From: an uncultured Lentisphaeria bacterium
Lineage (GTDB): Bacteria > Verrucomicrobiota > Lentisphaeria > Victivallales > UBA1829
Reading direction: 5' to 3'
NCBI GenBank assembly: GCA_949282305.1
Contig: CASDPB010000053.1
Location: forward strand, 16,710 to 80,709
DNA: 64,000 nt
Position numbers and translations under genes: made by a program. Of this stretch, positions 1 to 64,000 are shown piece by piece (positions within the stretch are counted from its first letter, which is position 1; each line of letters starts with the position of its first letter). Below the pieces are notes generated by a model. It saw only the letters and a list, made by a program, of their open reading frames with translations. It did no database searches and was not told where the DNA came from.

Positions 1-165
1 GCGCAACCAGTATATGCGCGATCTTCATGCCAGAGCCAAGGCGACGGGCAAAAGCTTCGGCCCGCGCGGTCCGCGCATGGCGCAGCGTTGAGGTCAAGTC
101 GCGGAAAGCCTGCCGCTCCTGCTGCGTTCCGGTGCGGGGAATTGCCGGATGGCTTCCCGCGCCAT

Positions 166-990
166 TTATGCCTCGGTGACTTTGTTTTCGCACCGGAAGC
201 GGACCGGCGTCATTCCCGTGCTTTTACGGAAAATCCGGTGGAAGTATGCGGCATCGCGGAACCCGCAGCGTCTGGCGACGGAATCCATTGTGAAGGAGGA
301 GTTGCGCAGGAGCAGCCGGGCTTTTTCCAGCCGTTTTTCCCGCAGAACTGCACAAAAGTTCTGTCCGAAGAGGTTTTTGACGGCTTCCGAAGCGCGCGGA
401 GGTGTGAGCGAAAGAACTTCCGCAAGATCCGCGAGTCCAATATCGCGTATGCAGTTTACTTCGAGATATGTTTCGATGATTTCCCTGCGCGAAGCCGGGA
501 CGTGAGGCGGTTTCCTGATCTGCAGTCCGAGGAAGGAGGCGATGAGTGTCCCGTAAGCCAGAAACGGCTCCTCCTGTTCCGGGGGCAGAACGGGAAGCCG
601 GCTCCCGTGAGGAAGCCTGTGCGTCCGCGGATTCATGAGTTCCTCCGCCGTTCCGCGCGGCTGGAACGGCCCTGCGAAGAGGACGCCGTGAAGTCTGCCG
701 TCGGCGGTAATCGGGAAAACAGCCTCCCGCATTCCGCAGTGACAGCATTTGAAGAAGGGGCGGAGATGGTTTTTCAGCAGATGATGCTGAACCTTGTCCC
801 GGTCGAATTCGAGACAGAGTTCAGTCAATTTGTTTTTGTGCTCTTTCAGTCCCGTGCAGAAGGGATTCAGATGATATTGGGGCAGGGGCGTGTTCTGGAG
901 CTGTCCGCTGTAATCGTGGCAGCAGAGATGACAGCGGAACTGCTCTTCAAAAGTCCGCATTGCACTTTCCGGAACCGGCATGTCGGTCAT
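166..990 (-). CDS. AraC family transcriptional regulator
   Basis: 274-aa ORF with ATG at 990. C-terminal AraC-type HTH (LLLRNSSFTMDSVARRCGFRDAAYFHRIFRKSTGMTPVRFR). Cys/His-rich N-terminal half. Divergent from 1113..2417. Confidence 0.85.
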   Translation of the reverse strand: MTDMPVPESAMRTFEEQFRCHLCCHDYSGQLQNTPLPQYHLNPFCTGLKEHKNKLTELCLEFDRDKVQHHLLKNHLRPFFKCCHCGMREAVFPITADGRLHGVLFAGPFQPRGTAEELMNPRTHRLPHGSRLPVLPPEQEEPFLAYGTLIASFLGLQIRKPPHVPASRREIIETYLEVNCIRDIGLADLAEVLSLTPPRASEAVKNLFGQNFCAVLREKRLEKARLLLRNSSFTMDSVARRCGFRDAAYFHRIFRKSTGMTPVRFRCENKVTEA

Positions 991-1112
991 CGCGTTGTCC
1001 TCCCGTTTTTTTCACGCTGGCATAAAAATACATCAAAAAAGCAAAAAAATCCATAGGTTTTTCCTTTTTTCAGAAATATATTTGTCTTCAGGTCAAAATA
1101 GGAGAACTTTTC

Positions 1113-2417
1113 ATGAAGACGATTGCTTACAGAATGGAAAAGGAAATTCCGGTGATTGCGGAGGCGGACGTTCTCGTTGTGGGGGGAGGCCCGGGAGGCA
1201 TGAGCGCGGCGGTCATGGCGGCAAGACAGGGAGTCAAAGTCGTTCTGGCGGAGCGTTACGGGTGCGCCGGAGGCATGGCGAGTTTCGGAGAGGTGACGCC
1301 GTTCATGGCGAATCATCTTCACGGAGAGACTCTCGACAAGCCGATATTTGTCGATTGGTGCCGCAAAATGTGGGAGTACCGCGACGACGAAGTGAAAGAA
1401 GCCGTGTTTGATGAAAAGGTGATCCCCGGGACAAGAATTTCCAAAGACATTGCGATGCTGGCGATGGAGGATCTTCTGCTTGAAGCGGGCGTGAAGGTGA
1501 TCTATCATCATAACCTGGTCGACGTCGTCAGAGAGGGCGAGAGAATTCGCGCGGCGGTGTTCAGTTCAAAGTCCGGACTCTGCGCGATTTGCGCCGAAGA
1601 GTATGTGGACGGCACCGGAGACGGCGATCTTGCCGTGCTTGCCGGATGCGATTTCGAGTTCGGGAATGAGGACGGTTTCTGCCAGCCGATGACCCTGTGC
1701 TTCAAACTCGGCGGCGTGGATGCGGACCGTATGCCGGACCGTGCGGAGATCAACCGGCTTTATGATGAGGCGAAGGCAGCCGGCGAGATTGTCTGTCCGC
1801 GTGAAAATGTGCTCTGGTTCCTGACGCTTGAAAAGGATGTGATCCATTTCAATACGACGCGTATCATCAGGAAAAGCGGTGTCAACGGGCTTGATCTCTC
1901 CGACGCCGAAATCGAAGGCAGGAGACAGCTTCGCGATTTTCTGAAATTCCTGCGCGGGCATGTGCCGGGATTTGAACATGCCCGCATTCATTCGATCGCG
2001 CATCACGTCGGAATCCGCGAGTCGCGCAGAATCGTCGGAGAGCGTTACCAGACGGCGGATGACTTTACCGCCGCGAGAAAGTATGAGGACGGCATTGCGA
2101 AGGTCCGCTACCCGATTGACATCCACAATCCGTCCGGCACCGGCACAGTCATCAGGACATTGCCGGAGACGGAATATTACGAGATCAGTTTCCGTTCCCT
2201 GATTCCGAAGAAGTGTTCCAATCTGCTGATGGGATGCCGTGCAATATCCATTGACCATGCCCTTCACAGCAGTGCGCGCGTCATGCCGCCGGTCTGTTCC
2301 ATCGGTCAGGCAGCGGGAATGGGAGCGGCAATGGCGGTGAAGGCGCACTGCGCTCCCGCCGGGTTGAACGGCGTAGAGGTCAGAAGGAACCTTGCCGCCG
2401 CGGGAGCCGATCTCTGA
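1113..2417 (+). CDS. FAD-dependent oxidoreductase
   Basis: 434-aa ORF. RBS AGGAGA lies about 8 nt before ATG 1113. N-terminal dinucleotide-binding motif DVLVVGGGPGGMSAAVMAARQG. Overall resembles FAD_oxidored-type proteins common in glycan loci (family call from memory). Confidence 0.8.
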   Translation: MKTIAYRMEKEIPVIAEADVLVVGGGPGGMSAAVMAARQGVKVVLAERYGCAGGMASFGEVTPFMANHLHGETLDKPIFVDWCRKMWEYRDDEVKEAVFDEKVIPGTRISKDIAMLAMEDLLLEAGVKVIYHHNLVDVVREGERIRAAVFSSKSGLCAICAEEYVDGTGDGDLAVLAGCDFEFGNEDGFCQPMTLCFKLGGVDADRMPDRAEINRLYDEAKAAGEIVCPRENVLWFLTLEKDVIHFNTTRIIRKSGVNGLDLSDAEIEGRRQLRDFLKFLRGHVPGFEHARIHSIAHHVGIRESRRIVGERYQTADDFTAARKYEDGIAKVRYPIDIHNPSGTGTVIRTLPETEYYEISFRSLIPKKCSNLLMGCRAISIDHALHSSARVMPPVCSIGQAAGMGAAMAVKAHCAPAGLNGVEVRRNLAAAGADL

Positions 2418-2626
2418 TTTCTGCGCAGGGCCTTCCTCACGGATATGGCAGACAGTTGCCATGTCCATTCCGGTAATTGAACTCTCTCCGACGCGGAAAT
2501 GTGCGCGGTCGGGGAGAATTCGCTTTTTTTATGTCTGACCGGGCATGGGGAGGAATCTTCCTCAAATCCGGTGGAATCACGCATTTTTTCTGCAATTATC
2601 CTCTGTCTGGATGTAATCTTTTATTG

Positions 2627-2649
2627 ATTTATGCAAAAATTGCATAAAT
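2627..2649. promoter_or_regulatory. Perfect 10-bp inverted repeat ATTTATGCAA-AAA-TTGCATAAAT (candidate operator or activator site)
   Basis: Read directly from the sequence. It lies about 25 bp upstream of the -35 box of the lacI-family gene promoter. A third TTGCAT half-site sits at 2681-2686 inside the promoter spacer. Confidence 0.35.
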
Positions 2650-2673
2650 TTCTAAAATTTTTCTAATAAACCC

Positions 2674-2701
2674 TTGACATTTGCATGATTTTGTTTATAA
2701 T
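2674..2701 (+). promoter_or_regulatory. Sigma-70-type promoter with consensus hexamers
   Basis: TTGACA (2674-2679), a 16-nt spacer, then TATAAT (2696-2701). It lies 52 nt upstream of ATG 2754 in an AT-rich intergenic region. Confidence 0.55.
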
Positions 2702-2753
2702 TTAAAGGCAGAGAGAAACAAAAAGAGAAATCCTGAGAGAGAGGTGATAATCC

Positions 2754-3734
2754 ATGTCTGTAGCAATGAAAGCAAGGGTGTCGAACTCTTCATCCGTGCT
2801 TGCTCAGGTGGCGAAGAAGGCGTGTGTTTCCTCCGGAACCGTGAGCCGGGTGTTCAACAACAGCGAACTGATTCCGGACGGTACCCGGAGCCGTGTGCTT
2901 TCCGCCGCCCGTGAACTGGGATTCCGTCCGCGCGTGGGCGTGAGAACCCCGCAGATCGCGCTGATTACCGAACCCCCGCAGAAAACCGTGATGGGCGGAT
3001 ATGTCAATACCATGACGCAGTATATCTGCCATGCCCTTTCCCGTTCCGATGCGACTGTCAGGATGATTACGGAGGACCGGATCGACAATTTGGTCAACTG
3101 CTGGTTCGACGGCATCATCGGCGTTGCGTGGGAGGAGCATACAATCGACATTCTGAAGGGGATGAAGAACATTCCCGTAATCTGGCTGAGCGACCTTTAC
3201 AAAGATTATTTTCACTGCATTTACATCGACGGAAGGGAAACGGGAAACCTTGCGGGGGATTACCTTGTCAATAAGGGACACCGCAGGATTGCCGTGATCC
3301 ATGACGTCGATTACGCCGGATACCTGCGTGCGGACGGAGTCGGGGAGGCGATGCGCAGAAAGGGAATCGACCCCGCGCAGAACCTGATGAAGATTCCGAA
3401 TTCCATGCCGCTGCATCTTGCCGTCAAACAGCTGATTGACGCGGAATGCACGGCCGTGTGGGTCACCGGTGAAGATATGAAGGTGCTGGAAGTGAACTGG
3501 CTGATCCAGGAACTGGCGGGGAAACGGGTGCCCGAGGACATTTCCCTGATGGGATTTGAAAACCCCGGAATTTCCGAATTCCTCTGTCCGTCGCTTACCA
3601 CGATTGCGTCGCCTCTGCACGAGATCGCGGAGAAGGCGGTGGAACTGGTTCTCAGCGATGATCTCGGGGAGCTCCGGCAGGTCAAGATGCAGGTTCGCCT
3701 GATAGAACGTAATTCCATTACAACCATATCATAA
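2754..3734 (+). CDS. LacI family transcriptional regulator
   Basis: 326 aa. N-terminal LacI-type HTH (VLAQVAKKACVSSGTVSRVFNNSELIPDGTRSRVLSAARELGFRP). C-terminal periplasmic-binding-protein-like sugar-binding fold (VPEDISLMGFEN). Confidence 0.9.
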   Translation: MSVAMKARVSNSSSVLAQVAKKACVSSGTVSRVFNNSELIPDGTRSRVLSAARELGFRPRVGVRTPQIALITEPPQKTVMGGYVNTMTQYICHALSRSDATVRMITEDRIDNLVNCWFDGIIGVAWEEHTIDILKGMKNIPVIWLSDLYKDYFHCIYIDGRETGNLAGDYLVNKGHRRIAVIHDVDYAGYLRADGVGEAMRRKGIDPAQNLMKIPNSMPLHLAVKQLIDAECTAVWVTGEDMKVLEVNWLIQELAGKRVPEDISLMGFENPGISEFLCPSLTTIASPLHEIAEKAVELVLSDDLGELRQVKMQVRLIERNSITTIS

Positions 3735-3747
3735 AAGGAAGGAAAAC

Positions 3748-5862
3748 ATGAAGTTCACACAACTCACATCCGTTTTGTCGGCAATGTCCGTTCTGTTTGC
3801 GCTTTCAGGCATGGGACTTGGAGCGCAGGAGCAGGCACAGGGCGATGCCGGGAAGAGTGTGGCGCTGGAGTATGCCAAGGAGCAGTACCAGCCGCGCTAC
3901 AAAGCGAAGGTCACATGGGAAGGGAAAGACCTGATCCTCAGAACCGACACAGCAGAGTGGGATTCCGGGGTCAAGATCAATCCTCCGAAGGGGCAGTTCC
4001 TGGATCTTTCCAAGGGAAAAGTGCTTGCCGCCGATGTGGAGAATCTTTCCAAGACGAATCAGATGCGTCTGACCATGCACATTTCCAGCGGCAGCCGCAA
4101 GGACAAGAATTTCCGGGAAGCCTACACTGGTATCGGATTGAACCCCGGTGAGAAGCGCACCATGCGCATGTATCTGCCGCACAAGGCGATTTTTGAAGTC
4201 GGCAAGGATGCGCGCAACCTGAAGAATCCGCTCGACACGGACAAGATCAATGCCATTGAATTCAAGATGATCTGGCCTTATGAAGCGGGCAAGAAGGATC
4301 TGGCATACTGCCGTATTTCCAATCTCCGTCTGGAAGGCGAGCCGGAATATTCCAAGAAGATTCCGGCGGACAAGTATCTGCCCTTCATCGACACCTACGG
4401 GCAGTACAAGCATGGCGAGTGGGCGGAAAAGATTCATTCCGACGAGGATCTCAAGAAGAATCACGAAAAGGAACTTGCCGAACTGGAAAAGGTTTCCGCT
4501 CCGGAGGAGTGGGATCGTTTCGGCGGCTGGAAGAACGGCCCCAAGCTGAAGGCGACCGGATATTTCAGAGTCTCGAAATTCCAGGGCAAATGGTGGTTCG
4601 TCGATCCGGAAGGACGCCTCTTCTGGTCTGCGGGAATTGACGTGCTCCGCACTCACACCGACGCCACGCAGGGGAAAAAGCATCCGCAGTGGTTCTCGCA
4701 GCCCGTTCCCGCGGATGGAACGCTGCCGTTCACGCACTGGAACCTCCAGAAGAAATACGGCAAGGAAGATTATGTGGAGGATTTCTACAAGGTGCTCAAC
4801 AAGCGCATGACGGCGTGGGGCATCAACACCATCGGAAACTGGGGCGACAGAAGGCACATGCTCATGGGCGAGAAACCCTATGTCCTGTCTCTCTGCGACA
4901 ATGACCGCGACCTTCCGAAGTTCAAGGAAGTCGAAGTGAAAAACGGCGAGACCAAAATCAAGAACAGCCGTGTCAAGTTTTACGATGTGTTCGATCCGCA
5001 GTTTGAAGACCTGATGGGCAATATGCTTGCGAACCGCGCCGCGACCGATCCGATCGTGAAGAAGTCCATCACCGATCCGATGTGCATCGGCTATTTCGTT
5101 GACAACGAACTCCAGTTCGGCAATATCATGAAGGCTGTCATGAAGGCGCCCGCGGAACAGCCCGCGAAGGTGGAGTTCATCAAGGACCTGAAAGCCAAAT
5201 ACAAGGATTCCGTGGAGGAATTGAACAAGGCGTGGAATACGAAGTTCTCCACATGGGAGGACGTCGCAAACAATACTGTGACTCCCAAGGGCAAGGGATA
5301 CCGCACGGACGAGCGCGCGTTCTTCAAGAAGTTCGTGAACGAATACTTCCGGATCTGCCGCCAGGGAATCAAGAGCGTCGCTCCGCACAGACTCTATCTC
5401 GGATGCCGCTTTGTCGGATTCCGCAATGCGGGTGCTGTCTGGGAGGCTTCCACGAAACATTGTGACGTTTCCAGTGTCAATTCCTATGCGAACAGCATTG
5501 CGAACACGAATCGCGGCGACTTCCGTGACCGTCCGGTGATTATCGGGGAGTTCCACTTCGGAACCTATGACCGCGGCATGTTCTCCAACAGCCTGATGCC
5601 GCAGTACTCGCAGGAAGACCGCGCCGTCTCCTACAAGAGATACATGCAGGGAGCGCTGGTGCATCCGAACTATGTCGGAGCTCATTACTTCCAGCTCCGC
5701 GACCAGCCGCTGACCGGTCGCTATGACGGTGAAGGCTATCAGATCGGATTCGTCGACGTGGCGGACACTCCGTATCCGGAGATGACGAAAGCCGCGAGAG
5801 AAGTCGGCGAAAACATGTATCAGTACCGTGTAAACGGCAAACTTCAGAATGAGATGAAGTAA
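3748..5862 (+). CDS. Secreted glycoside-hydrolase-like protein (N-terminal beta-sandwich plus clan GH-A-like TIM barrel; family not assignable by eye, possibly GH50/GH42-like)
   Basis: 704 aa. RBS AAGGAAGGA before ATG 3748. Signal peptide MKFTQLTSVLSAMSVLFALSGMGLGAQE. TIM-barrel-type motifs GINTIGNWGD, FVDNELQFG (candidate acid/base NE) and VIIGEFHFG (candidate nucleophile E). Confidence 0.6.
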   Translation: MKFTQLTSVLSAMSVLFALSGMGLGAQEQAQGDAGKSVALEYAKEQYQPRYKAKVTWEGKDLILRTDTAEWDSGVKINPPKGQFLDLSKGKVLAADVENLSKTNQMRLTMHISSGSRKDKNFREAYTGIGLNPGEKRTMRMYLPHKAIFEVGKDARNLKNPLDTDKINAIEFKMIWPYEAGKKDLAYCRISNLRLEGEPEYSKKIPADKYLPFIDTYGQYKHGEWAEKIHSDEDLKKNHEKELAELEKVSAPEEWDRFGGWKNGPKLKATGYFRVSKFQGKWWFVDPEGRLFWSAGIDVLRTHTDATQGKKHPQWFSQPVPADGTLPFTHWNLQKKYGKEDYVEDFYKVLNKRMTAWGINTIGNWGDRRHMLMGEKPYVLSLCDNDRDLPKFKEVEVKNGETKIKNSRVKFYDVFDPQFEDLMGNMLANRAATDPIVKKSITDPMCIGYFVDNELQFGNIMKAVMKAPAEQPAKVEFIKDLKAKYKDSVEELNKAWNTKFSTWEDVANNTVTPKGKGYRTDERAFFKKFVNEYFRICRQGIKSVAPHRLYLGCRFVGFRNAGAVWEASTKHCDVSSVNSYANSIANTNRGDFRDRPVIIGEFHFGTYDRGMFSNSLMPQYSQEDRAVSYKRYMQGALVHPNYVGAHYFQLRDQPLTGRYDGEGYQIGFVDVADTPYPEMTKAAREVGENMYQYRVNGKLQNEMK

Positions 5863-5956
5863 AACTGCTCCGGGCAGCTCCGGGATTTCCCGGAGCGGTC
5901 CGGAATAACAGAAAGTGCTGTCGCGGCAGAAAACAAAGATATTCGGGAGAGAAAAA

Positions 5957-6853
5957 ATGAAGACATTCAGGCAGATTCTCAAGGAACGTTTTTCCCGGAA
6001 CCGGGCAAGTAGCACACAAAGAGAGGAAAAAAGCGGAATGCTGGAAATGAGGCGGGACAGAGGGGAGTTCACCCTGATAGAGCTCCTCGTGGTAGTTGCT
6101 ATTATAGCAATTTTGGCGGCAATGCTGCTCCCCGCGCTGAGCAAGGCGAGAGACAAGGCAAGAGATATTTCCTGTTTGAACAATCAGAAGCAGATGGGAG
6201 TGTTGATGGCAATGTACGCGGGAGAGAATCAGGACAAACTGCCGGCTTACACGGATAATATTGAAAGCGGCAGAGGCAAATGGCAGGATATGATTTTTGC
6301 TCTGTATGATCCTAAGACATATTACTCCGTCAGCAATCCGCGGGATCGCGATTTCATCCATTATGATGATCGCCGGGGCAGCAGTGCCACACTGCGGCCT
6401 TATGGTATTTTTGCATGTCCTTCCCAGCCTCTGCGGGCGGGCAAAGATACTTCGGAAGCCGGAGGCACGAAACATTATCTGGCAAACAAGTATATTTCCA
6501 ACAACACCCCGTCGGGTACTTGGAGTACCAGCAATCCGAATGATGAGCGCAACAAATACGCCACTCGTCTTCTGACGCGGATTAAAAACCCTTCGTCTGT
6601 GATGCATGTCTGCGACGGAGACCGCGGAACGGAGAAATATGAAGTGGCGATTCACATGAAGAAGTTCATCGGCGGCAATACCGGTGCTTCTGATGCGTAT
6701 GCCAACATCAATTTCGGCGGACCTTACAGACATTCGAGCAAACGCGGTTTGAACACTCTTATGGCTGACGGTCATGCCAAGCCGACGCTGGCAAAGGATA
6801 TTCCCACCGGCTATGACAAGCCGGGCGGAAAATTCTGGTGCGGCAATAACTGA
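5957..6853 (+). CDS. Prepilin-type N-terminal domain protein (DUF1559 / H-X9-DG-like pseudopilin paralog), copy 1
   Basis: Contains [47 protein letters not shown] and the C-terminal motif [20 protein letters not shown]. The start is uncertain. Candidates are ATG 5957 (RBS GGGAGAG), ATG 6038 or 6047 (short leader typical of prepilins), and GTG 5915 (ORF track). Confidence 0.85.
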
Positions 6854-6991
6854 GTTTTCGAGTTTTCGACAGTGCTGTTTCAGAGGCGGCGGATGGGGAC
6901 GCAAACGCCGCCTCTGGAACTGGACAAAAATATAGAGGGAAATGGGAAAGTTGCAAGAGGAATAATAAAAAACGGGATTCGGAGGATGAAT

Positions 6992-7792
6992 ATGAGAGTG
7001 CATTCACAGGAAGTTTTTTGGGGAATTCGGATGAGTCATGTTGAAGATTCGAGGAGAAACAGAGGGAATTTTACCTTGATAGAGCTCCTCGTCGTGATTG
7101 CGATCGTCGCCATTCTTGCGGCGATGCTGTTGCCCGCTTTGAACAAGGCGAGAGACAAGGCGAAAGACATCAGCTGTATGGCGAACATGCGTCAGCTCGG
7201 GCTTCTGATGAACTTTTACACGGACAACAACAACGGGCAGTTCCCGAAAGCGAACGGGCTTTTAAACAGCGGTCCCGGAAGCTGGAGCGGAAGCGGACGC
7301 TGGCAGGATGGACTGTATGCCATGAAGACCAATAAGACGCTCGCAAACAGACTGCACTGGCAGGCGCAGGACAACACCACGCTGACCCGTCCTTATGACG
7401 TCTTTGCCTGTCCCGCTTCGAGAGATATGCCCTGGAACAGCGATGGCGTCTATGGTTTCATGGGGCATTACCTGATTAATTCCTACATCGGCAACTATGG
7501 AATGGACGCATGGGCGAAGGAATATGCCGCATTCAATGTCAAATCCGTGAGACAGCCCTCCAGGACAATGGAGCTTATTGACGGAGCATCGGAGAGGCGG
7601 ACTGACGGCACTTCCCCGTGCTGCGACACCAAATCCCAGCTTACCATAAATGGCGGAAAATATCGCCACCAGGCAAATACAGGGGTGAACGTTCTCTTTA
7701 TCGACGGACATGCGGAAGCCATGACTCACAACAAGATTCCGACCAATGTCTTGGTAAGCGACGGAACACCTTTCTGGGGCAACAGGAAGTAA
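6992..7792 (+). CDS. Prepilin-type N-terminal domain protein (DUF1559 / H-X9-DG-like pseudopilin paralog), copy 2
   Basis: Contains [47 protein letters not shown] and the C-terminal motif [20 protein letters not shown]. Start candidates are ATG 6992 (GGAGG 6 nt upstream), ATG 7031 and GTG 6872. Confidence 0.85.
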
Positions 7793-7941
7793 TGTTCCCT
7801 TCTGCCGGGAGAAGGACGTCGCAAGTCCGAAGCACCGCGTCCTTCTTCCGTATGAAAGCATAAGGATTTTTCAGCTCAGCAGTTTTATTTTGTGGTCATT
7901 ATGAATATAATAAATTAAAAGACAAGGGAAAGTTTTTAATT

Positions 7942-10230
7942 ATGAGTTTTGCTAACTGGTGCGTCATGCTGATTCCTCTGATCGGGATCCTCGGTCTTGC
8001 CGTATATTCCCGGAAATACGTGCGCGGCGTGGCGGATTATCTGGCGGCGGGACGTGTCGCCGGGCGTTATGTGATCTCCGTAGGGGATTTGTCCACAATG
8101 CTGGGTGTAATTACCGTGATTGCCATGGTGGAGCAGCAGTACCAGTGCGGTTTTGCGCTGAACTTCTGGAACCACATCATCATGCCGATTTCCATCGTCA
8201 CTTCACTGACCGGCTACTGTCTTTACCGTTTCCGCGAAACGAAGGCGATGTCGATGGGGCAGTTCCTTGAAATGCGTTACAACCGCGCGTTTCGTATCTT
8301 TGCGGCGTCCCTCCGGACGATTGCCGAGATGCTGACGAACGCAATCGGGCCTGCCGTCGCCGCGCGCTTCTTCATTTATTTTCTGGGACTGCCTCACGCT
8401 GTCACAATCTTCGGCGTGTCGATTCCCTCCTTTATTCTGATTCTGATTCTCTGTCTGATTCTCGCCATGGTCGTGATCTGGCCCGCCGGACGGGTTTCCC
8501 TGATCGTGACCGACTGTTTCCAGGGGCTTATCAGCTATCCGATTTTCGTGATTTTCGTCTTCTTCATTCTCGGTGAATTTTCTTGGTCCGCCCAGATTGC
8601 GCCCGTCATGTCGAACCGCGTTCCGGGGGAAAGTTTCCTGGATCCCTATGACATCAAGGATCTCCGGGACTTCAATCTGTTCGCACTGGTGGTGACTGTG
8701 ACCAATAACATACTGAACCGCGCAAGCTGGATCGGCAACGATACCAGCGGCTGCGGAAAAAGCCCGCATGAGCAGAAAATGGCAGGCATCATCGGGTCGT
8801 GGCGGAACGGTTTCGGCTTCCTGATGTGCATGATTATTGCAATCGGCATGATTACGCTGATGGGGCATAAGGACTTTGCCGCGCAGGCGAAGTCGATCCG
8901 CAATGAGCTTTCCGCCAAAGTCGCCGCCGAGACAGTGGAGGATTCCGCGGTGCGCCGGCAGGTGGTCGCGGCGCTTGAGTCGCAGCCGGAGATCGTCTTC
9001 CCCGAAGGCGAGAAGTTTTCCCGTGTGCACAATCCCGACACGGAGTATCTGAGCACTGCGGCGGATATTATCACCCGGCAGGAAAACGGCAATGCGGTTT
9101 ATCAGGGATTCCGCACTCTCTATTATCAGATGATGATGCCGGTCGTCCTCCGCAACATCCTGCCGAGTTTCATGATCGGTCTGATTGCCCTGCTGATGAT
9201 TATGCTGATGCTCTCCACGGATGATTCGCGTATTTTCAACGCATCGTCCACGATCGTGCAGGACATCATCATGCCGTTGAAGAAGGAGCCTCTGACTCCA
9301 AAACAGCATTTATGGTATCTGCGATTCCTGTCGCTGGGGGTTGCGGTGTTCTTCCTCTGCGGTTCGATCTTCCTTGCGCAGATGGACTACATCAACATGT
9401 TTCTCACGATTATGACAAGCATCTGGTGCGGCGGCGCGGGACCGGTGATGATCGGCGGTCTTTACAGCCGTTTCGGCACGACGGCGGGCGCGTTCGCCTC
9501 GCTGATCGGCGGCGCCGTGATTTCCGTCGGCGGCATCGCCATGCAGCAGAACTGGGCGGAGCGCATCTATCCGTGGCTGGCGCGTCTCGGTTACTGTGAT
9601 TCGATTGACTATATGCTTCAGACGATTTCCGCGCCGTTCTCCCCGTATATCGTATGGAAAATGGATCCGCTCAAGTTCCCGATCAATTCCATGGAGATTT
9701 TCTTCATTGCGATGGTGACGGGAATCCTCTGCTATGTGATCGTGTCGCTGATCACTTTCAAGAAGCCCTACAATCTGGATCAGATGCTTCACCGCGGCAT
9801 TTACAGCATCGACGGCGAAAAACGCATCAAGTCTCCCTGGACCTGGCGGAATGTGTTCAGCAAGCTGATCAACATCACGCCCGAATACACCCGCGGAGAC
9901 AAGATCATCGCATGGTCGGTGTTCTTCTACAGCTTCGTCTACCAGCTGCTGATCATGTTTGTGATCGTGGTGATATGGAACGCCATTTCCCCGTGGCCGA
10001 AGGAGTGGTGGAGCACTTACTTCTATTTCGGAAGTATCGTCGTCGCCTGCATTGTCGGTATTATTTCGACCGTGTGGATGCTGATCGGCGGATGTATTGA
10101 CCTGCGCCGTCTCTTCGTCGATCTTGCCGCGCGGATTGACAATCCTCTGGACGACGGGCGTGTCGAAGGGAATATCTCCCTGATGGACCGTCAGAAGATC
10201 GAAGCGATCAAGGAAAAATCAGAACATTGA
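7942..10230 (+). CDS. Sodium:solute symporter (SSS) family transporter, unusually long (762 aa)
   Basis: Polytopic membrane protein. The N-terminus (LAVYSRKYVRGVADYLAAGRVAGRYV) resembles the SSS-family signature around the conserved LAGR. Many hydrophobic segments run throughout. It is followed by a strong terminator. Confidence 0.7.
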   Translation: MSFANWCVMLIPLIGILGLAVYSRKYVRGVADYLAAGRVAGRYVISVGDLSTMLGVITVIAMVEQQYQCGFALNFWNHIIMPISIVTSLTGYCLYRFRETKAMSMGQFLEMRYNRAFRIFAASLRTIAEMLTNAIGPAVAARFFIYFLGLPHAVTIFGVSIPSFILILILCLILAMVVIWPAGRVSLIVTDCFQGLISYPIFVIFVFFILGEFSWSAQIAPVMSNRVPGESFLDPYDIKDLRDFNLFALVVTVTNNILNRASWIGNDTSGCGKSPHEQKMAGIIGSWRNGFGFLMCMIIAIGMITLMGHKDFAAQAKSIRNELSAKVAAETVEDSAVRRQVVAALESQPEIVFPEGEKFSRVHNPDTEYLSTAADIITRQENGNAVYQGFRTLYYQMMMPVVLRNILPSFMIGLIALLMIMLMLSTDDSRIFNASSTIVQDIIMPLKKEPLTPKQHLWYLRFLSLGVAVFFLCGSIFLAQMDYINMFLTIMTSIWCGGAGPVMIGGLYSRFGTTAGAFASLIGGAVISVGGIAMQQNWAERIYPWLARLGYCDSIDYMLQTISAPFSPYIVWKMDPLKFPINSMEIFFIAMVTGILCYVIVSLITFKKPYNLDQMLHRGIYSIDGEKRIKSPWTWRNVFSKLINITPEYTRGDKIIAWSVFFYSFVYQLLIMFVIVVIWNAISPWPKEWWSTYFYFGSIVVACIVGIISTVWMLIGGCIDLRRLFVDLAARIDNPLDDGRVEGNISLMDRQKIEAIKEKSEH

Positions 10231-10236
10231 TTTCTG

Positions 10237-10315
10237 CCGGACCGGCAGGCAAGGGAATGCGGCACTCTCTCCCCCCAAAAAACGCATTCCCGAACCGCCG
10301 GTCCGGTTTTTTTTT
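10237..10315 (+). terminator. Rho-independent terminator (two-tier hairpin plus T9)
   Basis: CCGGACCGGC (10237-10246) pairs with GCCGGTCCGG (10297-10306). An inner stem pairs GGGAATGCG with CGCATTCCC. A run of 9 T follows (10307-10315), 7 nt after the transporter stop. Confidence 0.75.
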
Positions 10316-10494
10316 GCTCTCTGCCGGTCTTCTGCGGAGACGGCTGGAGTAAATGACGGGTGACAGCGGGAGCGCGCGAATCGGCAGCGGAGTGCGTTCC
10401 CCGCCGACCGGGGAGAGACGGCTTGAATATTCCTGCGTTTCAAAGCTGAACCGGATGTGCGTATGAATTGCAAAACATCCGCCGGGAGTCAGAC

Positions 10495-10537
10495 AAAAAA
10501 CGCCGGGCACATGCTGGAATGAATTGCAATGTCCGGC
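10495..10537 (-). terminator. Probable rho-independent terminator for 10571..11674
   Basis: On the minus strand, GCCGGACAT...ATGTGCCCGGCG forms an imperfect stem followed by TTTTTTG. It lies about 35 nt downstream of the stop at 10571. Confidence 0.4.
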
Positions 10538-10570
10538 TCTCCCGGCGGAATTGTATTGGAGAAACCGCTG

Positions 10571-11674
10571 TCAGCGTTTCCCGTTCAGATTCAGAAGTTT
10601 TCTGTAGTAGGCGAGGCGATCTGCGGCGGCCTGTTCCAGATGAGTTCCCTTCCTGAGTGCCAGCGCTTTCTCCTGAAGCGCGACCGCTTTTGCCGGATTG
10701 CCCGTTTCCGCGCTGATTCTGGCAAGGGTTTCGTGGGCGACCGCCGCCACCTGCGTGTTCTGGTTTTTCACTTTGTCGTATGCCTTTTCCGCATAAGCGA
10801 GCATGACTGCGGGATCCATGATCCCGTAGGGAGCGTTTTCCAGCGTGTATGCGGTGAGAAAGACCAGACTGCTGTCTTTTTCCGCGGCGAAATCATGGAA
10901 TGCCTTTTCCGTCGCCTGCTTGTAGGTCTGCATGTTGCCCTGGTTCAGCAGGAAGTCCAGCTGCATCATGCGGAGTCTGGAATCCTGCGGATTTTTTGCG
11001 CAGATTTCCTGAATGAACTTGACCGCCTCCCCGGGCTGTCCTTTGTTGTTGAAGGCGAAAAGTTTTGCCTGAATCGCGATTTTGTCGTCCGGAGCGATTT
11101 TGAGTATTTTGTCGGCGGAGTTGGAGATGACGTCGGGCAATCCGGCCTGGATCGCCATCTGGAGTTCCAGCCGGATTGCTTCGATCTGTTTCTGCCGGGA
11201 TTCGGAGAACTTGCCGTTCATGACTTTCTCTGTCACGGACTCAAGTTCCGTCGGGTGCCCGGACCAGACGACCACACCGTTCTGCGCAAGGACGGCATAG
11301 GGGAAAAGCGACTCCGTTTCAGCGAAACGGACGCGGCTTTTCAGATTGTCGTCCGCCGCCAGAGGAATTTGGAACGGGCCGTTGTCATGCACAACGGCAT
11401 CCGTGGTTTTCACCGGATTGATGGCGACAGCGGCGAGCGTCAGCCGCGGGTGTGTCACTCCGATGGTTTCCAGCATCCGCAGGGTATTGACTGCATCTTC
11501 GGAGGTGATGTCCAGCAGGACGACCGCCGTAAGCCCCTGTGCGGGAAGCACCGTTGGCTGGGTATACCATTTTGCGGCTTCAATTGCCGGCATGGGCTTG
11601 CCGGCGTCGATTGCGCCCAGAGAAAATGTGCAGAGCGCTGCTGTGGAGAGCAGTCCGAAGATGATGCGTTTCAT
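10571..11674 (-). CDS. Secreted hypothetical protein: thioredoxin-fold-like N-domain without CxxC, plus TPR-like helical repeats
   Basis: 367 aa. RBS GGAGGA before ATG 11674. Signal peptide MKRIIFGLLSTAALCTFSLGA. The C-terminal two thirds are alpha-helical repeats (TPR-like by eye). The fold assignment is weak. Confidence 0.5.
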   Translation of the reverse strand: MKRIIFGLLSTAALCTFSLGAIDAGKPMPAIEAAKWYTQPTVLPAQGLTAVVLLDITSEDAVNTLRMLETIGVTHPRLTLAAVAINPVKTTDAVVHDNGPFQIPLAADDNLKSRVRFAETESLFPYAVLAQNGVVVWSGHPTELESVTEKVMNGKFSESRQKQIEAIRLELQMAIQAGLPDVISNSADKILKIAPDDKIAIQAKLFAFNNKGQPGEAVKFIQEICAKNPQDSRLRMMQLDFLLNQGNMQTYKQATEKAFHDFAAEKDSSLVFLTAYTLENAPYGIMDPAVMLAYAEKAYDKVKNQNTQVAAVAHETLARISAETGNPAKAVALQEKALALRKGTHLEQAAADRLAYYRKLLNLNGKR

Positions 11675-11689
11675 GAAATCCTCCGTAAA

Positions 11690-12691
11690 TCAGGGTGTGA
11701 TCTGTACCCAGTTTTTGTTTCCGGCGGCGCGGTACATGGCTTCCATGACAACGCTGCGCTGTGCCGCTTCCCTGGCGGAAACAAGTTTGACTTTTTCACC
11801 GGCGAGAGCGTCAAGGAACAGGACAAATGCATGCGGCCAGGCATCCGGCAGAACCGACCAGGGCTCTTTTCCGTCGGCGCCGGTGACATGGTTGCTTTTG
11901 AAGAAAAGCTGTTCGTTGACGACGACGGCATGGCCTTCGGTTCCGCTGATCTCGCAGGTGACGGGATTTGCCAGATCGACCCAGCCACCGGCGAGAGTGC
12001 CGACCGCTCCGCATGGAAAGTGCAGGAGCCCTTCGCCGGATTCATCGCAGTCCGCGCCATAGCGTCCCGTCACCGTATGAATATCCGCCGTGACCCGTTC
12101 CGGCATTCCCATGAACCACAGCATGATGTCGAGGGAGTGTGTTCCCAGATCACCGAACGCGCCGCATCCGGCAATCGCGGGATCTGCCATCCAGCGCCAC
12201 TGAGTATCGAACCAGCCGCCGAGAGAACCGCAATGACAGTTGGAATGGCGGATTCTCGTAATTTTCCCGAACGCGCCCGCCTCGATCTGCTGTTTCAGGA
12301 ACAGATGCACCGGATTGCCGCGCATGAAATATCCTGTCTGAAAAAGAACGCCCGCCTTTTCGATGGCGTCCGCCATCTCGACGGCATCCTTTGCGGCAAA
12401 GCCGAGCGGCTTTTCGACGAACATGTGCTTTCCCGCTTCCGCGGCTCGAAGCACAAGCTCCCGGTGCCGATTGGTTTCCACGCAGATGACGACCGCGTCA
12501 ATCGCGGGGTCATTCCAGATTTCAGTGTCGGAATCATATCCTTTTGTGTTCAGGATTTCCGCGTTTTCCCGGGCGCGCAGGGAATCGTGATCCCATACGC
12601 CGGCGATTTGAATGTCTTTTCTTTCTTTCAGCGTTTTCACGAAATTCGGCGTATGGATGTGTGCACATCCGGCAAGTGCGATCCGTTTCAT
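11690..12691 (-). CDS. Gfo/Idh/MocA family oxidoreductase
   Basis: 333 aa. N-terminal Rossmann segment MKRIALAGCAHIHTPNFVKTLKERKDIQIAGVWDHD and the EKP motif (HMFVEKPLG) typical of the family. Confidence 0.85.
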   Translation of the reverse strand: MKRIALAGCAHIHTPNFVKTLKERKDIQIAGVWDHDSLRARENAEILNTKGYDSDTEIWNDPAIDAVVICVETNRHRELVLRAAEAGKHMFVEKPLGFAAKDAVEMADAIEKAGVLFQTGYFMRGNPVHLFLKQQIEAGAFGKITRIRHSNCHCGSLGGWFDTQWRWMADPAIAGCGAFGDLGTHSLDIMLWFMGMPERVTADIHTVTGRYGADCDESGEGLLHFPCGAVGTLAGGWVDLANPVTCEISGTEGHAVVVNEQLFFKSNHVTGADGKEPWSVLPDAWPHAFVLFLDALAGEKVKLVSAREAAQRSVVMEAMYRAAGNKNWVQITP

Positions 12692-12711
12692 TCTGCTGTT
12701 TCCTTTTGCTT

Positions 12712-14178
12712 TCAGTTTATCCCTCGTTCCAGTTCAAATGCGCGAGCCGTGCGGAACATGCGGTCTTCCGCAAGATCCGGCGCGATCAACTGAATGCCGA
12801 CGGGCATTTTCGTATTTTCATCCATTCCCGCGGGAACACTGATTCCGCAGGTTCCGGCAAGATTCAGAGCGGTTGTGAAGACGTCTGAAAGATACATCTG
12901 CATCGGATCGGATTTTTCCCCGAACCTGAATGCCGTTGCCGGCGTGACAGGCGTGAAGATCACGTCACATTGTTTGAACGCTTCCGTAAAATCACGGCGG
13001 ATCAGAGTGCGGACTTTCTGCGCCCGCACATAATAGGCGTCGTAGTAACCGCTGCTGAGCACATACGTGCCGAGCATGATTCTGCGCACGACCTCCGGGC
13101 CGAAGCCTTCGCCGCGGGAGTCCAGATACGTGGAGAGCAGATCCGTTGCGTTCGGACTGCGGTATCCGTAACGGATGCCGTCGAAACGCGCCAGATTCGC
13201 ACTGGCTTCGGCGGGGGCGATGATATAGTAGCACGCCATGGCATACTTTGTATGCGGCAGCGAGATATCTACAAATTCGGCACCGAGTTTTTCCAGCTTT
13301 GCCCTGGCGTCTGCACAGACTTTTTTCACTCCGTCGGAAATGCCTTCGACATTGAAATACTCTTTCGGGATGCCGATGCGCAATCCCTTCAGAGTCGGCG
13401 CTTTTTCAAACTCTTCGAGATCCTTTGCGAATCCGCCTTCCGGCACCGGGGCGGGAAGACTGGTCGTGTCTTTCGGGTCGGCGCCGCAGATTACATCCAG
13501 CATTGCCGCCGCATCGTAGACGCTCTTGCTCATGGGACCGATCTGATCCAGGGAAGAGGCAAAGGCGACAAGTCCGAAACGGGATACGCGCCCGTAGGTC
13601 GGTTTGACTCCGACAATGCCGCAGAACGCCGCGGGCTGGCGGATGGAGCCGCCCGTGTCGGAGCCGAGAGCAATCACGGTCTCCCCAGCTGCCACCGCGG
13701 CGGCGGAACCGCCGCTCGAACCTCCGGGAACACAGTCCGTGTTGAGAGGATTTCTGGTTTTCTGATAGGCGCTGTTTTCGCAGGAGGAGCCCATTGCGAA
13801 CTCGTCCATGTTGGCACGGCCCATTAGAACGAATCCGGCGGCTTTCAGCTTTCCGGTGACGGTCGCGTCATACGGAGAGACAAAATCCCTGAGAATTTTT
13901 GAGGCGCAGGTGCAGGGATACCCTTTCGCCGCGATGTTGTCCTTGATCGTAACCGGAATGCCGTCGTAAGGCCCGAGCGCCTTTCCGGAGGCGCGGCGTT
14001 CATCCGAGGCTTTCGCCTGTTCGAGCACCGATTCCCTGTCAAGAGAGAGAAGCGCCTGAACAGAGGGTTCCACTTCCGCGATGCGTTCAAGATACGCCCG
14101 GCAGAGCTCCACGGATGTGACAGCTCCGTCCCGCAGAAGTTCGGCGGCCTGCCGGAGTGTGAGATTTCTGACTTCCAT
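12712..14178 (-). CDS. gatA: Asp-tRNA(Asn)/Glu-tRNA(Gln) amidotransferase subunit A
   Basis: 488 aa. Amidase signature GGSSGGSAAAVAAG. GatA-like N-terminus (LTLRQAAELLRDGAVTSVEL). Its start overlaps the gatC stop by 1 nt (TAATG at 14176-14180). Confidence 0.95.
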   Translation of the reverse strand: MEVRNLTLRQAAELLRDGAVTSVELCRAYLERIAEVEPSVQALLSLDRESVLEQAKASDERRASGKALGPYDGIPVTIKDNIAAKGYPCTCASKILRDFVSPYDATVTGKLKAAGFVLMGRANMDEFAMGSSCENSAYQKTRNPLNTDCVPGGSSGGSAAAVAAGETVIALGSDTGGSIRQPAAFCGIVGVKPTYGRVSRFGLVAFASSLDQIGPMSKSVYDAAAMLDVICGADPKDTTSLPAPVPEGGFAKDLEEFEKAPTLKGLRIGIPKEYFNVEGISDGVKKVCADARAKLEKLGAEFVDISLPHTKYAMACYYIIAPAEASANLARFDGIRYGYRSPNATDLLSTYLDSRGEGFGPEVVRRIMLGTYVLSSGYYDAYYVRAQKVRTLIRRDFTEAFKQCDVIFTPVTPATAFRFGEKSDPMQMYLSDVFTTALNLAGTCGISVPAGMDENTKMPVGIQLIAPDLAEDRMFRTARAFELERGIN

Positions 14179-14489
14179 TACGACATCTCCTCTCCCGGCA
14201 GCACCTGCGGGACTTTAATCAGTTCGCCGTCAACGGTATCGGGTGCGTTCGCAAGCATGGCGTCACGCCCGAGCGGCGTTCCCTGGACATCGTCGCGCAG
14301 GACATTGGAACGCGGGACGGCATGTGCCGTCGGTTCAATGCCCGTCACGTCAAGTTCGGAAAGCATTTCGACGTATCCGACGATGGATTCCATTTCCGAC
14401 TGCAGCTTCTGAACGGAGCCGGGCTCGACACGCAGACGCGCAAGCGTTGCGATATGAGCCACATCAATACCTTTTGACGAATCGGACAT
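14178..14489 (-). CDS. gatC: Asp-tRNA(Asn)/Glu-tRNA(Gln) amidotransferase subunit C
   Basis: 103 aa. IDVAHIATLARLRVEPGSVQKLQSEMESIVGYVEMLSELDVTGIEP is typical of GatC. It lies directly upstream of gatA. Confidence 0.85.
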   Translation of the reverse strand: MSDSSKGIDVAHIATLARLRVEPGSVQKLQSEMESIVGYVEMLSELDVTGIEPTAHAVPRSNVLRDDVQGTPLGRDAMLANAPDTVDGELIKVPQVLPGEEMS

Positions 14490-14492
14490 GGA

Positions 14493-16154
14493 TTATTTTC
14501 CCTTCTCAAGAGCAAGGGTCTTGGTCGTGATGTCTGCGACTTCCGCAGGACCGAAGAACTGAATCGGGCCCGGATAGACATAGCAGGTCTCGACCGCCCA
14601 TTTTTCACGGTTTTCCGCGAGCTTTCTGAACGGTGCCCCGTCGAGTTCGACAAGAGCCTTCTTGATGACCGGCTTGTCTTCGCCGTGGCGTCTTTCCATG
14701 TTCATCATGGCGGTCAGCGGAATTGCTCCGGCGATCCACTTGTCCGCAGGTTCCGTGAGGTTGCGGACGGAGGACATGTAGCCGGTCTTTCCGGTGCTGA
14801 TGATGGATGCGGCATTGTAACCGAGGCTGTAGCAGTAGTCCGCGTCGAAGTTGGACGGCATGGAGCAGCGTCCTTCGTAACCGAAGAAGTGTGTCTGCGC
14901 GGAGAACTTGCCGGCATATCTGCCTTCTTTCTTCCATGCCGCGAGTTTGTTCTTCACGAGTTCGACGAGCAGTTTTTCCGTCTCAATGCGGGAAACCTGC
15001 ACGTTGCCGTGGGGGTCGCGGTCCATCGTAAGCTGCATCTTGATCTCCATCGGGAGGGTTGCAAAAACCGCGCTGGAGCCGGCGGAAAGTCTGGCGCTGA
15101 TGAATGCCGCCTTTTCATCGTTGGATGCGAGAGCGGCGTAGGCTTCGCCTTCTTTTGCGAGCAGGTCGTTGAGTTCGGCGATCAGACTCTTGAAGTCCGG
15201 AATGAATTCGATCAGACCTTCCGGGATAAGCGCCACGCCGAAGTTGTCGCCGTTCGCGGCACGTTTTGCAACGGAGTCGGCAATGATTGTGACGACTTCG
15301 TCCGTGGACATCTTTTTCGCCTCGACTTCTTCGGATATGAGGGTTACGTTGGCATGGGTTTTCAGTCCGCATTCAAGAGCGATATGGGAGGCGGAGCGTC
15401 CCATCAGCTTGATGAAGTGCCAGTATTTCTTGGCGGAATTCGCATCACGCTCAATGTTGCCGATCAGCTCGCTGTAGACTTTGCTGGCGGTGTCGAAGCC
15501 GAAGGAGGTTTCGATATAGGCGTTTTTGAGGTCGCCGTCAATGGTTTTCGGGCAGCCGACCACAACGATTCCGGCATTTTTCGCCTTGTAGTATTCCGCG
15601 AGAAGGCAGGCGTTGGTGTTGGAATCGTCTCCGCCGATGATGACGATCGCCGTGATTCCAAGTGCCTTGCAGTTGACTTCCGCTTTTTCAAACTGTTCCT
15701 GTGTTTCAAGTTTGGTTCTGCCGGACCCGATCATGTCGAAGCCGCCGGTGTTGCGGTAGGCAGCGAGGAAGTCGGCTGTGATTTCAATGTATTTGTTGTC
15801 AGTGAGTCCGCTGGGACCGCCTTTGAAACCGTAAAGTCTGGACTCGGGATGAAGGGATTTCAGACCGTCGAAGAGTCCGGCGATGACGTTGTGCCCGCCG
15901 GGAGCCTGTCCGCCGGAAAGAATCACTGCAACATTAATGGGCTTTGCAATTTTTTCGCCGTTTCCGGGTGCAAAGGTCAGAAGCGGCATATTGCTTGTGG
16001 ACGGGAATTTCGCCGTGATCTTTTCCGTATCGGCGAATGCGGCGAGTTTTTCGCCTTCCGTGCATGCGACGTTTGCACCTGCCTTGAAGGCGGCGGGGAG
16101 TTTCGGGGCATAAGCCATTCTGGCTTTCTGCAGGGGGGAAACGGTACAATCCAT
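14493..16154 (-). CDS. pfp: Diphosphate--fructose-6-phosphate 1-phosphotransferase (PPi-dependent phosphofructokinase, long form)
   Basis: 553 aa. The PFK fold carries GGDDS (IIGGDDSNTNA) rather than GGDGS, and PKTIDGDL rather than PGTIDND. Both are PPi-type discriminators (established knowledge). Confidence 0.9.
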   Translation of the reverse strand: MDCTVSPLQKARMAYAPKLPAAFKAGANVACTEGEKLAAFADTEKITAKFPSTSNMPLLTFAPGNGEKIAKPINVAVILSGGQAPGGHNVIAGLFDGLKSLHPESRLYGFKGGPSGLTDNKYIEITADFLAAYRNTGGFDMIGSGRTKLETQEQFEKAEVNCKALGITAIVIIGGDDSNTNACLLAEYYKAKNAGIVVVGCPKTIDGDLKNAYIETSFGFDTASKVYSELIGNIERDANSAKKYWHFIKLMGRSASHIALECGLKTHANVTLISEEVEAKKMSTDEVVTIIADSVAKRAANGDNFGVALIPEGLIEFIPDFKSLIAELNDLLAKEGEAYAALASNDEKAAFISARLSAGSSAVFATLPMEIKMQLTMDRDPHGNVQVSRIETEKLLVELVKNKLAAWKKEGRYAGKFSAQTHFFGYEGRCSMPSNFDADYCYSLGYNAASIISTGKTGYMSSVRNLTEPADKWIAGAIPLTAMMNMERRHGEDKPVIKKALVELDGAPFRKLAENREKWAVETCYVYPGPIQFFGPAEVADITTKTLALEKGK

Positions 16155-16332
16155 TTTTTCTCCTTCTTGGTTTTAATTGTGTCATGGACAAAAAATCATT
16201 TCGTAATTTAGCTTCCGAATTGCTTATAATCAAGTGATGCGCGATACAATTTTTCCTGCTTTTCGCGCAAGCCGCCTGTAAATTCCGGGAAAGCATACTA
16301 TATTGACGGAAAACCGGAGAACAGGCTTGACG

Positions 16333-17181
16333 ATGCGTTTGACAACTGAAATGACAGCACTGAACCAGCGGGATTACAATTGTTACCGCAATACTTTCTG
16401 CGGGACGGAGTTTTTCCCGGAGCACAAACACTGCTTCTTTGAGTTTTTTCTGGTGGTTTCCGGGATTCTGCTGCATCGGCTGAACGGTGTGGATTACCGT
16501 CTGAATCCGGGAAGCATCCAGCTGCTTCAGCCGGAGGATGCGCACGCTCTGCGGAGTGCCGATCCCGGAGGGCAGGTGGATATTTACAATATGAACGTGG
16601 CTTCCCATGAGTTTTTGAAGAATCTGTATTTCGTGTCTCCGACCAGGGGGAATACTCTGCTGGACGGCGTGCAGATCATCTCCGAAGTGCCGGAACTGGA
16701 ATGGCGGTCGCTGGTTTCCAAGGCGGAAACGCTTGCCGTGCACCAGCAGACGGTTTACAATTCGGCGGAACTGCGGAATTCCCTCTGCCGTCTGCTTACC
16801 CAGGAGGTGATTTACCTGTTCCTCCGGCGGAATGCGCGGGAGACGCATCCCGTTGTCCCGTGGCTGGACAAGGCAATGCGGGAGATGGAAAAGCGTGAAA
16901 ATTTCCTGAACGGGTTTCAGCGTTTTGTCGAGCTTTCCGGCCGTTCTCCGGAACACCTCTGCCGGACGATGCGGCTTTATTACGGCAAGTCTCCGCAGCG
17001 CTGGATCACGGAACTGCGTCTTCAGAATGCAGCCGTGCTTCTGGAACATTCGCCCATGAACGTTGGAGAGATTGCCCATGCCTCCGGCTTCCGGAACCTT
17101 TCCTACTTCCGGCGCTGTTTCCTGGCGCATTATGGAATTGCCCCGCTGGCATACCGCCGGAAACTGCGCGAATGCGGCTGA
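16333..17181 (+). CDS. AraC family transcriptional regulator
   Basis: C-terminal AraC HTH (LRLQNAAVLLEHSPMNVGEIAHASGFRNLSYFRRCFLAHYGIAPLAYRRKL). The ORF track starts at TTG 16303, but the first ATG is 16333 (MRLTTEM). Confidence 0.85.
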   Translation: MRLTTEMTALNQRDYNCYRNTFCGTEFFPEHKHCFFEFFLVVSGILLHRLNGVDYRLNPGSIQLLQPEDAHALRSADPGGQVDIYNMNVASHEFLKNLYFVSPTRGNTLLDGVQIISEVPELEWRSLVSKAETLAVHQQTVYNSAELRNSLCRLLTQEVIYLFLRRNARETHPVVPWLDKAMREMEKRENFLNGFQRFVELSGRSPEHLCRTMRLYYGKSPQRWITELRLQNAAVLLEHSPMNVGEIAHASGFRNLSYFRRCFLAHYGIAPLAYRRKLRECG

Positions 17182-17289
17182 ACCGGAAAACCGTCCGTTT
17201 TACATGGGACTGCTTTCCGGGAATTTGACTGGCGTTTCTGCATTTTTCCTTTCCGGGATATTTTTCCTGATAAAAATAGAGAACAAGAC

Positions 17290-17317
17290 TTGAAAAGCGG
17301 AAAAGATGGAATATAGT
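17290..17317 (+). promoter_or_regulatory. Candidate sigma-70 promoter for the tRNA
   Basis: TTGAAA (17290-17295), a 16-nt spacer, then TATAGT (17312-17317). It lies 30 nt upstream of the tRNA 5' end. Confidence 0.35.
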
Positions 17318-17347
17318 AACGCCCATCAGGTCGGAAAAACCTGATAT

Positions 17348-17423
17348 GGCGGCTTAGCTCAGTCGGTAGAGCGATGGAATCATAATCCACAGGTCACTGG
17401 TTCGAACCCGGTAGCCGCCACCA
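17348..17423 (+). tRNA. tRNA with anticodon CAT (elongator Met, or Ile2 if lysidine-modified), CCA encoded
   Basis: The cloverleaf was folded by hand. Acceptor stem GGCGGCT/AGCCGCC. D-arm GCTC-AGTCGGTA-GAGC. Anticodon loop ATCATAA. T-arm ACTGG-TTCGAAC-CCGGT. A73 followed by CCA. The G1-C72 pair argues against an initiator tRNA. Confidence 0.9.
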
Positions 17424-17437
17424 CTGGTAATTTGCAG

Positions 17438-17463
17438 GCGATTCACTTTGAATCGCTTTTTTT
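17438..17463 (+). terminator. Rho-independent terminator after the tRNA
   Basis: GCGATTCA-CTT-TGAATCGC hairpin (17438-17456) followed by T7. Confidence 0.7.
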
Positions 17464-17609
17464 GTGCACTGGCGGATTCCGGTTGTTCGGGAAAGGAAAA
17501 CGGACATCTTCCTTTTCGGTTCCTTGCCTTCTCTCCCGGGAATTCCGTTTCTGCCTGATAAAGTCGGAAACTCCGTATACATTCATTACCGGGAAAACGA
17601 GAGTCTGAA

Positions 17610-19097
17610 ATGCCGGAAGTTTATGAAACTGTAAAAATACATGACAAATATCAGTTCGAGTTGAAATTCACCTATCCGCTGGACCGCAGACGCGATACGA
17701 ATGAATATCAGGTCGACACCTATGTGTTTCTCCCGAACAATCTCTACATCAATAAAAGAACCTACTCTGCGGATGATTTCTACGGTGATCTCCATAAATA
17801 TATCCGTCTGCGGACTCCGGTGGTTCATCTTGCCTCCATGTCCGCTTCGCCGGATTCCCCGATGAGCAAGCTGGAGGACGCCATGCGGCGCCTTGCGGAG
17901 ACGCCGGACGATCCGTCTGTGATTCAGACATACGAGGATCGCCTGAAAATGTTCTGCTCCATCATGAAAAGCGCCCTGCGCGACGAGGAGGGAAATCTGG
18001 AACGGGGACTTGCCTCGGCTTCCGCCCCGGCCGCTGTCAGAAATTATCTGAAACAGGCGGACCGGCTTCTTGAGGATTTCCGGGAGCTGATGCATATTGT
18101 GCGCTTTCCCGATATTGACAGGAAACGATTGAATCTTTTCAGGCTGGTGGATGAGTTTCTCAGCATCACGGTGAATAAGTACCGTTACCGTTTGTATCTG
18201 GCGCTGGAACGCTGCCCGGAGCGTTATGAGTGGCTGGAGGCTTTGCGGGGGGAGATTGCCGCGGCTCTCCGCCATGAGGTCGATTACCGGTGCGGATGCG
18301 GTTATCCGACCGTGCCCTCGAAAAACAGCGACAACGAGGAGCTGGTCTATCGTGAAAACATTCTGAAAAAAGTGATGGCGAGCGTTCTGTTCCTCAGAAG
18401 CGATACGCGGCGCGACGGAGTGTTCATGACGAATCTGGTGTTCGGAATTGCCGCCGGAATCGCGATGACGTTTGCCACCATTGTCACATTTTTGTCGCAG
18501 AACCTGATTTTCCAGGAGTTTTCACTGACATTCTGCATCATTGTGATTGTCGCCTACATGGGCAAGGACAGGATCAAGGAACTGGGGCGCTCCTATCTTT
18601 ATTCCAAACTCAAATCCCATATCTACGATTATAAGACGAGGATCCGGAGCACGCTGGGAAAAGAGGTGGGAATCTGCCGTGAGAGTTTTGCGTTCATCAA
18701 TGAATCCAGACTTCCCCCCGATATTGCCCGGCTCAGAAACAAGGATTATATTTCCGAACTGGAAAACGGCATTGTCGGGGAAGACATCATCCATTCCAAA
18801 GAGGTGCTGACGCTCCATTCCCGGAACTGCAAGGAGATTTATTCCGATTTCAATGTGGACGGGCTGGTGGACATTGTGCGTTTCAACGTGCGGCATTTCC
18901 TGGCGAAGATGGATAATCCCGTCAAGGAAATCTTCATGCCGGACGAAGTTGCTGGCGTGGTGAAGGTGCAGGCGAAGCGGACTTACAAGATTCATCTGAT
19001 TATTCAATGCCGGATGAACGGCGGCAGAGAGTCCTATGCCAGTTTCCGCCTGACGCTCGCACGCAACGGCATCAAGCGCATTGAGCGCCTGGCGTGA
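17610..19097 (+). CDS. Hypothetical membrane protein, no recognisable family
   Basis: 495-aa ORF with coding-like composition. Two hydrophobic segments lie mid-protein (about aa 271-296 VFMTNLVFGIAAGIAMTFATIVTFL and aa 303-317 FSLTFCIIVIVAYMG), flanked by large soluble domains. Confidence 0.6.
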   Translation: MPEVYETVKIHDKYQFELKFTYPLDRRRDTNEYQVDTYVFLPNNLYINKRTYSADDFYGDLHKYIRLRTPVVHLASMSASPDSPMSKLEDAMRRLAETPDDPSVIQTYEDRLKMFCSIMKSALRDEEGNLERGLASASAPAAVRNYLKQADRLLEDFRELMHIVRFPDIDRKRLNLFRLVDEFLSITVNKYRYRLYLALERCPERYEWLEALRGEIAAALRHEVDYRCGCGYPTVPSKNSDNEELVYRENILKKVMASVLFLRSDTRRDGVFMTNLVFGIAAGIAMTFATIVTFLSQNLIFQEFSLTFCIIVIVAYMGKDRIKELGRSYLYSKLKSHIYDYKTRIRSTLGKEVGICRESFAFINESRLPPDIARLRNKDYISELENGIVGEDIIHSKEVLTLHSRNCKEIYSDFNVDGLVDIVRFNVRHFLAKMDNPVKEIFMPDEVAGVVKVQAKRTYKIHLIIQCRMNGGRESYASFRLTLARNGIKRIERLA

Positions 19098-19130
19098 TTT
19101 TCTGTCCGTATGCAGGACGCCTGCGTTGCG

Positions 19131-20681
19131 TCATTTCTGACTTTTTCTCTGGCGGTACCAGTCGGGTCTGATTCCGAGATTTTTGATTTTGTAATGAATG
19201 ATCCGTTCGGACAGGCCGAGCTGACGCGCCGCCGCAGCCGCATTGCCGCTGTTGGCTTTCAGTGCTTCGACGATCAGTTCGCGTTCAAAGGAATTGACCA
19301 GCGTCTGAAAATCCGCTTTTGCGTTCGGGTGGATGACCGCCGTTCCGGAGGCTTCTCCCGTTTGCAGGGAAGGGGGCAGGTCGTAACCGTGAATCACGGT
19401 GTCGCCGGCGGTCAGAACCGCGCGTTCGATGCAGTTTTCGAGTTCGCGGACATTGCCGGGCCAGTGATAGGACATCAGCATGTTGATTGCCGGCGTTGAA
19501 ATGCGCGCGATGTTTTTCCCGTGAAGACGGTTGTATTTTTCAAGGAAATGATCTGCAAGCAGAATGATGTCGCTCGGACGCTTGTGCAGGCTCGGCAGGT
19601 GAATCGGGAAGACGTTCAGGCGGTAATAGAGGTCTTCGCGGAATTTGCCTTCCTCCATCAGTTTTTCCAGATCGCGGCTGGTGGCAGTCAGCAGACGCAC
19701 ATCGACCTTGATCTCCTCATTGCTTCCGACGCGCGAGAAGGTGCGTTCCTGAATGAAGCGCAGAAGTTTGACCTGGACATGCTGGCTCAGGTCGCCGATT
19801 TCGTCCAGAAACAGCGTGCCGCCGTCCGCCGCCTCAGCACGCCCGATGCGGCGGGAAACGGCTCCGGTAAACGCGCCTTTTTCATAACCGAACAGTTCGC
19901 TTTCAATGAGATTGTCGGGCAGGGCGGCGCAGTTGACCGCGATAAAAGGCTTGTCACGGCGTCCGCTGGACATCTGGATGGCGCGTGCGACGAGCTCCTT
20001 GCCGGTGCCCGATTCGCCCCGGATCAATACCGTCGCGGAGCTGTTTGCAACCTGTCCGATCATTTTGTAGACGGCACGCATTGCATTGCAGTTGCCTATG
20101 ATGTTGGCGGGGCGCGGCGTGGTGCCGAGCTCTTCGCGCAGACGCATGTTCTCTTCGAGGAGCTGCCGCCGCTCGTCATATTTTCTGAGGCAGGAGGCGA
20201 CTGCTTCCGCCATGATGTTTGCCACAGTGTCGAGCAGGCGGAGATCCCGTTCCAGTTCTTCACGTTTCCCGGCGGCGCAGTCGATGCTGAGCGTGCCGAT
20301 CACATTGTCCAGATGCACGATCGGAACGCAGATGAATGCGATATGCTCATTTTTGCCGCGTGCCTGGGTACGCCCGAGAAATTCCGGTTCCCGGGAGATG
20401 TCCGGGATCAGTGCGGGTCTGCCGGTTTGCGCGACTTTGCCCGTGATGCCTTCCCCGATCATGTACTTGCCGCGGCTGATCTCTTCATCCGTAAGACCGT
20501 TGGAGGCTTCAATGACAAGAGTGTCTTCGTGCTTCAAAGTAATGGTTCCGCGGATGAGCCCCATCTCTTTGCGCAGGATGTTCAGAACGTCGTTAAGGAG
20601 TTCGGAGACGTTCAGTTCATGCACGATTGCATGGCTGATCTGGTTCAGTACCGCAATTTCAATATCGTTTCTTTCGGGCAT
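19131..20681 (-). CDS. Sigma-54-dependent transcriptional activator with N-terminal GAF domain (NifA-like architecture)
   Basis: 516 aa. GAF-like N-domain. AAA+ core with Walker A GESGTGKE, the sigma-54 contact loop EKGAFTGA and Walker B LFLDEIG. C-terminal Fis-type HTH ([23 protein letters not shown]). No receiver domain. Confidence 0.9.
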
Positions 20682-20758
20682 TCCCGGTTCCTGTCTTTTT
20701 TTATTGAAAAGTCGAAGGCGGAAAGGGAATATAACGCGGCCTTCCTGATTGTCAAGCT

Positions 20759-20799
20759 ACAAAAATGTAAGAATAACAAAAATGTTGTTACAAAAATGT
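20759..20799. promoter_or_regulatory. Three direct copies of ACAAAAATGT (candidate enhancer/UAS for the adjacent sigma-54 activator)
   Basis: Exact 10-mers at 20759-20768, 20776-20785 and 20790-20799. They lie 82-122 bp upstream of the -24 element at 20880. Confidence 0.4.
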
Positions 20800-20879
20800 A
20801 GCTTTTTCGAGTTCGTCACTGCCCGGATGAATGTCGAAATCATTTTCTTTGAGTTCAAATTCCGCATTTTCGGAAAAGT

Positions 20880-20894
20880 TGGCACGCGATTTGC
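20880..20894 (+). promoter_or_regulatory. Sigma-54 (-24/-12) promoter of glnN
   Basis: TGGCAC-GCGAT-TTGC is an exact match to the consensus TGGCAC-N5-TTGC. It lies 57 nt upstream of ATG 20951 and next to a divergent sigma-54 activator gene. Confidence 0.8.
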
Positions 20895-20950
20895 TTAAAA
20901 TACAGACATCAGTTTGAAAAATCACCAAAACAAATAGGAGTGAAGTGAGA

Positions 20951-23092
20951 ATGAACGCTGACAGAAAAACGGCAATCGAAGGAATTCTGGCGCGGGAGGA
21001 CAAGGAAAACATTCCCTTGAAGCCTTTCACTACGGATAACTTTGGCGAAGATGTGTTTCATTGCGGACGCATGAAAGAACGTCTCCCGAAACCGATTTAT
21101 CAGAAACTGATGGATACTGTCAACGAAGGCAAGGCGCTGGATCCCTCCATTGCGGATGCGGTCGCCCATGCCATGAAAGAGTGGGCTCTGGAAAAGGGCG
21201 CCACTCATTATACTCACTGGTTTCAGCCGCTGACCGGAACGACTGCGGAAAAGCATGATTCTTTTCTGGAACCTTCCGGGCACGGTCATGCGATCCTCTC
21301 TTTTTCCGGAAAAAATCTGATCGTCAGTGAACCCGACGCCTCAAGTTTTCCGTCCGGCGGCATCCGTTCCACCTTTGAAGCGCGCGGTTATACCGCATGG
21401 GACCCCACGAGCCCCGCGTTCATCAAGCGCGGACGCAATGGCGCGACACTCTGCATTCCGACTGCTTTCTGCGCCTACACCGGAGAGGCTCTGGACAAGA
21501 AGACTCCGCTTCTGCGCTCAATGCAGGCGCTTACGAAATCCGTCCGCCGCATGATGAAATGTTTCGGAGACGACGGAACAAAGAATGTGAGAATTACGCT
21601 TGGCGCCGAGCAGGAATATTTTCTGATCGACGAACAGTTTTATTATGCGCGGCCCGATCTAGTGCAGAGCGGAAGGACTTTGTTCGGCGCACCGCCGCCG
21701 AAGCATCAGCAGCTTGAGGATCACTATTTCGGCTCCATCAAGCCGCGTATTCTCGCTTTCATGACGGATGTGGATTCCGAACTCTGGAAACTCGGCATTC
21801 CCGCGAAGACACGGCACAACGAAGTGGCTCCCGCTCAGTTTGAGATCGCACCGGTATTCGAGGAGCTCAATCTTGCCGTTGATCACAACATGATTATCAT
21901 GGAGGTGCTCAAGCAGACTGCGGAGAAACACGGGCTTGTCTGCCTGCTTCATGAAAAACCGTTTGCCGGAATCAACGGGTCGGGCAAGCACAACAACTGG
22001 TCGCCCGCCTACGGAAACATCAATCTGCTGAATCCCGGAAGCGATCCGCACCAGAATGCGATCTTCCTGACAACGCTCTGCGCGATCATCATGGCTGTTG
22101 ACAAGCATAGCGATCTGCTCCGCTCCGCAACGGCTTCCGCCGGAAACGACCATCGTCTCGGCGCGAATGAAGCGCCGCCTGCCATTATTTCGATTTACAT
22201 CGGAGAACAGCTCGCGGATGTAATCAGCCAGCTTGAAAAAGGTGATCTCAAGTCCTCGAAACATGCGGGAACGATGAGAATCGGCGTGGATACGCTTCCT
22301 CCGCTTCCTCTGGACGCCACGGACCGCAACCGGACAAGCCCGTTTGCGTTTACAAACAACAAGTTCGAGTTTCGCGCTCCGGGGTCCAGCCAGTCCTGTG
22401 CCGGCGCAAATGTGATCCTGAATACGATTTTCGCCGAGGCGATTGATGAGATTGCCGCGCAGCTGGAAAAACTGCCGAAGGCGAATTTCAACAATGGACT
22501 CCAGAAGGTTCTCCAGAAAATCATCAAGGCGCACAAGCGCATCATCTTCAACGGCGACAATTACAGCGAGGCATGGAGGAAAGAGGCTGCCAGACGCGGA
22601 CTTCCGAATCTGCGCAATACGCCGGAGGCCATCAAGCCGCTGCTGGACAAGGACAATGTGGCTCTGTTTGAGAAATACAACGTGTTCTCGAAAGTCGAGC
22701 TCCATTCCAGATATGAGATTTTCCTCGAGGAATACGAGAGAAAAATCCGGATCGAGGGGGAACTTGCCCTCAACATGGTGCGGACAATTATTCTCGCCGC
22801 CGGAAGCCGTCAGCTTTCCGAACTGGTCAAGACGATTGCCGTGATGGACGGATGCGGCTTGAAGAGCGGTCTGGCTTCCCAGAAGGAACTTGCGGACCGG
22901 ATCGGAAAGCTGCTTGACGGAATCACTGCCGCTGCCGCGAAACTGGAAAAGATTCTGGCGAAGGAGGAAACCGGCATCGCCGTAGTGGATGCCCTCTGCG
23001 AACTCCGCAAGCTGGTCGATACGCTTGAAAAACAGGTTGACGATGATCTCTGGCCACTTCCGAAATACCGGGAGATGCTTTTCATCAACTGA
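20951..23092 (+). CDS. glnN: Glutamine synthetase type III
   Basis: About 713 aa from ATG 20951 (AGGAG at 20936-20940; the ORF track uses GTG 20945). The length and the N-terminal segments [24 protein letters not shown] and [14 protein letters not shown] fit GSIII rather than GSI. Confidence 0.9.
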
Positions 23093-23168
23093 TTATTTGA
23101 ATTCTCTCTCCATCATTATCGGCTGATTCTCTCTCTCGCAGCCGGTAATACGATACACCCCCACTCAG

Positions 23169-23204
23169 GCGGGGACCTCGTTCCGGGGTCCCCGCTGCTT
23201 TTTC
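23169..23204 (+). terminator. Rho-independent terminator after glnN
   Basis: GCGGGGACC...GGTCCCCGC hairpin followed by TGCTTTTTC. Confidence 0.7.
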
Positions 23205-23363
23205 AGCAGATTTCATTTTCTGTTTTTCCGGTCCGCCGCGAAGTGTGTTTTTCCGTAAACTCCATAAAGATTTTTCCTTTTATCTTTGATTTTTCTGTTT
23301 TTCCATGCTATTTTTCATCCATGCGCGGAACATTGCCTTAAAAAATATGAAGGAGGATTTTTT

Positions 23364-24833
23364 ATGAAAGACAAGCTGAGGATTTCCTGTACCGCCGGAT
23401 TGACCGCACTGGCGGCATTTTTCCTGAGTGCATGTTGTTGCGGATGCGTGACTGCGGATGAGTCTGCAAAAGCGGAAGCCGTTTCCGGCGAATCTCCGAA
23501 AAAAGCGGAAGCCCCGGTTGCGGAGGACGCGGCGCTGAAAAAGAAAACGGCAAGGCAGAAGCCGGAAAGACCCGCCTATGAGAGTTACAGGCTTCGGGTT
23601 GCTCCCGTCGGGAAGAAGAGAATTTACAAAGCCGGCGAGCAGATCCGCTTCAACATTACGCTGCTCGACAAAGCAAAACAGCCGGTTTCCGGGCAGAAGA
23701 TCGGATATGCGGTTTCTTCCGGTGACGGCAGACTTCAGAAGAATATCATTACAACCACCGATGGCAGACCGCTGGTTTGCGAGGTTTCCCTCGACAAGCC
23801 CGGCTGGGTTCAGGTTCGTGCTTTTCTGCTGGACGAAAACGGCAAACCGCTTCTGAAACGCGGGAAGAAGATTATGGCAGGAGCCGGTGCGATGGTGGAG
23901 CCGGAAAAAATCAAAGCCGGCTGTGAAGAACCCGCGGATTTCAAAAGTTTCTGGGACGCTCAGAAAGCCGTGCTTGCAAAGGTTCCTGTGAAGGCGGAAA
24001 AAGTGGAAGTTCCGCTGAAGGGAAAGCAGGCGGGAAAATTCAAATGCTATGATGTAAAGGTGGACTGCGTGGACAATGTTCCGGTTTCCGGTTATCTCAC
24101 GATGCCTGCGAATGCAAAGCCCGGGACTCTTCCCGCGGTGGTTTCCTATCATGGCGCGGGGGTCTATACAGCAAGCAAGCCGGTGAGAAACAATGCGATC
24201 TCTTTTGACGTCAATGCGCACGGAATTCTCAACGGACAGCCGAAGGAATATTATAATCATCTGAAAACGAATGATTTGCGCGGATATCCCCAGAAGAATA
24301 AGAATGACCGTGACAAATTCTACTTCAAGAACATGTATCTGCGTGTTCTCCGCGCCCTTGATTATGTGAAAACGCTTCCTGAATGGGACGGCAAAAATCT
24401 GATTGTTGTCGGTTCAAGCCAGGGCGGCGCGCAGGCGATTGTTGCGGCGGCGCTTGATCCGCAGGTTTCGCTCTGCCTGACGGGTGTGCCGGCATTGAGC
24501 GATCATTGCGGTAATCTCGCCGGGCGTCAGTCCGGCTGGCCGCGCCTGTTTTCCGTCAAGAACGGCAAACCGGCGGATGCCAGGACTGCGGAAGTTTCTA
24601 AATATTACGATAATGTGAACTTTGCCAAATACATCAAGGCGCCGGTCTATATGACGGTCGGCATGATTGATGAAACCTGTGTGCCGACTTCCGTGTATGC
24701 CGTTTACAACAATCTTCCCGCGGCGACGGAGAAGCACATGACCATTTTTCCGACGGAAGGGCATGTCGGCAAGAATCCGGCGGGATACAGAGCGATGAAC
24801 AAAGTTCTGAAACAGGCGGCAGAGAAGAAGTGA
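23364..24833 (+). CDS. Acetyl xylan esterase / cephalosporin-C deacetylase-like (CE7-type) lipoprotein with an extra N-terminal domain
   Basis: AGGAGG at 23351-23356 precedes ATG 23364. Lipobox FFLSAC. The C-terminal alpha/beta-hydrolase carries the CE7-like nucleophile motif VVGSSQGGAQA. The ORF-track start at 23286 was rejected in favour of the RBS-supported ATG. Confidence 0.8.
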   Translation: MKDKLRISCTAGLTALAAFFLSACCCGCVTADESAKAEAVSGESPKKAEAPVAEDAALKKKTARQKPERPAYESYRLRVAPVGKKRIYKAGEQIRFNITLLDKAKQPVSGQKIGYAVSSGDGRLQKNIITTTDGRPLVCEVSLDKPGWVQVRAFLLDENGKPLLKRGKKIMAGAGAMVEPEKIKAGCEEPADFKSFWDAQKAVLAKVPVKAEKVEVPLKGKQAGKFKCYDVKVDCVDNVPVSGYLTMPANAKPGTLPAVVSYHGAGVYTASKPVRNNAISFDVNAHGILNGQPKEYYNHLKTNDLRGYPQKNKNDRDKFYFKNMYLRVLRALDYVKTLPEWDGKNLIVVGSSQGGAQAIVAAALDPQVSLCLTGVPALSDHCGNLAGRQSGWPRLFSVKNGKPADARTAEVSKYYDNVNFAKYIKAPVYMTVGMIDETCVPTSVYAVYNNLPAATEKHMTIFPTEGHVGKNPAGYRAMNKVLKQAAEKK

Positions 24834-24858
24834 AAAAGTAGTTTTTCAATTTCATGCG

Positions 24859-24893
24859 AAGCGGAGGCTTTCTTTGAGAGCTTCCGCTTTTTT
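24859..24893 (+). terminator. Rho-independent terminator after the esterase gene
   Basis: AAGCGGAGGCT...AGCTTCCGCTT forms an 11-bp stem with one G-U pair, running into TTTTTT. Confidence 0.65.
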
Positions 24894-24905
24894 GTTTCCG
24901 GAGAA

Positions 24906-24939
24906 ATAAAAAAGCCCCGGAATGATGTCATCCCGGGGC
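24906..24939 (-). terminator. Rho-independent terminator after hpf
   Basis: The minus strand reads GCCCCGGGATGACATCATTCCGGGGC followed by TTTTTTATTT. Confidence 0.65.
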
Positions 24940-24955
24940 TTCCGCTATAGAAACT

Positions 24956-25315
24956 TTATTCTGCGGAAACGGCTTTTGCCTTTTCTGCATTTTTCATTTC
25001 AAGCTCGACGAGGGTTTCGCCGTTCTTGTGATGCTGCCGCTTGTCCAGATATTTGCGCGCCTGTGTGGCGGCTTTCAGGACGGCGGCGTCAATCGCCTTG
25101 TAGAGATCGAAATCTTCGACTTGCGCCTTGGCAGTGAGATTTTTGATGTTTACGACAATATCCGCGATTGCCCTGTTGCCCTGGACATCCAGGACCGCAG
25201 TTGCTGAAATGATTTTCAGCGGCAGGTCCGCGAAATCTGCCGTAAGCGCATCAATGACCCTCTGCCTGATTTGCTCTGTGACATCGAAATGTCTTCCGCT
25301 AACTGTGATTTCCAT
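24956..25315 (-). CDS. hpf: Ribosome hibernation promoting factor (short HPF/RaiA type)
   Basis: 119 aa. MEITVSGRHFDVTEQIRQRVIDAL...YKAIDAAVLKAATQARKYLDKRQ is typical of the S30AE/HPF family. Confidence 0.9.
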   Translation of the reverse strand: MEITVSGRHFDVTEQIRQRVIDALTADFADLPLKIISATAVLDVQGNRAIADIVVNIKNLTAKAQVEDFDLYKAIDAAVLKAATQARKYLDKRQHHKNGETLVELEMKNAEKAKAVSAE

Positions 25316-25406
25316 AGCTACACCTCCTTTTTAGAGTGCTGTCTAAACATAAACCCCGCTTTGCGGATTTCAAGTTCAAACACAAGGAAAAGTGAATTTT
25401 TTCAAT

Positions 25407-26642
25407 TTATAAAATCGACGGCGTGCGCATTTTCCTGTTGTCCAGGTGCTTCCGGACATTTTCCACGCCGGGGAATTTACTGAACAGGAAGCAGCCGCCG
25501 GTTTTCCTGATCCGTTCCTGAAGTTCCTCCCTGCCTTTGACGCAGGAGCGGTCAACTCCGATCAGAAGTCCGATTTCCGGATGTTTCTCCAGATAGTCCA
25601 GACGCTCCGTGATCTGTCCCGCGTGCCATTGATGAAACAGCTCCAGATCGAGCTCCTCTCCCGTTGCCGTGTTGCGGAAACTGAAATCGGGAAAGATCAG
25701 GCGGTTTTCCTCCGTTCTGATATAGGGGGCGCGGTCAATGATCTGCCAGGTTGTTTCCATCCGGTTGAAGCAGGTCTGGAACATTTTGATCTCTTCGGGA
25801 ATGTAGGCGCCGAAGTTTGCGTAATGGCACTTCAAACCGGAAGTCTCGTCCAGTTTGAGCTTGAGATTGCGCTCCTTTACTTTGATCGCGCTGGATATCT
25901 TCCACTTCTTCAACCGGCAGAGCGCAGGGAAAAACGATGCCAGCTGAAGTCCGTATTTCAGGCTGTTTTCCAGAATGGACGCCGGACCGTCTATCCTGAG
26001 CCGGATGAGCGGCGGCCCCTTTTTATTTTTTTTGTCCGTGACCGTTTCGGCAATGCAGAGGAGACGGAAGAATTTCAGGTATTTGAACAGGCGCCTCAAC
26101 TCTGCCGGATCCTCCTCGGCGATTTCCGCCTCCAGCTCGGAACTGAACAGCAGCAGGGACTGCACCAGGGAGGTGTTGTAGCGTTCCAGAAGTTCCGAGG
26201 GAAAAATCTTCTTGACGCCGGTCAGCTGTTCGTTTTCCGGCAGGTCGGCATAGATGCCGCGGCTGAGGACTTCCTCCCCCTCCATGACTTTGTCGTGATA
26301 GACGGAAATCTCTTCGGGCAGTTCCGAATTTTTGAACAGTTCGGCGGAACGTGCGAAAAGAGCCTGCCGCAGAGCCGGATAATCATAATCGCCGCATGAG
26401 GAATATTCGCAGCGGTCTTCCAGTATCTTCTGAAGCCCGCGCGCCAGTTTCAGGTCGCGTTTCGCATTGACAAGCTGCGCCGCGGCGGATTCTACGTCCA
26501 CACGTTTTGAGCCGCAGCCGTCGGTATAGACCGCGATCAGCTGCGAGGCGAAATTCAGGAGCGAAGGGTCGCGCGTTTCGATGAAAGAAGGTTTGGCATT
26601 GCCCCCCGCAATTCTGTAACGCAGTAAATCTTTGGTCAACAT
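25407..26642 (-). CDS. DUF790 family protein (Bax1-like nuclease partner of XPB)
   Basis: 411 aa. The N-terminus MLTKDLLRYRIAGGNAKPSFI, the length and the position immediately downstream of an XPB-type helicase (72-nt gap) match my recollection of DUF790/Bax1. The family call has not been verified by search. Confidence 0.65.
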   Translation of the reverse strand: MLTKDLLRYRIAGGNAKPSFIETRDPSLLNFASQLIAVYTDGCGSKRVDVESAAAQLVNAKRDLKLARGLQKILEDRCEYSSCGDYDYPALRQALFARSAELFKNSELPEEISVYHDKVMEGEEVLSRGIYADLPENEQLTGVKKIFPSELLERYNTSLVQSLLLFSSELEAEIAEEDPAELRRLFKYLKFFRLLCIAETVTDKKNKKGPPLIRLRIDGPASILENSLKYGLQLASFFPALCRLKKWKISSAIKVKERNLKLKLDETSGLKCHYANFGAYIPEEIKMFQTCFNRMETTWQIIDRAPYIRTEENRLIFPDFSFRNTATGEELDLELFHQWHAGQITERLDYLEKHPEIGLLIGVDRSCVKGREELQERIRKTGGCFLFSKFPGVENVRKHLDNRKMRTPSIL

Positions 26643-26714
26643 GGTTTTGTGCTCCTGAACGGCGAAAAGGAGGCAAAGAACGGATGCGGCATGAATTTTC
26701 TCATTGTTTCCCTT

Positions 26715-28133
26715 TCATTCCTTGATATACCCGCGCCGGTAGAATTGCAGACGGCGCTGCTCATAGGCACGGTGCTGGCGGCGGCGGTCGCTGACGCGCA
26801 TTTCCGAAGTGCCGTCGCTGACAAGTTCATACAATACCGCCTGTTTTCCGTCTTTCGCGCGCAGGATGCGCCCGAGGCGCTGCACATGTTCCCGCGTGCT
26901 TCCGCTGCCGGAAACCACGATCCCGATGCTTGCCTCCGGCACGTCCACGCCTTCGTTGAGAACTTTGCTGGTCAGCAGAACCGGATATTCTCCGCTGCGG
27001 AAACGGTCGAGAAAATCCTTTCTTTCTGCCGCCTTGGTCTTATGCGTGAGCACCGGCATGCAGAAAATCTCGCCCATGCGGTAGGCGGTGTCGTTGTCCG
27101 CTGTGAAAATGATGATGCGTTCGCTGCGGTTTTCGCGCATGATGTTCCATACGATATTCAGTTTCGCGTGGCTGCACTGGGCGATTGCGCGCTGTTTCAG
27201 GTAGGCTTTCATGGCGTCGCGTCCGCCTGGCAGACGTGCCGAAAGCATGATGAACCTTGTCCAGCCATCGCGTTCGGAGAAGTCGATCTGATGGGCGCGG
27301 ATGAAATTCGTGTACATGCGCCTTGCCGCGGCGTATTCCTCGGCTTCTTCCGGGGAAAGCGTGACCCGTATCCGGCGCGTAATGTAGGGGGCGAGCACTT
27401 TGCCTTCCAGTTCGTCGATGTGCGCCTGAAATACGATCGGGCCGATCAGACGTTCCATGACTTCCATGCCGTCGTCCTCGCGTTCCGGCGTTGCCGTAAG
27501 CCCGAGACGGTAGGGGGCGATGCACATGGACGCCGCCATGCGGTTGACCTGTCCGGGGAGGTGGTGGCACTCGTCGAAAACGATGAATCCGAAGCGGTTG
27601 CCGATGAACTCCATCATCAGCACAGCCGAGTCGTAGGTGCTGACCGTGATGTCCTTGACCTCCTTGCTTCCTCCGCCGAGCATTCCCACTTCGCATTGAA
27701 AAAAGGAGCTCAGCACTTTCTGCCACTGGATCATGAGATCGATGGTCGGCACGACGACCAGAGTCGAGCGCCGGATTGCGGCAATCGCCAGAACCGCGAA
27801 ATACGTTTTGCCGGAACCCGTCGGCATGACGACCATGCCGCGCCCTTTGGCTTCGCGCCATTTTTCCAGAGCTTTCCGCTGATGCGGCATGGGCGGATGC
27901 GGATTGAATATTTTCAGATCGAGAGAATGATAGTCCCGTGCGGCGTCTTCGACTTCAAACCTGTTTTCGTAGGCGGTGCGCATGATCTTTGCATAATCGG
28001 ACGCGGCGGCGCGGAAGGAGTTGACGCGGATGTCCTGGATTGTGGAGGAGGCGATGGATTCCGGCAGTTCCGTTCCTTCTTCGGGTTTGACGAGCAGAGT
28101 GCCCGCGGAGAATTCGAGTCGTATCTTAGCCAT
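26715..28133 (-). CDS. XPB/Rad25-like SF2 DNA helicase
   Basis: The start is set at ATG 28133 (MAKIRLEF) because the upstream gene stops at 28138. Motif I is MPTGSGKT, motif II DECH, and motif III TAT directly followed by RED (LTATPERED, an XPB hallmark). Motif VI is QRLGRILR. Confidence 0.85.
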   Translation of the reverse strand: MAKIRLEFSAGTLLVKPEEGTELPESIASSTIQDIRVNSFRAAASDYAKIMRTAYENRFEVEDAARDYHSLDLKIFNPHPPMPHQRKALEKWREAKGRGMVVMPTGSGKTYFAVLAIAAIRRSTLVVVPTIDLMIQWQKVLSSFFQCEVGMLGGGSKEVKDITVSTYDSAVLMMEFIGNRFGFIVFDECHHLPGQVNRMAASMCIAPYRLGLTATPEREDDGMEVMERLIGPIVFQAHIDELEGKVLAPYITRRIRVTLSPEEAEEYAAARRMYTNFIRAHQIDFSERDGWTRFIMLSARLPGGRDAMKAYLKQRAIAQCSHAKLNIVWNIMRENRSERIIIFTADNDTAYRMGEIFCMPVLTHKTKAAERKDFLDRFRSGEYPVLLTSKVLNEGVDVPEASIGIVVSGSGSTREHVQRLGRILRAKDGKQAVLYELVSDGTSEMRVSDRRRQHRAYEQRRLQFYRRGYIKE

Positions 28134-28137
28134 TGCG

Positions 28138-29427
28138 TCAGGGATTTTCAAGCATGTCTTTGAGGTGCTGCGAATACCCGAGGAATGAACCGCATGTTTC
28201 CGGGAGGGCAAAAGTCGATCCCAGAACGACGGCATTTCCGGCGCGTCCGTGGGAACCTCTGACAAGCCTCGCGTCGGTGCTGGTGCGGAACGGATTCCAC
28301 CATTGCAGCGGAAAAAGTTCACAGGGGTCGAAACCCGGTTTGCTGTGGATGTCCACATGATCCGCATAATCGGGCGCTTCTTCGTCTTTGTTCCACCACT
28401 GATAGGAGAAATGATAGCCTTCCGCCGCTTCGAGAATCAGTTCCCCGGCGCGCGGGTGGTTCAGTTCCGGCGAATCACCGCGTTCCATGACGCGTCCGAT
28501 TCCATTGGACATGCTGAACAGCATTTTGAGGGGAGCCAGGTCTTTCTCCTCTCTGACATAGACGTGTGCGATCTGGTGATCGACAAGCGCGAACGCGCGG
28601 CTCGTGACATACTGCGGATATGTCATCTTCTCCACATGCCGCACGTCGAAATAGGAGGAATCGCGCAGAATCCTGTTCGGGTAAACCGGCGTGTCAACCT
28701 CCGTGATCTCGTAATCTCCGCAGAATGTGAATTCGTATCCGTTTTCCTGCGCATTCTGAAAAAGCGCCTCCACCATTTTCTCCAGTTCGGAGAACGCCTT
28801 TGCCGCGCTCCGGCTTTGCGGACCGTGTTTCTGCTGCGCATAGTCCAGATGCGGAAGGTAGATGAGGATCAGCGACTCTTTTTCGGAGGCAAGGCGGCGT
28901 ATCGTTTCGATTCCCGCTTCGGTGATCCATTCGGAGGACTTGATCGATGCGAACGGCCCCCAGTAGTTCATCAGATTGAATTTGAGTCCGGTGATTTCGC
29001 AGATTTCATGATACAGATTCGGCGGCAGTGAAAGAAATTCCTGAATCATTCCGCCGTGATGCTTGTGAACCGGCGCGGGACTCAGAAAAACATCGGAGTC
29101 CGTGCCGGGGCACTGCTGAAAACAGATCTGCGCCACCTTGCCGCCGCGCAGCCGGAAATTTTCCCAGATGCGCGGACCGCTGAAAAGGGTGGACGGCTGT
29201 TTCCAGAAGAAGGGCTCCTGCAGCGCACGGTCGAAATAACCGCTTGCGATCATGCCGTGCGCATTCGGAAGCGAGGCAGTTCTGAGGGTCGCCTGAACGG
29301 GGCAGGTGAGAGCGGGGAAAAGCGATTCCGCGCGTTTGGGCGAAAGTTTTTCCCAGAATGCCGCCTGCCTGCGGGACTCGAACAGAGAGTAGCCCGCGCC
29401 GGCTCCCAGAACGACTGCCAGCTTCAT
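28138..29427 (-). CDS. Alkaline-phosphatase-superfamily protein (type I phosphodiesterase / nucleotide pyrophosphatase-like)
   Basis: 429 aa. FPALTCPVQATLRTASLPNAHGM resembles the nucleophile-Thr/metal-site motif of the family. The gene ends 4 nt before the helicase start and its own start overlaps the ilvN stop (29424-29427). Confidence 0.7.
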   Translation of the reverse strand: MKLAVVLGAGAGYSLFESRRQAAFWEKLSPKRAESLFPALTCPVQATLRTASLPNAHGMIASGYFDRALQEPFFWKQPSTLFSGPRIWENFRLRGGKVAQICFQQCPGTDSDVFLSPAPVHKHHGGMIQEFLSLPPNLYHEICEITGLKFNLMNYWGPFASIKSSEWITEAGIETIRRLASEKESLILIYLPHLDYAQQKHGPQSRSAAKAFSELEKMVEALFQNAQENGYEFTFCGDYEITEVDTPVYPNRILRDSSYFDVRHVEKMTYPQYVTSRAFALVDHQIAHVYVREEKDLAPLKMLFSMSNGIGRVMERGDSPELNHPRAGELILEAAEGYHFSYQWWNKDEEAPDYADHVDIHSKPGFDPCELFPLQWWNPFRTSTDARLVRGSHGRAGNAVVLGSTFALPETCGSFLGYSQHLKDMLENP

Positions 29428-29948
29428 TTCTTGCGGAATCCCGCGGTGACGCCGGATGCGCGGGATACGGCAGTGCTGCCGGTTCGCGCGATTTCGACGA
29501 TTTTGTAGTCCGACATCAGCGTCAGGAAATGCTCGATCTTCTCGGGTGTGCCGGAGATTGCGATGCAGAGTTCGTCCTTGTTGACGTTCGGGATGTTTCC
29601 GTGGAAAAGTTCCACGAGCTGAACAATCGCCACACGGGTGAGCTGGGTTGTCTTGACCTTGATGATTGCCAGTTCCAGTTCCAGATAATCTTCCGAATCA
29701 AGATCCGTGACGGAAACCACGTCGACCAGCTTGTTCAGCTGTTTTTCTATCTGTTCGAGCACATCGTCGTCGCCTCTTGTGACGATCGTCATGCGCGAAA
29801 GATTCGGGTCGTGCGTGTGGTTGACGGTCAGTGACTCAATATTGTAGCCGCGTCCGCTGAAAAGCCCCGCGATTCTGGCAAGTGCGCCGAATTTGTTTTC
29901 GACAAGCACCGAAATCGTATGCTGTTTGATGTCTTTTCCCATAATCAA
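29424..29948 (-). CDS. ilvN: Acetolactate synthase small (regulatory) subunit
   Basis: 174 aa. ACT domain HTISVLVENKFGALARIAGLFSGRGYNIESLTV plus the ALS small-subunit C-terminal domain. Confidence 0.9.
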   Translation of the reverse strand: MIMGKDIKQHTISVLVENKFGALARIAGLFSGRGYNIESLTVNHTHDPNLSRMTIVTRGDDDVLEQIEKQLNKLVDVVSVTDLDSEDYLELELAIIKVKTTQLTRVAIVQLVELFHGNIPNVNKDELCIAISGTPEKIEHFLTLMSDYKIVEIARTGSTAVSRASGVTAGFRKK

Positions 29949-29967
29949 TGCCCTTTGTTTAAGACTG

Positions 29968-31896
29968 TTACTTCAACATGACCTGTCCGCCGGTAACGGG
30001 GATCGCCTGTCCTGTTTCATATTTCTGCTCCACGGCGTAAAGGATCGCCTTTGCCACGTCCGCGGGGTAACAGCCGCGGTTCATCGGAACTTTTGCCTCG
30101 TAGAAACGCTTGACGTCTTCAACGGTCTTGGCGCCGGGAACCTTGCCGCTGTTCAGATACTGGACGAAAAGCCCGCGTTCGGGATTGCTCCAGAGCGGTC
30201 CGTCGAAGAAATTGCCGGGGCATACGCTGTTGACTTTGATGCGGTCCGCGACCAGTTCCATGGCGAAGCTCTGCGTAAGCCCGATTCCGCCGAATTTGCC
30301 GCCGGCGTATGCGCCGTTCTTATTGCTACCCTGAAGCCCGCTCTTGGAGTTGACCTGAACGATGTCGAGCCAGTCGCCGCCGTCCGCCGTTTCCGCCGCC
30401 ATGACGGCGGAGACATGCTTGACGCAGAGGAAATACCCGTTGTAGTTGATGTCCGTGACGAACTCCCAGTCCTTGAGGGAGAAGGTCTTGACGGAACCCG
30501 CCTTGAGCACGCCGGCATTGGCTACGAAAAGGTCGATGCCGCCGCAGAGCTTCGTGACGTCGCAGACCATTTTCGAGACGGAGCCTTCATCCGCGATATT
30601 GACCGCGACGGAGAACGCCTCCACCGCCGGATATTCCGCCTTTATGGTGTCCGCCGCTTTCTGCGCGCCTTCGACATTCAGATCGGCGATCACGATCACC
30701 GCGCCCTCTTTTGCAAGCTCTTCCGCGATGCCGTAGCCGAATCCCTGCGCGGCGCCGGTGACGACCGCCACTTTGCCTTTGAGTCTGCCGCCTGCGGACG
30801 GACTGGATTTCGCCGCCTGCGCACGACGGTAGGATTCCACCTCCCAGTTTTCAATGAACAGACGGTCGCGGTCGCTGAGGTAGTGTGGGCCGCCGAATGC
30901 CGCCGCAAGCTGTTTCACGAGTCCGGCGTCCGCCGCGAGAGCCGCCACGGTCGAAGCGCCTTTCAGCGTGTCGCCCGCGCAGAAAACGCCTTTTCCGGGG
31001 ACGCTGACCACCAGCGGTTTGAAGCCGTTGGCTTTTTCATACGCATCGACCTCTTCCTTTTTCGGGTCGTCGGACACCATCGGAAAGGATTTGGCATACA
31101 CAATGTGATCGGGGGAGAGCGGGCCTCCCGTGACTTCGAATTCGCCCGCCCAGGTGATGAATTTGCGCTGGACGGCTTCCCCTTCGCCCGCGCCGAGGAG
31201 GGTGCGGAGTTTCGGGGCGATCAGTTTGGATGCCTCGAAATCAGGTTCGGAGCGTTTGAGTTCCACGGCGACTCCGGCTTTGGCATACGCCGCTTTCAGA
31301 GTGGACATGATGTTGTCGTAAATTGCATTGATCTCCGTATCGGTATCCGCGCCGACAAACACGCCGTGATTCTGGAGGAAGATCACCTGGGGAGCGGTTC
31401 CCCTGGCTTTTTTGTATGCAGCCATCTCGTCCGCGACTTTGCGTGAAAGGGTGTATCCCGGATCAACATACGCGATCCAGAGAGCGTCCGGGAAGAGTTC
31501 CGCGCAGACTTTTGCGCCGTTTTCGGCACAGGTCATCCCGTTGACGAGAGCCGGATGGAGGTGCACGACATACCGGAACGGGATGAGTTCATGAAGCGGA
31601 GCCTCGACCGAGGGGCGTCCGGAAGATTCCGGACAGACCGCCGCCATCATGAATTCTTTCGCAATCACTTCGCGCTGCGTGACGTCGGACGGCATCTCAT
31701 GGGTGAAGATCTTTTCAATCAGCGCACGTTCCATTTTCACAAAATTTTCCGGTCTGATCTTTGCAAGCGCCACGCCGCTGGGCTTGACATAGAGGTATTT
31801 CTCATCTTTCACGGAGGTATTGCCCCCGCCGGCAAGGACATACGCCGGATCAGAACCGTATTTGACAGACAGTGCTGTGATCGTTTCGAGAGACAT
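29968..31896 (-). CDS. Bifunctional class II aldolase/adducin-domain and short-chain dehydrogenase protein (rhamnulose-1-phosphate aldolase/alcohol dehydrogenase-like)
   Basis: 642 aa. The N-terminal aldolase II-like region is YVLAGGGNTSVKDEKYLYVKPSG. The C-terminal SDR carries GKVAVVTGAAQGFGYG (TGxxxGxG) and the catalytic YAGGK (YxxxK). Confidence 0.85.
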   Translation of the reverse strand: MSLETITALSVKYGSDPAYVLAGGGNTSVKDEKYLYVKPSGVALAKIRPENFVKMERALIEKIFTHEMPSDVTQREVIAKEFMMAAVCPESSGRPSVEAPLHELIPFRYVVHLHPALVNGMTCAENGAKVCAELFPDALWIAYVDPGYTLSRKVADEMAAYKKARGTAPQVIFLQNHGVFVGADTDTEINAIYDNIMSTLKAAYAKAGVAVELKRSEPDFEASKLIAPKLRTLLGAGEGEAVQRKFITWAGEFEVTGGPLSPDHIVYAKSFPMVSDDPKKEEVDAYEKANGFKPLVVSVPGKGVFCAGDTLKGASTVAALAADAGLVKQLAAAFGGPHYLSDRDRLFIENWEVESYRRAQAAKSSPSAGGRLKGKVAVVTGAAQGFGYGIAEELAKEGAVIVIADLNVEGAQKAADTIKAEYPAVEAFSVAVNIADEGSVSKMVCDVTKLCGGIDLFVANAGVLKAGSVKTFSLKDWEFVTDINYNGYFLCVKHVSAVMAAETADGGDWLDIVQVNSKSGLQGSNKNGAYAGGKFGGIGLTQSFAMELVADRIKVNSVCPGNFFDGPLWSNPERGLFVQYLNSGKVPGAKTVEDVKRFYEAKVPMNRGCYPADVAKAILYAVEQKYETGQAIPVTGGQVMLK

Positions 31897-32086
31897 GTTT
31901 TCTGGCTCCTTTCATTGTTTGCAGTAACAATTCCGTAAAATAACCTGCAAATCAGTGATTTCAAGCGAAGAAGGGTGTCTCTTCCATGTTTTTAGCGGAT
32001 GGCTTTCCCGAAGGACGCGGGCGCGGAAGGTTTCAACTGACGGAGACCGCCGGGCAAAACGGGAACCGGCGGTTCCGGGAACGGGG

Positions 32087-33787
32087 TCATCTTTTTTCCG
32101 CGAACAGCTTTTTTACCGTTTCCGCGGCGAGTTTCGGGCGGCGATACTGGTCGAAGACTCCGGCGAGATTCTGGGCGAGCGGCTTGCAGCGGATGTCGGA
32201 ACCCTTCCGCAGATAGCTTTTCGCATCGTTGAACTGCCAGATCGCGAGTCCGCAGAGTTCCGGAGATGCGAAGACCTGTCTGATGACCTCCGCCAGATAC
32301 TCCGCCTGGAATTCCTCTGTCCATTGAGCTGCGGCGCGGTCGTGGCAGCCGTAGAGCCCGCAGCAGCCCATTTCGCTGACCATGATCGGCTTGTCCGGCG
32401 GATTGTACGTTTTGAAACGCTCTATGATTTTGTCGCGGTTTTCGCGGATGCGGGAAGTCGGTTCCGACTCCGTGTCTTCCGTGATCCAGCCGGGATAGGT
32501 GTTGTAGGCGACGATGTCCATGAGATCGGTGCAGATGTCGTTCCAGACCGCTGCGCATGCGAATGTGACGAGGCGGCTTGCGTCTTCCTCTTTGATCGCT
32601 CCCGTCAGTCGCCGGCAGATGGCGCGTCCTTCCTTCCAGCGGGAATGGAGTTCGTTCAGGAACGCCCAGATGATTACGCATGGATGGTTGATGCTGTTCC
32701 TGACCATGAGGCGCGTCTGTTTTTCCTGCAGGGCGATGAATTCCGGGTCCGCCATCTGTTCTTTCGTATTGCCCCAGCCGAGACTTTCCTCCCATACCAG
32801 GAACCCCATGCGGTCGCAGAGATCAAGAAAGCGCTGATCCTGCGGATAATGACAGCCCCGAACGAAATTGCAGTTCAGCGCCTTCAGGTTCTGGAGGTCT
32901 TCGATCATGATCTGTTCCGGCATCGCCGGGCCGAATTCCGGGTGGGATTCATGACGGTTGAAGCCTTTCAGAAAGACCGGTTTCCCGTTCAGGAGAATCT
33001 GCTTTTTCCCCGTCCTGACTTCACGTATGCCGAAAGATTCGACGATGCGGTCGTTTCCCGTTCCGACTTCCAGCGTATGCAGATTCGGCGTTTCCGGAGA
33101 CCAGAGCCTGAAGTCCGGCACAACCGCCTCAAGTGAGGCGGAATGAGCTTGTATCGTGAGCGTCTCAGACCTGAATGCGCTTTCCGTGTCGAATTTCAGC
33201 TCGACGCCGAGCGTTTCCGGCACATCGCCCCGGAACAGAAAGCGCAGATTCACTTTTCCTGTCCTGTAGTCCGCCGTGCGTATCTGAACGCGGTCGATGA
33301 AACAGCCTTCCGGCAGAAGATGCAATGTGACGCCGCGGTAGAATCCGCCGAATGCGTAAAAGTCATAATAAGGCTGGAACAGCTTCATTTTTTCGGGATC
33401 GAAACGGTTGTCCAGTGCGGCGCAGAGGGTGTGCTTTCCCGCCGTAACCCTCCCCGTTTCAAATTCGACGCCGGAGTAGGGCAGGTTCGTGAAACCGATT
33501 TCCCTTCCGTCAATCCAGAAGCGTGCGCGCAGCCCGAGCCCGCCGAGTTTCAGGAGAGCGTTCGGCGCATTCCGCTCCAGCGTGAACTCCGTGCGGTAAA
33601 GTGCGATTCCCCGCTTGCAGTAATATGCGGGGGTGCAGTCGAACGCTCCGGGGACGCACATGATGTCATGGAACGTGAACTCCGCCGGATCAAGCTGTTC
33701 CAGTTCCGCGTCGCCGATGAAATTGAAGTCCCATGCTCCGTCGAGAACAAGGATTTTTCTGGATGGATAAAGTGGATAGGCGTTCAT
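32087..33787 (-). CDS. Glycoside hydrolase family 2, beta-glucuronidase-like
   Basis: 566 aa from ATG 33787 (GGAGG at about 33800; the ORF-track start 33895 was rejected). GH2 motifs NFVRGCHYPQDQR and NHPCVIIWAFLNE (acid/base E), MVSEMGC (nucleophile E) and WQFNDAKSY. Confidence 0.85.
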   Translation of the reverse strand: MNAYPLYPSRKILVLDGAWDFNFIGDAELEQLDPAEFTFHDIMCVPGAFDCTPAYYCKRGIALYRTEFTLERNAPNALLKLGGLGLRARFWIDGREIGFTNLPYSGVEFETGRVTAGKHTLCAALDNRFDPEKMKLFQPYYDFYAFGGFYRGVTLHLLPEGCFIDRVQIRTADYRTGKVNLRFLFRGDVPETLGVELKFDTESAFRSETLTIQAHSASLEAVVPDFRLWSPETPNLHTLEVGTGNDRIVESFGIREVRTGKKQILLNGKPVFLKGFNRHESHPEFGPAMPEQIMIEDLQNLKALNCNFVRGCHYPQDQRFLDLCDRMGFLVWEESLGWGNTKEQMADPEFIALQEKQTRLMVRNSINHPCVIIWAFLNELHSRWKEGRAICRRLTGAIKEEDASRLVTFACAAVWNDICTDLMDIVAYNTYPGWITEDTESEPTSRIRENRDKIIERFKTYNPPDKPIMVSEMGCCGLYGCHDRAAAQWTEEFQAEYLAEVIRQVFASPELCGLAIWQFNDAKSYLRKGSDIRCKPLAQNLAGVFDQYRRPKLAAETVKKLFAEKR

Positions 33788-33971
33788 GATGTTGTGACCT
33801 CCTGTTTTTCCGTTGTTTGCGTTAAAATATCCTCCTGCCGTTGTCCGCGCAATCGGATTTTTGGCTGAAAAACCGGACTTTTGAGGCATCTGCATAGGAT
33901 TTTCAGTTGTAAAAAAGGTTCTGAAATGCTAAAATATATATTTGAAACTTGCAACTTTCTGGGAGACTACC

Positions 33972-35165
33972 ATGCAGACTGTAACAGATGAAATCAGAAA
34001 TTTCCTCGCCAACTCTTCCGGCATCCGCAAAATGTTTGAGGCGGGAATTGAATTGAGGAAAAAATACGGCGACGACAAAGTGTATGACTTCAGCCTCGGC
34101 AATCCGGATCTTCCGCCCCCGCCTGAAGTCGGAAGCGCACTCGGGAAGATCGCGCTCCGAGCCGGGGAGCCGTTTTCCATCGGCTATATGCCGAACGCCG
34201 GGTATCCCGCTCTCCGCGAAATACTTGCCCGGAAACTTTCCGCGGAGCAGGGTGTGAAGATACCGGCTTCCAGCGTGATTGTCACCTGCGGTGCGGCGGG
34301 CGCGATCAATGTTTTTTTCCGTTCGGTTCTTTCCGCCGGGGATGAGGTTATCACCCCGAGTCCGTATTTTGTGGAGTATGGTTTTTACGCGGGAAACTTC
34401 GGCGGCAGACTGGTGCCGGTGAAATCCGTGGATTTCACTTTTGAACTGGATGTGGATGCGATGGCAAACGCCGTCAATGAAAAAACGCGCGCGATCATCC
34501 TCAATTCCCCGCACAACCCGACCGGTCAGATTTATACCCGCGACCAGCTCCAGGCGCTTGCGAAAATCGTTGCGGATGCGGAAAAACGTTACGGGCGCGC
34601 AATTTACATCGTCGCGGATGAGCCTTATCGTTTCCTGAACTTCGACGATGCGGATATTCCTTCCGTGTTCGAGTATTTCCCGCACAGCGTCGTGATCGGT
34701 TCTTTCTCTAAGAGTCTTTCCCTTGCCGGCGAGCGTATCGGTTATATTGCCGCGAATCCCGCGATGGAGGGGATTGACGATCTGATGAACGGACTGATTC
34801 TCTGCAACCGCATTCTCGGCTTCGTGAATGCTCCGGCGGTCGCCCAGCAGATTCTGATGGAGTGCGCCGATGCACAGGTTGACCTGAATATCTACCGTTC
34901 CCGCCGTGCCGCGATGGCGGAAGTCCTGACGGATGCCGGAATCAAGTTCACAATGCCGAAAGGCGCGTTTTATTTCTTCCCGAAATCGCCTGTCGCGGAC
35001 GACAAGGTATTCATTGATGCGCTGGTGAAGGAGTGTGTGCTTGCCGTTCCCGGAAGCGCGTTCGGCGGTCCCGGTTATTTCCGTATGGCGTTCTGCGTGG
35101 ACGAGAAAGTGATCCGTGCCGCCGCCCCGGGCATGAAACGCGCCGTCGAAGCGGTGCTGAAGTAA
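33972..35165 (+). CDS. Pyridoxal-phosphate-dependent aminotransferase, class I/II (aspartate aminotransferase-like)
   Basis: 397 aa from ATG 33972 (MQTVTDEIRNFLANSSGIRKMFE). PLP-lysine motif SFSKSLSLAGERIGY. Also NSPHNPTG. Confidence 0.9.
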   Translation: MQTVTDEIRNFLANSSGIRKMFEAGIELRKKYGDDKVYDFSLGNPDLPPPPEVGSALGKIALRAGEPFSIGYMPNAGYPALREILARKLSAEQGVKIPASSVIVTCGAAGAINVFFRSVLSAGDEVITPSPYFVEYGFYAGNFGGRLVPVKSVDFTFELDVDAMANAVNEKTRAIILNSPHNPTGQIYTRDQLQALAKIVADAEKRYGRAIYIVADEPYRFLNFDDADIPSVFEYFPHSVVIGSFSKSLSLAGERIGYIAANPAMEGIDDLMNGLILCNRILGFVNAPAVAQQILMECADAQVDLNIYRSRRAAMAEVLTDAGIKFTMPKGAFYFFPKSPVADDKVFIDALVKECVLAVPGSAFGGPGYFRMAFCVDEKVIRAAAPGMKRAVEAVLK

Positions 35166-35186
35166 AGTTCTTCTGACCGGGAAAAC

Positions 35187-35198
35187 AGCCTGATGCCG
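35187..35198 (+). repeat. Left copy of the 12-bp direct repeat AGCCTGATGCCG
   Basis: An exact 12-mer is also present at 40589-40600. This copy lies 22 nt after the aminotransferase stop. Confidence 0.6.
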
Positions 35199-36224
35199 CA
35201 GTGCCCTGCGCCTGGCTGGTCATTGTAGAAACCTCCGGTCCTATATTGGAGTTCGGCTCACCAGCCGGACTCTGTATAGAACAGGAGGTTGCAATGACAG
35301 AAGATAGAAGCAGTCTATTCATAATCGAAGAAGCCGGGCAGTGTCCAGATCATATCCCCATGCCGGTGGGTATTCCCCGAATTTGAGTGTATCGCAGTTT
35401 GCAGACTGTTTGATGGGTAAGAGTTTCTTGAAGGTCTTTGACCGTCATGCACAGCTGAAACGCCGGCATGACAACTGCCATTTTGGGGGGCGTGCGACTT
35501 TGTTCAAAGTTCTTTGAGGGGCAGGGCGGTATCATGCTCTTACAGGGCTGGAACAAGTCACCGGCTCAGCACGGCAGGTGGTTTTGACTTTCCGCTGGAG
35601 ATGGTGTTTTTCCATCAGATAAAAAAGCAGTTTAACGCCTATGGATTCACAATCCTGCCGCATTCCTGCGCAGAAAAGAACGGCTGCCCCGGACGAATTC
35701 CTCCCCGGCCAGTTTTGCTTTTTCCGGCAATTTTATTGGAGCTCCTGCGATTTGGTGCATTTTCGATCAGAAAAGGTTCAGGATGATGCCAAGATACTCC
35801 AAGTTCAAAAAACTTCCAGCTTTCGGTCAGCGTATGGGATTTTCCTCTTCCGATTGAAATATTGATTGCCTATTTACCCGCCAATATCCAGTAGCTAGTT
35901 TTTTCTCTAGTTCAACTGATGCCGGAGATTGTTTTTACCGGCAGTCTATGAAATATTTCAGGAGTCTGCCTGTCATGGACAATAATTTTGTGGTTGATCT
36001 GAACAATATCACAACCGAGTGCTTCAAGCACATCCATATCAATTTCAGCTAACATCTGTATAATACCAATACAGCGGAACGATTTTCCGGCTGTCTAGAA
36101 AAACGTAGTAAATCCAGACATGTAAGCAGATGGATTCCTTGTATTTACCTCCGAGGTCAATGGGACAGCGATCTGCAGGTCATTTATTTTATGTTACAGT
36201 GACACGTTAACATGAGTTCATAAA
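35199..36224. other. About 1 kb without an intact gene, with protein-like frames broken by stops (possible decayed gene or mobile-element remnant)
   Basis: Only short ORFs occur here. Hand translation of the minus strand gives stretches such as GKSHTLTESWKFFELGVSWHHPEPFLIENAP, IGVKLLFYLMEKHHLQRKVKT, DLGGKYKESICLHVWIYYVFLD and LAEIDMDVLEALGCDIVQINHKIIVHD. Each ends in a stop or frameshift. Their identity is unknown. Confidence 0.3.
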
Positions 36225-38270
36225 TTAATCCTTGCTAAGAATATCTGAGCAGATGTTTTTGCCACGGAAAATATAACTTCCCGTATTACTGTTGACCGTT
36301 TTCCCGGTCAGGGAATGGAAACCCGGCGGCAAGGTGATTTCTGCTTCCGCTATGCCGGGACCGATACCGCAGATCAATACCCGCTGTGCTCCGTGCCCGT
36401 CATCAAATCGTGCGGCGTAAACCTCCCCGGAAATCGTTTTTACCGGTAACTGTTCAGGTGGAATATCAGACAGTATGAATGGTTCCAGTTTACGTAGATT
36501 TCGGGCGATGCGACAAACTTGCGGCCAGCGTTTTTTGAATTGATTCGGATCTGGACCTTGGAGCAGATCAAAGTAGGAATACATGATGAAGCCTTTGGAA
36601 CCGAAAATTGCTTCCAGCAAACACATAGACATGATTTCTTCTTCTGTTGGATAGCGAAATTCGGTCAGATAGACTTTCAGGTTGTTGACTGCTGTCGGAC
36701 GGTAATTGCCGACATTGAAGATTTGCGGGACGGTCCAGAGCGGCATTCCGTTATGAGAATTGCACAATACACGCCGGGCACTTTTCATAAAACGCAATAC
36801 TTCTGACATATTTTGGATATCAGCGCGAGCAATTGGGTAGGGGTCAATTCCGAGAATATCGTAACCGGAAGCATAATATTGCAGATTTTCTTCCTGGAAG
36901 AGTACAGAAAGAGTCGGATGTCCGGGGTCCAGACGATTGACCAGACGGCGCCGTTCCAGCAGGGCTTTAATCCGATTCGTATGAAGTTCATCACATATAT
37001 ACCAAGCCAATAGTGCCGGATGACTTTTCCAGCGTTCAACGATTGCCTGTATGATTCGGTCTGCCCCCTCGTATCCTTGCCATTTCAGCCATTTGGAATC
37101 GTAGGGTTCAAAAGGGTAGACCTGAGTAAATGAGAAGATCAGTTTCAGCCTGTTTTCCGCCAAGCAATCCATTACGGCATCAATCGCTTCCAGACCGTTT
37201 TTACCGGGATACTTCAGTTCCATGCTGTTGTAGGATAGTACACAGTTGAAACCGCCATTGGCAATCATTTTTATCTCTGTCGGACTCATCTGCCCCGTAT
37301 AAAGTCCTATAGGCATGAACGGTTTCCCGTTTACGATAGTACGTCCGAGCTCATCTATTGAAACTCTATTCGCCTGTTTTCCTGCAATAATTTGCAGAGG
37401 AATATTTTTTTCAGCCAGAATATAACAGTTTGCTGTATCAAGCAGCTTCATATGCAATTCCATTGTTCCTTTCGGCAACTTGCCGGGATGAATTAAAATC
37501 CGATTGTTATTTATTGGTGAAATCGTATGGAATAATGAATTGCCGTCTTTTCGGATATCCACCCATGCCTGATATATGGGGGATCGCCGCTGTTTATAAT
37601 CGAATATTCCCACGACGAAAGAAGATAGTTCAAGTGTTGCAGTATTGTCACAGTCAATTATTTCCTGTATCGGCATGATTAATCCGGTATACCAGTTACC
37701 CCCGTTTTCTTCATATAGAAAGGCATCATCAAATATTGCGGTTCCGGTCGTTCCGGGTCGTAGATAAAGTGCAATGGAATAATAATAGTCCGGATTCGCA
37801 ACAAAAGTTTGTTCCAGTTTGGTCCAGTCGGAGTTCCCCCGCAGGTTCTTCAGATAATAGCCACTCACATATTTTCCTGTTTTACGATCGCTCCATTCAA
37901 GACAGACACTTGCGCCTTCTCCTTGGACTGTATGTGTTTTTACCCACATGCCGAAGCGGTATTTGACGCCGGGCTTCAAATTGCGAAGTGGAATTCCCGG
38001 TAGAATATATGAGTCCGGAGCAGTTCGCCGATAGAGCAGAGCATTGGTGTAACTTCTGCCGATTCCTTTTTCAACGCTGATCCCGTGTTTACCGATGTTT
38101 TGCCAACCATGTTCTCCTTTTTCAAAATCTCCGTTTGGAAACAGATTGATTCGTTCTTTCAACTGACTGGAAGATAATCTCTTATAATTCTCCAATGTAA
38201 TTTCTTCCGCAGTCGTGTTCAGGATGGATAACAGAGTAGCCAGAATTATCATGTAAGTGGAAGTTTGCAT
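36225..38270 (-). CDS. Secreted CBM4/9-like plus TIM-barrel glycoside-hydrolase-like protein (family unknown)
   Basis: 681 aa with low G+C. Hydrophobic N-terminal signal [25 protein letters not shown]-like module (NGDFEKGEHGWQNIG...AIFDDAFLYEE). A TIM-barrel-like region (GFNCVLSYNS, LAWYICDELH, ILGIDPYPI). Its start overlaps the upstream stop by 1 nt (TAATG). Confidence 0.55.
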   Translation of the reverse strand: MQTSTYMIILATLLSILNTTAEEITLENYKRLSSSQLKERINLFPNGDFEKGEHGWQNIGKHGISVEKGIGRSYTNALLYRRTAPDSYILPGIPLRNLKPGVKYRFGMWVKTHTVQGEGASVCLEWSDRKTGKYVSGYYLKNLRGNSDWTKLEQTFVANPDYYYSIALYLRPGTTGTAIFDDAFLYEENGGNWYTGLIMPIQEIIDCDNTATLELSSFVVGIFDYKQRRSPIYQAWVDIRKDGNSLFHTISPINNNRILIHPGKLPKGTMELHMKLLDTANCYILAEKNIPLQIIAGKQANRVSIDELGRTIVNGKPFMPIGLYTGQMSPTEIKMIANGGFNCVLSYNSMELKYPGKNGLEAIDAVMDCLAENRLKLIFSFTQVYPFEPYDSKWLKWQGYEGADRIIQAIVERWKSHPALLAWYICDELHTNRIKALLERRRLVNRLDPGHPTLSVLFQEENLQYYASGYDILGIDPYPIARADIQNMSEVLRFMKSARRVLCNSHNGMPLWTVPQIFNVGNYRPTAVNNLKVYLTEFRYPTEEEIMSMCLLEAIFGSKGFIMYSYFDLLQGPDPNQFKKRWPQVCRIARNLRKLEPFILSDIPPEQLPVKTISGEVYAARFDDGHGAQRVLICGIGPGIAEAEITLPPGFHSLTGKTVNSNTGSYIFRGKNICSDILSKD

Positions 38271-39013
38271 TAGAAGTACATCCTTATTCCGTTTTCACTC
38301 CAAAATATGAATGGTTTGGTTAAATCAAATTCCCGTCCTATTGGGGATAGTTCTATGCCATGTCTGGATTCCACATGCAAATCTCCGTACGTAGCATTGA
38401 CACTTTGCGAGTGGCGTGCATGCATTGCCGCCGAAGTGTCTAATGAAGTTTTCTGTGCGCGAAACCACCAATTCTGTAACTGATTGGCGTTCCTAGTGTC
38501 AGCGAAAATTATTTGCCTGGTCGGATTCAGCAGTTTGTTTATCGCAATATTGCAGGTGGTAGTATCATTTGCCGCAGTGTGTCCTCCTCCTCTGTAATAA
38601 AGAAAGGTATTCAGACCGTAGCCACATGGTTCAGTTCCATTCAAGGTTGATTCCTGGGTGTAATAAGGCGGATAGGTCGGGCAGGCAAATAGTTTATATG
38701 CGCCTGATCTCAGATAATCGTCATTGTCGTCAGCTTTAGATACTGAACCATAATAACCGTTTCTGATTAACAGATTATACCAGAATGAATTACTGTCTTT
38801 ATATATATATTTACCGGCAAACGTGACATCGTTATTATCATTGAGATACATTCCGGTTATTGTTCCGATTTGTTTCAGGTTGCTGACACATTTGATGCTC
38901 ATAGCCTTTGCCTTGGCTTTGTTTAATGACGGCAATAGCAAAGCAGCTAAAATGGCGATGATCGCAATTACGACAAGCAGTTCTATCAATGTGAAATTTT
39001 TCCGTTTCCCCAT
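38270..39013 (-). CDS. Prepilin-type N-terminal domain protein (DUF1559 / H-X9-DG-like pseudopilin paralog), copy 3, divergent
   Basis: 247 aa with very low G+C. It starts [50 protein letters not shown]. The C-terminal motif is a variant, [18 protein letters not shown] (GDLH instead of DGH). Confidence 0.85.
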
Positions 39014-39063
39014 TCAGCAGTCCTCCGTTTTTGTTGAATTTTATTTTTCCTGATTTGCTGTTT

Positions 39064-40152
39064 TCAAATTTCGTCACAAGTCTGCGGCGCTTCCTTCAGT
39101 TCCGCTACGGATTCACCTTCCCTGATAGTCAGGCCGATATAATCAATCGAATTCATTTCCGGATCGTTCCTGCGGCGTTCAAAAAGATTCCATGCCAGCT
39201 CCATGATCTTTGCCGTGGAGTTCACGACTGAAGTCGGCTTCGGGTGCAGATCATCCCGTTCCAGACCGTCCGAGGAGATGAGGGATATGTCCCTGCCGAT
39301 TGTCAGCCGCCGCTGTTTCATATACTCATAGACATTCTTCAGGAACCAGTCGCTTACCACCAGAGCCGTCGGTTTCGGGGAAGAGGCAAACATGGCGTCC
39401 AGACGCTCGCAGAGCTGTTCCCGTTTCTGGGAGTAGTGTATGACCCACTCCGGACGGACCGTTAAACCGTTTTCGCTCATGAAGCGGTAGAAGGCTTCAC
39501 GGCGCAGCAGGTCTGTGAGGCTGGCAAAGCCCAGATCCACCGTATGGATGAACCCGATCCTGCGGTGTCCGTGCCGGAACAGATACTGCAGCTGCATTTC
39601 GACCAGCTCCGGCGCATCAATGACTGCCGGTCCCGTATTCGGATAATACCGCGGCAGCACTACCGCATAGTTGATTCCGTGATGATCGAAAATTTTCTGT
39701 ATGTCATTGTGATGGGGCATCATCAGCAGGGCGTTCCTGATATTGTATTTGGTTATGATCTCCTCATATTCTGATATCGGCGCATACCAGCTGATCCGGT
39801 GAAAGCGCGGAGTGAGCTGATGCCGGGCGGCACCGGCAAGAAAATGGTTGATGAGCTCCATCGCAAAATTGTCCGTCTCGACGTAGCTGATTTCGGAACA
39901 GGCGACCAGGTCGATGATATGAAGGCTTTCTTCATGAATCCTTTCCGTCAGGTAAATGCCGGAGCGGGCACGGGTTTCCAGAACTTTGTCGTGCTTCAGC
40001 TTGCGGATGGCGTTTTCCAGCACATTGCGTCCCAGCTGAGATTCCTGCTGCATCCGGCGGAGCGGCGGCAATGCTTCTCCGGCGTTTAAATTCACCAGAC
40101 ATTGCCGTATATACTCTTCCGCCTGTCGATTCTTTATGTCTCTGATGCTCAT
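39064..40152 (-). CDS. Transcriptional regulator: GntR-type winged HTH fused to a LacI/PBP1-type sugar-binding domain
   Basis: 362 aa. The N-terminus (LPPLRRMQQESQLGRNVLENAIRKLKHDKVLETRARSGIYLTE) is GntR-like. The C-terminal part resembles the LacI effector domain (ALVVSDWF..., IGRDISLISSDG). Confidence 0.7.
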   Translation of the reverse strand: MSIRDIKNRQAEEYIRQCLVNLNAGEALPPLRRMQQESQLGRNVLENAIRKLKHDKVLETRARSGIYLTERIHEESLHIIDLVACSEISYVETDNFAMELINHFLAGAARHQLTPRFHRISWYAPISEYEEIITKYNIRNALLMMPHHNDIQKIFDHHGINYAVVLPRYYPNTGPAVIDAPELVEMQLQYLFRHGHRRIGFIHTVDLGFASLTDLLRREAFYRFMSENGLTVRPEWVIHYSQKREQLCERLDAMFASSPKPTALVVSDWFLKNVYEYMKQRRLTIGRDISLISSDGLERDDLHPKPTSVVNSTAKIMELAWNLFERRRNDPEMNSIDYIGLTIREGESVAELKEAPQTCDEI

Positions 40153-40531
40153 TGGATTCCCCCTTTTGCTGATTTATATTATAAACAATAACAGCGCAAT
40201 GTCAATAGGAAAACAGCAAAAAAACGGAAAAATATTCTTAAATTGTGCTGTTTTATTATAATCTGTGTTGAATTTTGATGAAAGCGGCAATTTGTCCGGA
40301 ACAGAAGGACCGGGGATGTGCTGTTTTTCAAGCAGGGAGGCGCGGAGATCCGGGAAATCTCAGGGAACACCGTCATGCGGAAATATCATACCGCATTCCT
40401 CCCGGAAGCGCTGCTGATGCTTCCGGACGTTTCCCGCCGGTCTTTCCGCAAGAGCCATGAACCGGAACCCCTTCTCAACCTGAGAAAGCAGGGGAACGGG
40501 CAGACTCGAAGACATTCCGGAGAAGACACAG

Positions 40532-40576
40532 AAAAAAAGAGAAGACTGCGGCGGCGATGCCGCATTCTGTCTTCTC
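40532..40576 (-). terminator. Rho-independent terminator downstream of folP
   Basis: The minus strand reads GAGAAGAC...GTCTTCTC (8-bp outer stem, inner stem GCGGC/GCCGC) followed by T7. It lies about 50 nt after the folP stop. Confidence 0.65.
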
Positions 40577-40588
40577 CGTCCTATTGAA

Positions 40589-40600
40589 AGCCTGATGCCG
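40589..40600 (+). repeat. Right copy of the 12-bp direct repeat AGCCTGATGCCG
   Basis: An exact 12-mer is also present at 35187-35198. This copy lies 27 nt beyond the folP stop codon. Confidence 0.6.
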
Positions 40601-40626
40601 GAATCCAGTTCGCAGTTTTGATTCCC

Positions 40627-41427
40627 TTATTTACTGCTGCATTGCGCAAAAGCGGTCATTGCCTCCCGCGCCATCGGAACATTGTGGACACGCACAAATT
40701 CAATCCGTTGAGCAGTCAGGGCGGCGAGGACTCCGGCAGTGGCGTAATCGCGCTCCGCCGGTTTCCTGCCTTCGCAGATCTGCGCCAGGAAGGATTTGCG
40801 GGAGGGCGCATAGAACAGAGGCGCTTCAACTCTCTCTCTCAGCTTTGAAGCCCCTCTGACAAGTTCAAAGTTCTGCTCCTGCGTTTTGGCGAATCCCAGA
40901 CCGGGGTCCAGCAGGATTGAATCAGGGTGGATTCCTGCCGCGACCGCACTTTCAAAGGCTTCCTGAAGACGGGACGCCACTTCGGAACAGACGTCGTCGT
41001 AAATAAGATTTTCCGGATTCTGCATTGTCTGCGGCGTTCCGCGCATGTGCATCAGGATGACCGCCGCGTCGCGGGATGCGACGACGGAAGCCATATCCGG
41101 ATCGAAAGTCATTGCGCTGATGTCGTTGATGATTTCCGCACCGGCGTCCAGAGCCGCCGCCGCCACCGCTGCTTTGCGGGTATCCACACTGACAACCGCT
41201 TCCGGGCGTTTCTCCTTCAAGGTGCGGATCACAGGAATGATCCGCGCAATTTCCAGAGGAACGGGCACTTCTTCGGCGCCCGGCCGCGTGGATTCCGCGC
41301 CGATGTCAATGGCGCAGGCTCCGGCATCCAGCATTTCAAGAGCGCCTTTCAGCGCCTGTTCCATATGGATGAAACGCCCGCCGTCGCTGAAGGAATCCGG
41401 AGTCACATTCAGGATTCCAAAAATCAT
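40627..41427 (-). CDS. folP: Dihydropteroate synthase
   Basis: The start is set at ATG 41427 (MIFGILNVTPDSFSDGG, the canonical DHPS N-terminus). The longer ORF-track start at 41514 would overlap gyrA. Confidence 0.9.
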   Translation of the reverse strand: MIFGILNVTPDSFSDGGRFIHMEQALKGALEMLDAGACAIDIGAESTRPGAEEVPVPLEIARIIPVIRTLKEKRPEAVVSVDTRKAAVAAAALDAGAEIINDISAMTFDPDMASVVASRDAAVILMHMRGTPQTMQNPENLIYDDVCSEVASRLQEAFESAVAAGIHPDSILLDPGLGFAKTQEQNFELVRGASKLRERVEAPLFYAPSRKSFLAQICEGRKPAERDYATAGVLAALTAQRIEFVRVHNVPMAREAMTAFAQCSSK

Positions 41428-41461
41428 CGGTATCCGCGCGGCTCCGTAATCCAGCGAACGG

Positions 41462-44230
41462 TTATTCCTCAGTCTTAGTCTCGTCTGTTTCATTCGGAGC
41501 ATCCGTATCTGCATTTTCGTTCAACTCTTCCGGGGGAACTTCCATTTCTTCAAAATCGTCGTCCTTTCTGCCGAATGGAATCTGATCGACTCCCGCGGCG
41601 ACCATGACGTTCTCTTCGTTTTCCGCAGCCGGGCTTTCGCTTGCTTCGACTTCCACGACGATTGTGGCGCCCGTGACTTTGTCGCCTTTGCGGAGATCCA
41701 TGATACGCACGCCCATGGAGGCGCGTCCGACAATGCGGATTTCATCTACGGGAATCCGGGAAACCTGTCCGCGCTCGGTTGTCAGGATGAGTTCATCGCC
41801 ATGCTTGACGCGGAGGGCGGCGATCACGACTTCGCCTGGACGGAGATTCAGATTCTTGACGCCCTTTGCTCCACGTCTGGTCAGACGATAAGTATCGACA
41901 TAACTGCGTTTGCCCATGCCTCCGCTCGTCACGACCAGAAGCTGCGGTCTTCCGTCGTCCGCGATTTCCTCCTCCTCTGCGTTTTCCGTCTCTCCGGCAC
42001 TTTCCGCGGCTTCCTCTTCCGGTGTCTCCGCTGGTTCCTCCGTTTCGACGTTTTCGGCTGTTTCATCGACTTCCGGCAATTCGCTGACTGCGCCGGACGC
42101 GGGAACAACCTCCATGCTGACGATCTCGTCGTCCGCGAGTTTGAAACGGATTCCCGTCACGCCGCGTGTGGCACGTCCCATCGTGCGGACGTCGGTTTCC
42201 ACAAACCGGCACGCCATTCCCTTTGCCGTGGAGAGGATGACTTCACTGGCGCCGTCCGCGATTTCTGCCCCGATCAGGTCGTCGCCTTCCTCGATGACGA
42301 TTGCGCGCAGTCCGATGTTTCTCAAATGTCTGAACTCCTTGAGTGCGGTTTTCTTGATGATGCCGCGCTTCGTCGCCATGACAATGGAGAGATTTTCCTG
42401 CTCGAACATCTCTTTTTTGAGTGTCAGCATTGCGCGGATCTGTTCACCGGGCTCGATTTTGATCAGATTGACGATTGCCTTGCCCTTGCCGGTTCTTGCG
42501 CCTTCGGGGATGTCGTAAACATTCAGCCAGTACATGAATCCGCGGTCCGTGAAGAAGAAGATCAGGTCATGGCTGTCCGCGTTGAACAGATGCTCGACGT
42601 GATCTTCGTCCTTCGTCTCCATGCCGATGATGCCGACGCCGCCGCGGTGCTGCGTGCGGTAGGTGTCTGCGGGAACGCGCTTGATATAGCCGGTATTGGA
42701 AACGGTGATGACGCAGGAATGGCGCGGAATCAGGTCTGCATAGTTGATGTCGCCTTCGTCGTAGGTGATTTCAGTCCGTCGCGGTTCGGCATATCTGTTC
42801 TTGACGTCGACGAGCTCGTCCTTGATGACGCCGAGGCGCAGTTCACGGCTTGCCAGAAGACTGCGGAGGTATTCGATGAGCTTCATCAATTCGTCGTATT
42901 CCTTCTGGAGATCCTCAATCGCCAGTCCGGTCAGCTGATGCAGTCTCATATCGAGGATTGCCGTCACCTGGATTTTGGAAAGTCCGAAGCGTGCCATCAG
43001 GGCGGCTCCGGCTTCTTCTCTGGTGCGGGACTCGCGGATGATTTTCACGACCTCGTCAATGTTCTGCACCGCGATCAGCAAACCGCTTACGATGTGGGCG
43101 CGCGCTTCCGCTTTGTTCAGTTCAAACTGAGTCCTGCGCGTCACGACCTCCAGGCGGTGATCCACGAATGCCTGAAGAATCTGCGCCAGATTCATCGTGC
43201 GCGGGCGGTTGTGATCGACGACCAGAAGCTGGCAGCCGAGGATGCTCTCCATCTGCGTATGCGCGTAAAGCTGGTTCAGGACGACGGATGCCATTGCGCC
43301 GCGTTTGATCTCTATTACGATTCTGATGCCGGTGCGCAGACTTGTCTCGTCGCGCAGGTCGGAAATGCCGGTGATTTTCTTGTCCTTGACCAGATCGGCA
43401 ATCTTCTTGACCATCAGTTCCTTGTTGACGGCGTAGGGAATCTCCTTTACGATGATGACTTCCTTGCCGTTCTGCTCCACGATCTCCGCTTTGGCGCGGA
43501 CTTTGATTACTCCGTGTCCTGTCTCATAGAGACTGCGGATCGGATCGAGACCGCAGATGATCGCACCGGTCGGGAAGTCGGGGCCCGGCAGGAATTTCAT
43601 CAGGTCGCGCACCGGAGCGGAAGGATTTTCCAGCAGGTGAATGGTGGCGTCGATCACTTCTCCCAGGTTGTGCGGCGGAATGTTGGTCGCCATGCCGACG
43701 CCGATGCCTACGCTGCCGTTCACCAGCAGGTTCGGGAATTTTGCAGGCAGAACTTCCGGTTCCGTGGTGTTCTCGTCGAATGTCGGGATCATGTTGACGG
43801 TGTCTTTGTCAATGTCGCTCAGAAGCTCTTCCGTGAAACGCTCCATGCGGCACTCCGTGTAACGGTATGCCGCGGGCGGGTCTCCGTCGATGCTTCCGAA
43901 ATTTCCCTGACCGTCGATCAGCGGCATGCGCATGGAGAAGTCCTGCGCCATGCGGACCAGCGTATCGTAAACCGAAGCGTCGCCGTGGGGATGATACTTT
44001 CCGATCACTTCACCGACCACGCGCGCGCTTTTCATGTGGGGACGCGATTTCACAAGGCCGAGCTGGCGCATCGCATACAGGATTCTGCGGTTGCAGGGCT
44101 TGAGCCCGTCGCGGACGTCAGGTATGGCGCGCCCTACGTTCACGCTCAAAGAATACTGCAGATACGCAGTGTGCATGATGTCTTCGATATTTACAGGAAA
44201 ATCCCGTTTTTCGATTGCGTTGTCACTCAT
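41462..44230 (-). CDS. gyrA: DNA gyrase subunit A
   Basis: 922 aa. Contains [21 protein letters not shown], the [15 protein letters not shown] and the active-site AAYRYTE. The C-terminal beta-pinwheel repeats carry an internal acidic insert (aa 711-761) and an acidic tail. Confidence 0.97.
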
Positions 44231-44389
44231 CTTTCGTTCCCTTAATATAATTAAACTGCTGTTTTATTTTCAAACTGTAAATATGCCGGAATCTGCCGGC
44301 GGAAACTGTAATATACACCGGATATGCGCCAACTCAAGGGCGCGCACGCGTACGCGTGAGGAAAATCTCCGAAAAGTTTGCCGGATGAA

Positions 44390-46720
44390 TCAATGCGGTC
44401 CGAACGATGCGCCGATATTGAAGTGGAAACGCAGAGAGTTGGAAACGCCGTCCTGCTTGTTGATGATCGGGAACGCGAGATCCAGACGGATCGGGGCGTT
44501 GATGTTCGGCAGCTTGATGCGCAATCCGTAACCGATGCCCATGTTGACCGTCCTGAACTGAAAACGTTCCGGGCCGGCGTCGCCAATATCCACGAAGAAG
44601 GCGCCGCGCACAATACTGTAAATCGGGTGGGAGAGCTCGGCGGTCAGCATATACATGGTCTGTCCGCCGTAGTTGTCGTTGTTGCCGTCTTCCGGTCCGA
44701 TGCCGCGGTAGGGGAAGCCTCGGACGGAGTCGCCGCCGCCCATGAAATACCGTTCAAACAGAGGCACCATTCCCCCTTCGCCGATATTGGAAATGAAGCC
44801 GACTTTACCGCCGGCGCTGAATACGAACCAGTCATTGAAAAACGAATAGTGATATGTGCCTTTGGCTTCCAGTCTGGCATAGTCGTTGGTTGCACCGAAT
44901 GCCTGGGAGGTGACGGATGCGTAGCCGCCGATGCTGTAACCGCGTGTGGGATCGGTGGCGCTGTTGCGTGTGTCACGCTCGATGGAGAGGTGCAGACGGC
45001 CGACCAGTTCGTTGCCTTTCCATTTCTGGAATTTTTCGGAAAGTTTATGCGCCATCTCATGAATCCGGACCTGCTCGAACGTATAGCCGATGGAGGCGGT
45101 CGTGAAGTCGTCAAACACACGTTTGGTCAGAGAGGTGGAGAACCCGATCCTGCGTTCGGACCAGTCGTCGTAATCAATATTCCGGACATAACCGGAAACG
45201 TCCCATCTCAGCGGTATGCCGAAAAGCCAGGGCTCCGTGAAGTCAAGTTCAAAATTGTAACGCTCCAGACCCATCACCGCCAGAAGCCGCATGCGCTGCC
45301 CGCCTCCGGTGAAATAGTTCCACGGGTCAAGAATGTCCATATTGCTGTGCGTGATCTCAAGCATGCCGGACAGATTGTCCGTATCCGACCACGATCCGCC
45401 GATCTTTGCATCGATGAAGCGCTTTTCCTTGACTGCAATATCAATGTCTTTCGTATCGGGTGCACCCATTTCAGAGCTTTTGGCGACCGCATCCACTTTT
45501 TCAAAGTATCCCATGCCCATCAGACGGCTTTTGGCGACCTTGACCATATTCTTGTCCACGGGATCTCCGGGAATCATCGGAAGTTCACGGCGGATGACAT
45601 GATCCTTCGTATACTTGTTGCCGGAAATCAGGATGTCATGGATCTTGTAAAGCGGTCCTTCGCTGAGCTTGTAGGCGAGGTCGACCGTATGCGTCTTATA
45701 GTTGGGAATGCGGATCGGGCGAACCAGAAAATCGGCATATCCGAGGCGGCTGTATTTGCTGTCCAGCGCCTCCGCTCCCTCGTTTTCCAGAGTGCTGGAG
45801 AATGTCATGCCCGGTTTCAGAGGGATCAGCTCCACAAGCTCCTCCGGCTTGAAGCGCTGAGCGCCGTCGACATAGACTTTGCCGACTTTGTAAGGCTCGC
45901 CTTCCTCCACCGTGAAAGTCACATCGACAATTTCGGGATCTTTCGGATCTTCCACCACCTTGACGTCTTTCACCTTGAAGTCAAGATACCCCTTCTGCCA
46001 GTAAAGTTCGCGCAGACGCACCGGATCGCGCCCGAGCTCCTCCCGGTTGAGCAGTCCGTAATCCAGAATCCAGCTGAACCACGGATGGCTCAGAAATGAA
46101 TGGCGGGTTGCAATCGCGTCGCGGAGCTCGTCCGCCTGGTATGCTTTAGCGCCGATGAAGTTCACCTTGCCGACGCGCAGGCGCAGATTTTCCTTGATGT
46201 TGAAAACGATCTTGATGTGGTTTTCATCAATTTTTTCGATCTTCGGAATGATGATCGCATCATTCAGACCTTTGGAAAGATAAAATTTGCGCAGTGCGTC
46301 GGCGCTGTTCCGGAGCGCCATGTCATTCAGCGGAACTCCTTCGACAACCGTCACTTCCTCGCGCAGCTTCTTCGTGTCGTACTTCTTGTTCCCCATGAAT
46401 GCAATTTCGCGCACCACGGGTTTCGGGGTGATCTTGAATATGATCTCAATCTTGCCGTCCGGAGTCTTTCTTGTTTCGGACGCGACATCCGAAAACATTC
46501 CCATGGCATGCAGACGCTTGATGTCGTCATTGACAGTACGTTCACTGTACATGCCGCCTTTGCGGCTTTGCACATTGTAGCGGAGCACATCTTCCCCGAA
46601 TTTGTAATCGGATCCCTGATCAAAGGAAACAGAAGCAATTTCCTGCGCCTGAATCGTATAGTACGTATAGGGCGCGCCCAGGATCATGCCTGCCGCTAAA
46701 AATACTGTCGTTCTATTCAT
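44390..46720 (-). CDS. bamA: Outer membrane protein assembly factor BamA (Omp85 family)
   Basis: 776 aa. It has a signal sequence, repeated POTRA-like modules (VREIAFMGNKKY..., VGKVNFIGAKAY..., VGKVYVDGAQRF...) and a C-terminal beta-barrel ending ...LRFHFNIGASFGPH. Confidence 0.9.
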   Translation of the reverse strand: MNRTTVFLAAGMILGAPYTYYTIQAQEIASVSFDQGSDYKFGEDVLRYNVQSRKGGMYSERTVNDDIKRLHAMGMFSDVASETRKTPDGKIEIIFKITPKPVVREIAFMGNKKYDTKKLREEVTVVEGVPLNDMALRNSADALRKFYLSKGLNDAIIIPKIEKIDENHIKIVFNIKENLRLRVGKVNFIGAKAYQADELRDAIATRHSFLSHPWFSWILDYGLLNREELGRDPVRLRELYWQKGYLDFKVKDVKVVEDPKDPEIVDVTFTVEEGEPYKVGKVYVDGAQRFKPEELVELIPLKPGMTFSSTLENEGAEALDSKYSRLGYADFLVRPIRIPNYKTHTVDLAYKLSEGPLYKIHDILISGNKYTKDHVIRRELPMIPGDPVDKNMVKVAKSRLMGMGYFEKVDAVAKSSEMGAPDTKDIDIAVKEKRFIDAKIGGSWSDTDNLSGMLEITHSNMDILDPWNYFTGGGQRMRLLAVMGLERYNFELDFTEPWLFGIPLRWDVSGYVRNIDYDDWSERRIGFSTSLTKRVFDDFTTASIGYTFEQVRIHEMAHKLSEKFQKWKGNELVGRLHLSIERDTRNSATDPTRGYSIGGYASVTSQAFGATNDYARLEAKGTYHYSFFNDWFVFSAGGKVGFISNIGEGGMVPLFERYFMGGGDSVRGFPYRGIGPEDGNNDNYGGQTMYMLTAELSHPIYSIVRGAFFVDIGDAGPERFQFRTVNMGIGYGLRIKLPNINAPIRLDLAFPIINKQDGVSNSLRFHFNIGASFGPH

Positions 46721-46794
46721 TCAAATCAATTTCCCATATAAGTCAAATTAAACATGCAGGCAACTATAACCCGCATTCCGCCAAATTGCAAATA

Positions 46795-48390
46795 TTATTT
46801 AGGCGAATTTGCAGCAGGAACATCAGAATCTCCGTAACGGTGTTCCATGCTCCGGAATTCCATGAGCGCCGGAAAGAATTTCAGTTTCACGACGCCGGTC
46901 TTGCCGTTACGGTTTTTTTCCACGATCAGTTCCGCATCCACACCGACTTTGTTCGCTTCCGGGTTTGACTCCTTCGCATCATCACGGTTTCGGTGCAGGA
47001 ATACGACAACGTCCGCATCCTGTTCAATTGCTCCCGATTCCCGCAGATGGCTCAGTTTGGGGCGCGCATTCGCAGGCCCCGCGCCTTTTTCCACCTCGCG
47101 GTTCAGCTGGGCGAGAACCAGCACAGGCAGCTGCAGATCCTTTGCCAGTTTCTTCAGCCCTCCGGAAATTGCCGCGACTTCCACCTGACGGCTGTCCTTG
47201 CCCGCCGCATCGCCGGATTTCATCAACTGAAGATAGTCGATCACAATCAGGTCAAGTTTGTGCTGGTCGTGAAGTTTTCTCGCCTTGGCGCGAAGTTCAA
47301 ACACGGAGATGCCGGCAGTCGGGTCGATGAACAGGCGCGCATTCTTCAGAGAAGTTGCCGCGGCGCTCAGCCGGGACGAATCGCCGGGTTTCAGATTGCG
47401 GTCCATGATTGAGGAAATCGAGACGTGCGACTCGGTGCAGAGAAGTCGCTGCGCAACCTGTTCCGCGCTCATTTCCAAACTGAAAAAAGCCACGGTCTTG
47501 CGTCTGCCACCAATATCTTTCATCATGATGTTGCGCACGATATTGAGGGCGATGGCTGTTTTGCCGATGGAGGGACGGGCTGCAAGAACGAACATTTCTC
47601 CCGGTTTCAGACCTCCGCCGATCAAAGCGTCCAGATCCGGGAATTCCGTTGGAATGCCCGGTTCGATTTCGCGGTTGTAAACCCGCATGAAGTATTCAAA
47701 AGTCTCCTGCATCAGCCCGCGGAGGTCACGGACTTCCGGCTGGACGAAGCGGTTGCGGACTTTAAAAATTTCAGATTCAATCGTGTCAAGAAGACTCTTG
47801 ACGTCTTCCGTGGTGTTGCGGCACAGGTCAACCGCCGCTGAACAGGTGCGGATCATTTCCCGGAGCATCGCATAGTCGCGCAGTGTGTGACACCACGATT
47901 CCACATTGGCTGTGCTGACAATGGAGCTTTGAATTTCAAGCAGGTATTCCTGCCCGCCGATCACTTCCAGTCTGGAGCTGCGTTCCAGGTAGTCGGAGAC
48001 GGAAAGGACGTCAATGCCCACTCCTTTTTCACTGAGGTCAAGAATTGCCTCGTAGACGGCGGCGTGTTTCGGGTCATAGAAGATCATGGCCGCCTGACTG
48101 TGGAAAGCGCTTTTTTTCAGGCTGTCCACGTCTTTTGACTTTTTCCTTTGCACTGCTGCCGTTTCGTCTGCGGAAATGCCTCCGAGGATTGTGAGAACGG
48201 TGGAGATGCAGGCAGGTTCAATGAGCAGAGCGGCGATCACGGCGCGCTCTGTGTTCAGATCCGCAAATGCGGAAGATGCAGAGGAAGGGCTGTTGCGACT
48301 GCCCCGCCTCTGCATTCCCGTTTCGGGGCCCCGCGCTTCCGGAGATTCTCCGGCGGCGGGTCCCTGGCTGTAATCTTCCTCGGCCATCAT
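46795..48390 (-). CDS. dnaB: Replicative DNA helicase DnaB
   Basis: Walker A AARPSIGKTAIALNI, a RecA-like core and the DnaB N-domain. The first ATG at 48390 overlaps the rplI stop by 1 nt (TGATG); the ORF track uses TTG 48393. An N-terminal extension of about 60 aa is low-complexity. Confidence 0.95.
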   Translation of the reverse strand: MMAEEDYSQGPAAGESPEARGPETGMQRRGSRNSPSSASSAFADLNTERAVIAALLIEPACISTVLTILGGISADETAAVQRKKSKDVDSLKKSAFHSQAAMIFYDPKHAAVYEAILDLSEKGVGIDVLSVSDYLERSSRLEVIGGQEYLLEIQSSIVSTANVESWCHTLRDYAMLREMIRTCSAAVDLCRNTTEDVKSLLDTIESEIFKVRNRFVQPEVRDLRGLMQETFEYFMRVYNREIEPGIPTEFPDLDALIGGGLKPGEMFVLAARPSIGKTAIALNIVRNIMMKDIGGRRKTVAFFSLEMSAEQVAQRLLCTESHVSISSIMDRNLKPGDSSRLSAAATSLKNARLFIDPTAGISVFELRAKARKLHDQHKLDLIVIDYLQLMKSGDAAGKDSRQVEVAAISGGLKKLAKDLQLPVLVLAQLNREVEKGAGPANARPKLSHLRESGAIEQDADVVVFLHRNRDDAKESNPEANKVGVDAELIVEKNRNGKTGVVKLKFFPALMEFRSMEHRYGDSDVPAANSPK

Positions 48391-48842
48391 CAAGCTCTGA
48401 CGATAACGATTTTACCGCTGGCGATGATTTCCTGGTGAAGTTTGATATTGATGGTGTATTCACCAAGAGAACGGATATGCTTGTCCATTCTGATGCGCTG
48501 ATGTTCGATCTTCACGCCGTTGGCGGCATAGGTTTCCGCCACCATTCTTTCCGTCACGGAACCGAAAAGATGATTGTCGTCGGATGCCTGCATCGGGATC
48601 TGGATGACCATTGCGGCGATCTTGTCCGCGAGAGCCTGAGCTGCCTCAAGATCCGCTTTGCGTTTCGCTTCGATTTTTTCTTTCTGTGCTTCAATCTGCT
48701 TGAGAGCGACGGCGGAGGCAGGTGCGGCAAGTCCTTTCGGGATCAGGTAATTTCTTCCGTATCCCGGAGCGACGTGCACGGACTCGCCGGCGAGGCCGAG
48801 ATCCTCAACATCCTGCAGAAGTATCAAATTCATAGATGCCAT
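48390..48842 (-). CDS. rplI: 50S ribosomal protein L9
   Basis: 150 aa. MNLILLQDVEDLGLAGESVHVAPGYGRNYLIPKGLA is the canonical L9 N-domain. The start may be ATG 48833. Confidence 0.9.
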   Translation of the reverse strand: MASMNLILLQDVEDLGLAGESVHVAPGYGRNYLIPKGLAAPASAVALKQIEAQKEKIEAKRKADLEAAQALADKIAAMVIQIPMQASDDNHLFGSVTERMVAETYAANGVKIEHQRIRMDKHIRSLGEYTINIKLHQEIIASGKIVIVRA

Positions 48843-48870
48843 TGTGATATGCCTTTCTTAAAAAGTTTCT

Positions 48871-49107
48871 TCAGAGAACAATGCTGATGATTCTGGCGCG
48901 CTTGACGGCGACGCTGAGCATCTTCTGGTGTCTCAGGCAGGTGCCTGTGATGCGGCGCGGAAGAATACGGCCTTTTTCCGTCTGGAATTTCTTCAGCAGA
49001 TCAGCATCCTTGAAATCAATGAAGTTGATCTTGTTTTCGCAAAGTCTGCAAATTTTCGGTTTTGCCATGCGTCTCTTCATGCGACGCTTTTTATTAACCA
49101 TTGCCAT
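48871..49107 (-). CDS. rpsR: 30S ribosomal protein S18
   Basis: 78 aa. [46 protein letters not shown]. Confidence 0.9.
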
Positions 49108-49152
49108 GGCTGGAATCTCCTTAAAAATTTATTTTGTTTTCTTGGATTCGGT

Positions 49153-49773
49153 TCAGAAAGGAATATCGTCGTCAACGCCTTCCACTGTTTCAAACGGCGG
49201 CGGTTCGTCGATCGGCATCTGCGGCACATCTTCCGCCGCGGGAGCCTGCGGACCCGCCTGGCGATACTGCTGCTGGGGGCGCGCCTGCTGTCCACGCTGG
49301 GCATATCCGCCCTGCGGGACATTGCCGTAACCGCCCTGCGGGACATTGCCGTAACCGCCGCCCTGGGGACCGCGGTTGTACTGGGAATAACCGCCGGGCT
49401 GTCCTCCGTCCGGAGGCATTTCCCCGCCGGCACGGTCATCCCTGCGGTCGAGGAACTGCACGCGGTCCGCATTTACCCGGAGCCTGGAACGTTTCTTCTG
49501 TGTTTCCCTGTCGTCCCACTGATCGTAGACGAGACGTCCTTCGATGAATACAGCTGACCCTTTCTGCAGAAAGCGGGAGGCTGTCTCCGCCTGTTTGCCC
49601 CAGACAACGATGTCGACGAAACATGTTTCGTCTCTTTCCTGTCCGTTTGCCTGCATGAAGCGTCTGTTGATCGCCATGCCGAATTCGCATACGGCACTGC
49701 CGGACGGCGTATACCTGATCTCCGGGTTCCTGGTAAGGTTTCCCATAAGCAATACTTTATTCAGCGATGGCAT
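49153..49773 (-). CDS. ssb: Single-stranded DNA-binding protein
   Basis: 206 aa. OB fold LNKVLLMGNLTRNPEIRYTPSGSAVCEFGMAINRRF, a Gly/Gln/Pro-rich linker and the canonical acidic tip DDDIPF. Confidence 0.95.
   Translation of the reverse strand: MPSLNKVLLMGNLTRNPEIRYTPSGSAVCEFGMAINRRFMQANGQERDETCFVDIVVWGKQAETASRFLQKGSAVFIEGRLVYDQWDDRETQKKRSRLRVNADRVQFLDRRDDRAGGEMPPDGGQPGGYSQYNRGPQGGGYGNVPQGGYGNVPQGGYAQRGQQARPQQQYRQAGPQAPAAEDVPQMPIDEPPPFETVEGVDDDIPF
49307..49354. repeat. Perfect 24-bp tandem duplication inside the ssb linker
   Basis: CCGCCCTGCGGGACATTGCCGTAA occurs twice (49307-49330 and 49331-49354). It encodes GYGNVPQG twice on the minus strand. Confidence 0.9.
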
Positions 49774-49805
49774 ATTGAAGGACTCTCCTTTCTTTGAAGT
49801 CTCTG

Positions 49806-50147
49806 TTATTCACCGATCTCGGTTGTCGTCGCCAGTGTGGAACGAACCTGTTCCGGACGCTCGAAATTGATGATGAGCAGTCGGATGACTCTTTCATCCA
49901 GACGGAACTTCTCTCTGATGTCTTTGCATTTCGCGGGATCAAGCTCGAAAATGTAATTCCAGTAGATACCGGCTTTCCGCTTCCTGATTTCGCGTGCGAA
50001 CTGTTTGCGGCCCATTGCGTTGGACTCAACAACACTGCCACCCCAACTCTGAATCATCTGTGCGAATTCTTCAGAGAAGGCCTTTCCCTCATCCTCCACT
50101 TTTCTCATGTCGAGAATGAATACTGCCTCATACTTTTTCAAGACCAC
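49806..50147 (-). CDS. rpsF: 30S ribosomal protein S6
   Basis: 113 aa. KKYEAVFILDMRKVEDEG...GRKQFAREIRKRKAGIYWNYIFE. First gene of the rpsF-ssb-rpsR-rplI-dnaB block. Confidence 0.9.
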   Translation of the reverse strand: MVLKKYEAVFILDMRKVEDEGKAFSEEFAQMIQSWGGSVVESNAMGRKQFAREIRKRKAGIYWNYIFELDPAKCKDIREKFRLDERVIRLLIINFERPEQVRSTLATTTEIGE

Positions 50148-50172
50148 ACCTCCTGGTGTTTTTTTATATTGT

Positions 50173-50832
50173 TCAAATGTCTTTTGTTTCTGTTTCCGCT
50201 TCGGACTTTTCTTCGGAATAGTCCTGCGAATTGTAAGTGTTCATCGCCGCCGTGCATCCGCGCCTCAGCATGAGAATCAGCGCATCTGCCGCCGCTTCAA
50301 TGACTCTGTCACAAACAGGTTTTTCCTCTTCCTGGAACTCCGACAGAACGAAATCCGCTCCGCCGTGTCCGCCTTCACCGTGCCCGATCCCGATTCTGAT
50401 TCGGGGGAACGCTTCCGTTCCAAGCCTTCCGATGATTGACTTCATCCCGTTGTGACCGCCGCTGCTGCCGTTTTTCCGGATTCTGATCCGCCCGAGTTCC
50501 AGATCCATGTCGTCATAGACGACTGTGATTTCTCCCGGCTCGATTCCTTCCCGTTTCATCAGTGCGGAGACAGCATCGCCGCTCAGATTCATATAGGTTT
50601 CCGGTTTCTGCAGCAGAAGCGTTCTGCCCGCATACATGCCGCGCCAGTATCTGGAGGAACAGCCGTGCACCGCTTCAAAATTCTTCGGAAGTTTTGTCAG
50701 CAGCCTGTCCACAACCATGAATCCCATATTGTGTCTTGTGCCGGAATATTCTTCGCCGGGATTTCCAAGCCCCGCAATCAGCAGGCATCTTGTAAAATCA
50801 TTTCCGGTATTTGCCATATTCTCGGTCTCCAC
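50173..50832 (-). CDS. pth: Peptidyl-tRNA hydrolase
   Basis: 219 aa. LIAGLGNPGEEYSGTRHNMGFMVVD. It has a short acidic C-terminal extension. Confidence 0.9.
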   Translation of the reverse strand: METENMANTGNDFTRCLLIAGLGNPGEEYSGTRHNMGFMVVDRLLTKLPKNFEAVHGCSSRYWRGMYAGRTLLLQKPETYMNLSGDAVSALMKREGIEPGEITVVYDDMDLELGRIRIRKNGSSGGHNGMKSIIGRLGTEAFPRIRIGIGHGEGGHGGADFVLSEFQEEEKPVCDRVIEAAADALILMLRRGCTAAMNTYNSQDYSEEKSEAETETKDI

Positions 50833-50859
50833 TTGAGGGATGCGTTGCGCGGCACCGCG

Positions 50860-51546
50860 TTATTTCTTCTTTTTGCCGTCGCCTTCCGCTGCAGCCGCGG
50901 CCGCTTTCTCAGCTCTTTCCTTCTCGCCGATGACTTCCGGCTCCGCGCCTTCCGCAGGAGTCGCGGCAGGTTCGGGAACATCTTCCACGATCTTGGACGG
51001 ATCAACAACGTGGAAAACAACAATGTCTCCTTCGGAAACGGCTTTGACGCCTTCCGGAAGAGAGAGTTCTTCCACACGCATTTCCTGGTCAAGTTCAAGT
51101 TTGCTGACGTCGATTTCAACGGATTCCGGCAGAGCATCCGGGAGACACTCGACCTCAATCTCATGGACGAACTGTTCCAGAAGCCCGCCCTGGGAGATTC
51201 CGACCGGCGGGATGTGTCCCGCATGGATCGCGACAGTCGCTTTGATGACCTGATCGCGTCTGACTTCGAGGAAGTCGACGTGGGAGGTCTTGCCGCGCAT
51301 GAAATCGTTCTGAACATCTTTGATCAGCGCGAGAATTTCATTTTCGCCTTCCTTGAGAGCGATCAGGTTGAGCTCGAATTTCTGGAGAGCCTCCCATTCC
51401 GCAGCTCCGAAGTAAATTGTTTTGGCGGCGGCGCCGCTGCTGTAAACCACGGCGGGGATGTGACCTGCTTTACGCAGTCTCTTCACCGCGCCTTTGCCGA
51501 GTTCGGAACGTGTCACCACGTTCAACACATGTTTCTGTTTTGCCAT
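50860..51546 (-). CDS. rplY: 50S ribosomal protein L25 / general stress protein Ctc (long form)
   Basis: 228 aa. LNVVTRSELGKGAVKRLRKAGHIPAVVYSSG, with an Ala/Glu/Lys-rich tail. Confidence 0.85.
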   Translation of the reverse strand: MAKQKHVLNVVTRSELGKGAVKRLRKAGHIPAVVYSSGAAAKTIYFGAAEWEALQKFELNLIALKEGENEILALIKDVQNDFMRGKTSHVDFLEVRRDQVIKATVAIHAGHIPPVGISQGGLLEQFVHEIEVECLPDALPESVEIDVSKLELDQEMRVEELSLPEGVKAVSEGDIVVFHVVDPSKIVEDVPEPAATPAEGAEPEVIGEKERAEKAAAAAAEGDGKKKK

Positions 51547-51606
51547 TTCTTACTTTCCTTACGTTATTATAAAACTGAGTTCTTCTTGTCTTCGTTCATA
51601 ACTGCA

Positions 51607-52584
51607 TCACAGGAAGAGCATCGCTTCCGGATTGACACGGAAAAGACTTGATACGGATTCTCCGTCGTGGATCCGCTTGATCGCGCGTGCCAGAAGCGGA
51701 GCAATGCAAAGCGTGCGGACCCGTCCGCCTTCCAGGTCGGTATGCGGAACGGAGTTGGTTGTCACCAGTTCTTCGATTGCACTGTTTTTCAACTTTTCCT
51801 GCGCCGCTTCGGTCAGGAGACAGTGGGAAACTACCGCATAGACTTTCTTTGCTCCCTCTTTTTTCAGAAGCTCGGCGGCGGCGCAGAGCGTTCCCGCCGT
51901 GGATGTCAGGTCGTCGCAGATTACGCAGTCGCGTCCTTTGACGTCACCGACGAGATGAGAGGATTCCACCGTGGTTGCGCTGACGCGGCGTTTTGCCACA
52001 ACGGCGAACCCGCAGTTGAGTCTGTCCGCGAAAGAGTGCGCCAGCTTTACGCTGCCGGAGTCCGGAGCGACGATTACGGCTTCGCCATTGATTTTGAGGT
52101 GATCGCGCAAATACGGAATCATGATCGGGGAAGCGTAAAGATGATCTACGGGAATATCGAAGAAACCCTGGATCTGCTGTGCGTGAAGATCCATCGTGAG
52201 GATGCGGTTTGCACCGGCGACGGTGAGCAGGTTTGCGACCAGCTTTGCTGTAATCGGAACGCGCGGACGGTCTTTTCTGTCCTGGCGTGCATATCCGAAA
52301 AACGGGATCACGGCGGTGATTCTTGCCGCGGATGCGCGTCTTGCCGCATCAAGCATAATCAGGAGTTCCATGATGTTTTCGTTGGTCGGATTGCAGGTCG
52401 GCTGAATGAGAAAGACATCCGCTGTTCTGAGATTGTCTATGTACTGGACGAAGATTTCCCCGTCGGGAAAACGCTCGACGTTCACATGTCCAAGTTCCAT
52501 TTCCAAATGTCTGGCAATTGACGCAGCCAGCGTCGGGTTGGCCGTTCCGCTGAAAAGCTTGATGTCTCTTGCATAACCGTCCAT
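51607..52584 (-). CDS. prs: Ribose-phosphate pyrophosphokinase
   Basis: 325 aa. Contains IKLFSGTANPTLAASIARHLEMELGHVNVERFPDGE, YARQDRK and the PRPP-binding loop VICDDLTSTAGT. Confidence 0.95.
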   Translation of the reverse strand: MDGYARDIKLFSGTANPTLAASIARHLEMELGHVNVERFPDGEIFVQYIDNLRTADVFLIQPTCNPTNENIMELLIMLDAARRASAARITAVIPFFGYARQDRKDRPRVPITAKLVANLLTVAGANRILTMDLHAQQIQGFFDIPVDHLYASPIMIPYLRDHLKINGEAVIVAPDSGSVKLAHSFADRLNCGFAVVAKRRVSATTVESSHLVGDVKGRDCVICDDLTSTAGTLCAAAELLKKEGAKKVYAVVSHCLLTEAAQEKLKNSAIEELVTTNSVPHTDLEGGRVRTLCIAPLLARAIKRIHDGESVSSLFRVNPEAMLFL

Positions 52585-52992
52585 ATCGCAGATAACCCCC
52601 TTCCAAGGTGTGTTGAAAATTAAACCGAAAACGGAAGTTTAATCGGAAGAGGATACGCGGAAAGACTTGACGACACAACAGGGATGACACATCATTTCCG
52701 GACAGGAAATGCCGTTCATACCCCTTTGCAGAAACCTTTCGGGCGTGTCAAGCCGCTTTTTCAGCGGCATCCGGCGAGCCGGATGACTTGGAATCCATCT
52801 TCGGATTAAGGCTTCCCATATCGGGATTCGATTAATTTAACACATTACGGAAAAAAATCAATGACTTTTTTGACTTTTTATCCGAAAAATCAGGGTCTGC
52901 TCCGACGCGGCTGCTTCCGGGGAAGGGGGGCAGGGGCGAATGAGTTTGCAAAACATGCGGGCATCGCGGAGCCGGACCCGTTTCCTTCAATG

Positions 52993-53030
52993 AAAAATGT
53001 CCGGAGGAAGTCTCCGGACATTCGTTTTTC
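52993..53030. terminator. Bidirectional rho-independent terminator (serves the 53065..54573 gene on the minus strand)
   Basis: An 11-bp stem AATGTCCGGAG / CTCCGGACATT (52996-53006 / 53012-53022) is flanked by an A-run on one side and TTCGTTTTTC on the other. Confidence 0.65.
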
Positions 53031-53064
53031 CGCCTTTTATTTCGTGAAGACGGTGCATTGTCTT

Positions 53065-54573
53065 TCAGACGCTGACATGTTCCCCGTCCTTGCCGCATAC
53101 CTGCTTCAGCAGTTGGGCGACGCCGGATTCAAACAGCCGCTGCCACTCCGGACCCAGGAGGCATTCCGTTACCTCATAGCCGCCTCCGTCATATAATTCC
53201 GCAGGCGGGCCGTAATGGAGATACCCGTTGGTATACCCGACAGTCAGTGTCGGTGAAAACGGACTCATTTTCTTAATGTCCTGCCCGATCTGTGTGAGCA
53301 GCTCCGCCGCGGAGGTCACAATGGCGGCGTTGTTGATTCTGATGACCTGGATTTCCGTGGCGATCGTCGTTTCTCCGCTGGCGGCATTGAGTCGCTGATG
53401 TTTCTCCAAAGTCGCCAGGTCGTCCTGAATCTGCGCCAACTCCTCCATCGCGGCAATGTTGCTCAGATATTTTTCGATATTCATGCGGTTGAGGTGATCC
53501 ATATCCCGCCATCCGGTGTATCCGTCCGCATCAGCCTGCAGATATTGAAAGGCGTCTGTCAGCGGATAGTCCGGCTCCAGCCGGTAATGCAGCAGCAGAA
53601 GAAGAAAATTCTTGAAGTTCAGCGGACAGTAATGCAGTTGTTCCAGCAATTCCTGCTGCCGCCGTCGCAGTGCGGCAGTTTTCTCGTCGACGTCGGTGCG
53701 GCGCGGAAGCCGCAACGTTGCAACTGCGCAGCGGACGGCTGCCTCCGGGGTTGTTTGTATTGCCGAAGCTGCCGGGACAATCTGCAATGCGATCAGTTTT
53801 GCCGGTGTTTTGACGTCGCGCGGATGCAGGAAGTCCTTGAACCCGCGGTCGATGACATCCCCGGCGCATCCCTGCAGAAAGAACGCCGTGGCTCCGTTTC
53901 CAAGCAGCTGTTCCAGTGTTGCGGAGATTTCACCCGGGAAGTTCGCCGTGAGACTGCCGTAACAGTCCCCGAACAGCGGATGACAGCCGAAGTTGTATAC
54001 CAGTGCCAGAGGCGTGCCGTCTGCACGATCCACCCGGATCAGCCCGATTTCATTGTCGATCGGGCGCACAGCCTCAACCCGGCAATCCGCCGGAGTCGGA
54101 TTCGTGTGGCGGATGGCGCAGTCCTTTCCAGTTTTCAGCTTCAGATTGCGGTTGATCGCCACGGGGGGGAGTTCCGCTTTGCCGAAACCGATGCGTGCGG
54201 GAACCAGACGGCTCAGGGCTTCACTGCATGCCGCTGTGATTCTCCGCAGCTGTTCCGCGTCATCGCAGAGCAGCTGCCCCGCCGGGTGCGTGTGGGAGGC
54301 GTTGACAACCACGCCTTCCGCGGGGATGTTCCATTGCCGCATCAGGTATTCGCGCAGAGCGGGAACCAGGCCTTCCCCGCCGTCCGGCAGAATGCCGTCG
54401 CTGATGGCGCGTCCGCCGACTGCCGTAACGTCTATGGTGACGAAGACAAGCGTCTGTCCGTCCGCCTGCAGGACCAATATTCTGGCATAGAGCGGATCCA
54501 GCACTTTTCCCGATGGGTGCGGATTTGTCAATTCGGTTCTGGCTGTTGCCGCCATCATTGTCTGTGAGTTCAT
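53065..54573 (-). CDS. Hypothetical hydrolase, neutral/alkaline ceramidase N-terminal-domain-like
   Basis: 502 aa with no signal peptide. LDPLYARILVLQADGQTLVFVTIDV and VVNASHTHPAG resemble the ceramidase_alk N-domain pattern (weak, from memory). The start abuts the upstream stop (TAAATG). Confidence 0.45.
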   Translation of the reverse strand: MNSQTMMAATARTELTNPHPSGKVLDPLYARILVLQADGQTLVFVTIDVTAVGGRAISDGILPDGGEGLVPALREYLMRQWNIPAEGVVVNASHTHPAGQLLCDDAEQLRRITAACSEALSRLVPARIGFGKAELPPVAINRNLKLKTGKDCAIRHTNPTPADCRVEAVRPIDNEIGLIRVDRADGTPLALVYNFGCHPLFGDCYGSLTANFPGEISATLEQLLGNGATAFFLQGCAGDVIDRGFKDFLHPRDVKTPAKLIALQIVPAASAIQTTPEAAVRCAVATLRLPRRTDVDEKTAALRRRQQELLEQLHYCPLNFKNFLLLLLHYRLEPDYPLTDAFQYLQADADGYTGWRDMDHLNRMNIEKYLSNIAAMEELAQIQDDLATLEKHQRLNAASGETTIATEIQVIRINNAAIVTSAAELLTQIGQDIKKMSPFSPTLTVGYTNGYLHYGPPAELYDGGGYEVTECLLGPEWQRLFESGVAQLLKQVCGKDGEHVSV

Positions 54574-56616
54574 TTATTCACCTTCTGTCTCATTTGTTGA
54601 ATAATGTATTTTTTCTCCGTTCGGTAACGTGTAATCAAGGGTAAATTGCAAACCGTTGATCTTGAGTGGTTCCAGACGATACTGCTTCCAGCCGGGGAGC
54701 GTTGGCATGAGTCCGCACAAATGCCGGACAATCGCATTGGCGGGAGAGGCTCCCCATGGGTGTGCCCAGCTCATGTTTGCCTTCTGGCTGCAGTTCCATG
54801 CTTCTGTGGTGATGGTGGCGCCCGCCTTCAGCATGTTGCGCCAGGAACACGGACCGTCGTCGAGCAAAAGGGCGAGTGCCTGTTCCGCACGCCCGTATTC
54901 AAACAGGACATCCAGCACATATTGGGCATTGTAGATGCCGCACGCCATGCCTTTGGAGACAATGAAATCTACAACGTTTTCACAGTCCTCCGGGGGAACC
55001 ACCCGGTTCCATAATGCCCATACATTGGTATGCAGGGACGAATGGCCGCTTCCCCGGTGATCGACGAACAGACGCCGCTCCGGGTTCCAGAATGCCGAGC
55101 GGATGACAGGGAGCATGGCATCCGCTGCCGGGGTGAAACAATCTTCTTCACCGATTTCCTTTGCCAGAAACGCCAGTTTGCGCAGGTTTCCATATAGAAG
55201 GAAATGCGGAATTGCCACATAATCGGCATCAATTTCACATCCGTCGCGCAGGTTTATCGGCCAGTCGACGATAATTTCGAGGGGGAAGCGTTTCACGAGT
55301 CCGTTTTCCAGCAGATGGAGATAGGACGCTTTCCGCACCAGCTCCTTCCAGTTCTCCCGGATTGTTTCCGCATCGGCGGTGTGCATGTAATATTCATAGT
55401 ATACCGGAATCATCATCTGCATCCACTCGCATGGCCAGGTCGGATGGGAGATCATATATTTCACGCTGCGTTTGGCTGCCGGAGCCGCGCTGTCAACGGC
55501 GAAATTGGCGAGCATGTTCACATAGGAGTCCGCTTCATAGCAGATCCGTTCCCGTGTAAAACAGTCCGTATAAAGATCCATTGCCGTCGCCTCCACCGTA
55601 TAACGGCATAGTTCCCAGATGCGGTTCAGCTCCGGATTGCTGGAAACAAAGCGGACCGCGTCCGATCGGAACGGTGCGTGAATCACCCGGCGCCGGAAAT
55701 TTTCCCGGCTCAGCTCCCCGGGGAAGCCATGCACTTCCGCATAGCGGAATTCCCGGACGCCGAAATGCGACAGTGTCTGCCCCGCGCGTGCGAAGTGCCA
55801 CAGTTCCTGATAACAGGTATCAGCTCTCAATTGGAATCTGACACATTTGTCGTTCATGAGTTCCTCGCCCAGACGCAGTTCGACGTAAGCCGCTTCCGGC
55901 GCGGTCATTTCAATCTGCGCGATGGCTTCCCTGCCGAAGTCAATGAGGAAGGAACCATTGCCGAGCGGAACGATGCGCTCCGGAGATTCCGGTTCGATCC
56001 GGTAGTTCCATTCCGCCTTTTCCGGGACGCCTTCCCACTGTTTCGGGGTGCACTCTTCCCAGGAGGAGTCGTCGAAACCGGCGTTCATCCAGCCTTCCGG
56101 TTCAAATTCCCCCTGGAGATGTTCAAATAATTCTCCGGGGCCGATGTCTCCCTTGAAGTAACTGCTGATTTCGGGACGTGTCCAGCAAACCGGGGACAGG
56201 AACTCATTGGCACTGCATTGGCGGAACGCGGAAGCCGAATCCGCAATGACCTGTCCGCCCGCCCGGATCTCGATGGCGATTCCCTGTTGTTCCATGCGCA
56301 TGAGACATGCGATGACGTGTTTCCCGGAGGCGAGGCTTCCTGCCGGAAAGATGTGTTCAACCCGGTTGCCGTTGCGAATGCCGCGGAACGGACCGACTCC
56401 CAGCCTTTTCCCGTCCAGAAACAGGTGATACTTGATGAAGCTGCCTCCCATCAGCCAGTTGCCGTCGTTGCCGTCGCTTCGGAGCTTCTGGCAGTAGGCG
56501 CAGACATAGGAATGGGCGTCCGCTGTCACCGCAATGGTAACGGGGCCCGTCCCCGTGTCCGTCTCAAATTCTCTGCGGCAGAACTTCTGTCCCGGACCGC
56601 CGATAAAATAACGCAT
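54574..56616 (-). CDS. Alpha-L-rhamnosidase-like (GH78-type six-hairpin) glycoside hydrolase
   Basis: 680 aa. The C-terminal region TTEAWNCSQKANMSWAHPWGASPANAIVRHLCGLMPTLPGWKQYRLEP resembles the conserved end of bacterial GH78 catalytic domains. The assignment is by eye. Confidence 0.55.
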   Translation of the reverse strand: MRYFIGGPGQKFCRREFETDTGTGPVTIAVTADAHSYVCAYCQKLRSDGNDGNWLMGGSFIKYHLFLDGKRLGVGPFRGIRNGNRVEHIFPAGSLASGKHVIACLMRMEQQGIAIEIRAGGQVIADSASAFRQCSANEFLSPVCWTRPEISSYFKGDIGPGELFEHLQGEFEPEGWMNAGFDDSSWEECTPKQWEGVPEKAEWNYRIEPESPERIVPLGNGSFLIDFGREAIAQIEMTAPEAAYVELRLGEELMNDKCVRFQLRADTCYQELWHFARAGQTLSHFGVREFRYAEVHGFPGELSRENFRRRVIHAPFRSDAVRFVSSNPELNRIWELCRYTVEATAMDLYTDCFTRERICYEADSYVNMLANFAVDSAAPAAKRSVKYMISHPTWPCEWMQMMIPVYYEYYMHTADAETIRENWKELVRKASYLHLLENGLVKRFPLEIIVDWPINLRDGCEIDADYVAIPHFLLYGNLRKLAFLAKEIGEEDCFTPAADAMLPVIRSAFWNPERRLFVDHRGSGHSSLHTNVWALWNRVVPPEDCENVVDFIVSKGMACGIYNAQYVLDVLFEYGRAEQALALLLDDGPCSWRNMLKAGATITTEAWNCSQKANMSWAHPWGASPANAIVRHLCGLMPTLPGWKQYRLEPLKINGLQFTLDYTLPNGEKIHYSTNETEGE

Positions 56617-56710
56617 GTTCCAACCTCTTGTGCTTTTGAATCAGATTTTATCTTTCATTGTTCTGTTTTTATTCAGCCCCGGCAATCCCGCCGGAGCTGA
56701 TGAACGGTTC

Positions 56711-59700
56711 CTATTTTTTCTGTGTTTCCTGGGATACGGCGCCGAGTCCCTGCGGGGTTAACGGCACGACGATAATCGCCTGACCGTCGCGGATTTCCGG
56801 TGTGAGCACCTTGTCGTTCCATAGATCACGGTATACCGCGCCTTCCACATGCGGGACGGCCAGCACTTCGCCGCAGCGGCTCATCGGAGACGCATTCAAC
56901 AGCGTCCATACCATCCGTCCGTTTCCGGGGAAACGGTTCGCATAGACGTTGCCCATCCGGGTCTGCACTCTCGGTTCCGGATTTGCAGTGAGGAAGCAGT
57001 CCCGGTAGCGGTCTTTGATTGCCAGCGCCCGGTTGTTGCGTTCGCGCACGTTGCTTTCATGCAGGAACCAGGTGTCTTCGTGAAATACTTCGCCGTTGAA
57101 GAAGATATAGTCCACCTGCGACGGTTTGTTGCCGGCTTCGATTCCGCCGGGCAGACCGAAGAGCTTGTAATGCGGCAGCAGGTAGCGCACCGCCGCAAAC
57201 GGAGCCTCGAATCCCGTTTCGTTCCTCCGGTCGTCGATGTCATATACCGGTGCGAAAAATTCGTTCAGTTCCATGAAATAATAGGAAATGAATCCGTCGC
57301 TGTACATGGAGGCGGAGTCGGGCTGACCGTATTCCGTCCATAACGCGATGTCATCAGGGAGCGCTTGCCGGAGACGGCTCATGAACTTAATGTCGCCTTT
57401 GATCGAGTTGGATGGAACCTCGTGTCCGTGTTTGGGATTGTAGCACTTGGAATTGTTGAAAGAGCTGATTACATCGGAATAGAGGATTTTCGCTCCGGTG
57501 TCCCGCATCAGTTTGCTCAGATCCGCCACGGCGAAATCGACCCAGCGGTCGTAATTCAGGCAGGTGTAAGTTTCCTTTGCATTCGCCAGCGGCGTTCCGT
57601 CGGGATAATAGGTCAGTGCCGCATCCCGCAGCGGGAAGTCCGGCGGCATGTCCTTGTTTATGCACCGGTCGCTGACCGTATACAGTGAGATCGGGATTCC
57701 CTTTTCTTCCTGGAAATACCGGATCGCCTCCCGGAATTTCTTCAATCCGCCGGATTGACGGTAATAGGGTTCGCTGGACCAGTTGCCATACTGGAAACGG
57801 TCTTCATCATCGCTGTATGACCACCAGAGATGGACGAAATCCGGTTTGCGGCCGAGGTGCGATGTTTCAAAATCGACAACTTCATCAATATAGTACTTTG
57901 ATTTGTCTTTGGCAAGAATCGGCGGCACCTTGTAAAAACGCCATGCCAGCGTATTGGTTGTGTGATAACAGGTATTTACAAGAGTGTTTCTGAAGAACGG
58001 CTTGTTCTGCGATTTCACCGGTTTGTAAAAGCTGTCCAGGAATTTCCGGTAGATCGCCATTGCCGAATGCCAGTCACCTTCATGAGGCTGCCAGCGTATT
58101 TCCGGCAGGTTCCGGCTTTGCCCCGGCGCGAGTTTGGAGAACAGCTCCTGCAAGTTGACGGACCCGGACAGGCCGGAAGCGCGTTTTGCGGCGCGGTATT
58201 CGTTTTTCGCGTTGTCGCGATTGTCGCACAACACCATCAGCCCGCGTCCCAGTTTCGGATTGTAGAAGTCGAAAAACATGTGCATGAATTCCTGCCCGTA
58301 AGCCGACCGGTAGGTTGCGTCGGCTGCCGACACCTCGGCACGGAAACGGGGGAAAAATATCATGTCGTCTTCGGTTTTCCCGATTTTCAGATCCTGAACC
58401 GCGCCGGCGGATGCCATGACCGTCGCCTCGGCGCTGCCGGTGTTCCGGATTGTCCCGTTCCAGATCAGATCCCCAGTATTTCCGGGACGCAGCCGCAGTG
58501 CAAGCCGCAGACCGCGGATGCCGTCGGCGTCGCCACGCAGATTGACTACCGCCTCATTTTTCGTGATTTTCGCGTCATCGACTTTGAAGCTGCGGCCGGT
58601 AAACCAGTCATTGCCGGATTTGAGCAGTATTCCGGACGCCGGATGCAGACTTCCGCCGGGAACGCCTGTCGTGGCAAAGCCATGCCGCAGATCGAAACGG
58701 TATTCACCGATGGCGAGCTGTCCGTCGCGCAGGGTGATTTCCGCTTTCCGTTCTTTCGGGATGACCGGAGCCAGTTCAATTGCCGGTGCCGGGTTGCGGA
58801 AGGCGTCAAGCAGTCTGCCGTTCTGCGCCAGTGTCAGGGCGGCCAGATAAAAGTCAATCGAATAAGACGGGAAATGCAGGATCAGTTCGCGCAGTTCCCG
58901 ATTGGGATTCAATGCCACGGCATACGCTCCCGCAGTGCGGCCGGAAATGTAGAAGGCGCGGTTTTCCACCGAATAGGGGAATGCCGTTTCTCTGCTCCCG
59001 TCGGCATAATGCAGTTCAACATGAAAGTTTTCCATGTCGTCAAGTCGCAGCGGGCGGTTGGGGGACGCATAGCGGCGCTGAGACGGATTATTGATTCCGA
59101 AGAGCAGCAGATAGGCCTCTCTGGCTGTTTTGCCGACAGGAATCACAATCCGGTCTTTGCGGGACAGCGGCGCAATATTTTTGCGGGTGCCGGTTTCCCC
59201 GAGGAAGGGGAACGTTTTCCGGTTGGCGCTGTCGTCAAAGGGCGGTTTGACCAGATTGTTGCCGGTGGTCTGCACCCGGAACGGGATTCCCGCCCATCGG
59301 ATTTCCGGGGAGGAGAGCGCGGGCAGGGCGTCCTGCAGGATGGCATATTTGTCCAGCCCGTCGCGGTAGAGATTCTTCAACTGCGTGTTGAACAGCCCGT
59401 TCAGGGGGATGGCGTCAAATCCCGTTTTCGGGAAGGCTTCCGCACTGGCGGTCAAGGGCAGTTTTGAAGTGAACTGCAGATCGGCGATTTCCAGAGAAGC
59501 CCGGGAATAGTTGGTTTTCAGATTCACCTGCAGCGCCGTTGCCGTCATGCCTTTGGGGATTCTTCCCGTCACAGTGTGAAATTCCCCGTCGTCGAATGCC
59601 GTGGCTGTATTCAGCAGATCAAGCGTCACCGCATTGGATGAGGCGCCGGTTCCCTTCAGCTGGACGACTCCCGCAACCGGAGCCATCCGCAGTACTCCCC

Positions 59701-60538
59701 GTGCCCGGTAGCGGATGGTGTAATACGTGACATTTTCCAGTCGGCGCGGCTGTTCAAAATTGGTTTCCCAGCTCATGGCGCGGACGGTTCCGGCTTCCCC
59801 GTTGACGGTGAAGTGTGCGACTCCGTCTTTCTCCTGAAACTGAAAGGGCACGGTCTGACGGACTTCCCTGCCGTCCACCGTCCGGGTGAGAACCGGCATT
59901 TCCGCAGATGCCACCGCTCCCGGTGCGGGCGTCCATCCCGAACACCAGTTGATCGGCTGCTGTCCTATGGCGACACTTGGTTTTGTCCCCGCGCGCGGAG
60001 TTCCGACACGGAGTTCCTTGAAAAAGACTTCGCCCGGACTGGTCAAATCCAGCCGGACCCGGATGGACGCCGAATTTTCGGGCACGGTGAATTCCCCGGC
60101 AATCGTGTGCCACTGCCCGATGACCATGTTGTTGTGAAGAATATGAGCCAGCACCGTCGGCTTGCCGTCTGCGTCGAAGCTGTAAATTTCAATGCCGATG
60201 TGCTGTCCGGGGACAAATGCCGAATGCCGGACGCTGACACTTGCCTGATAGGGACCTCCGGGCGGCAGTTTCACCGGCGGACGCAGTTCCCATGCGCCGT
60301 AGCCGTTGTCCTGTTTTTTCGCACGGATTCCCAGCAGGCCTTCGCTGGACCCGACATAGCTGATGAATCCGGTATAATTTTCCGGGCTGTTTGTACAGTA
60401 AACATATCCGTTGGGAGCGGTTTTTCCCGCATCCACTGCGGTTTCAGTGCGCCCGACAAGTCCTGAAGTATTTTCCTCGGCGGCACAGACTCCGCCGATC
60501 CAGCCGCACAATACGGCAATGATCGTCTTTTTCCACAT
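56711..60538 (-). CDS. Large secreted protein (1275 aa), CBM-like N-terminal module plus uncharacterised TIM-barrel-like C-terminal half
   Basis: Signal peptide MWKKTIIAVLCGWIGGVCAAEE. The N-terminal beta-sandwich-like region ends in EVFFKELRVG. The C-terminal half carries HLWWSYSDDEDRF..., ILYSDVISSF...CYNPKHGHE and ALWTEYGQPD. No family was recognised. Confidence 0.6.
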   Translation of the reverse strand: MWKKTIIAVLCGWIGGVCAAEENTSGLVGRTETAVDAGKTAPNGYVYCTNSPENYTGFISYVGSSEGLLGIRAKKQDNGYGAWELRPPVKLPPGGPYQASVSVRHSAFVPGQHIGIEIYSFDADGKPTVLAHILHNNMVIGQWHTIAGEFTVPENSASIRVRLDLTSPGEVFFKELRVGTPRAGTKPSVAIGQQPINWCSGWTPAPGAVASAEMPVLTRTVDGREVRQTVPFQFQEKDGVAHFTVNGEAGTVRAMSWETNFEQPRRLENVTYYTIRYRARGVLRMAPVAGVVQLKGTGASSNAVTLDLLNTATAFDDGEFHTVTGRIPKGMTATALQVNLKTNYSRASLEIADLQFTSKLPLTASAEAFPKTGFDAIPLNGLFNTQLKNLYRDGLDKYAILQDALPALSSPEIRWAGIPFRVQTTGNNLVKPPFDDSANRKTFPFLGETGTRKNIAPLSRKDRIVIPVGKTAREAYLLLFGINNPSQRRYASPNRPLRLDDMENFHVELHYADGSRETAFPYSVENRAFYISGRTAGAYAVALNPNRELRELILHFPSYSIDFYLAALTLAQNGRLLDAFRNPAPAIELAPVIPKERKAEITLRDGQLAIGEYRFDLRHGFATTGVPGGSLHPASGILLKSGNDWFTGRSFKVDDAKITKNEAVVNLRGDADGIRGLRLALRLRPGNTGDLIWNGTIRNTGSAEATVMASAGAVQDLKIGKTEDDMIFFPRFRAEVSAADATYRSAYGQEFMHMFFDFYNPKLGRGLMVLCDNRDNAKNEYRAAKRASGLSGSVNLQELFSKLAPGQSRNLPEIRWQPHEGDWHSAMAIYRKFLDSFYKPVKSQNKPFFRNTLVNTCYHTTNTLAWRFYKVPPILAKDKSKYYIDEVVDFETSHLGRKPDFVHLWWSYSDDEDRFQYGNWSSEPYYRQSGGLKKFREAIRYFQEEKGIPISLYTVSDRCINKDMPPDFPLRDAALTYYPDGTPLANAKETYTCLNYDRWVDFAVADLSKLMRDTGAKILYSDVISSFNNSKCYNPKHGHEVPSNSIKGDIKFMSRLRQALPDDIALWTEYGQPDSASMYSDGFISYYFMELNEFFAPVYDIDDRRNETGFEAPFAAVRYLLPHYKLFGLPGGIEAGNKPSQVDYIFFNGEVFHEDTWFLHESNVRERNNRALAIKDRYRDCFLTANPEPRVQTRMGNVYANRFPGNGRMVWTLLNASPMSRCGEVLAVPHVEGAVYRDLWNDKVLTPEIRDGQAIIVVPLTPQGLGAVSQETQKK

Positions 60539-60561
60539 AACAACTCCTGATTAAAAATGTA

Positions 60562-61437
60562 TCACTCAACACCGGTTTTGCAAGTAATGGTTCCGGAAAT
60601 GAACTTCTGCGCTTGAAGTCCTTCGGCATGACCGTCAAACAGCAGGGCATTCGTCTTTCCGCGCGCCAAGGCAACAGTAGCAGTGGATACAAGCCATACC
60701 CTTCCATCTCCACCTCCGTGACGGTAGGAAAACCACTGGTAATTCTGCGCGACTGCATAATCATACGCCAGACTGTCTGCGCAGAAAATGGCCTGAGAGG
60801 CTGATTTTACCTGATTTGCGCGTTTTGCGCCGCCACCCGATGCTGTCCAGCCGGTAAGATAGCCGTTGGATTCATTGCTCCATACCAGGCAGCAGTTGAT
60901 TGCGTAATGAGTTGCATAATAGGCCTCGCCGCCTACAATTGTGCCATTGATGGGTTTCTTTTCCGTAGGGCATACGAAGGTGGAGTTCTGGGTGGTGTTT
61001 TTTGAGGTATTCTGGTCGTAATAAGTGACGCCGTAATTGGTTGTTGCGTTGCATACGGGAGCTCTGCCTGCCAGCACATTGTACCATCCGGTCGTCCAGT
61101 GCATATTGGCACCGCTTGTAGTCGGCTGATTGCCCAGTATGATCCAATCGTCAAAATCTCCGGAGTACATTGCCTGGGCGGAACCGATGGTTTTCAAATT
61201 GTTCAGGCATTTTGCATTCTGGGCCATTGCGCGCGCCTTGTTCAAAGCGGGAAGAAGCATGGACGCTAAAATTGCTATAATAGCAATTACTACGAGGAGC
61301 TCTATCAAGGTGAAAAATCCTGTTTTTCCCCTGCTGAGCAGGAACGGATTTTGACGATCCCGGCACTGCCGGAATGAAGCTCCCCTCAGAAGCATTTTTT
61401 CATGGGGAGTCCCATCAATCTGAAAAACTTTCTGCAT
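60562..61437 (-). CDS. Prepilin-type N-terminal domain protein (DUF1559 / H-X9-DG-like pseudopilin paralog), copy 4
   Basis: Contains [48 protein letters not shown]. The C-terminal motif YRHGGGDG...[11 protein letters not shown] has a longer spacer. Start candidates are ATG 61437 (AGGAAAGGA upstream) and ATG 61395. Confidence 0.85.
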
Positions 61438-61470
61438 TTCCTTTCCTTTCTGTCATTTATCATTGTAAAT

Positions 61471-64000
61471 TTAATCGAGTCGGTAGATTCGAGTCTGGGG
61501 ACGGTCAGATGTAAAGCGAATACAGGTCTCCTTTCCTGGTTTTCTGGTTTCCGGATATATTTGAGTGACGGTTCCGGGCCTGGGCAAAGTGATGACCCGT
61601 TCGCCCGCGTCGCGGCCGGTATGAATCGCCAGATAGTTTTCACAGACGTAAACCGCGTCATAGCTGTTCAGGTAAATGTGAACTCCGGCGTTCTGCGCCA
61701 TCGCCCGCAGAATTTGCGGGGGAAGCATCGGAAATGCGGCGTAATAGTGCGTGACGCCGTCCGCCTGTTTTTTGCGCGCCAATCCGATCTCCTGAGACAA
61801 GTGCAGACGCGCCAGAGGCTCCGCCGTGCCGTCGCGCACGACGAAGATCGGATCCTGTCGGTCTTCGTCGAACATGCCGAACGGCGTATGAAAGTCCCGG
61901 AGCAGGGGATTTCCCGGAATCAGGCTCATTTTTGTATCCGCTGGATTGTGGATGATTTCCAGGTTCATGCCGGTCAATTTCCGGATATGGTTCAGATCCT
62001 GTGTTTTTCCGTCTATGTAGCCCGGAGCATAAAACCATAATGCCGTGGCGCCGTTCCTTGCCAGTTTGCGCTGAACCGCCTGGCGTTCTTCCGGCGTCAG
62101 ACAGAAAACGTTCAGGAAAATGTAGAATTTATAATCCGGCATTGCGTCGTTGAGGAACACATCGACCAGATATTCCTCGAAGGGCGCGCCGATCCTGCCG
62201 ATGCCCGCACGCTGGAAGAATCCCCGCGTTCCCGCCTGATCCGTAAACACATAACGTTTTTCCTGGCGGATGTAATGGAACGTCTTGTCGCTGGCGATCA
62301 CCGCGATTTCACTGACCGGCGCCAGAGAACTGTGTTTGACGGCATAATCCCCGAGCGCCTGAAGTTTTTTCAGTTCCGTCAGATAGGTCACATCATCAAA
62401 CCAGTTGCGCTGATCCGTCCCGAATTCATGCAGATACATCAACGCTCCCCCTGTCAGTGCCTTGGCGAATTCCCGCGCCAGCACCTGAACGCTTTCTTCC
62501 GGACGGCGGATTGAATACGCATATTCCCTGGGATACAGGTGGGTACGCAGGTCGTCTTCCTGAATCCACAGCTTGTTGTACATCCGGAGCATGGAAGGCG
62601 TCGGATAGTCGAAACTGGCGACTCCGCCGAGATCGCGGAACCACCAGCGGTATTCCACCGGCCCGCAGAAGAAATCAATGTCGGGACACTCCAGCAGCGG
62701 CTGTTGGTTCACGTAGCCCGCCAGTTCTGCGATGTAGCCGTCGCCGACGTCGGCAAGGTGTCCGTAGAAATATCCCACCAGCGATTCCCGGTTTGTTTCT
62801 TCCTTGATGATTCCGGCGTACAGTTCCAGATTGTCGTTGATACATTGCGACAGCGCTTCCCCGTAATCAATGGCATTCCGATGGAGCTGCGGGTCGCGGA
62901 ACATTCCGGTTCCGGGGGCGATCCGCTCTTCCCTGCTCGGGATTGTCGCCGTTTCCAGTGTGACGTGAGGATTTCCCCAGGCTTTCCGCAGCATTTCGTC
63001 ACTGCCGTATTTTCTGGCGAGCCAGTTGCGGAAATAACGCAGCATCGGGGCGCTGTAATCGCTGAAAGTTCCCGGTTTTCCGGGATCGCTGCCGCCCCAG
63101 TGATGCAGCCATTGCCCTTCCTCGCCGCCGCAGGGAACATATCCGACGACCCGGTCGGCGTATGGACCGGAGCGGACGTGCCGCACCAGTTTTCTTACTG
63201 CATTGCCTGCCACGGTATGCCAGCGTTCGGAGGCAAGAGACGGTTTATTGAATCGGGTGCCGTTGTCGAACACTGCCAGTTCTTCCGGATATTTCCGCTG
63301 GAAGAAGTTGTCGACAATGCCGCGGTCCATGTAGAAACAAAGAACCAGAAGAGTCTCCGGATTGTCCGCCAGGACTCTGCCCACATGTGCGTCGATTGCC
63401 GCAAAATCGACTTCGCCGTCATCCTTGATTGTCATGTTGGCAAGGATGCGCGCCACTCGTCCCCCGGCTTTATGAAAAGCGCGGATCATCGTGGTCTGCA
63501 TAGGATACCCGGCGGCGTAGGGGACGGTGTAAAAGATATTCCACATGGCTTCTCCGTTGACCGTCCAGGTCGGCATATTCCCTTTTCCCCGCCGGATTTC
63601 CGAGCATACCGGTTTCGGGTGCCGCCGGTTTACGACATGCACTTTGCGGGAAGCGGGGGCTCCGGTCAGTTCCGCAAACGGAAGATAAAGGGAAAATTCG
63701 TATTCTCCCTCCGGCCAGAATGCGTTGACGGGCAGCACCGTCTTCAACGTCAGCGTTTCTCCCCTGTCGCAGTCTGCAAGACGTTTTCCGTCGTCGAGGC
63801 GCAGTTCCAGAAAGAGCTGGCCTTCGCGAACGACCCGCAACCATACGGGAACCGGGCGCCGGATTTTTTCTTCCGGGGTCAGTTCCAGTTGTAAGGAAAA
63901 CTCCGTTCCGGCTGCAAGTTTTTCCGGAAAGACAGCCTGCTCCATGCGTATCCGCTGTTTCCCGACATACATGGTGTAGGGCACTTCCCCCCAGATCCCG
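61471..64000 (-). CDS. GH42-like hypothetical glycoside hydrolase (TIM barrel plus trimerisation-like domain), possibly 5'-truncated by the window edge
   Basis: The frame is open up to position 64000. Internal start candidates are GTG 63984 (ORF track) and ATG 63972. No signal peptide is seen from these starts. The C-terminal segment KFYIFLNVFCLTPEERQAVQRKLARNGATALWFYAPGY resembles the GH42 trimerisation (GATase-like) domain. The assignment is weak. Confidence 0.5.
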   Translation of the reverse strand, partial: GIWGEVPYTMYVGKQRIRMEQAVFPEKLAAGTEFSLQLELTPEEKIRRPVPVWLRVVREGQLFLELRLDDGKRLADCDRGETLTLKTVLPVNAFWPEGEYEFSLYLPFAELTGAPASRKVHVVNRRHPKPVCSEIRRGKGNMPTWTVNGEAMWNIFYTVPYAAGYPMQTTMIRAFHKAGGRVARILANMTIKDDGEVDFAAIDAHVGRVLADNPETLLVLCFYMDRGIVDNFFQRKYPEELAVFDNGTRFNKPSLASERWHTVAGNAVRKLVRHVRSGPYADRVVGYVPCGGEEGQWLHHWGGSDPGKPGTFSDYSAPMLRYFRNWLARKYGSDEMLRKAWGNPHVTLETATIPSREERIAPGTGMFRDPQLHRNAIDYGEALSQCINDNLELYAGIIKEETNRESLVGYFYGHLADVGDGYIAELAGYVNQQPLLECPDIDFFCGPVEYRWWFRDLGGVASFDYPTPSMLRMYNKLWIQEDDLRTHLYPREYAYSIRRPEESVQVLAREFAKALTGGALMYLHEFGTDQRNWFDDVTYLTELKKLQALGDYAVKHSSLAPVSEIAVIASDKTFHYIRQEKRYVFTDQAGTRGFFQRAGIGRIGAPFEEYLVDVFLNDAMPDYKFYIFLNVFCLTPEERQAVQRKLARNGATALWFYAPGYIDGKTQDLNHIRKLTGMNLEIIHNPADTKMSLIPGNPLLRDFHTPFGMFDEDRQDPIFVVRDGTAEPLARLHLSQEIGLARKKQADGVTHYYAAFPMLPPQILRAMAQNAGVHIYLNSYDAVYVCENYLAIHTGRDAGERVITLPRPGTVTQIYPETRKPGKETCIRFTSDRPQTRIYRLD

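Follow-up and report, generated by a model that had tools for sequence, protein, structure and literature searches.

An expanded family of pilin-like proteins combining N_methyl with DUF1559 (Pfam SBP_bac_10) and an H-X9-DG motif has been described in the PVC bacterium Tuwongella immobilis (PMC8567305). In Planctomycetes this gene family is already known, as is its tendency to lie beside genes for secreted proteins. PVC pilus-like structures have also been tied to complex glycans, in the Akkermansiaceae MUL2 pilus locus (PMC13174399) and in planctomycete fibre uptake (PMC5394234); these are single dedicated loci with PilM and an archaeal-type pilin. In the PULs of Bacteroidota (SusC/SusD, enzymes and a regulator), each cassette is substrate-specific and joins a regulator to enzymes that are exported or placed at the surface, to a non-catalytic component that confers specificity, and to enzymes that trim in the cytoplasm or periplasm. 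In type IVa pili, the minor-pilin/PilY1 (PilC) tip complexes include a large Sec-exported non-pilin protein, encoded beside pilin genes and thought to be pilin-presented.

The locus analyzed here, five genes forming a chromosomal operon, belongs to an uncultured gut bacterium of the Lentisphaeria (Victivallaceae-like) and lies in a 64-kb stretch of DNA (the window). Its closest relatives are Lentisphaeria and Victivallaceae MAGs, in line with the Victivallales/PVC origin considered in the preliminary description. The window holds four pilin-like genes, all inside glycan cassettes (three cassettes), whereas the MUL2 and planctomycete fibre systems do not show dozens of pilin paralogues, one per enzyme cassette. 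The organization is that of a PUL, but SusC/SusD and a TonB-dependent transporter are absent and the non-catalytic component is pilin-like. By analogy with what is generally known of PilY1 (PilC), a large, apparently Sec-exported non-pilin is encoded beside a pilin gene here too; however there is one pilin and not a four-pilin set, and the partner is a glycosidase, not an adhesin.

From 5' to 3' on the minus strand, the operon comprises a GH42-related giant gene (61471..64000), whose ORF crosses the window end so that the 842 codons inside are its 3' two-thirds, the pilin-like gene "copy 4" (pil4; 60562-61437, 291 aa), the secreted giant gene (56711-60538, 1275 aa), a GH78-like gene (54574-56616, 680 aa) and a ceramidase-like gene (53065-54573, 502 aa). 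ORFs and direct reading bear out this order as first described, with its gaps of 33, 23, 94 and 0 nt and the TAAATG at 54571-54576 by which the GH78 stop abuts the ceramidase-like start. Once the first gene is counted in full the operon is ~12.3 kb long, instead of the 11 kb initially proposed. None of its five genes encodes a transporter. The 33-nt spacer (61438..61470, minus strand) carries a Shine-Dalgarno-like AAAGGAAAGGAA just 5' of the ATG at 61437, kept in an 87%-identical relative. The 94-nt gap differs in length among relatives and contains a 12-bp GC-rich hairpin (56673..56700, minus strand; MFE -26.6 kcal/mol, z = -3.6). This hairpin has no U tract; it may stabilise the mRNA, or mark a processing site, where the exported half of the operon gives way to the cytoplasmic one. 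The single strong terminator announced earlier is indeed present at ~52987..53023 (minus strand): a hairpin with a 12-bp stem, a 5-nt loop and a U-rich tail UUUUUCAUU (folding z = -3.2) starts 42 nt past the last stop codon. Beyond it lie separate housekeeping genes (prs, L25 and pth).

The four genes around pil4 are, as had been suggested, carbohydrate-active or plausibly glycan-processing according to Pfam, profile and Foldseek evidence. The first encodes in full a 1298-aa protein (source contig L014:4516-8412) made of a hydrophobic, signal-like N-terminus, a CBM-like beta-sandwich, a CBM67-like rhamnose-lectin domain and a GH42-related TIM-barrel region. Its profile matches in the PDB are collinear: lectins 6t0q/6kbj (3e-15), the CBM67 region of SaRha78A (3w5m, 3.6e-12) and GH42 (3tts at 3.4e-4, 6y2k at 0.011). 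PF02449 is present in homologues at 30-34% identity. This giant is GH42-related, with a CBM67-like rhamnose lectin.

A signal peptide opens the 1275-aa protein; it is followed by a CBM4/9/22-like module (~residues 62-188), an uncharacterised middle region and a C-terminal part composed of a beta-supersandwich, a TIM barrel and a beta-sandwich. It matches DUF6259 (6.5e-9) and CBM_4_9 (2.3e-5) in Pfam and, by profile, CBM22 of Xyn10B (0.004). For the AF2 model of residues 560-1275 (pLDDT 83.5) the best Foldseek matches are GH36 structures (8x1b, 9awt and 9ayu; E 1e-24 to 1e-25, TM 0.63-0.70), ahead of GH129, GH31 and GH101; they include the Flavonifractor GH36 galactosaminidase (E 1e-25, same TM range). 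The model thus predicts a GH36-like fold for this DUF6259 protein, with the three domains of clan GH-D alpha-glycosidases. The protein is nevertheless only 10-14% identical to GH36 and has ~560 extra N-terminal residues; sequence search relates its glycosidase-like part to Pfam DUF6259 only, and the glycosidase activity is putative.

The 680-aa protein matches Bac_rhamnosid6H (5.3e-32) and Bac_rhamnosid (3.6e-7); inspection of its N-terminus revealed no signal peptide, and it is a cytoplasmic GH78 alpha-L-rhamnosidase-like protein. The Pfam match of the 502-aa protein itself is under the cut-off (20.5 vs 32.1 bits). However, all 26 members of its family match PF04734, and the family profile matches neutral ceramidase 2zws at 5e-31. 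H94, H96, H198, E424 and Y454 are invariant in the family and the zinc ligands are conserved. The protein has neither a signal peptide nor a C-terminal tail domain and is a cytoplasmic neutral/alkaline-ceramidase-like zinc hydrolase (amidohydrolase). The target of the operon is a rhamnose-containing glycan. The 1275-aa protein had been taken as the only one with a signal peptide, the others being cytoplasmic. With signal peptides called from hydrophobicity only, this holds for the GH78-like and ceramidase-like proteins, which fits a division of labour between outside and inside, but not for the 1298-aa protein: its N-terminus is signal-like and the 1275-aa protein is therefore not the sole exported one.

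The product of pil4 begins with a basic leader of 41 aa, followed by a 28-residue hydrophobic stretch with Phe+1 and Glu+5 and a globular head of ~225 aa bearing a conserved Cys pair, an RHGGG motif and a C-terminal N-x-L-x-F-DGH motif. An exact copy is found in public data (P0017). The hydrophobic alpha-1 helix with its Phe+1 and Glu+5 is that of type IV pilins, GspG and GspH (class III signal peptide, TIGR02532/PF07963): pil4 scores 22 bits against TIGR02532 (cut-off 16.3) and falls just under the Pfam cut-offs for N_methyl (20.5 vs 21.2) and DUF1559/SBP_bac_10 (17.9 vs 23.3). A 50-residue N-terminal helix is predicted (AF2: residues 3-53 confident, the rest low), and matches to PilA4, GspG and PilE, as well as those in the PDB (type IV pilins and GspG), are confined to it. 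One relative bears the NCBI title "type II secretion system GspH family protein". For the head, in contrast, no resemblance to the pilin heads of known structure could be detected, and a fold search with its low-confidence AF2 model gave no match. Unlike pilins and pseudopilins, the gene lies singly inside glycan operons and not in gsp or pil clusters, with several paralogues in one 64-kb window.

With the Tuwongella family (PMC8567305) the pilins here share the architecture and the C-terminal DGH motif. JGI names relatives H-X9-DG proteins, and two tandem pilin-like genes of the window, pil1 and pil2 (5915-6853 and 6872-7792, plus strand), pass the PF07596 cut-off; pil4 does not, and the His of its H-X9-DG is displaced. 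Two further differences appear: planctomycete-type members have Gly or Ala at -1 (35/35 in a metagenome sample) while the Lentisphaeria ones are without Gly-1, and the signal-peptide neighbours downstream of the former are mostly small (133-332 aa) whereas the latter pair with giant glycosidases.

The operon was presented as the third pilin-enzyme association within 64 kb, and three cassettes are indeed present. Cassette A (2754..10230, plus strand) contains a LacI regulator, a secreted GH42-like protein (704 aa), pil1 and pil2 and, directly 3' of them, a gene for a 762-aa sodium:solute-symporter-like membrane protein. Cassette B (36225..40152, minus strand) contains a GntR/LacI-type regulator, a pilin-like gene (38270-39013, minus strand) and an overlapping gene for a 681-aa signal-peptide protein with CBM_4_9. 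The GC content of this last pair is 41-45% (54% for the window); judged by GC, the two genes were probably imported together, and such a pair can apparently move as a unit. Each of the four pilin-like genes adjoins a large signal-peptide-like gene (gene-order shuffling within the window gives P ~0.013). Across seven Lentisphaeria loci, which are not fully independent since several were chosen through the giant protein, adjacency is found for 13 of 14 pilin-like genes (4.7 expected by shuffling, P ~5e-5).

The pairing is also kept in relatives, where the preliminary description had proposed to look for it: a pilin gene lies directly 5' of the orthologue of the 1275-aa giant in five Lentisphaeria lineages (giant identity down to 51%), and 3' of the giant the GH78 gene is kept in L008, L009, L010 and L003/L012. 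Pilins stand immediately 5' of a large signal-peptide gene, with gaps mostly of -20 to +31 nt, and are also paired with other exported glycan proteins (pectate-lyase-like, DUF4838, BNR sialidase/NPCBM, CBM_4_9). The giant-adjacent pilins of L009, L010, L012 and L013 form one clade, thus co-inherited with the giant. Pil4, whose GC3 is below that of its neighbours, is a non-orthologous replacement from another pilin subfamily, whereas the giants on either side have remained orthologues. This makes close co-evolution of pilin and enzyme less plausible. It could then be argued that there is no functional coupling, abundant mobile paralogues landing near many operons and proximity merely reflecting the many secreted-enzyme genes. 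The family has very many, scattered members (PMC8567305), and the low GC3 and the replacement imply turnover at the site. But this seems highly improbable because adjacency is above the shuffled expectation, the genes are on the same strand and either overlap or stand 18-31 nt apart, the slot beside the giant still holds a pilin gene after replacement, and both the probable joint import in cassette B and the co-inherited clade point the other way.

Gly at -1 is a requirement of canonical prepilin peptidases. It is absent from pil4 and from every one of 28 Lentisphaeria relatives (0/28 with Gly-1), and prepilin processing and filament assembly are therefore putative. The N-terminus could instead be an uncleaved signal anchor in the inner membrane, with no filament, the periplasmic head being a binding protein, a chaperone of the giant enzyme or a sensor for the cassette regulator or transporter. 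The missing Gly-1 and the variable, basic, sometimes long leaders agree with this, as do the Pfam name SBP_bac_10, the position of pil1 and pil2 before the symporter-like gene and the fractionation of planctomycete family members with membranes (PMC8567305). We consider it unlikely. Across the 28 paralogues Phe+1 and Glu+5 are strictly conserved, +1 to +28 is near-invariant and the conservation boundary is sharp, exactly at +1, as predicted by filament assembly after cleavage; a plain anchor would tolerate far more variation, and an adjacent transporter is missing from most cassettes. The heads are only 21-40% identical, and a near-invariant helix with divergent heads is the pattern expected if many heads plug into one filament.

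In the best explanation, which we favour tentatively, the pilin serves as an adaptor by which a machine resembling type II secretion or a type IV pilus exports or displays the neighbouring giants. The protein would enter the inner membrane by its near-invariant FTLIELL... helix and join a shared filament of either type. Its divergent head, as cassette-specific adaptor, would take the translationally coupled giant(s) through the outer membrane or present them on it, much as minor pilins present PilY1/PilC. The exported enzymes would bind and cut the polymer extracellularly, oligosaccharides would enter via a transporter encoded elsewhere, and the GH78 and amidohydrolase would trim them in the cytoplasm. 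The operon signals, the enzyme identities, the pilin N-terminus, the tight coupling, the conserved and independent pairings, their excess over shuffling and the pair mobility argue for this reading. In Planctomycetota, type II secretion is up-regulated on fucoidan (PMC11685898).

Several points nevertheless stand against the adaptor. Within the window we found no gene for the machinery of secretion or of a pilus (ATPase, platform, peptidase, secretin), Gly-1 is missing in all 28 relatives and the pil4 leader is atypically long. Cargo-specific pseudopilins are not known from any type II system. The pilins of cassette A are followed by a transporter gene and not by one for an exported enzyme; the head model is of low confidence, and signal peptides come from hydrophobicity. 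The pilin swap, finally, is awkward for a head recognising an enzyme surface. It is easier if the head recognises glycan: a lectin-like head would bind the target polysaccharide, and the filament, by holding the polymer or by retracting, would bring it to the enzymes at the surface or into the periplasm. The pilin would then be the functional counterpart of a SusD-type binding protein. Such capture would fit the presence of one pilin in each substrate-specific cassette, often behind a sugar-type regulator; modular minor pilins that bind glycans exist (PMC9934059), a type IV-like pilus has been proposed for Akkermansiaceae attachment to fucose-rich glycans (PMC13174399), and Planctomycetes show pili-like fibres with dextran uptake (PMC5394234). 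But Pfam, NCBIfam, PDB profile and fold searches found no carbohydrate-binding domain in the head, the neighbouring enzymes have their own CBMs, and the machinery and Gly-1 problems are the same. This makes capture by a pilus rather doubtful, and surface capture by the pseudopilin, as first proposed, is one of several candidate roles. The pairing of pilin and giant recurs across the Lentisphaeria lineage, and suggests a little-studied, pilin-based mode of enzyme export or display.

Five co-directional ORFs occupy 53065-64000 on the minus strand. They encode, from 5' to 3', the upstream giant (61471 to beyond the window end), the 291-aa pilin-like protein pil4 (60562-61437), the giant itself (1275 aa, 56711-60538), a 680-aa GH78 protein (54574-56616) and a 502-aa ceramidase-like protein (53065-54573). 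Read directly in the sequence, the junctions measure 33, 23, 94 and 0 nt, the last being TAAATG. Shine-Dalgarno-like motifs lie 5' of the 291-aa and 1275-aa genes, and the last stop codon is followed by a 12-bp hairpin with a U-rich tail, beyond which come the housekeeping genes prs, L25 and pth. This reading bears out the gene order, gaps and terminator of the preliminary description; its length of 11 kb has to be revised. The exact 291-aa protein is present in public data (P0017, found on a 239-kb contig as well), and the complete operon is visible on its 17-kb contig (L014), where the first gene encodes 1298 aa and has a 434-nt gap ahead of it. Thus the window holds just the last 842 codons of the upstream giant, and the operon spans ~12.3 kb. 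The 94-nt gap between the giant and GH78 genes contains a 12-bp GC-rich hairpin without U tract (56673-56700, z = -3.6); this gap is far shorter in relatives. Taken as a glycan cassette, the operon looks ordinary; what sets it apart is the pilin-like gene within it, whose position is conserved.

The giant has a classical signal peptide, a significant Pfam match to DUF6259 and a marginal one to CBM_4_9, the latter strengthened in that the family profile also matches the CBM22 of Xyn10B. The AF2 model of residues 560-1275 (pLDDT 83.5) comprises a beta-supersandwich, a TIM barrel, i.e. (beta/alpha)8, and a C-terminal beta-sandwich. Its best Foldseek matches are GH36 enzymes (E 1e-22 to 1e-25, TM 0.63-0.70), followed by GH129, GH31 and GH101; model and matches together display the three-domain architecture of GH36 and clan GH-D. 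D1022, D1074 and D1081 are invariant and thereby candidates for the catalytic Asp nucleophile and Asp acid/base of that clan. The giant family is small and nearly confined to Lentisphaeria and Victivallaceae MAGs. Because of the AF2 fold and the GH36 structural matches, the giant is predicted to be a clan GH-D-like glycosidase whose family is uncharacterised. Searches of the PDB with the giant or the 502-aa protein as single sequence returned nothing useful, and family profiles were needed for both.

The secretion of the giant had been proposed, correctly, but not its being the only exported protein of the operon, since the 1298-aa upstream giant also has a signal-like N-terminus, clearer in the orthologues of L008 and L010 (public contigs carrying relatives of the operon). 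Residues 328-468 of the upstream giant profile match residues 140-298 of 3w5m (3.6e-12), which we take to be the CBM67 domain of the GH78 enzyme SaRha78A, and in profile versus PDB comparison this region (residues 327-463) matches the rhamnose-type lectins 6t0q and 6kbj (3e-15). The upstream giant would therefore carry a CBM67-like domain, a putative L-rhamnose-binding module. Its relation to GH42 is more distant: neither the window fragment nor the full-length L008 orthologue has a Pfam GH42 match, the L010 orthologue reaches 15.8 bits with PF02449 (cut-off 21), and a 4-sequence profile gives collinear, weak matches to the GH42 structures 3tts (3.4e-4) and 6y2k (0.011). PF02449, the Pfam GH42 family, is carried by homologues at 30-34% identity (E 1e-44 to 1e-61). 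At the sequence level the upstream giant is GH42-related and a candidate member of that family. BLASTP found no similarity between it and the GH42-like protein of cassette A; thus the two "GH42-like" genes of the window are not paralogues.

The 680-aa protein, which has no signal peptide, is a clear GH78 in Pfam: PF17389 (Bac_rhamnosid6H, the six-hairpin catalytic domain) scores 111.9 bits (cut-off 24.5, E 5e-32) and PF05592 (Bac_rhamnosid, concanavalin-like) 30.5 bits (cut-off 22.2, E 4e-7). It has the domains of an alpha-L-rhamnosidase, which is its predicted activity. The 502-aa protein scores under the Pfam cut-off for PF04734 on its own. It belongs to a large family (5658 representatives) whose profile matches the neutral ceramidases 2zws (5e-31) and 4wgk (8e-28), and PF04734 is matched by 26 of 26 members (best 1.2e-20). 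The invariant zinc/catalytic residues of this family, H94, H96, H198, E424 and Y454, align to HtHsgp, the H of fpvHst, PaE and the Y of YasYv. Lacking both a signal peptide and the C-terminal ceramidase tail domain, the 502-aa protein is homologous to the neutral/alkaline ceramidase catalytic domain, including the putative zinc His/His/His/Glu/Tyr set. Pfam, profile and fold matches (GH78, GH36-like, GH42-related, PF04734) thus agree with the view that the flanking genes are carbohydrate-active or ceramidase-like. They also flag two candidate glycoside hydrolase families without a characterised member, namely DUF6259, with its GH36-like fold, and the GH42-related giant with its CBM67-like domain.

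Elsewhere in the window, a fusion of class II aldolase (aldolase_II) and short-chain dehydrogenase (29968-31896) lies beside a GH2 glycosidase gene (32087-33895). Its architecture is that of the bifunctional rhamnulose-1-phosphate aldolase/dehydrogenase and is consistent with rhamnose catabolism. From the CBM67-like module, the GH78 protein and this nearby fusion, we infer that the operon substrate is a rhamnose-bearing glycan. A DUF790 gene adjoins an XPB/ERCC3-type helicase gene (25407-28367), a pairing presumably akin to that of Bax1 nuclease with XPB helicase, in this case on a bacterial chromosome. Several sizeable ORFs lack any Pfam match at E <= 0.001: 10529-12793 (754 aa), 17610-19097 (495 aa), 15934-17130 (398 aa), 23280-24260 (326 aa) and 88-1056 (322 aa); some of them may not be real genes.

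The pil4 protein consists of a basic leader, a hydrophobic N-terminal helix of pilin type with Phe+1 and Glu+5, and a head of ~225 aa. From +1 to +28 the sequence hardly varies among 28 Lentisphaeria relatives. The protein passes TIGR02532 (22.2 bits, cut-off 16.3), and by PDB sequence search it resembles solved type IV pilins and GspG over the N-terminal helix only. For Pfam N_methyl and DUF1559/SBP_bac_10 it falls just under the cut-off and copies 1 and 2, the tandem pilins of cassette A, pass both; the PF07596 scores (cut-off 23.3) are 17.9 bits for pil4, 32.5 for pil1 and 25.4 for pil2, with no match for pil3 of cassette B. Precomputed PF07596 matches exist on the relatives P0025, P0029, P0030 and P0034. 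Databases name the relatives "GspH family" or prepilin-type H-X9-DG, the latter being the JGI call for P0021, P0026 and P0028. The C-terminus of pil4 departs from H-X9-DG, with Ala at the His position and an RHGGG motif ~30 residues upstream, and TIGR04294 at E <= 0.01 matched none of 21 members; a true H-X9-DG is present in the giant-adjacent pilins of L009, L010 and L013. The head further contains a conserved Cys pair and a C-terminal N-x-L-x-F-DGH motif. In the AF2 model (pLDDT 62.7) it lies mostly below 70, and with this low-confidence model Foldseek matched only the helix of PilA4 and no head fold.

The glycine (rarely alanine) expected just before the prepilin peptidase cleavage site (Gly-1) is missing: pil4 has Phe at this position, and pil1, pil2 and pil3 have Glu, Asn and Asn. 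Among 28 non-redundant Lentisphaeria pilin-like proteins none has Gly at -1 and one has Ala, against Gly or Ala in 35/35 other metagenomic DUF1559-like relatives. The count took in the window positions 61314 (copy 4), 6068, 7070 and 38995, and relatives in L008-L013, L039, L047, L056, L071 and P0018-P0034. Position -1 is variable in the Lentisphaeria set (R, N, T, C, H, I, E, K, F...) and conservation starts abruptly at Phe+1. Since Gly-1 is missing though +1 to +28 are near-invariant, this pattern implies that processing would be non-canonical or would not occur. A periplasmic protein that stays uncleaved and anchored in the membrane, serving as binder, chaperone or sensor, would fit the missing Gly-1, as well as the transporter in cassette A; we consider such a protein unlikely.

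Type IV pilins have short basic leaders (~5-30 aa). Leaders are of 4-6 aa in pil3 and many relatives, and of 41 aa in pil4 (61315-61437) as judged by the conserved RBS and ATG. A gene-calling artefact was rejected: no ATG, GTG or TTG lies nearer than 27 codons upstream of the helix, and a relative shows conservation of both RBS and ATG. The L008 orthologue (L008:8339-8540) has a longer leader with a degenerate FSLMELL... segment inside, and in P0022 the real FTLIELLV... segment is preceded, ~60 residues upstream, by a second copy that has decayed. Such segments look like what is left of pilin 5' ends that were duplicated, perhaps by recombination between paralogues. In cassette A, a 173-nt stretch (71% identity, 6049-6221 and 7051-7223) covering the helix-coding 5' part is common to both tandem pilin-like genes; it is the sole long direct repeat in the window.

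The four pilin-like genes of the window are distributed over three cassettes. Cassette A (2754-10230, plus strand) is ordered LacI regulator, secreted GH42-like protein, two pilins, symporter-like protein, and cassette B (36225-40152, minus strand) GntR/LacI-type regulator, pilin, overlapping CBM_4_9 protein with a signal peptide. The placement described for pil4 extends to relatives: a pilin-like gene lies directly upstream of the giant homologue in every relative at 51-89% identity (L008, L009, L010, L012/L003 and L013/L002), with the GH78 gene downstream of the giant in four of these five lineages. Distant giant homologues (26-34% identity, including one of an Armatimonadia MAG) have no adjoining pilin. 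Unrelated pilin-enzyme pairs occur on the same contigs and beside the closest homologues of pil4, often with a GntR-type regulator upstream; among the partners are pectate-lyase-like, DUF4838/GH106 and NPCBM/BNR sialidase proteins, and signal-peptide proteins of 700 and 439 aa. In L013 a second cassette (14088-19784), immediately downstream of the giant, repeats the pattern of pilin plus exported glycan protein: two tandem pilin-like genes precede those for a 622-aa signal-peptide protein, a CBM_4_9 protein and a CBM9 protein.

When gene order was shuffled, 13 of 14 pilin adjacencies were observed for 4.7 expected (P ~5e-5), and 4 of 4 in the window alone (P ~0.013), P values that depend on a crude signal-peptide predictor and on several loci sharing the orthologous giant-pilin pair. 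The association described for the window therefore exceeds the shuffled expectation, and an arrangement devoid of functional coupling appears very improbable. Both termini of the exported proteins encoded next to pilins were inspected, and no common docking motif emerged; only B_681, the 681-aa protein of cassette B, and L097_700, from the public locus L097, are homologous to each other.

We compared the giant-adjacent pilins, i.e. window 60562-61437 with L009:9205-9909, L010:7581-8264, L012:1519-2352 and L013:9168-9905. Those of L009, L010, L012 and L013 form a single clade (37-66% identity), and were thus co-inherited with the giant. The pilin of the window and L008 falls in a different subfamily that shares 21-25% identity with this clade, and pil4 has a GC3 of 0.53 versus 0.66-0.68 for its neighbours. 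As judged from these comparisons, the pilin slot beside the giant is conserved and its occupant non-orthologously replaced. In cassette B the pilin and the overlapping 681-aa CBM_4_9 gene (36225-39013) have 41-45% GC and a GC3 of 0.43-0.45, and the adjoining regulator has a normal GC. Because the GC of the pair is below that of the window (54%), pilin and enzyme appear to have been horizontally acquired as one unit.

Beyond the operon structure, enzyme folds and families, pilin-type helix and conserved adjacency, which are observed directly, a mechanism can be proposed. A near-invariant helix with hypervariable heads would allow many heads to use one filament machine, and the tight 5' coupling to exported giants would reflect a physical partnership. 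We tentatively favour the reading, which may well turn out otherwise, that pil4 is an adaptor exporting or displaying the giants via a type II secretion or type IV pilus-like apparatus, by analogy with the minor pilins that present PilY1. The 64-kb window contains no gene for an assembly ATPase, platform protein, prepilin peptidase or secretin. A gsp or pil operon fragment was rejected as an identity for pil4, a singleton flanked by enzymes with no machinery genes nearby. The pilin could instead build a pilus that captures glycans, which has precedents in PVC bacteria (PMC13174399, PMC5394234) and which we regard as rather unlikely.

In the searchable literature we found nothing tying this pilin-like family to glycoside hydrolase operons in Lentisphaeria, nor noting the loss of Gly-1, and pilins are absent from the text of a 2025 Planctomycetota review. 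Lentisphaeria and other PVC bacteria play a major part in breaking down the complex glycans of guts and sediments, and pilin-like genes number dozens to hundreds in their genomes. To our knowledge, the SusC/D systems, on which glycan foraging by Bacteroidota is based, are absent from these bacteria. It is conceivable, if somewhat doubtful, that the Lentisphaeria paralogues define a distinct type of polysaccharide utilisation locus: each cassette would have its own head, which would join a shared filament machine through the invariant helix and specifically export, display or feed the giants of that cassette, with maturation independent of the otherwise universal Gly-1, by a peptidase or otherwise. 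If true, the pseudopilins would form a cargo- or substrate-specific system without characterised precedent, and the counterpart in this lineage of SusC/D or of the T9SS C-terminal tag. Because of its systematic placement in glycan cassettes by giant exported glycosidases, its co-travel with an enzyme in cassette B and its invariant helix without Gly-1, the pilin family now offers a testable hypothesis of enzyme export, display or substrate capture.
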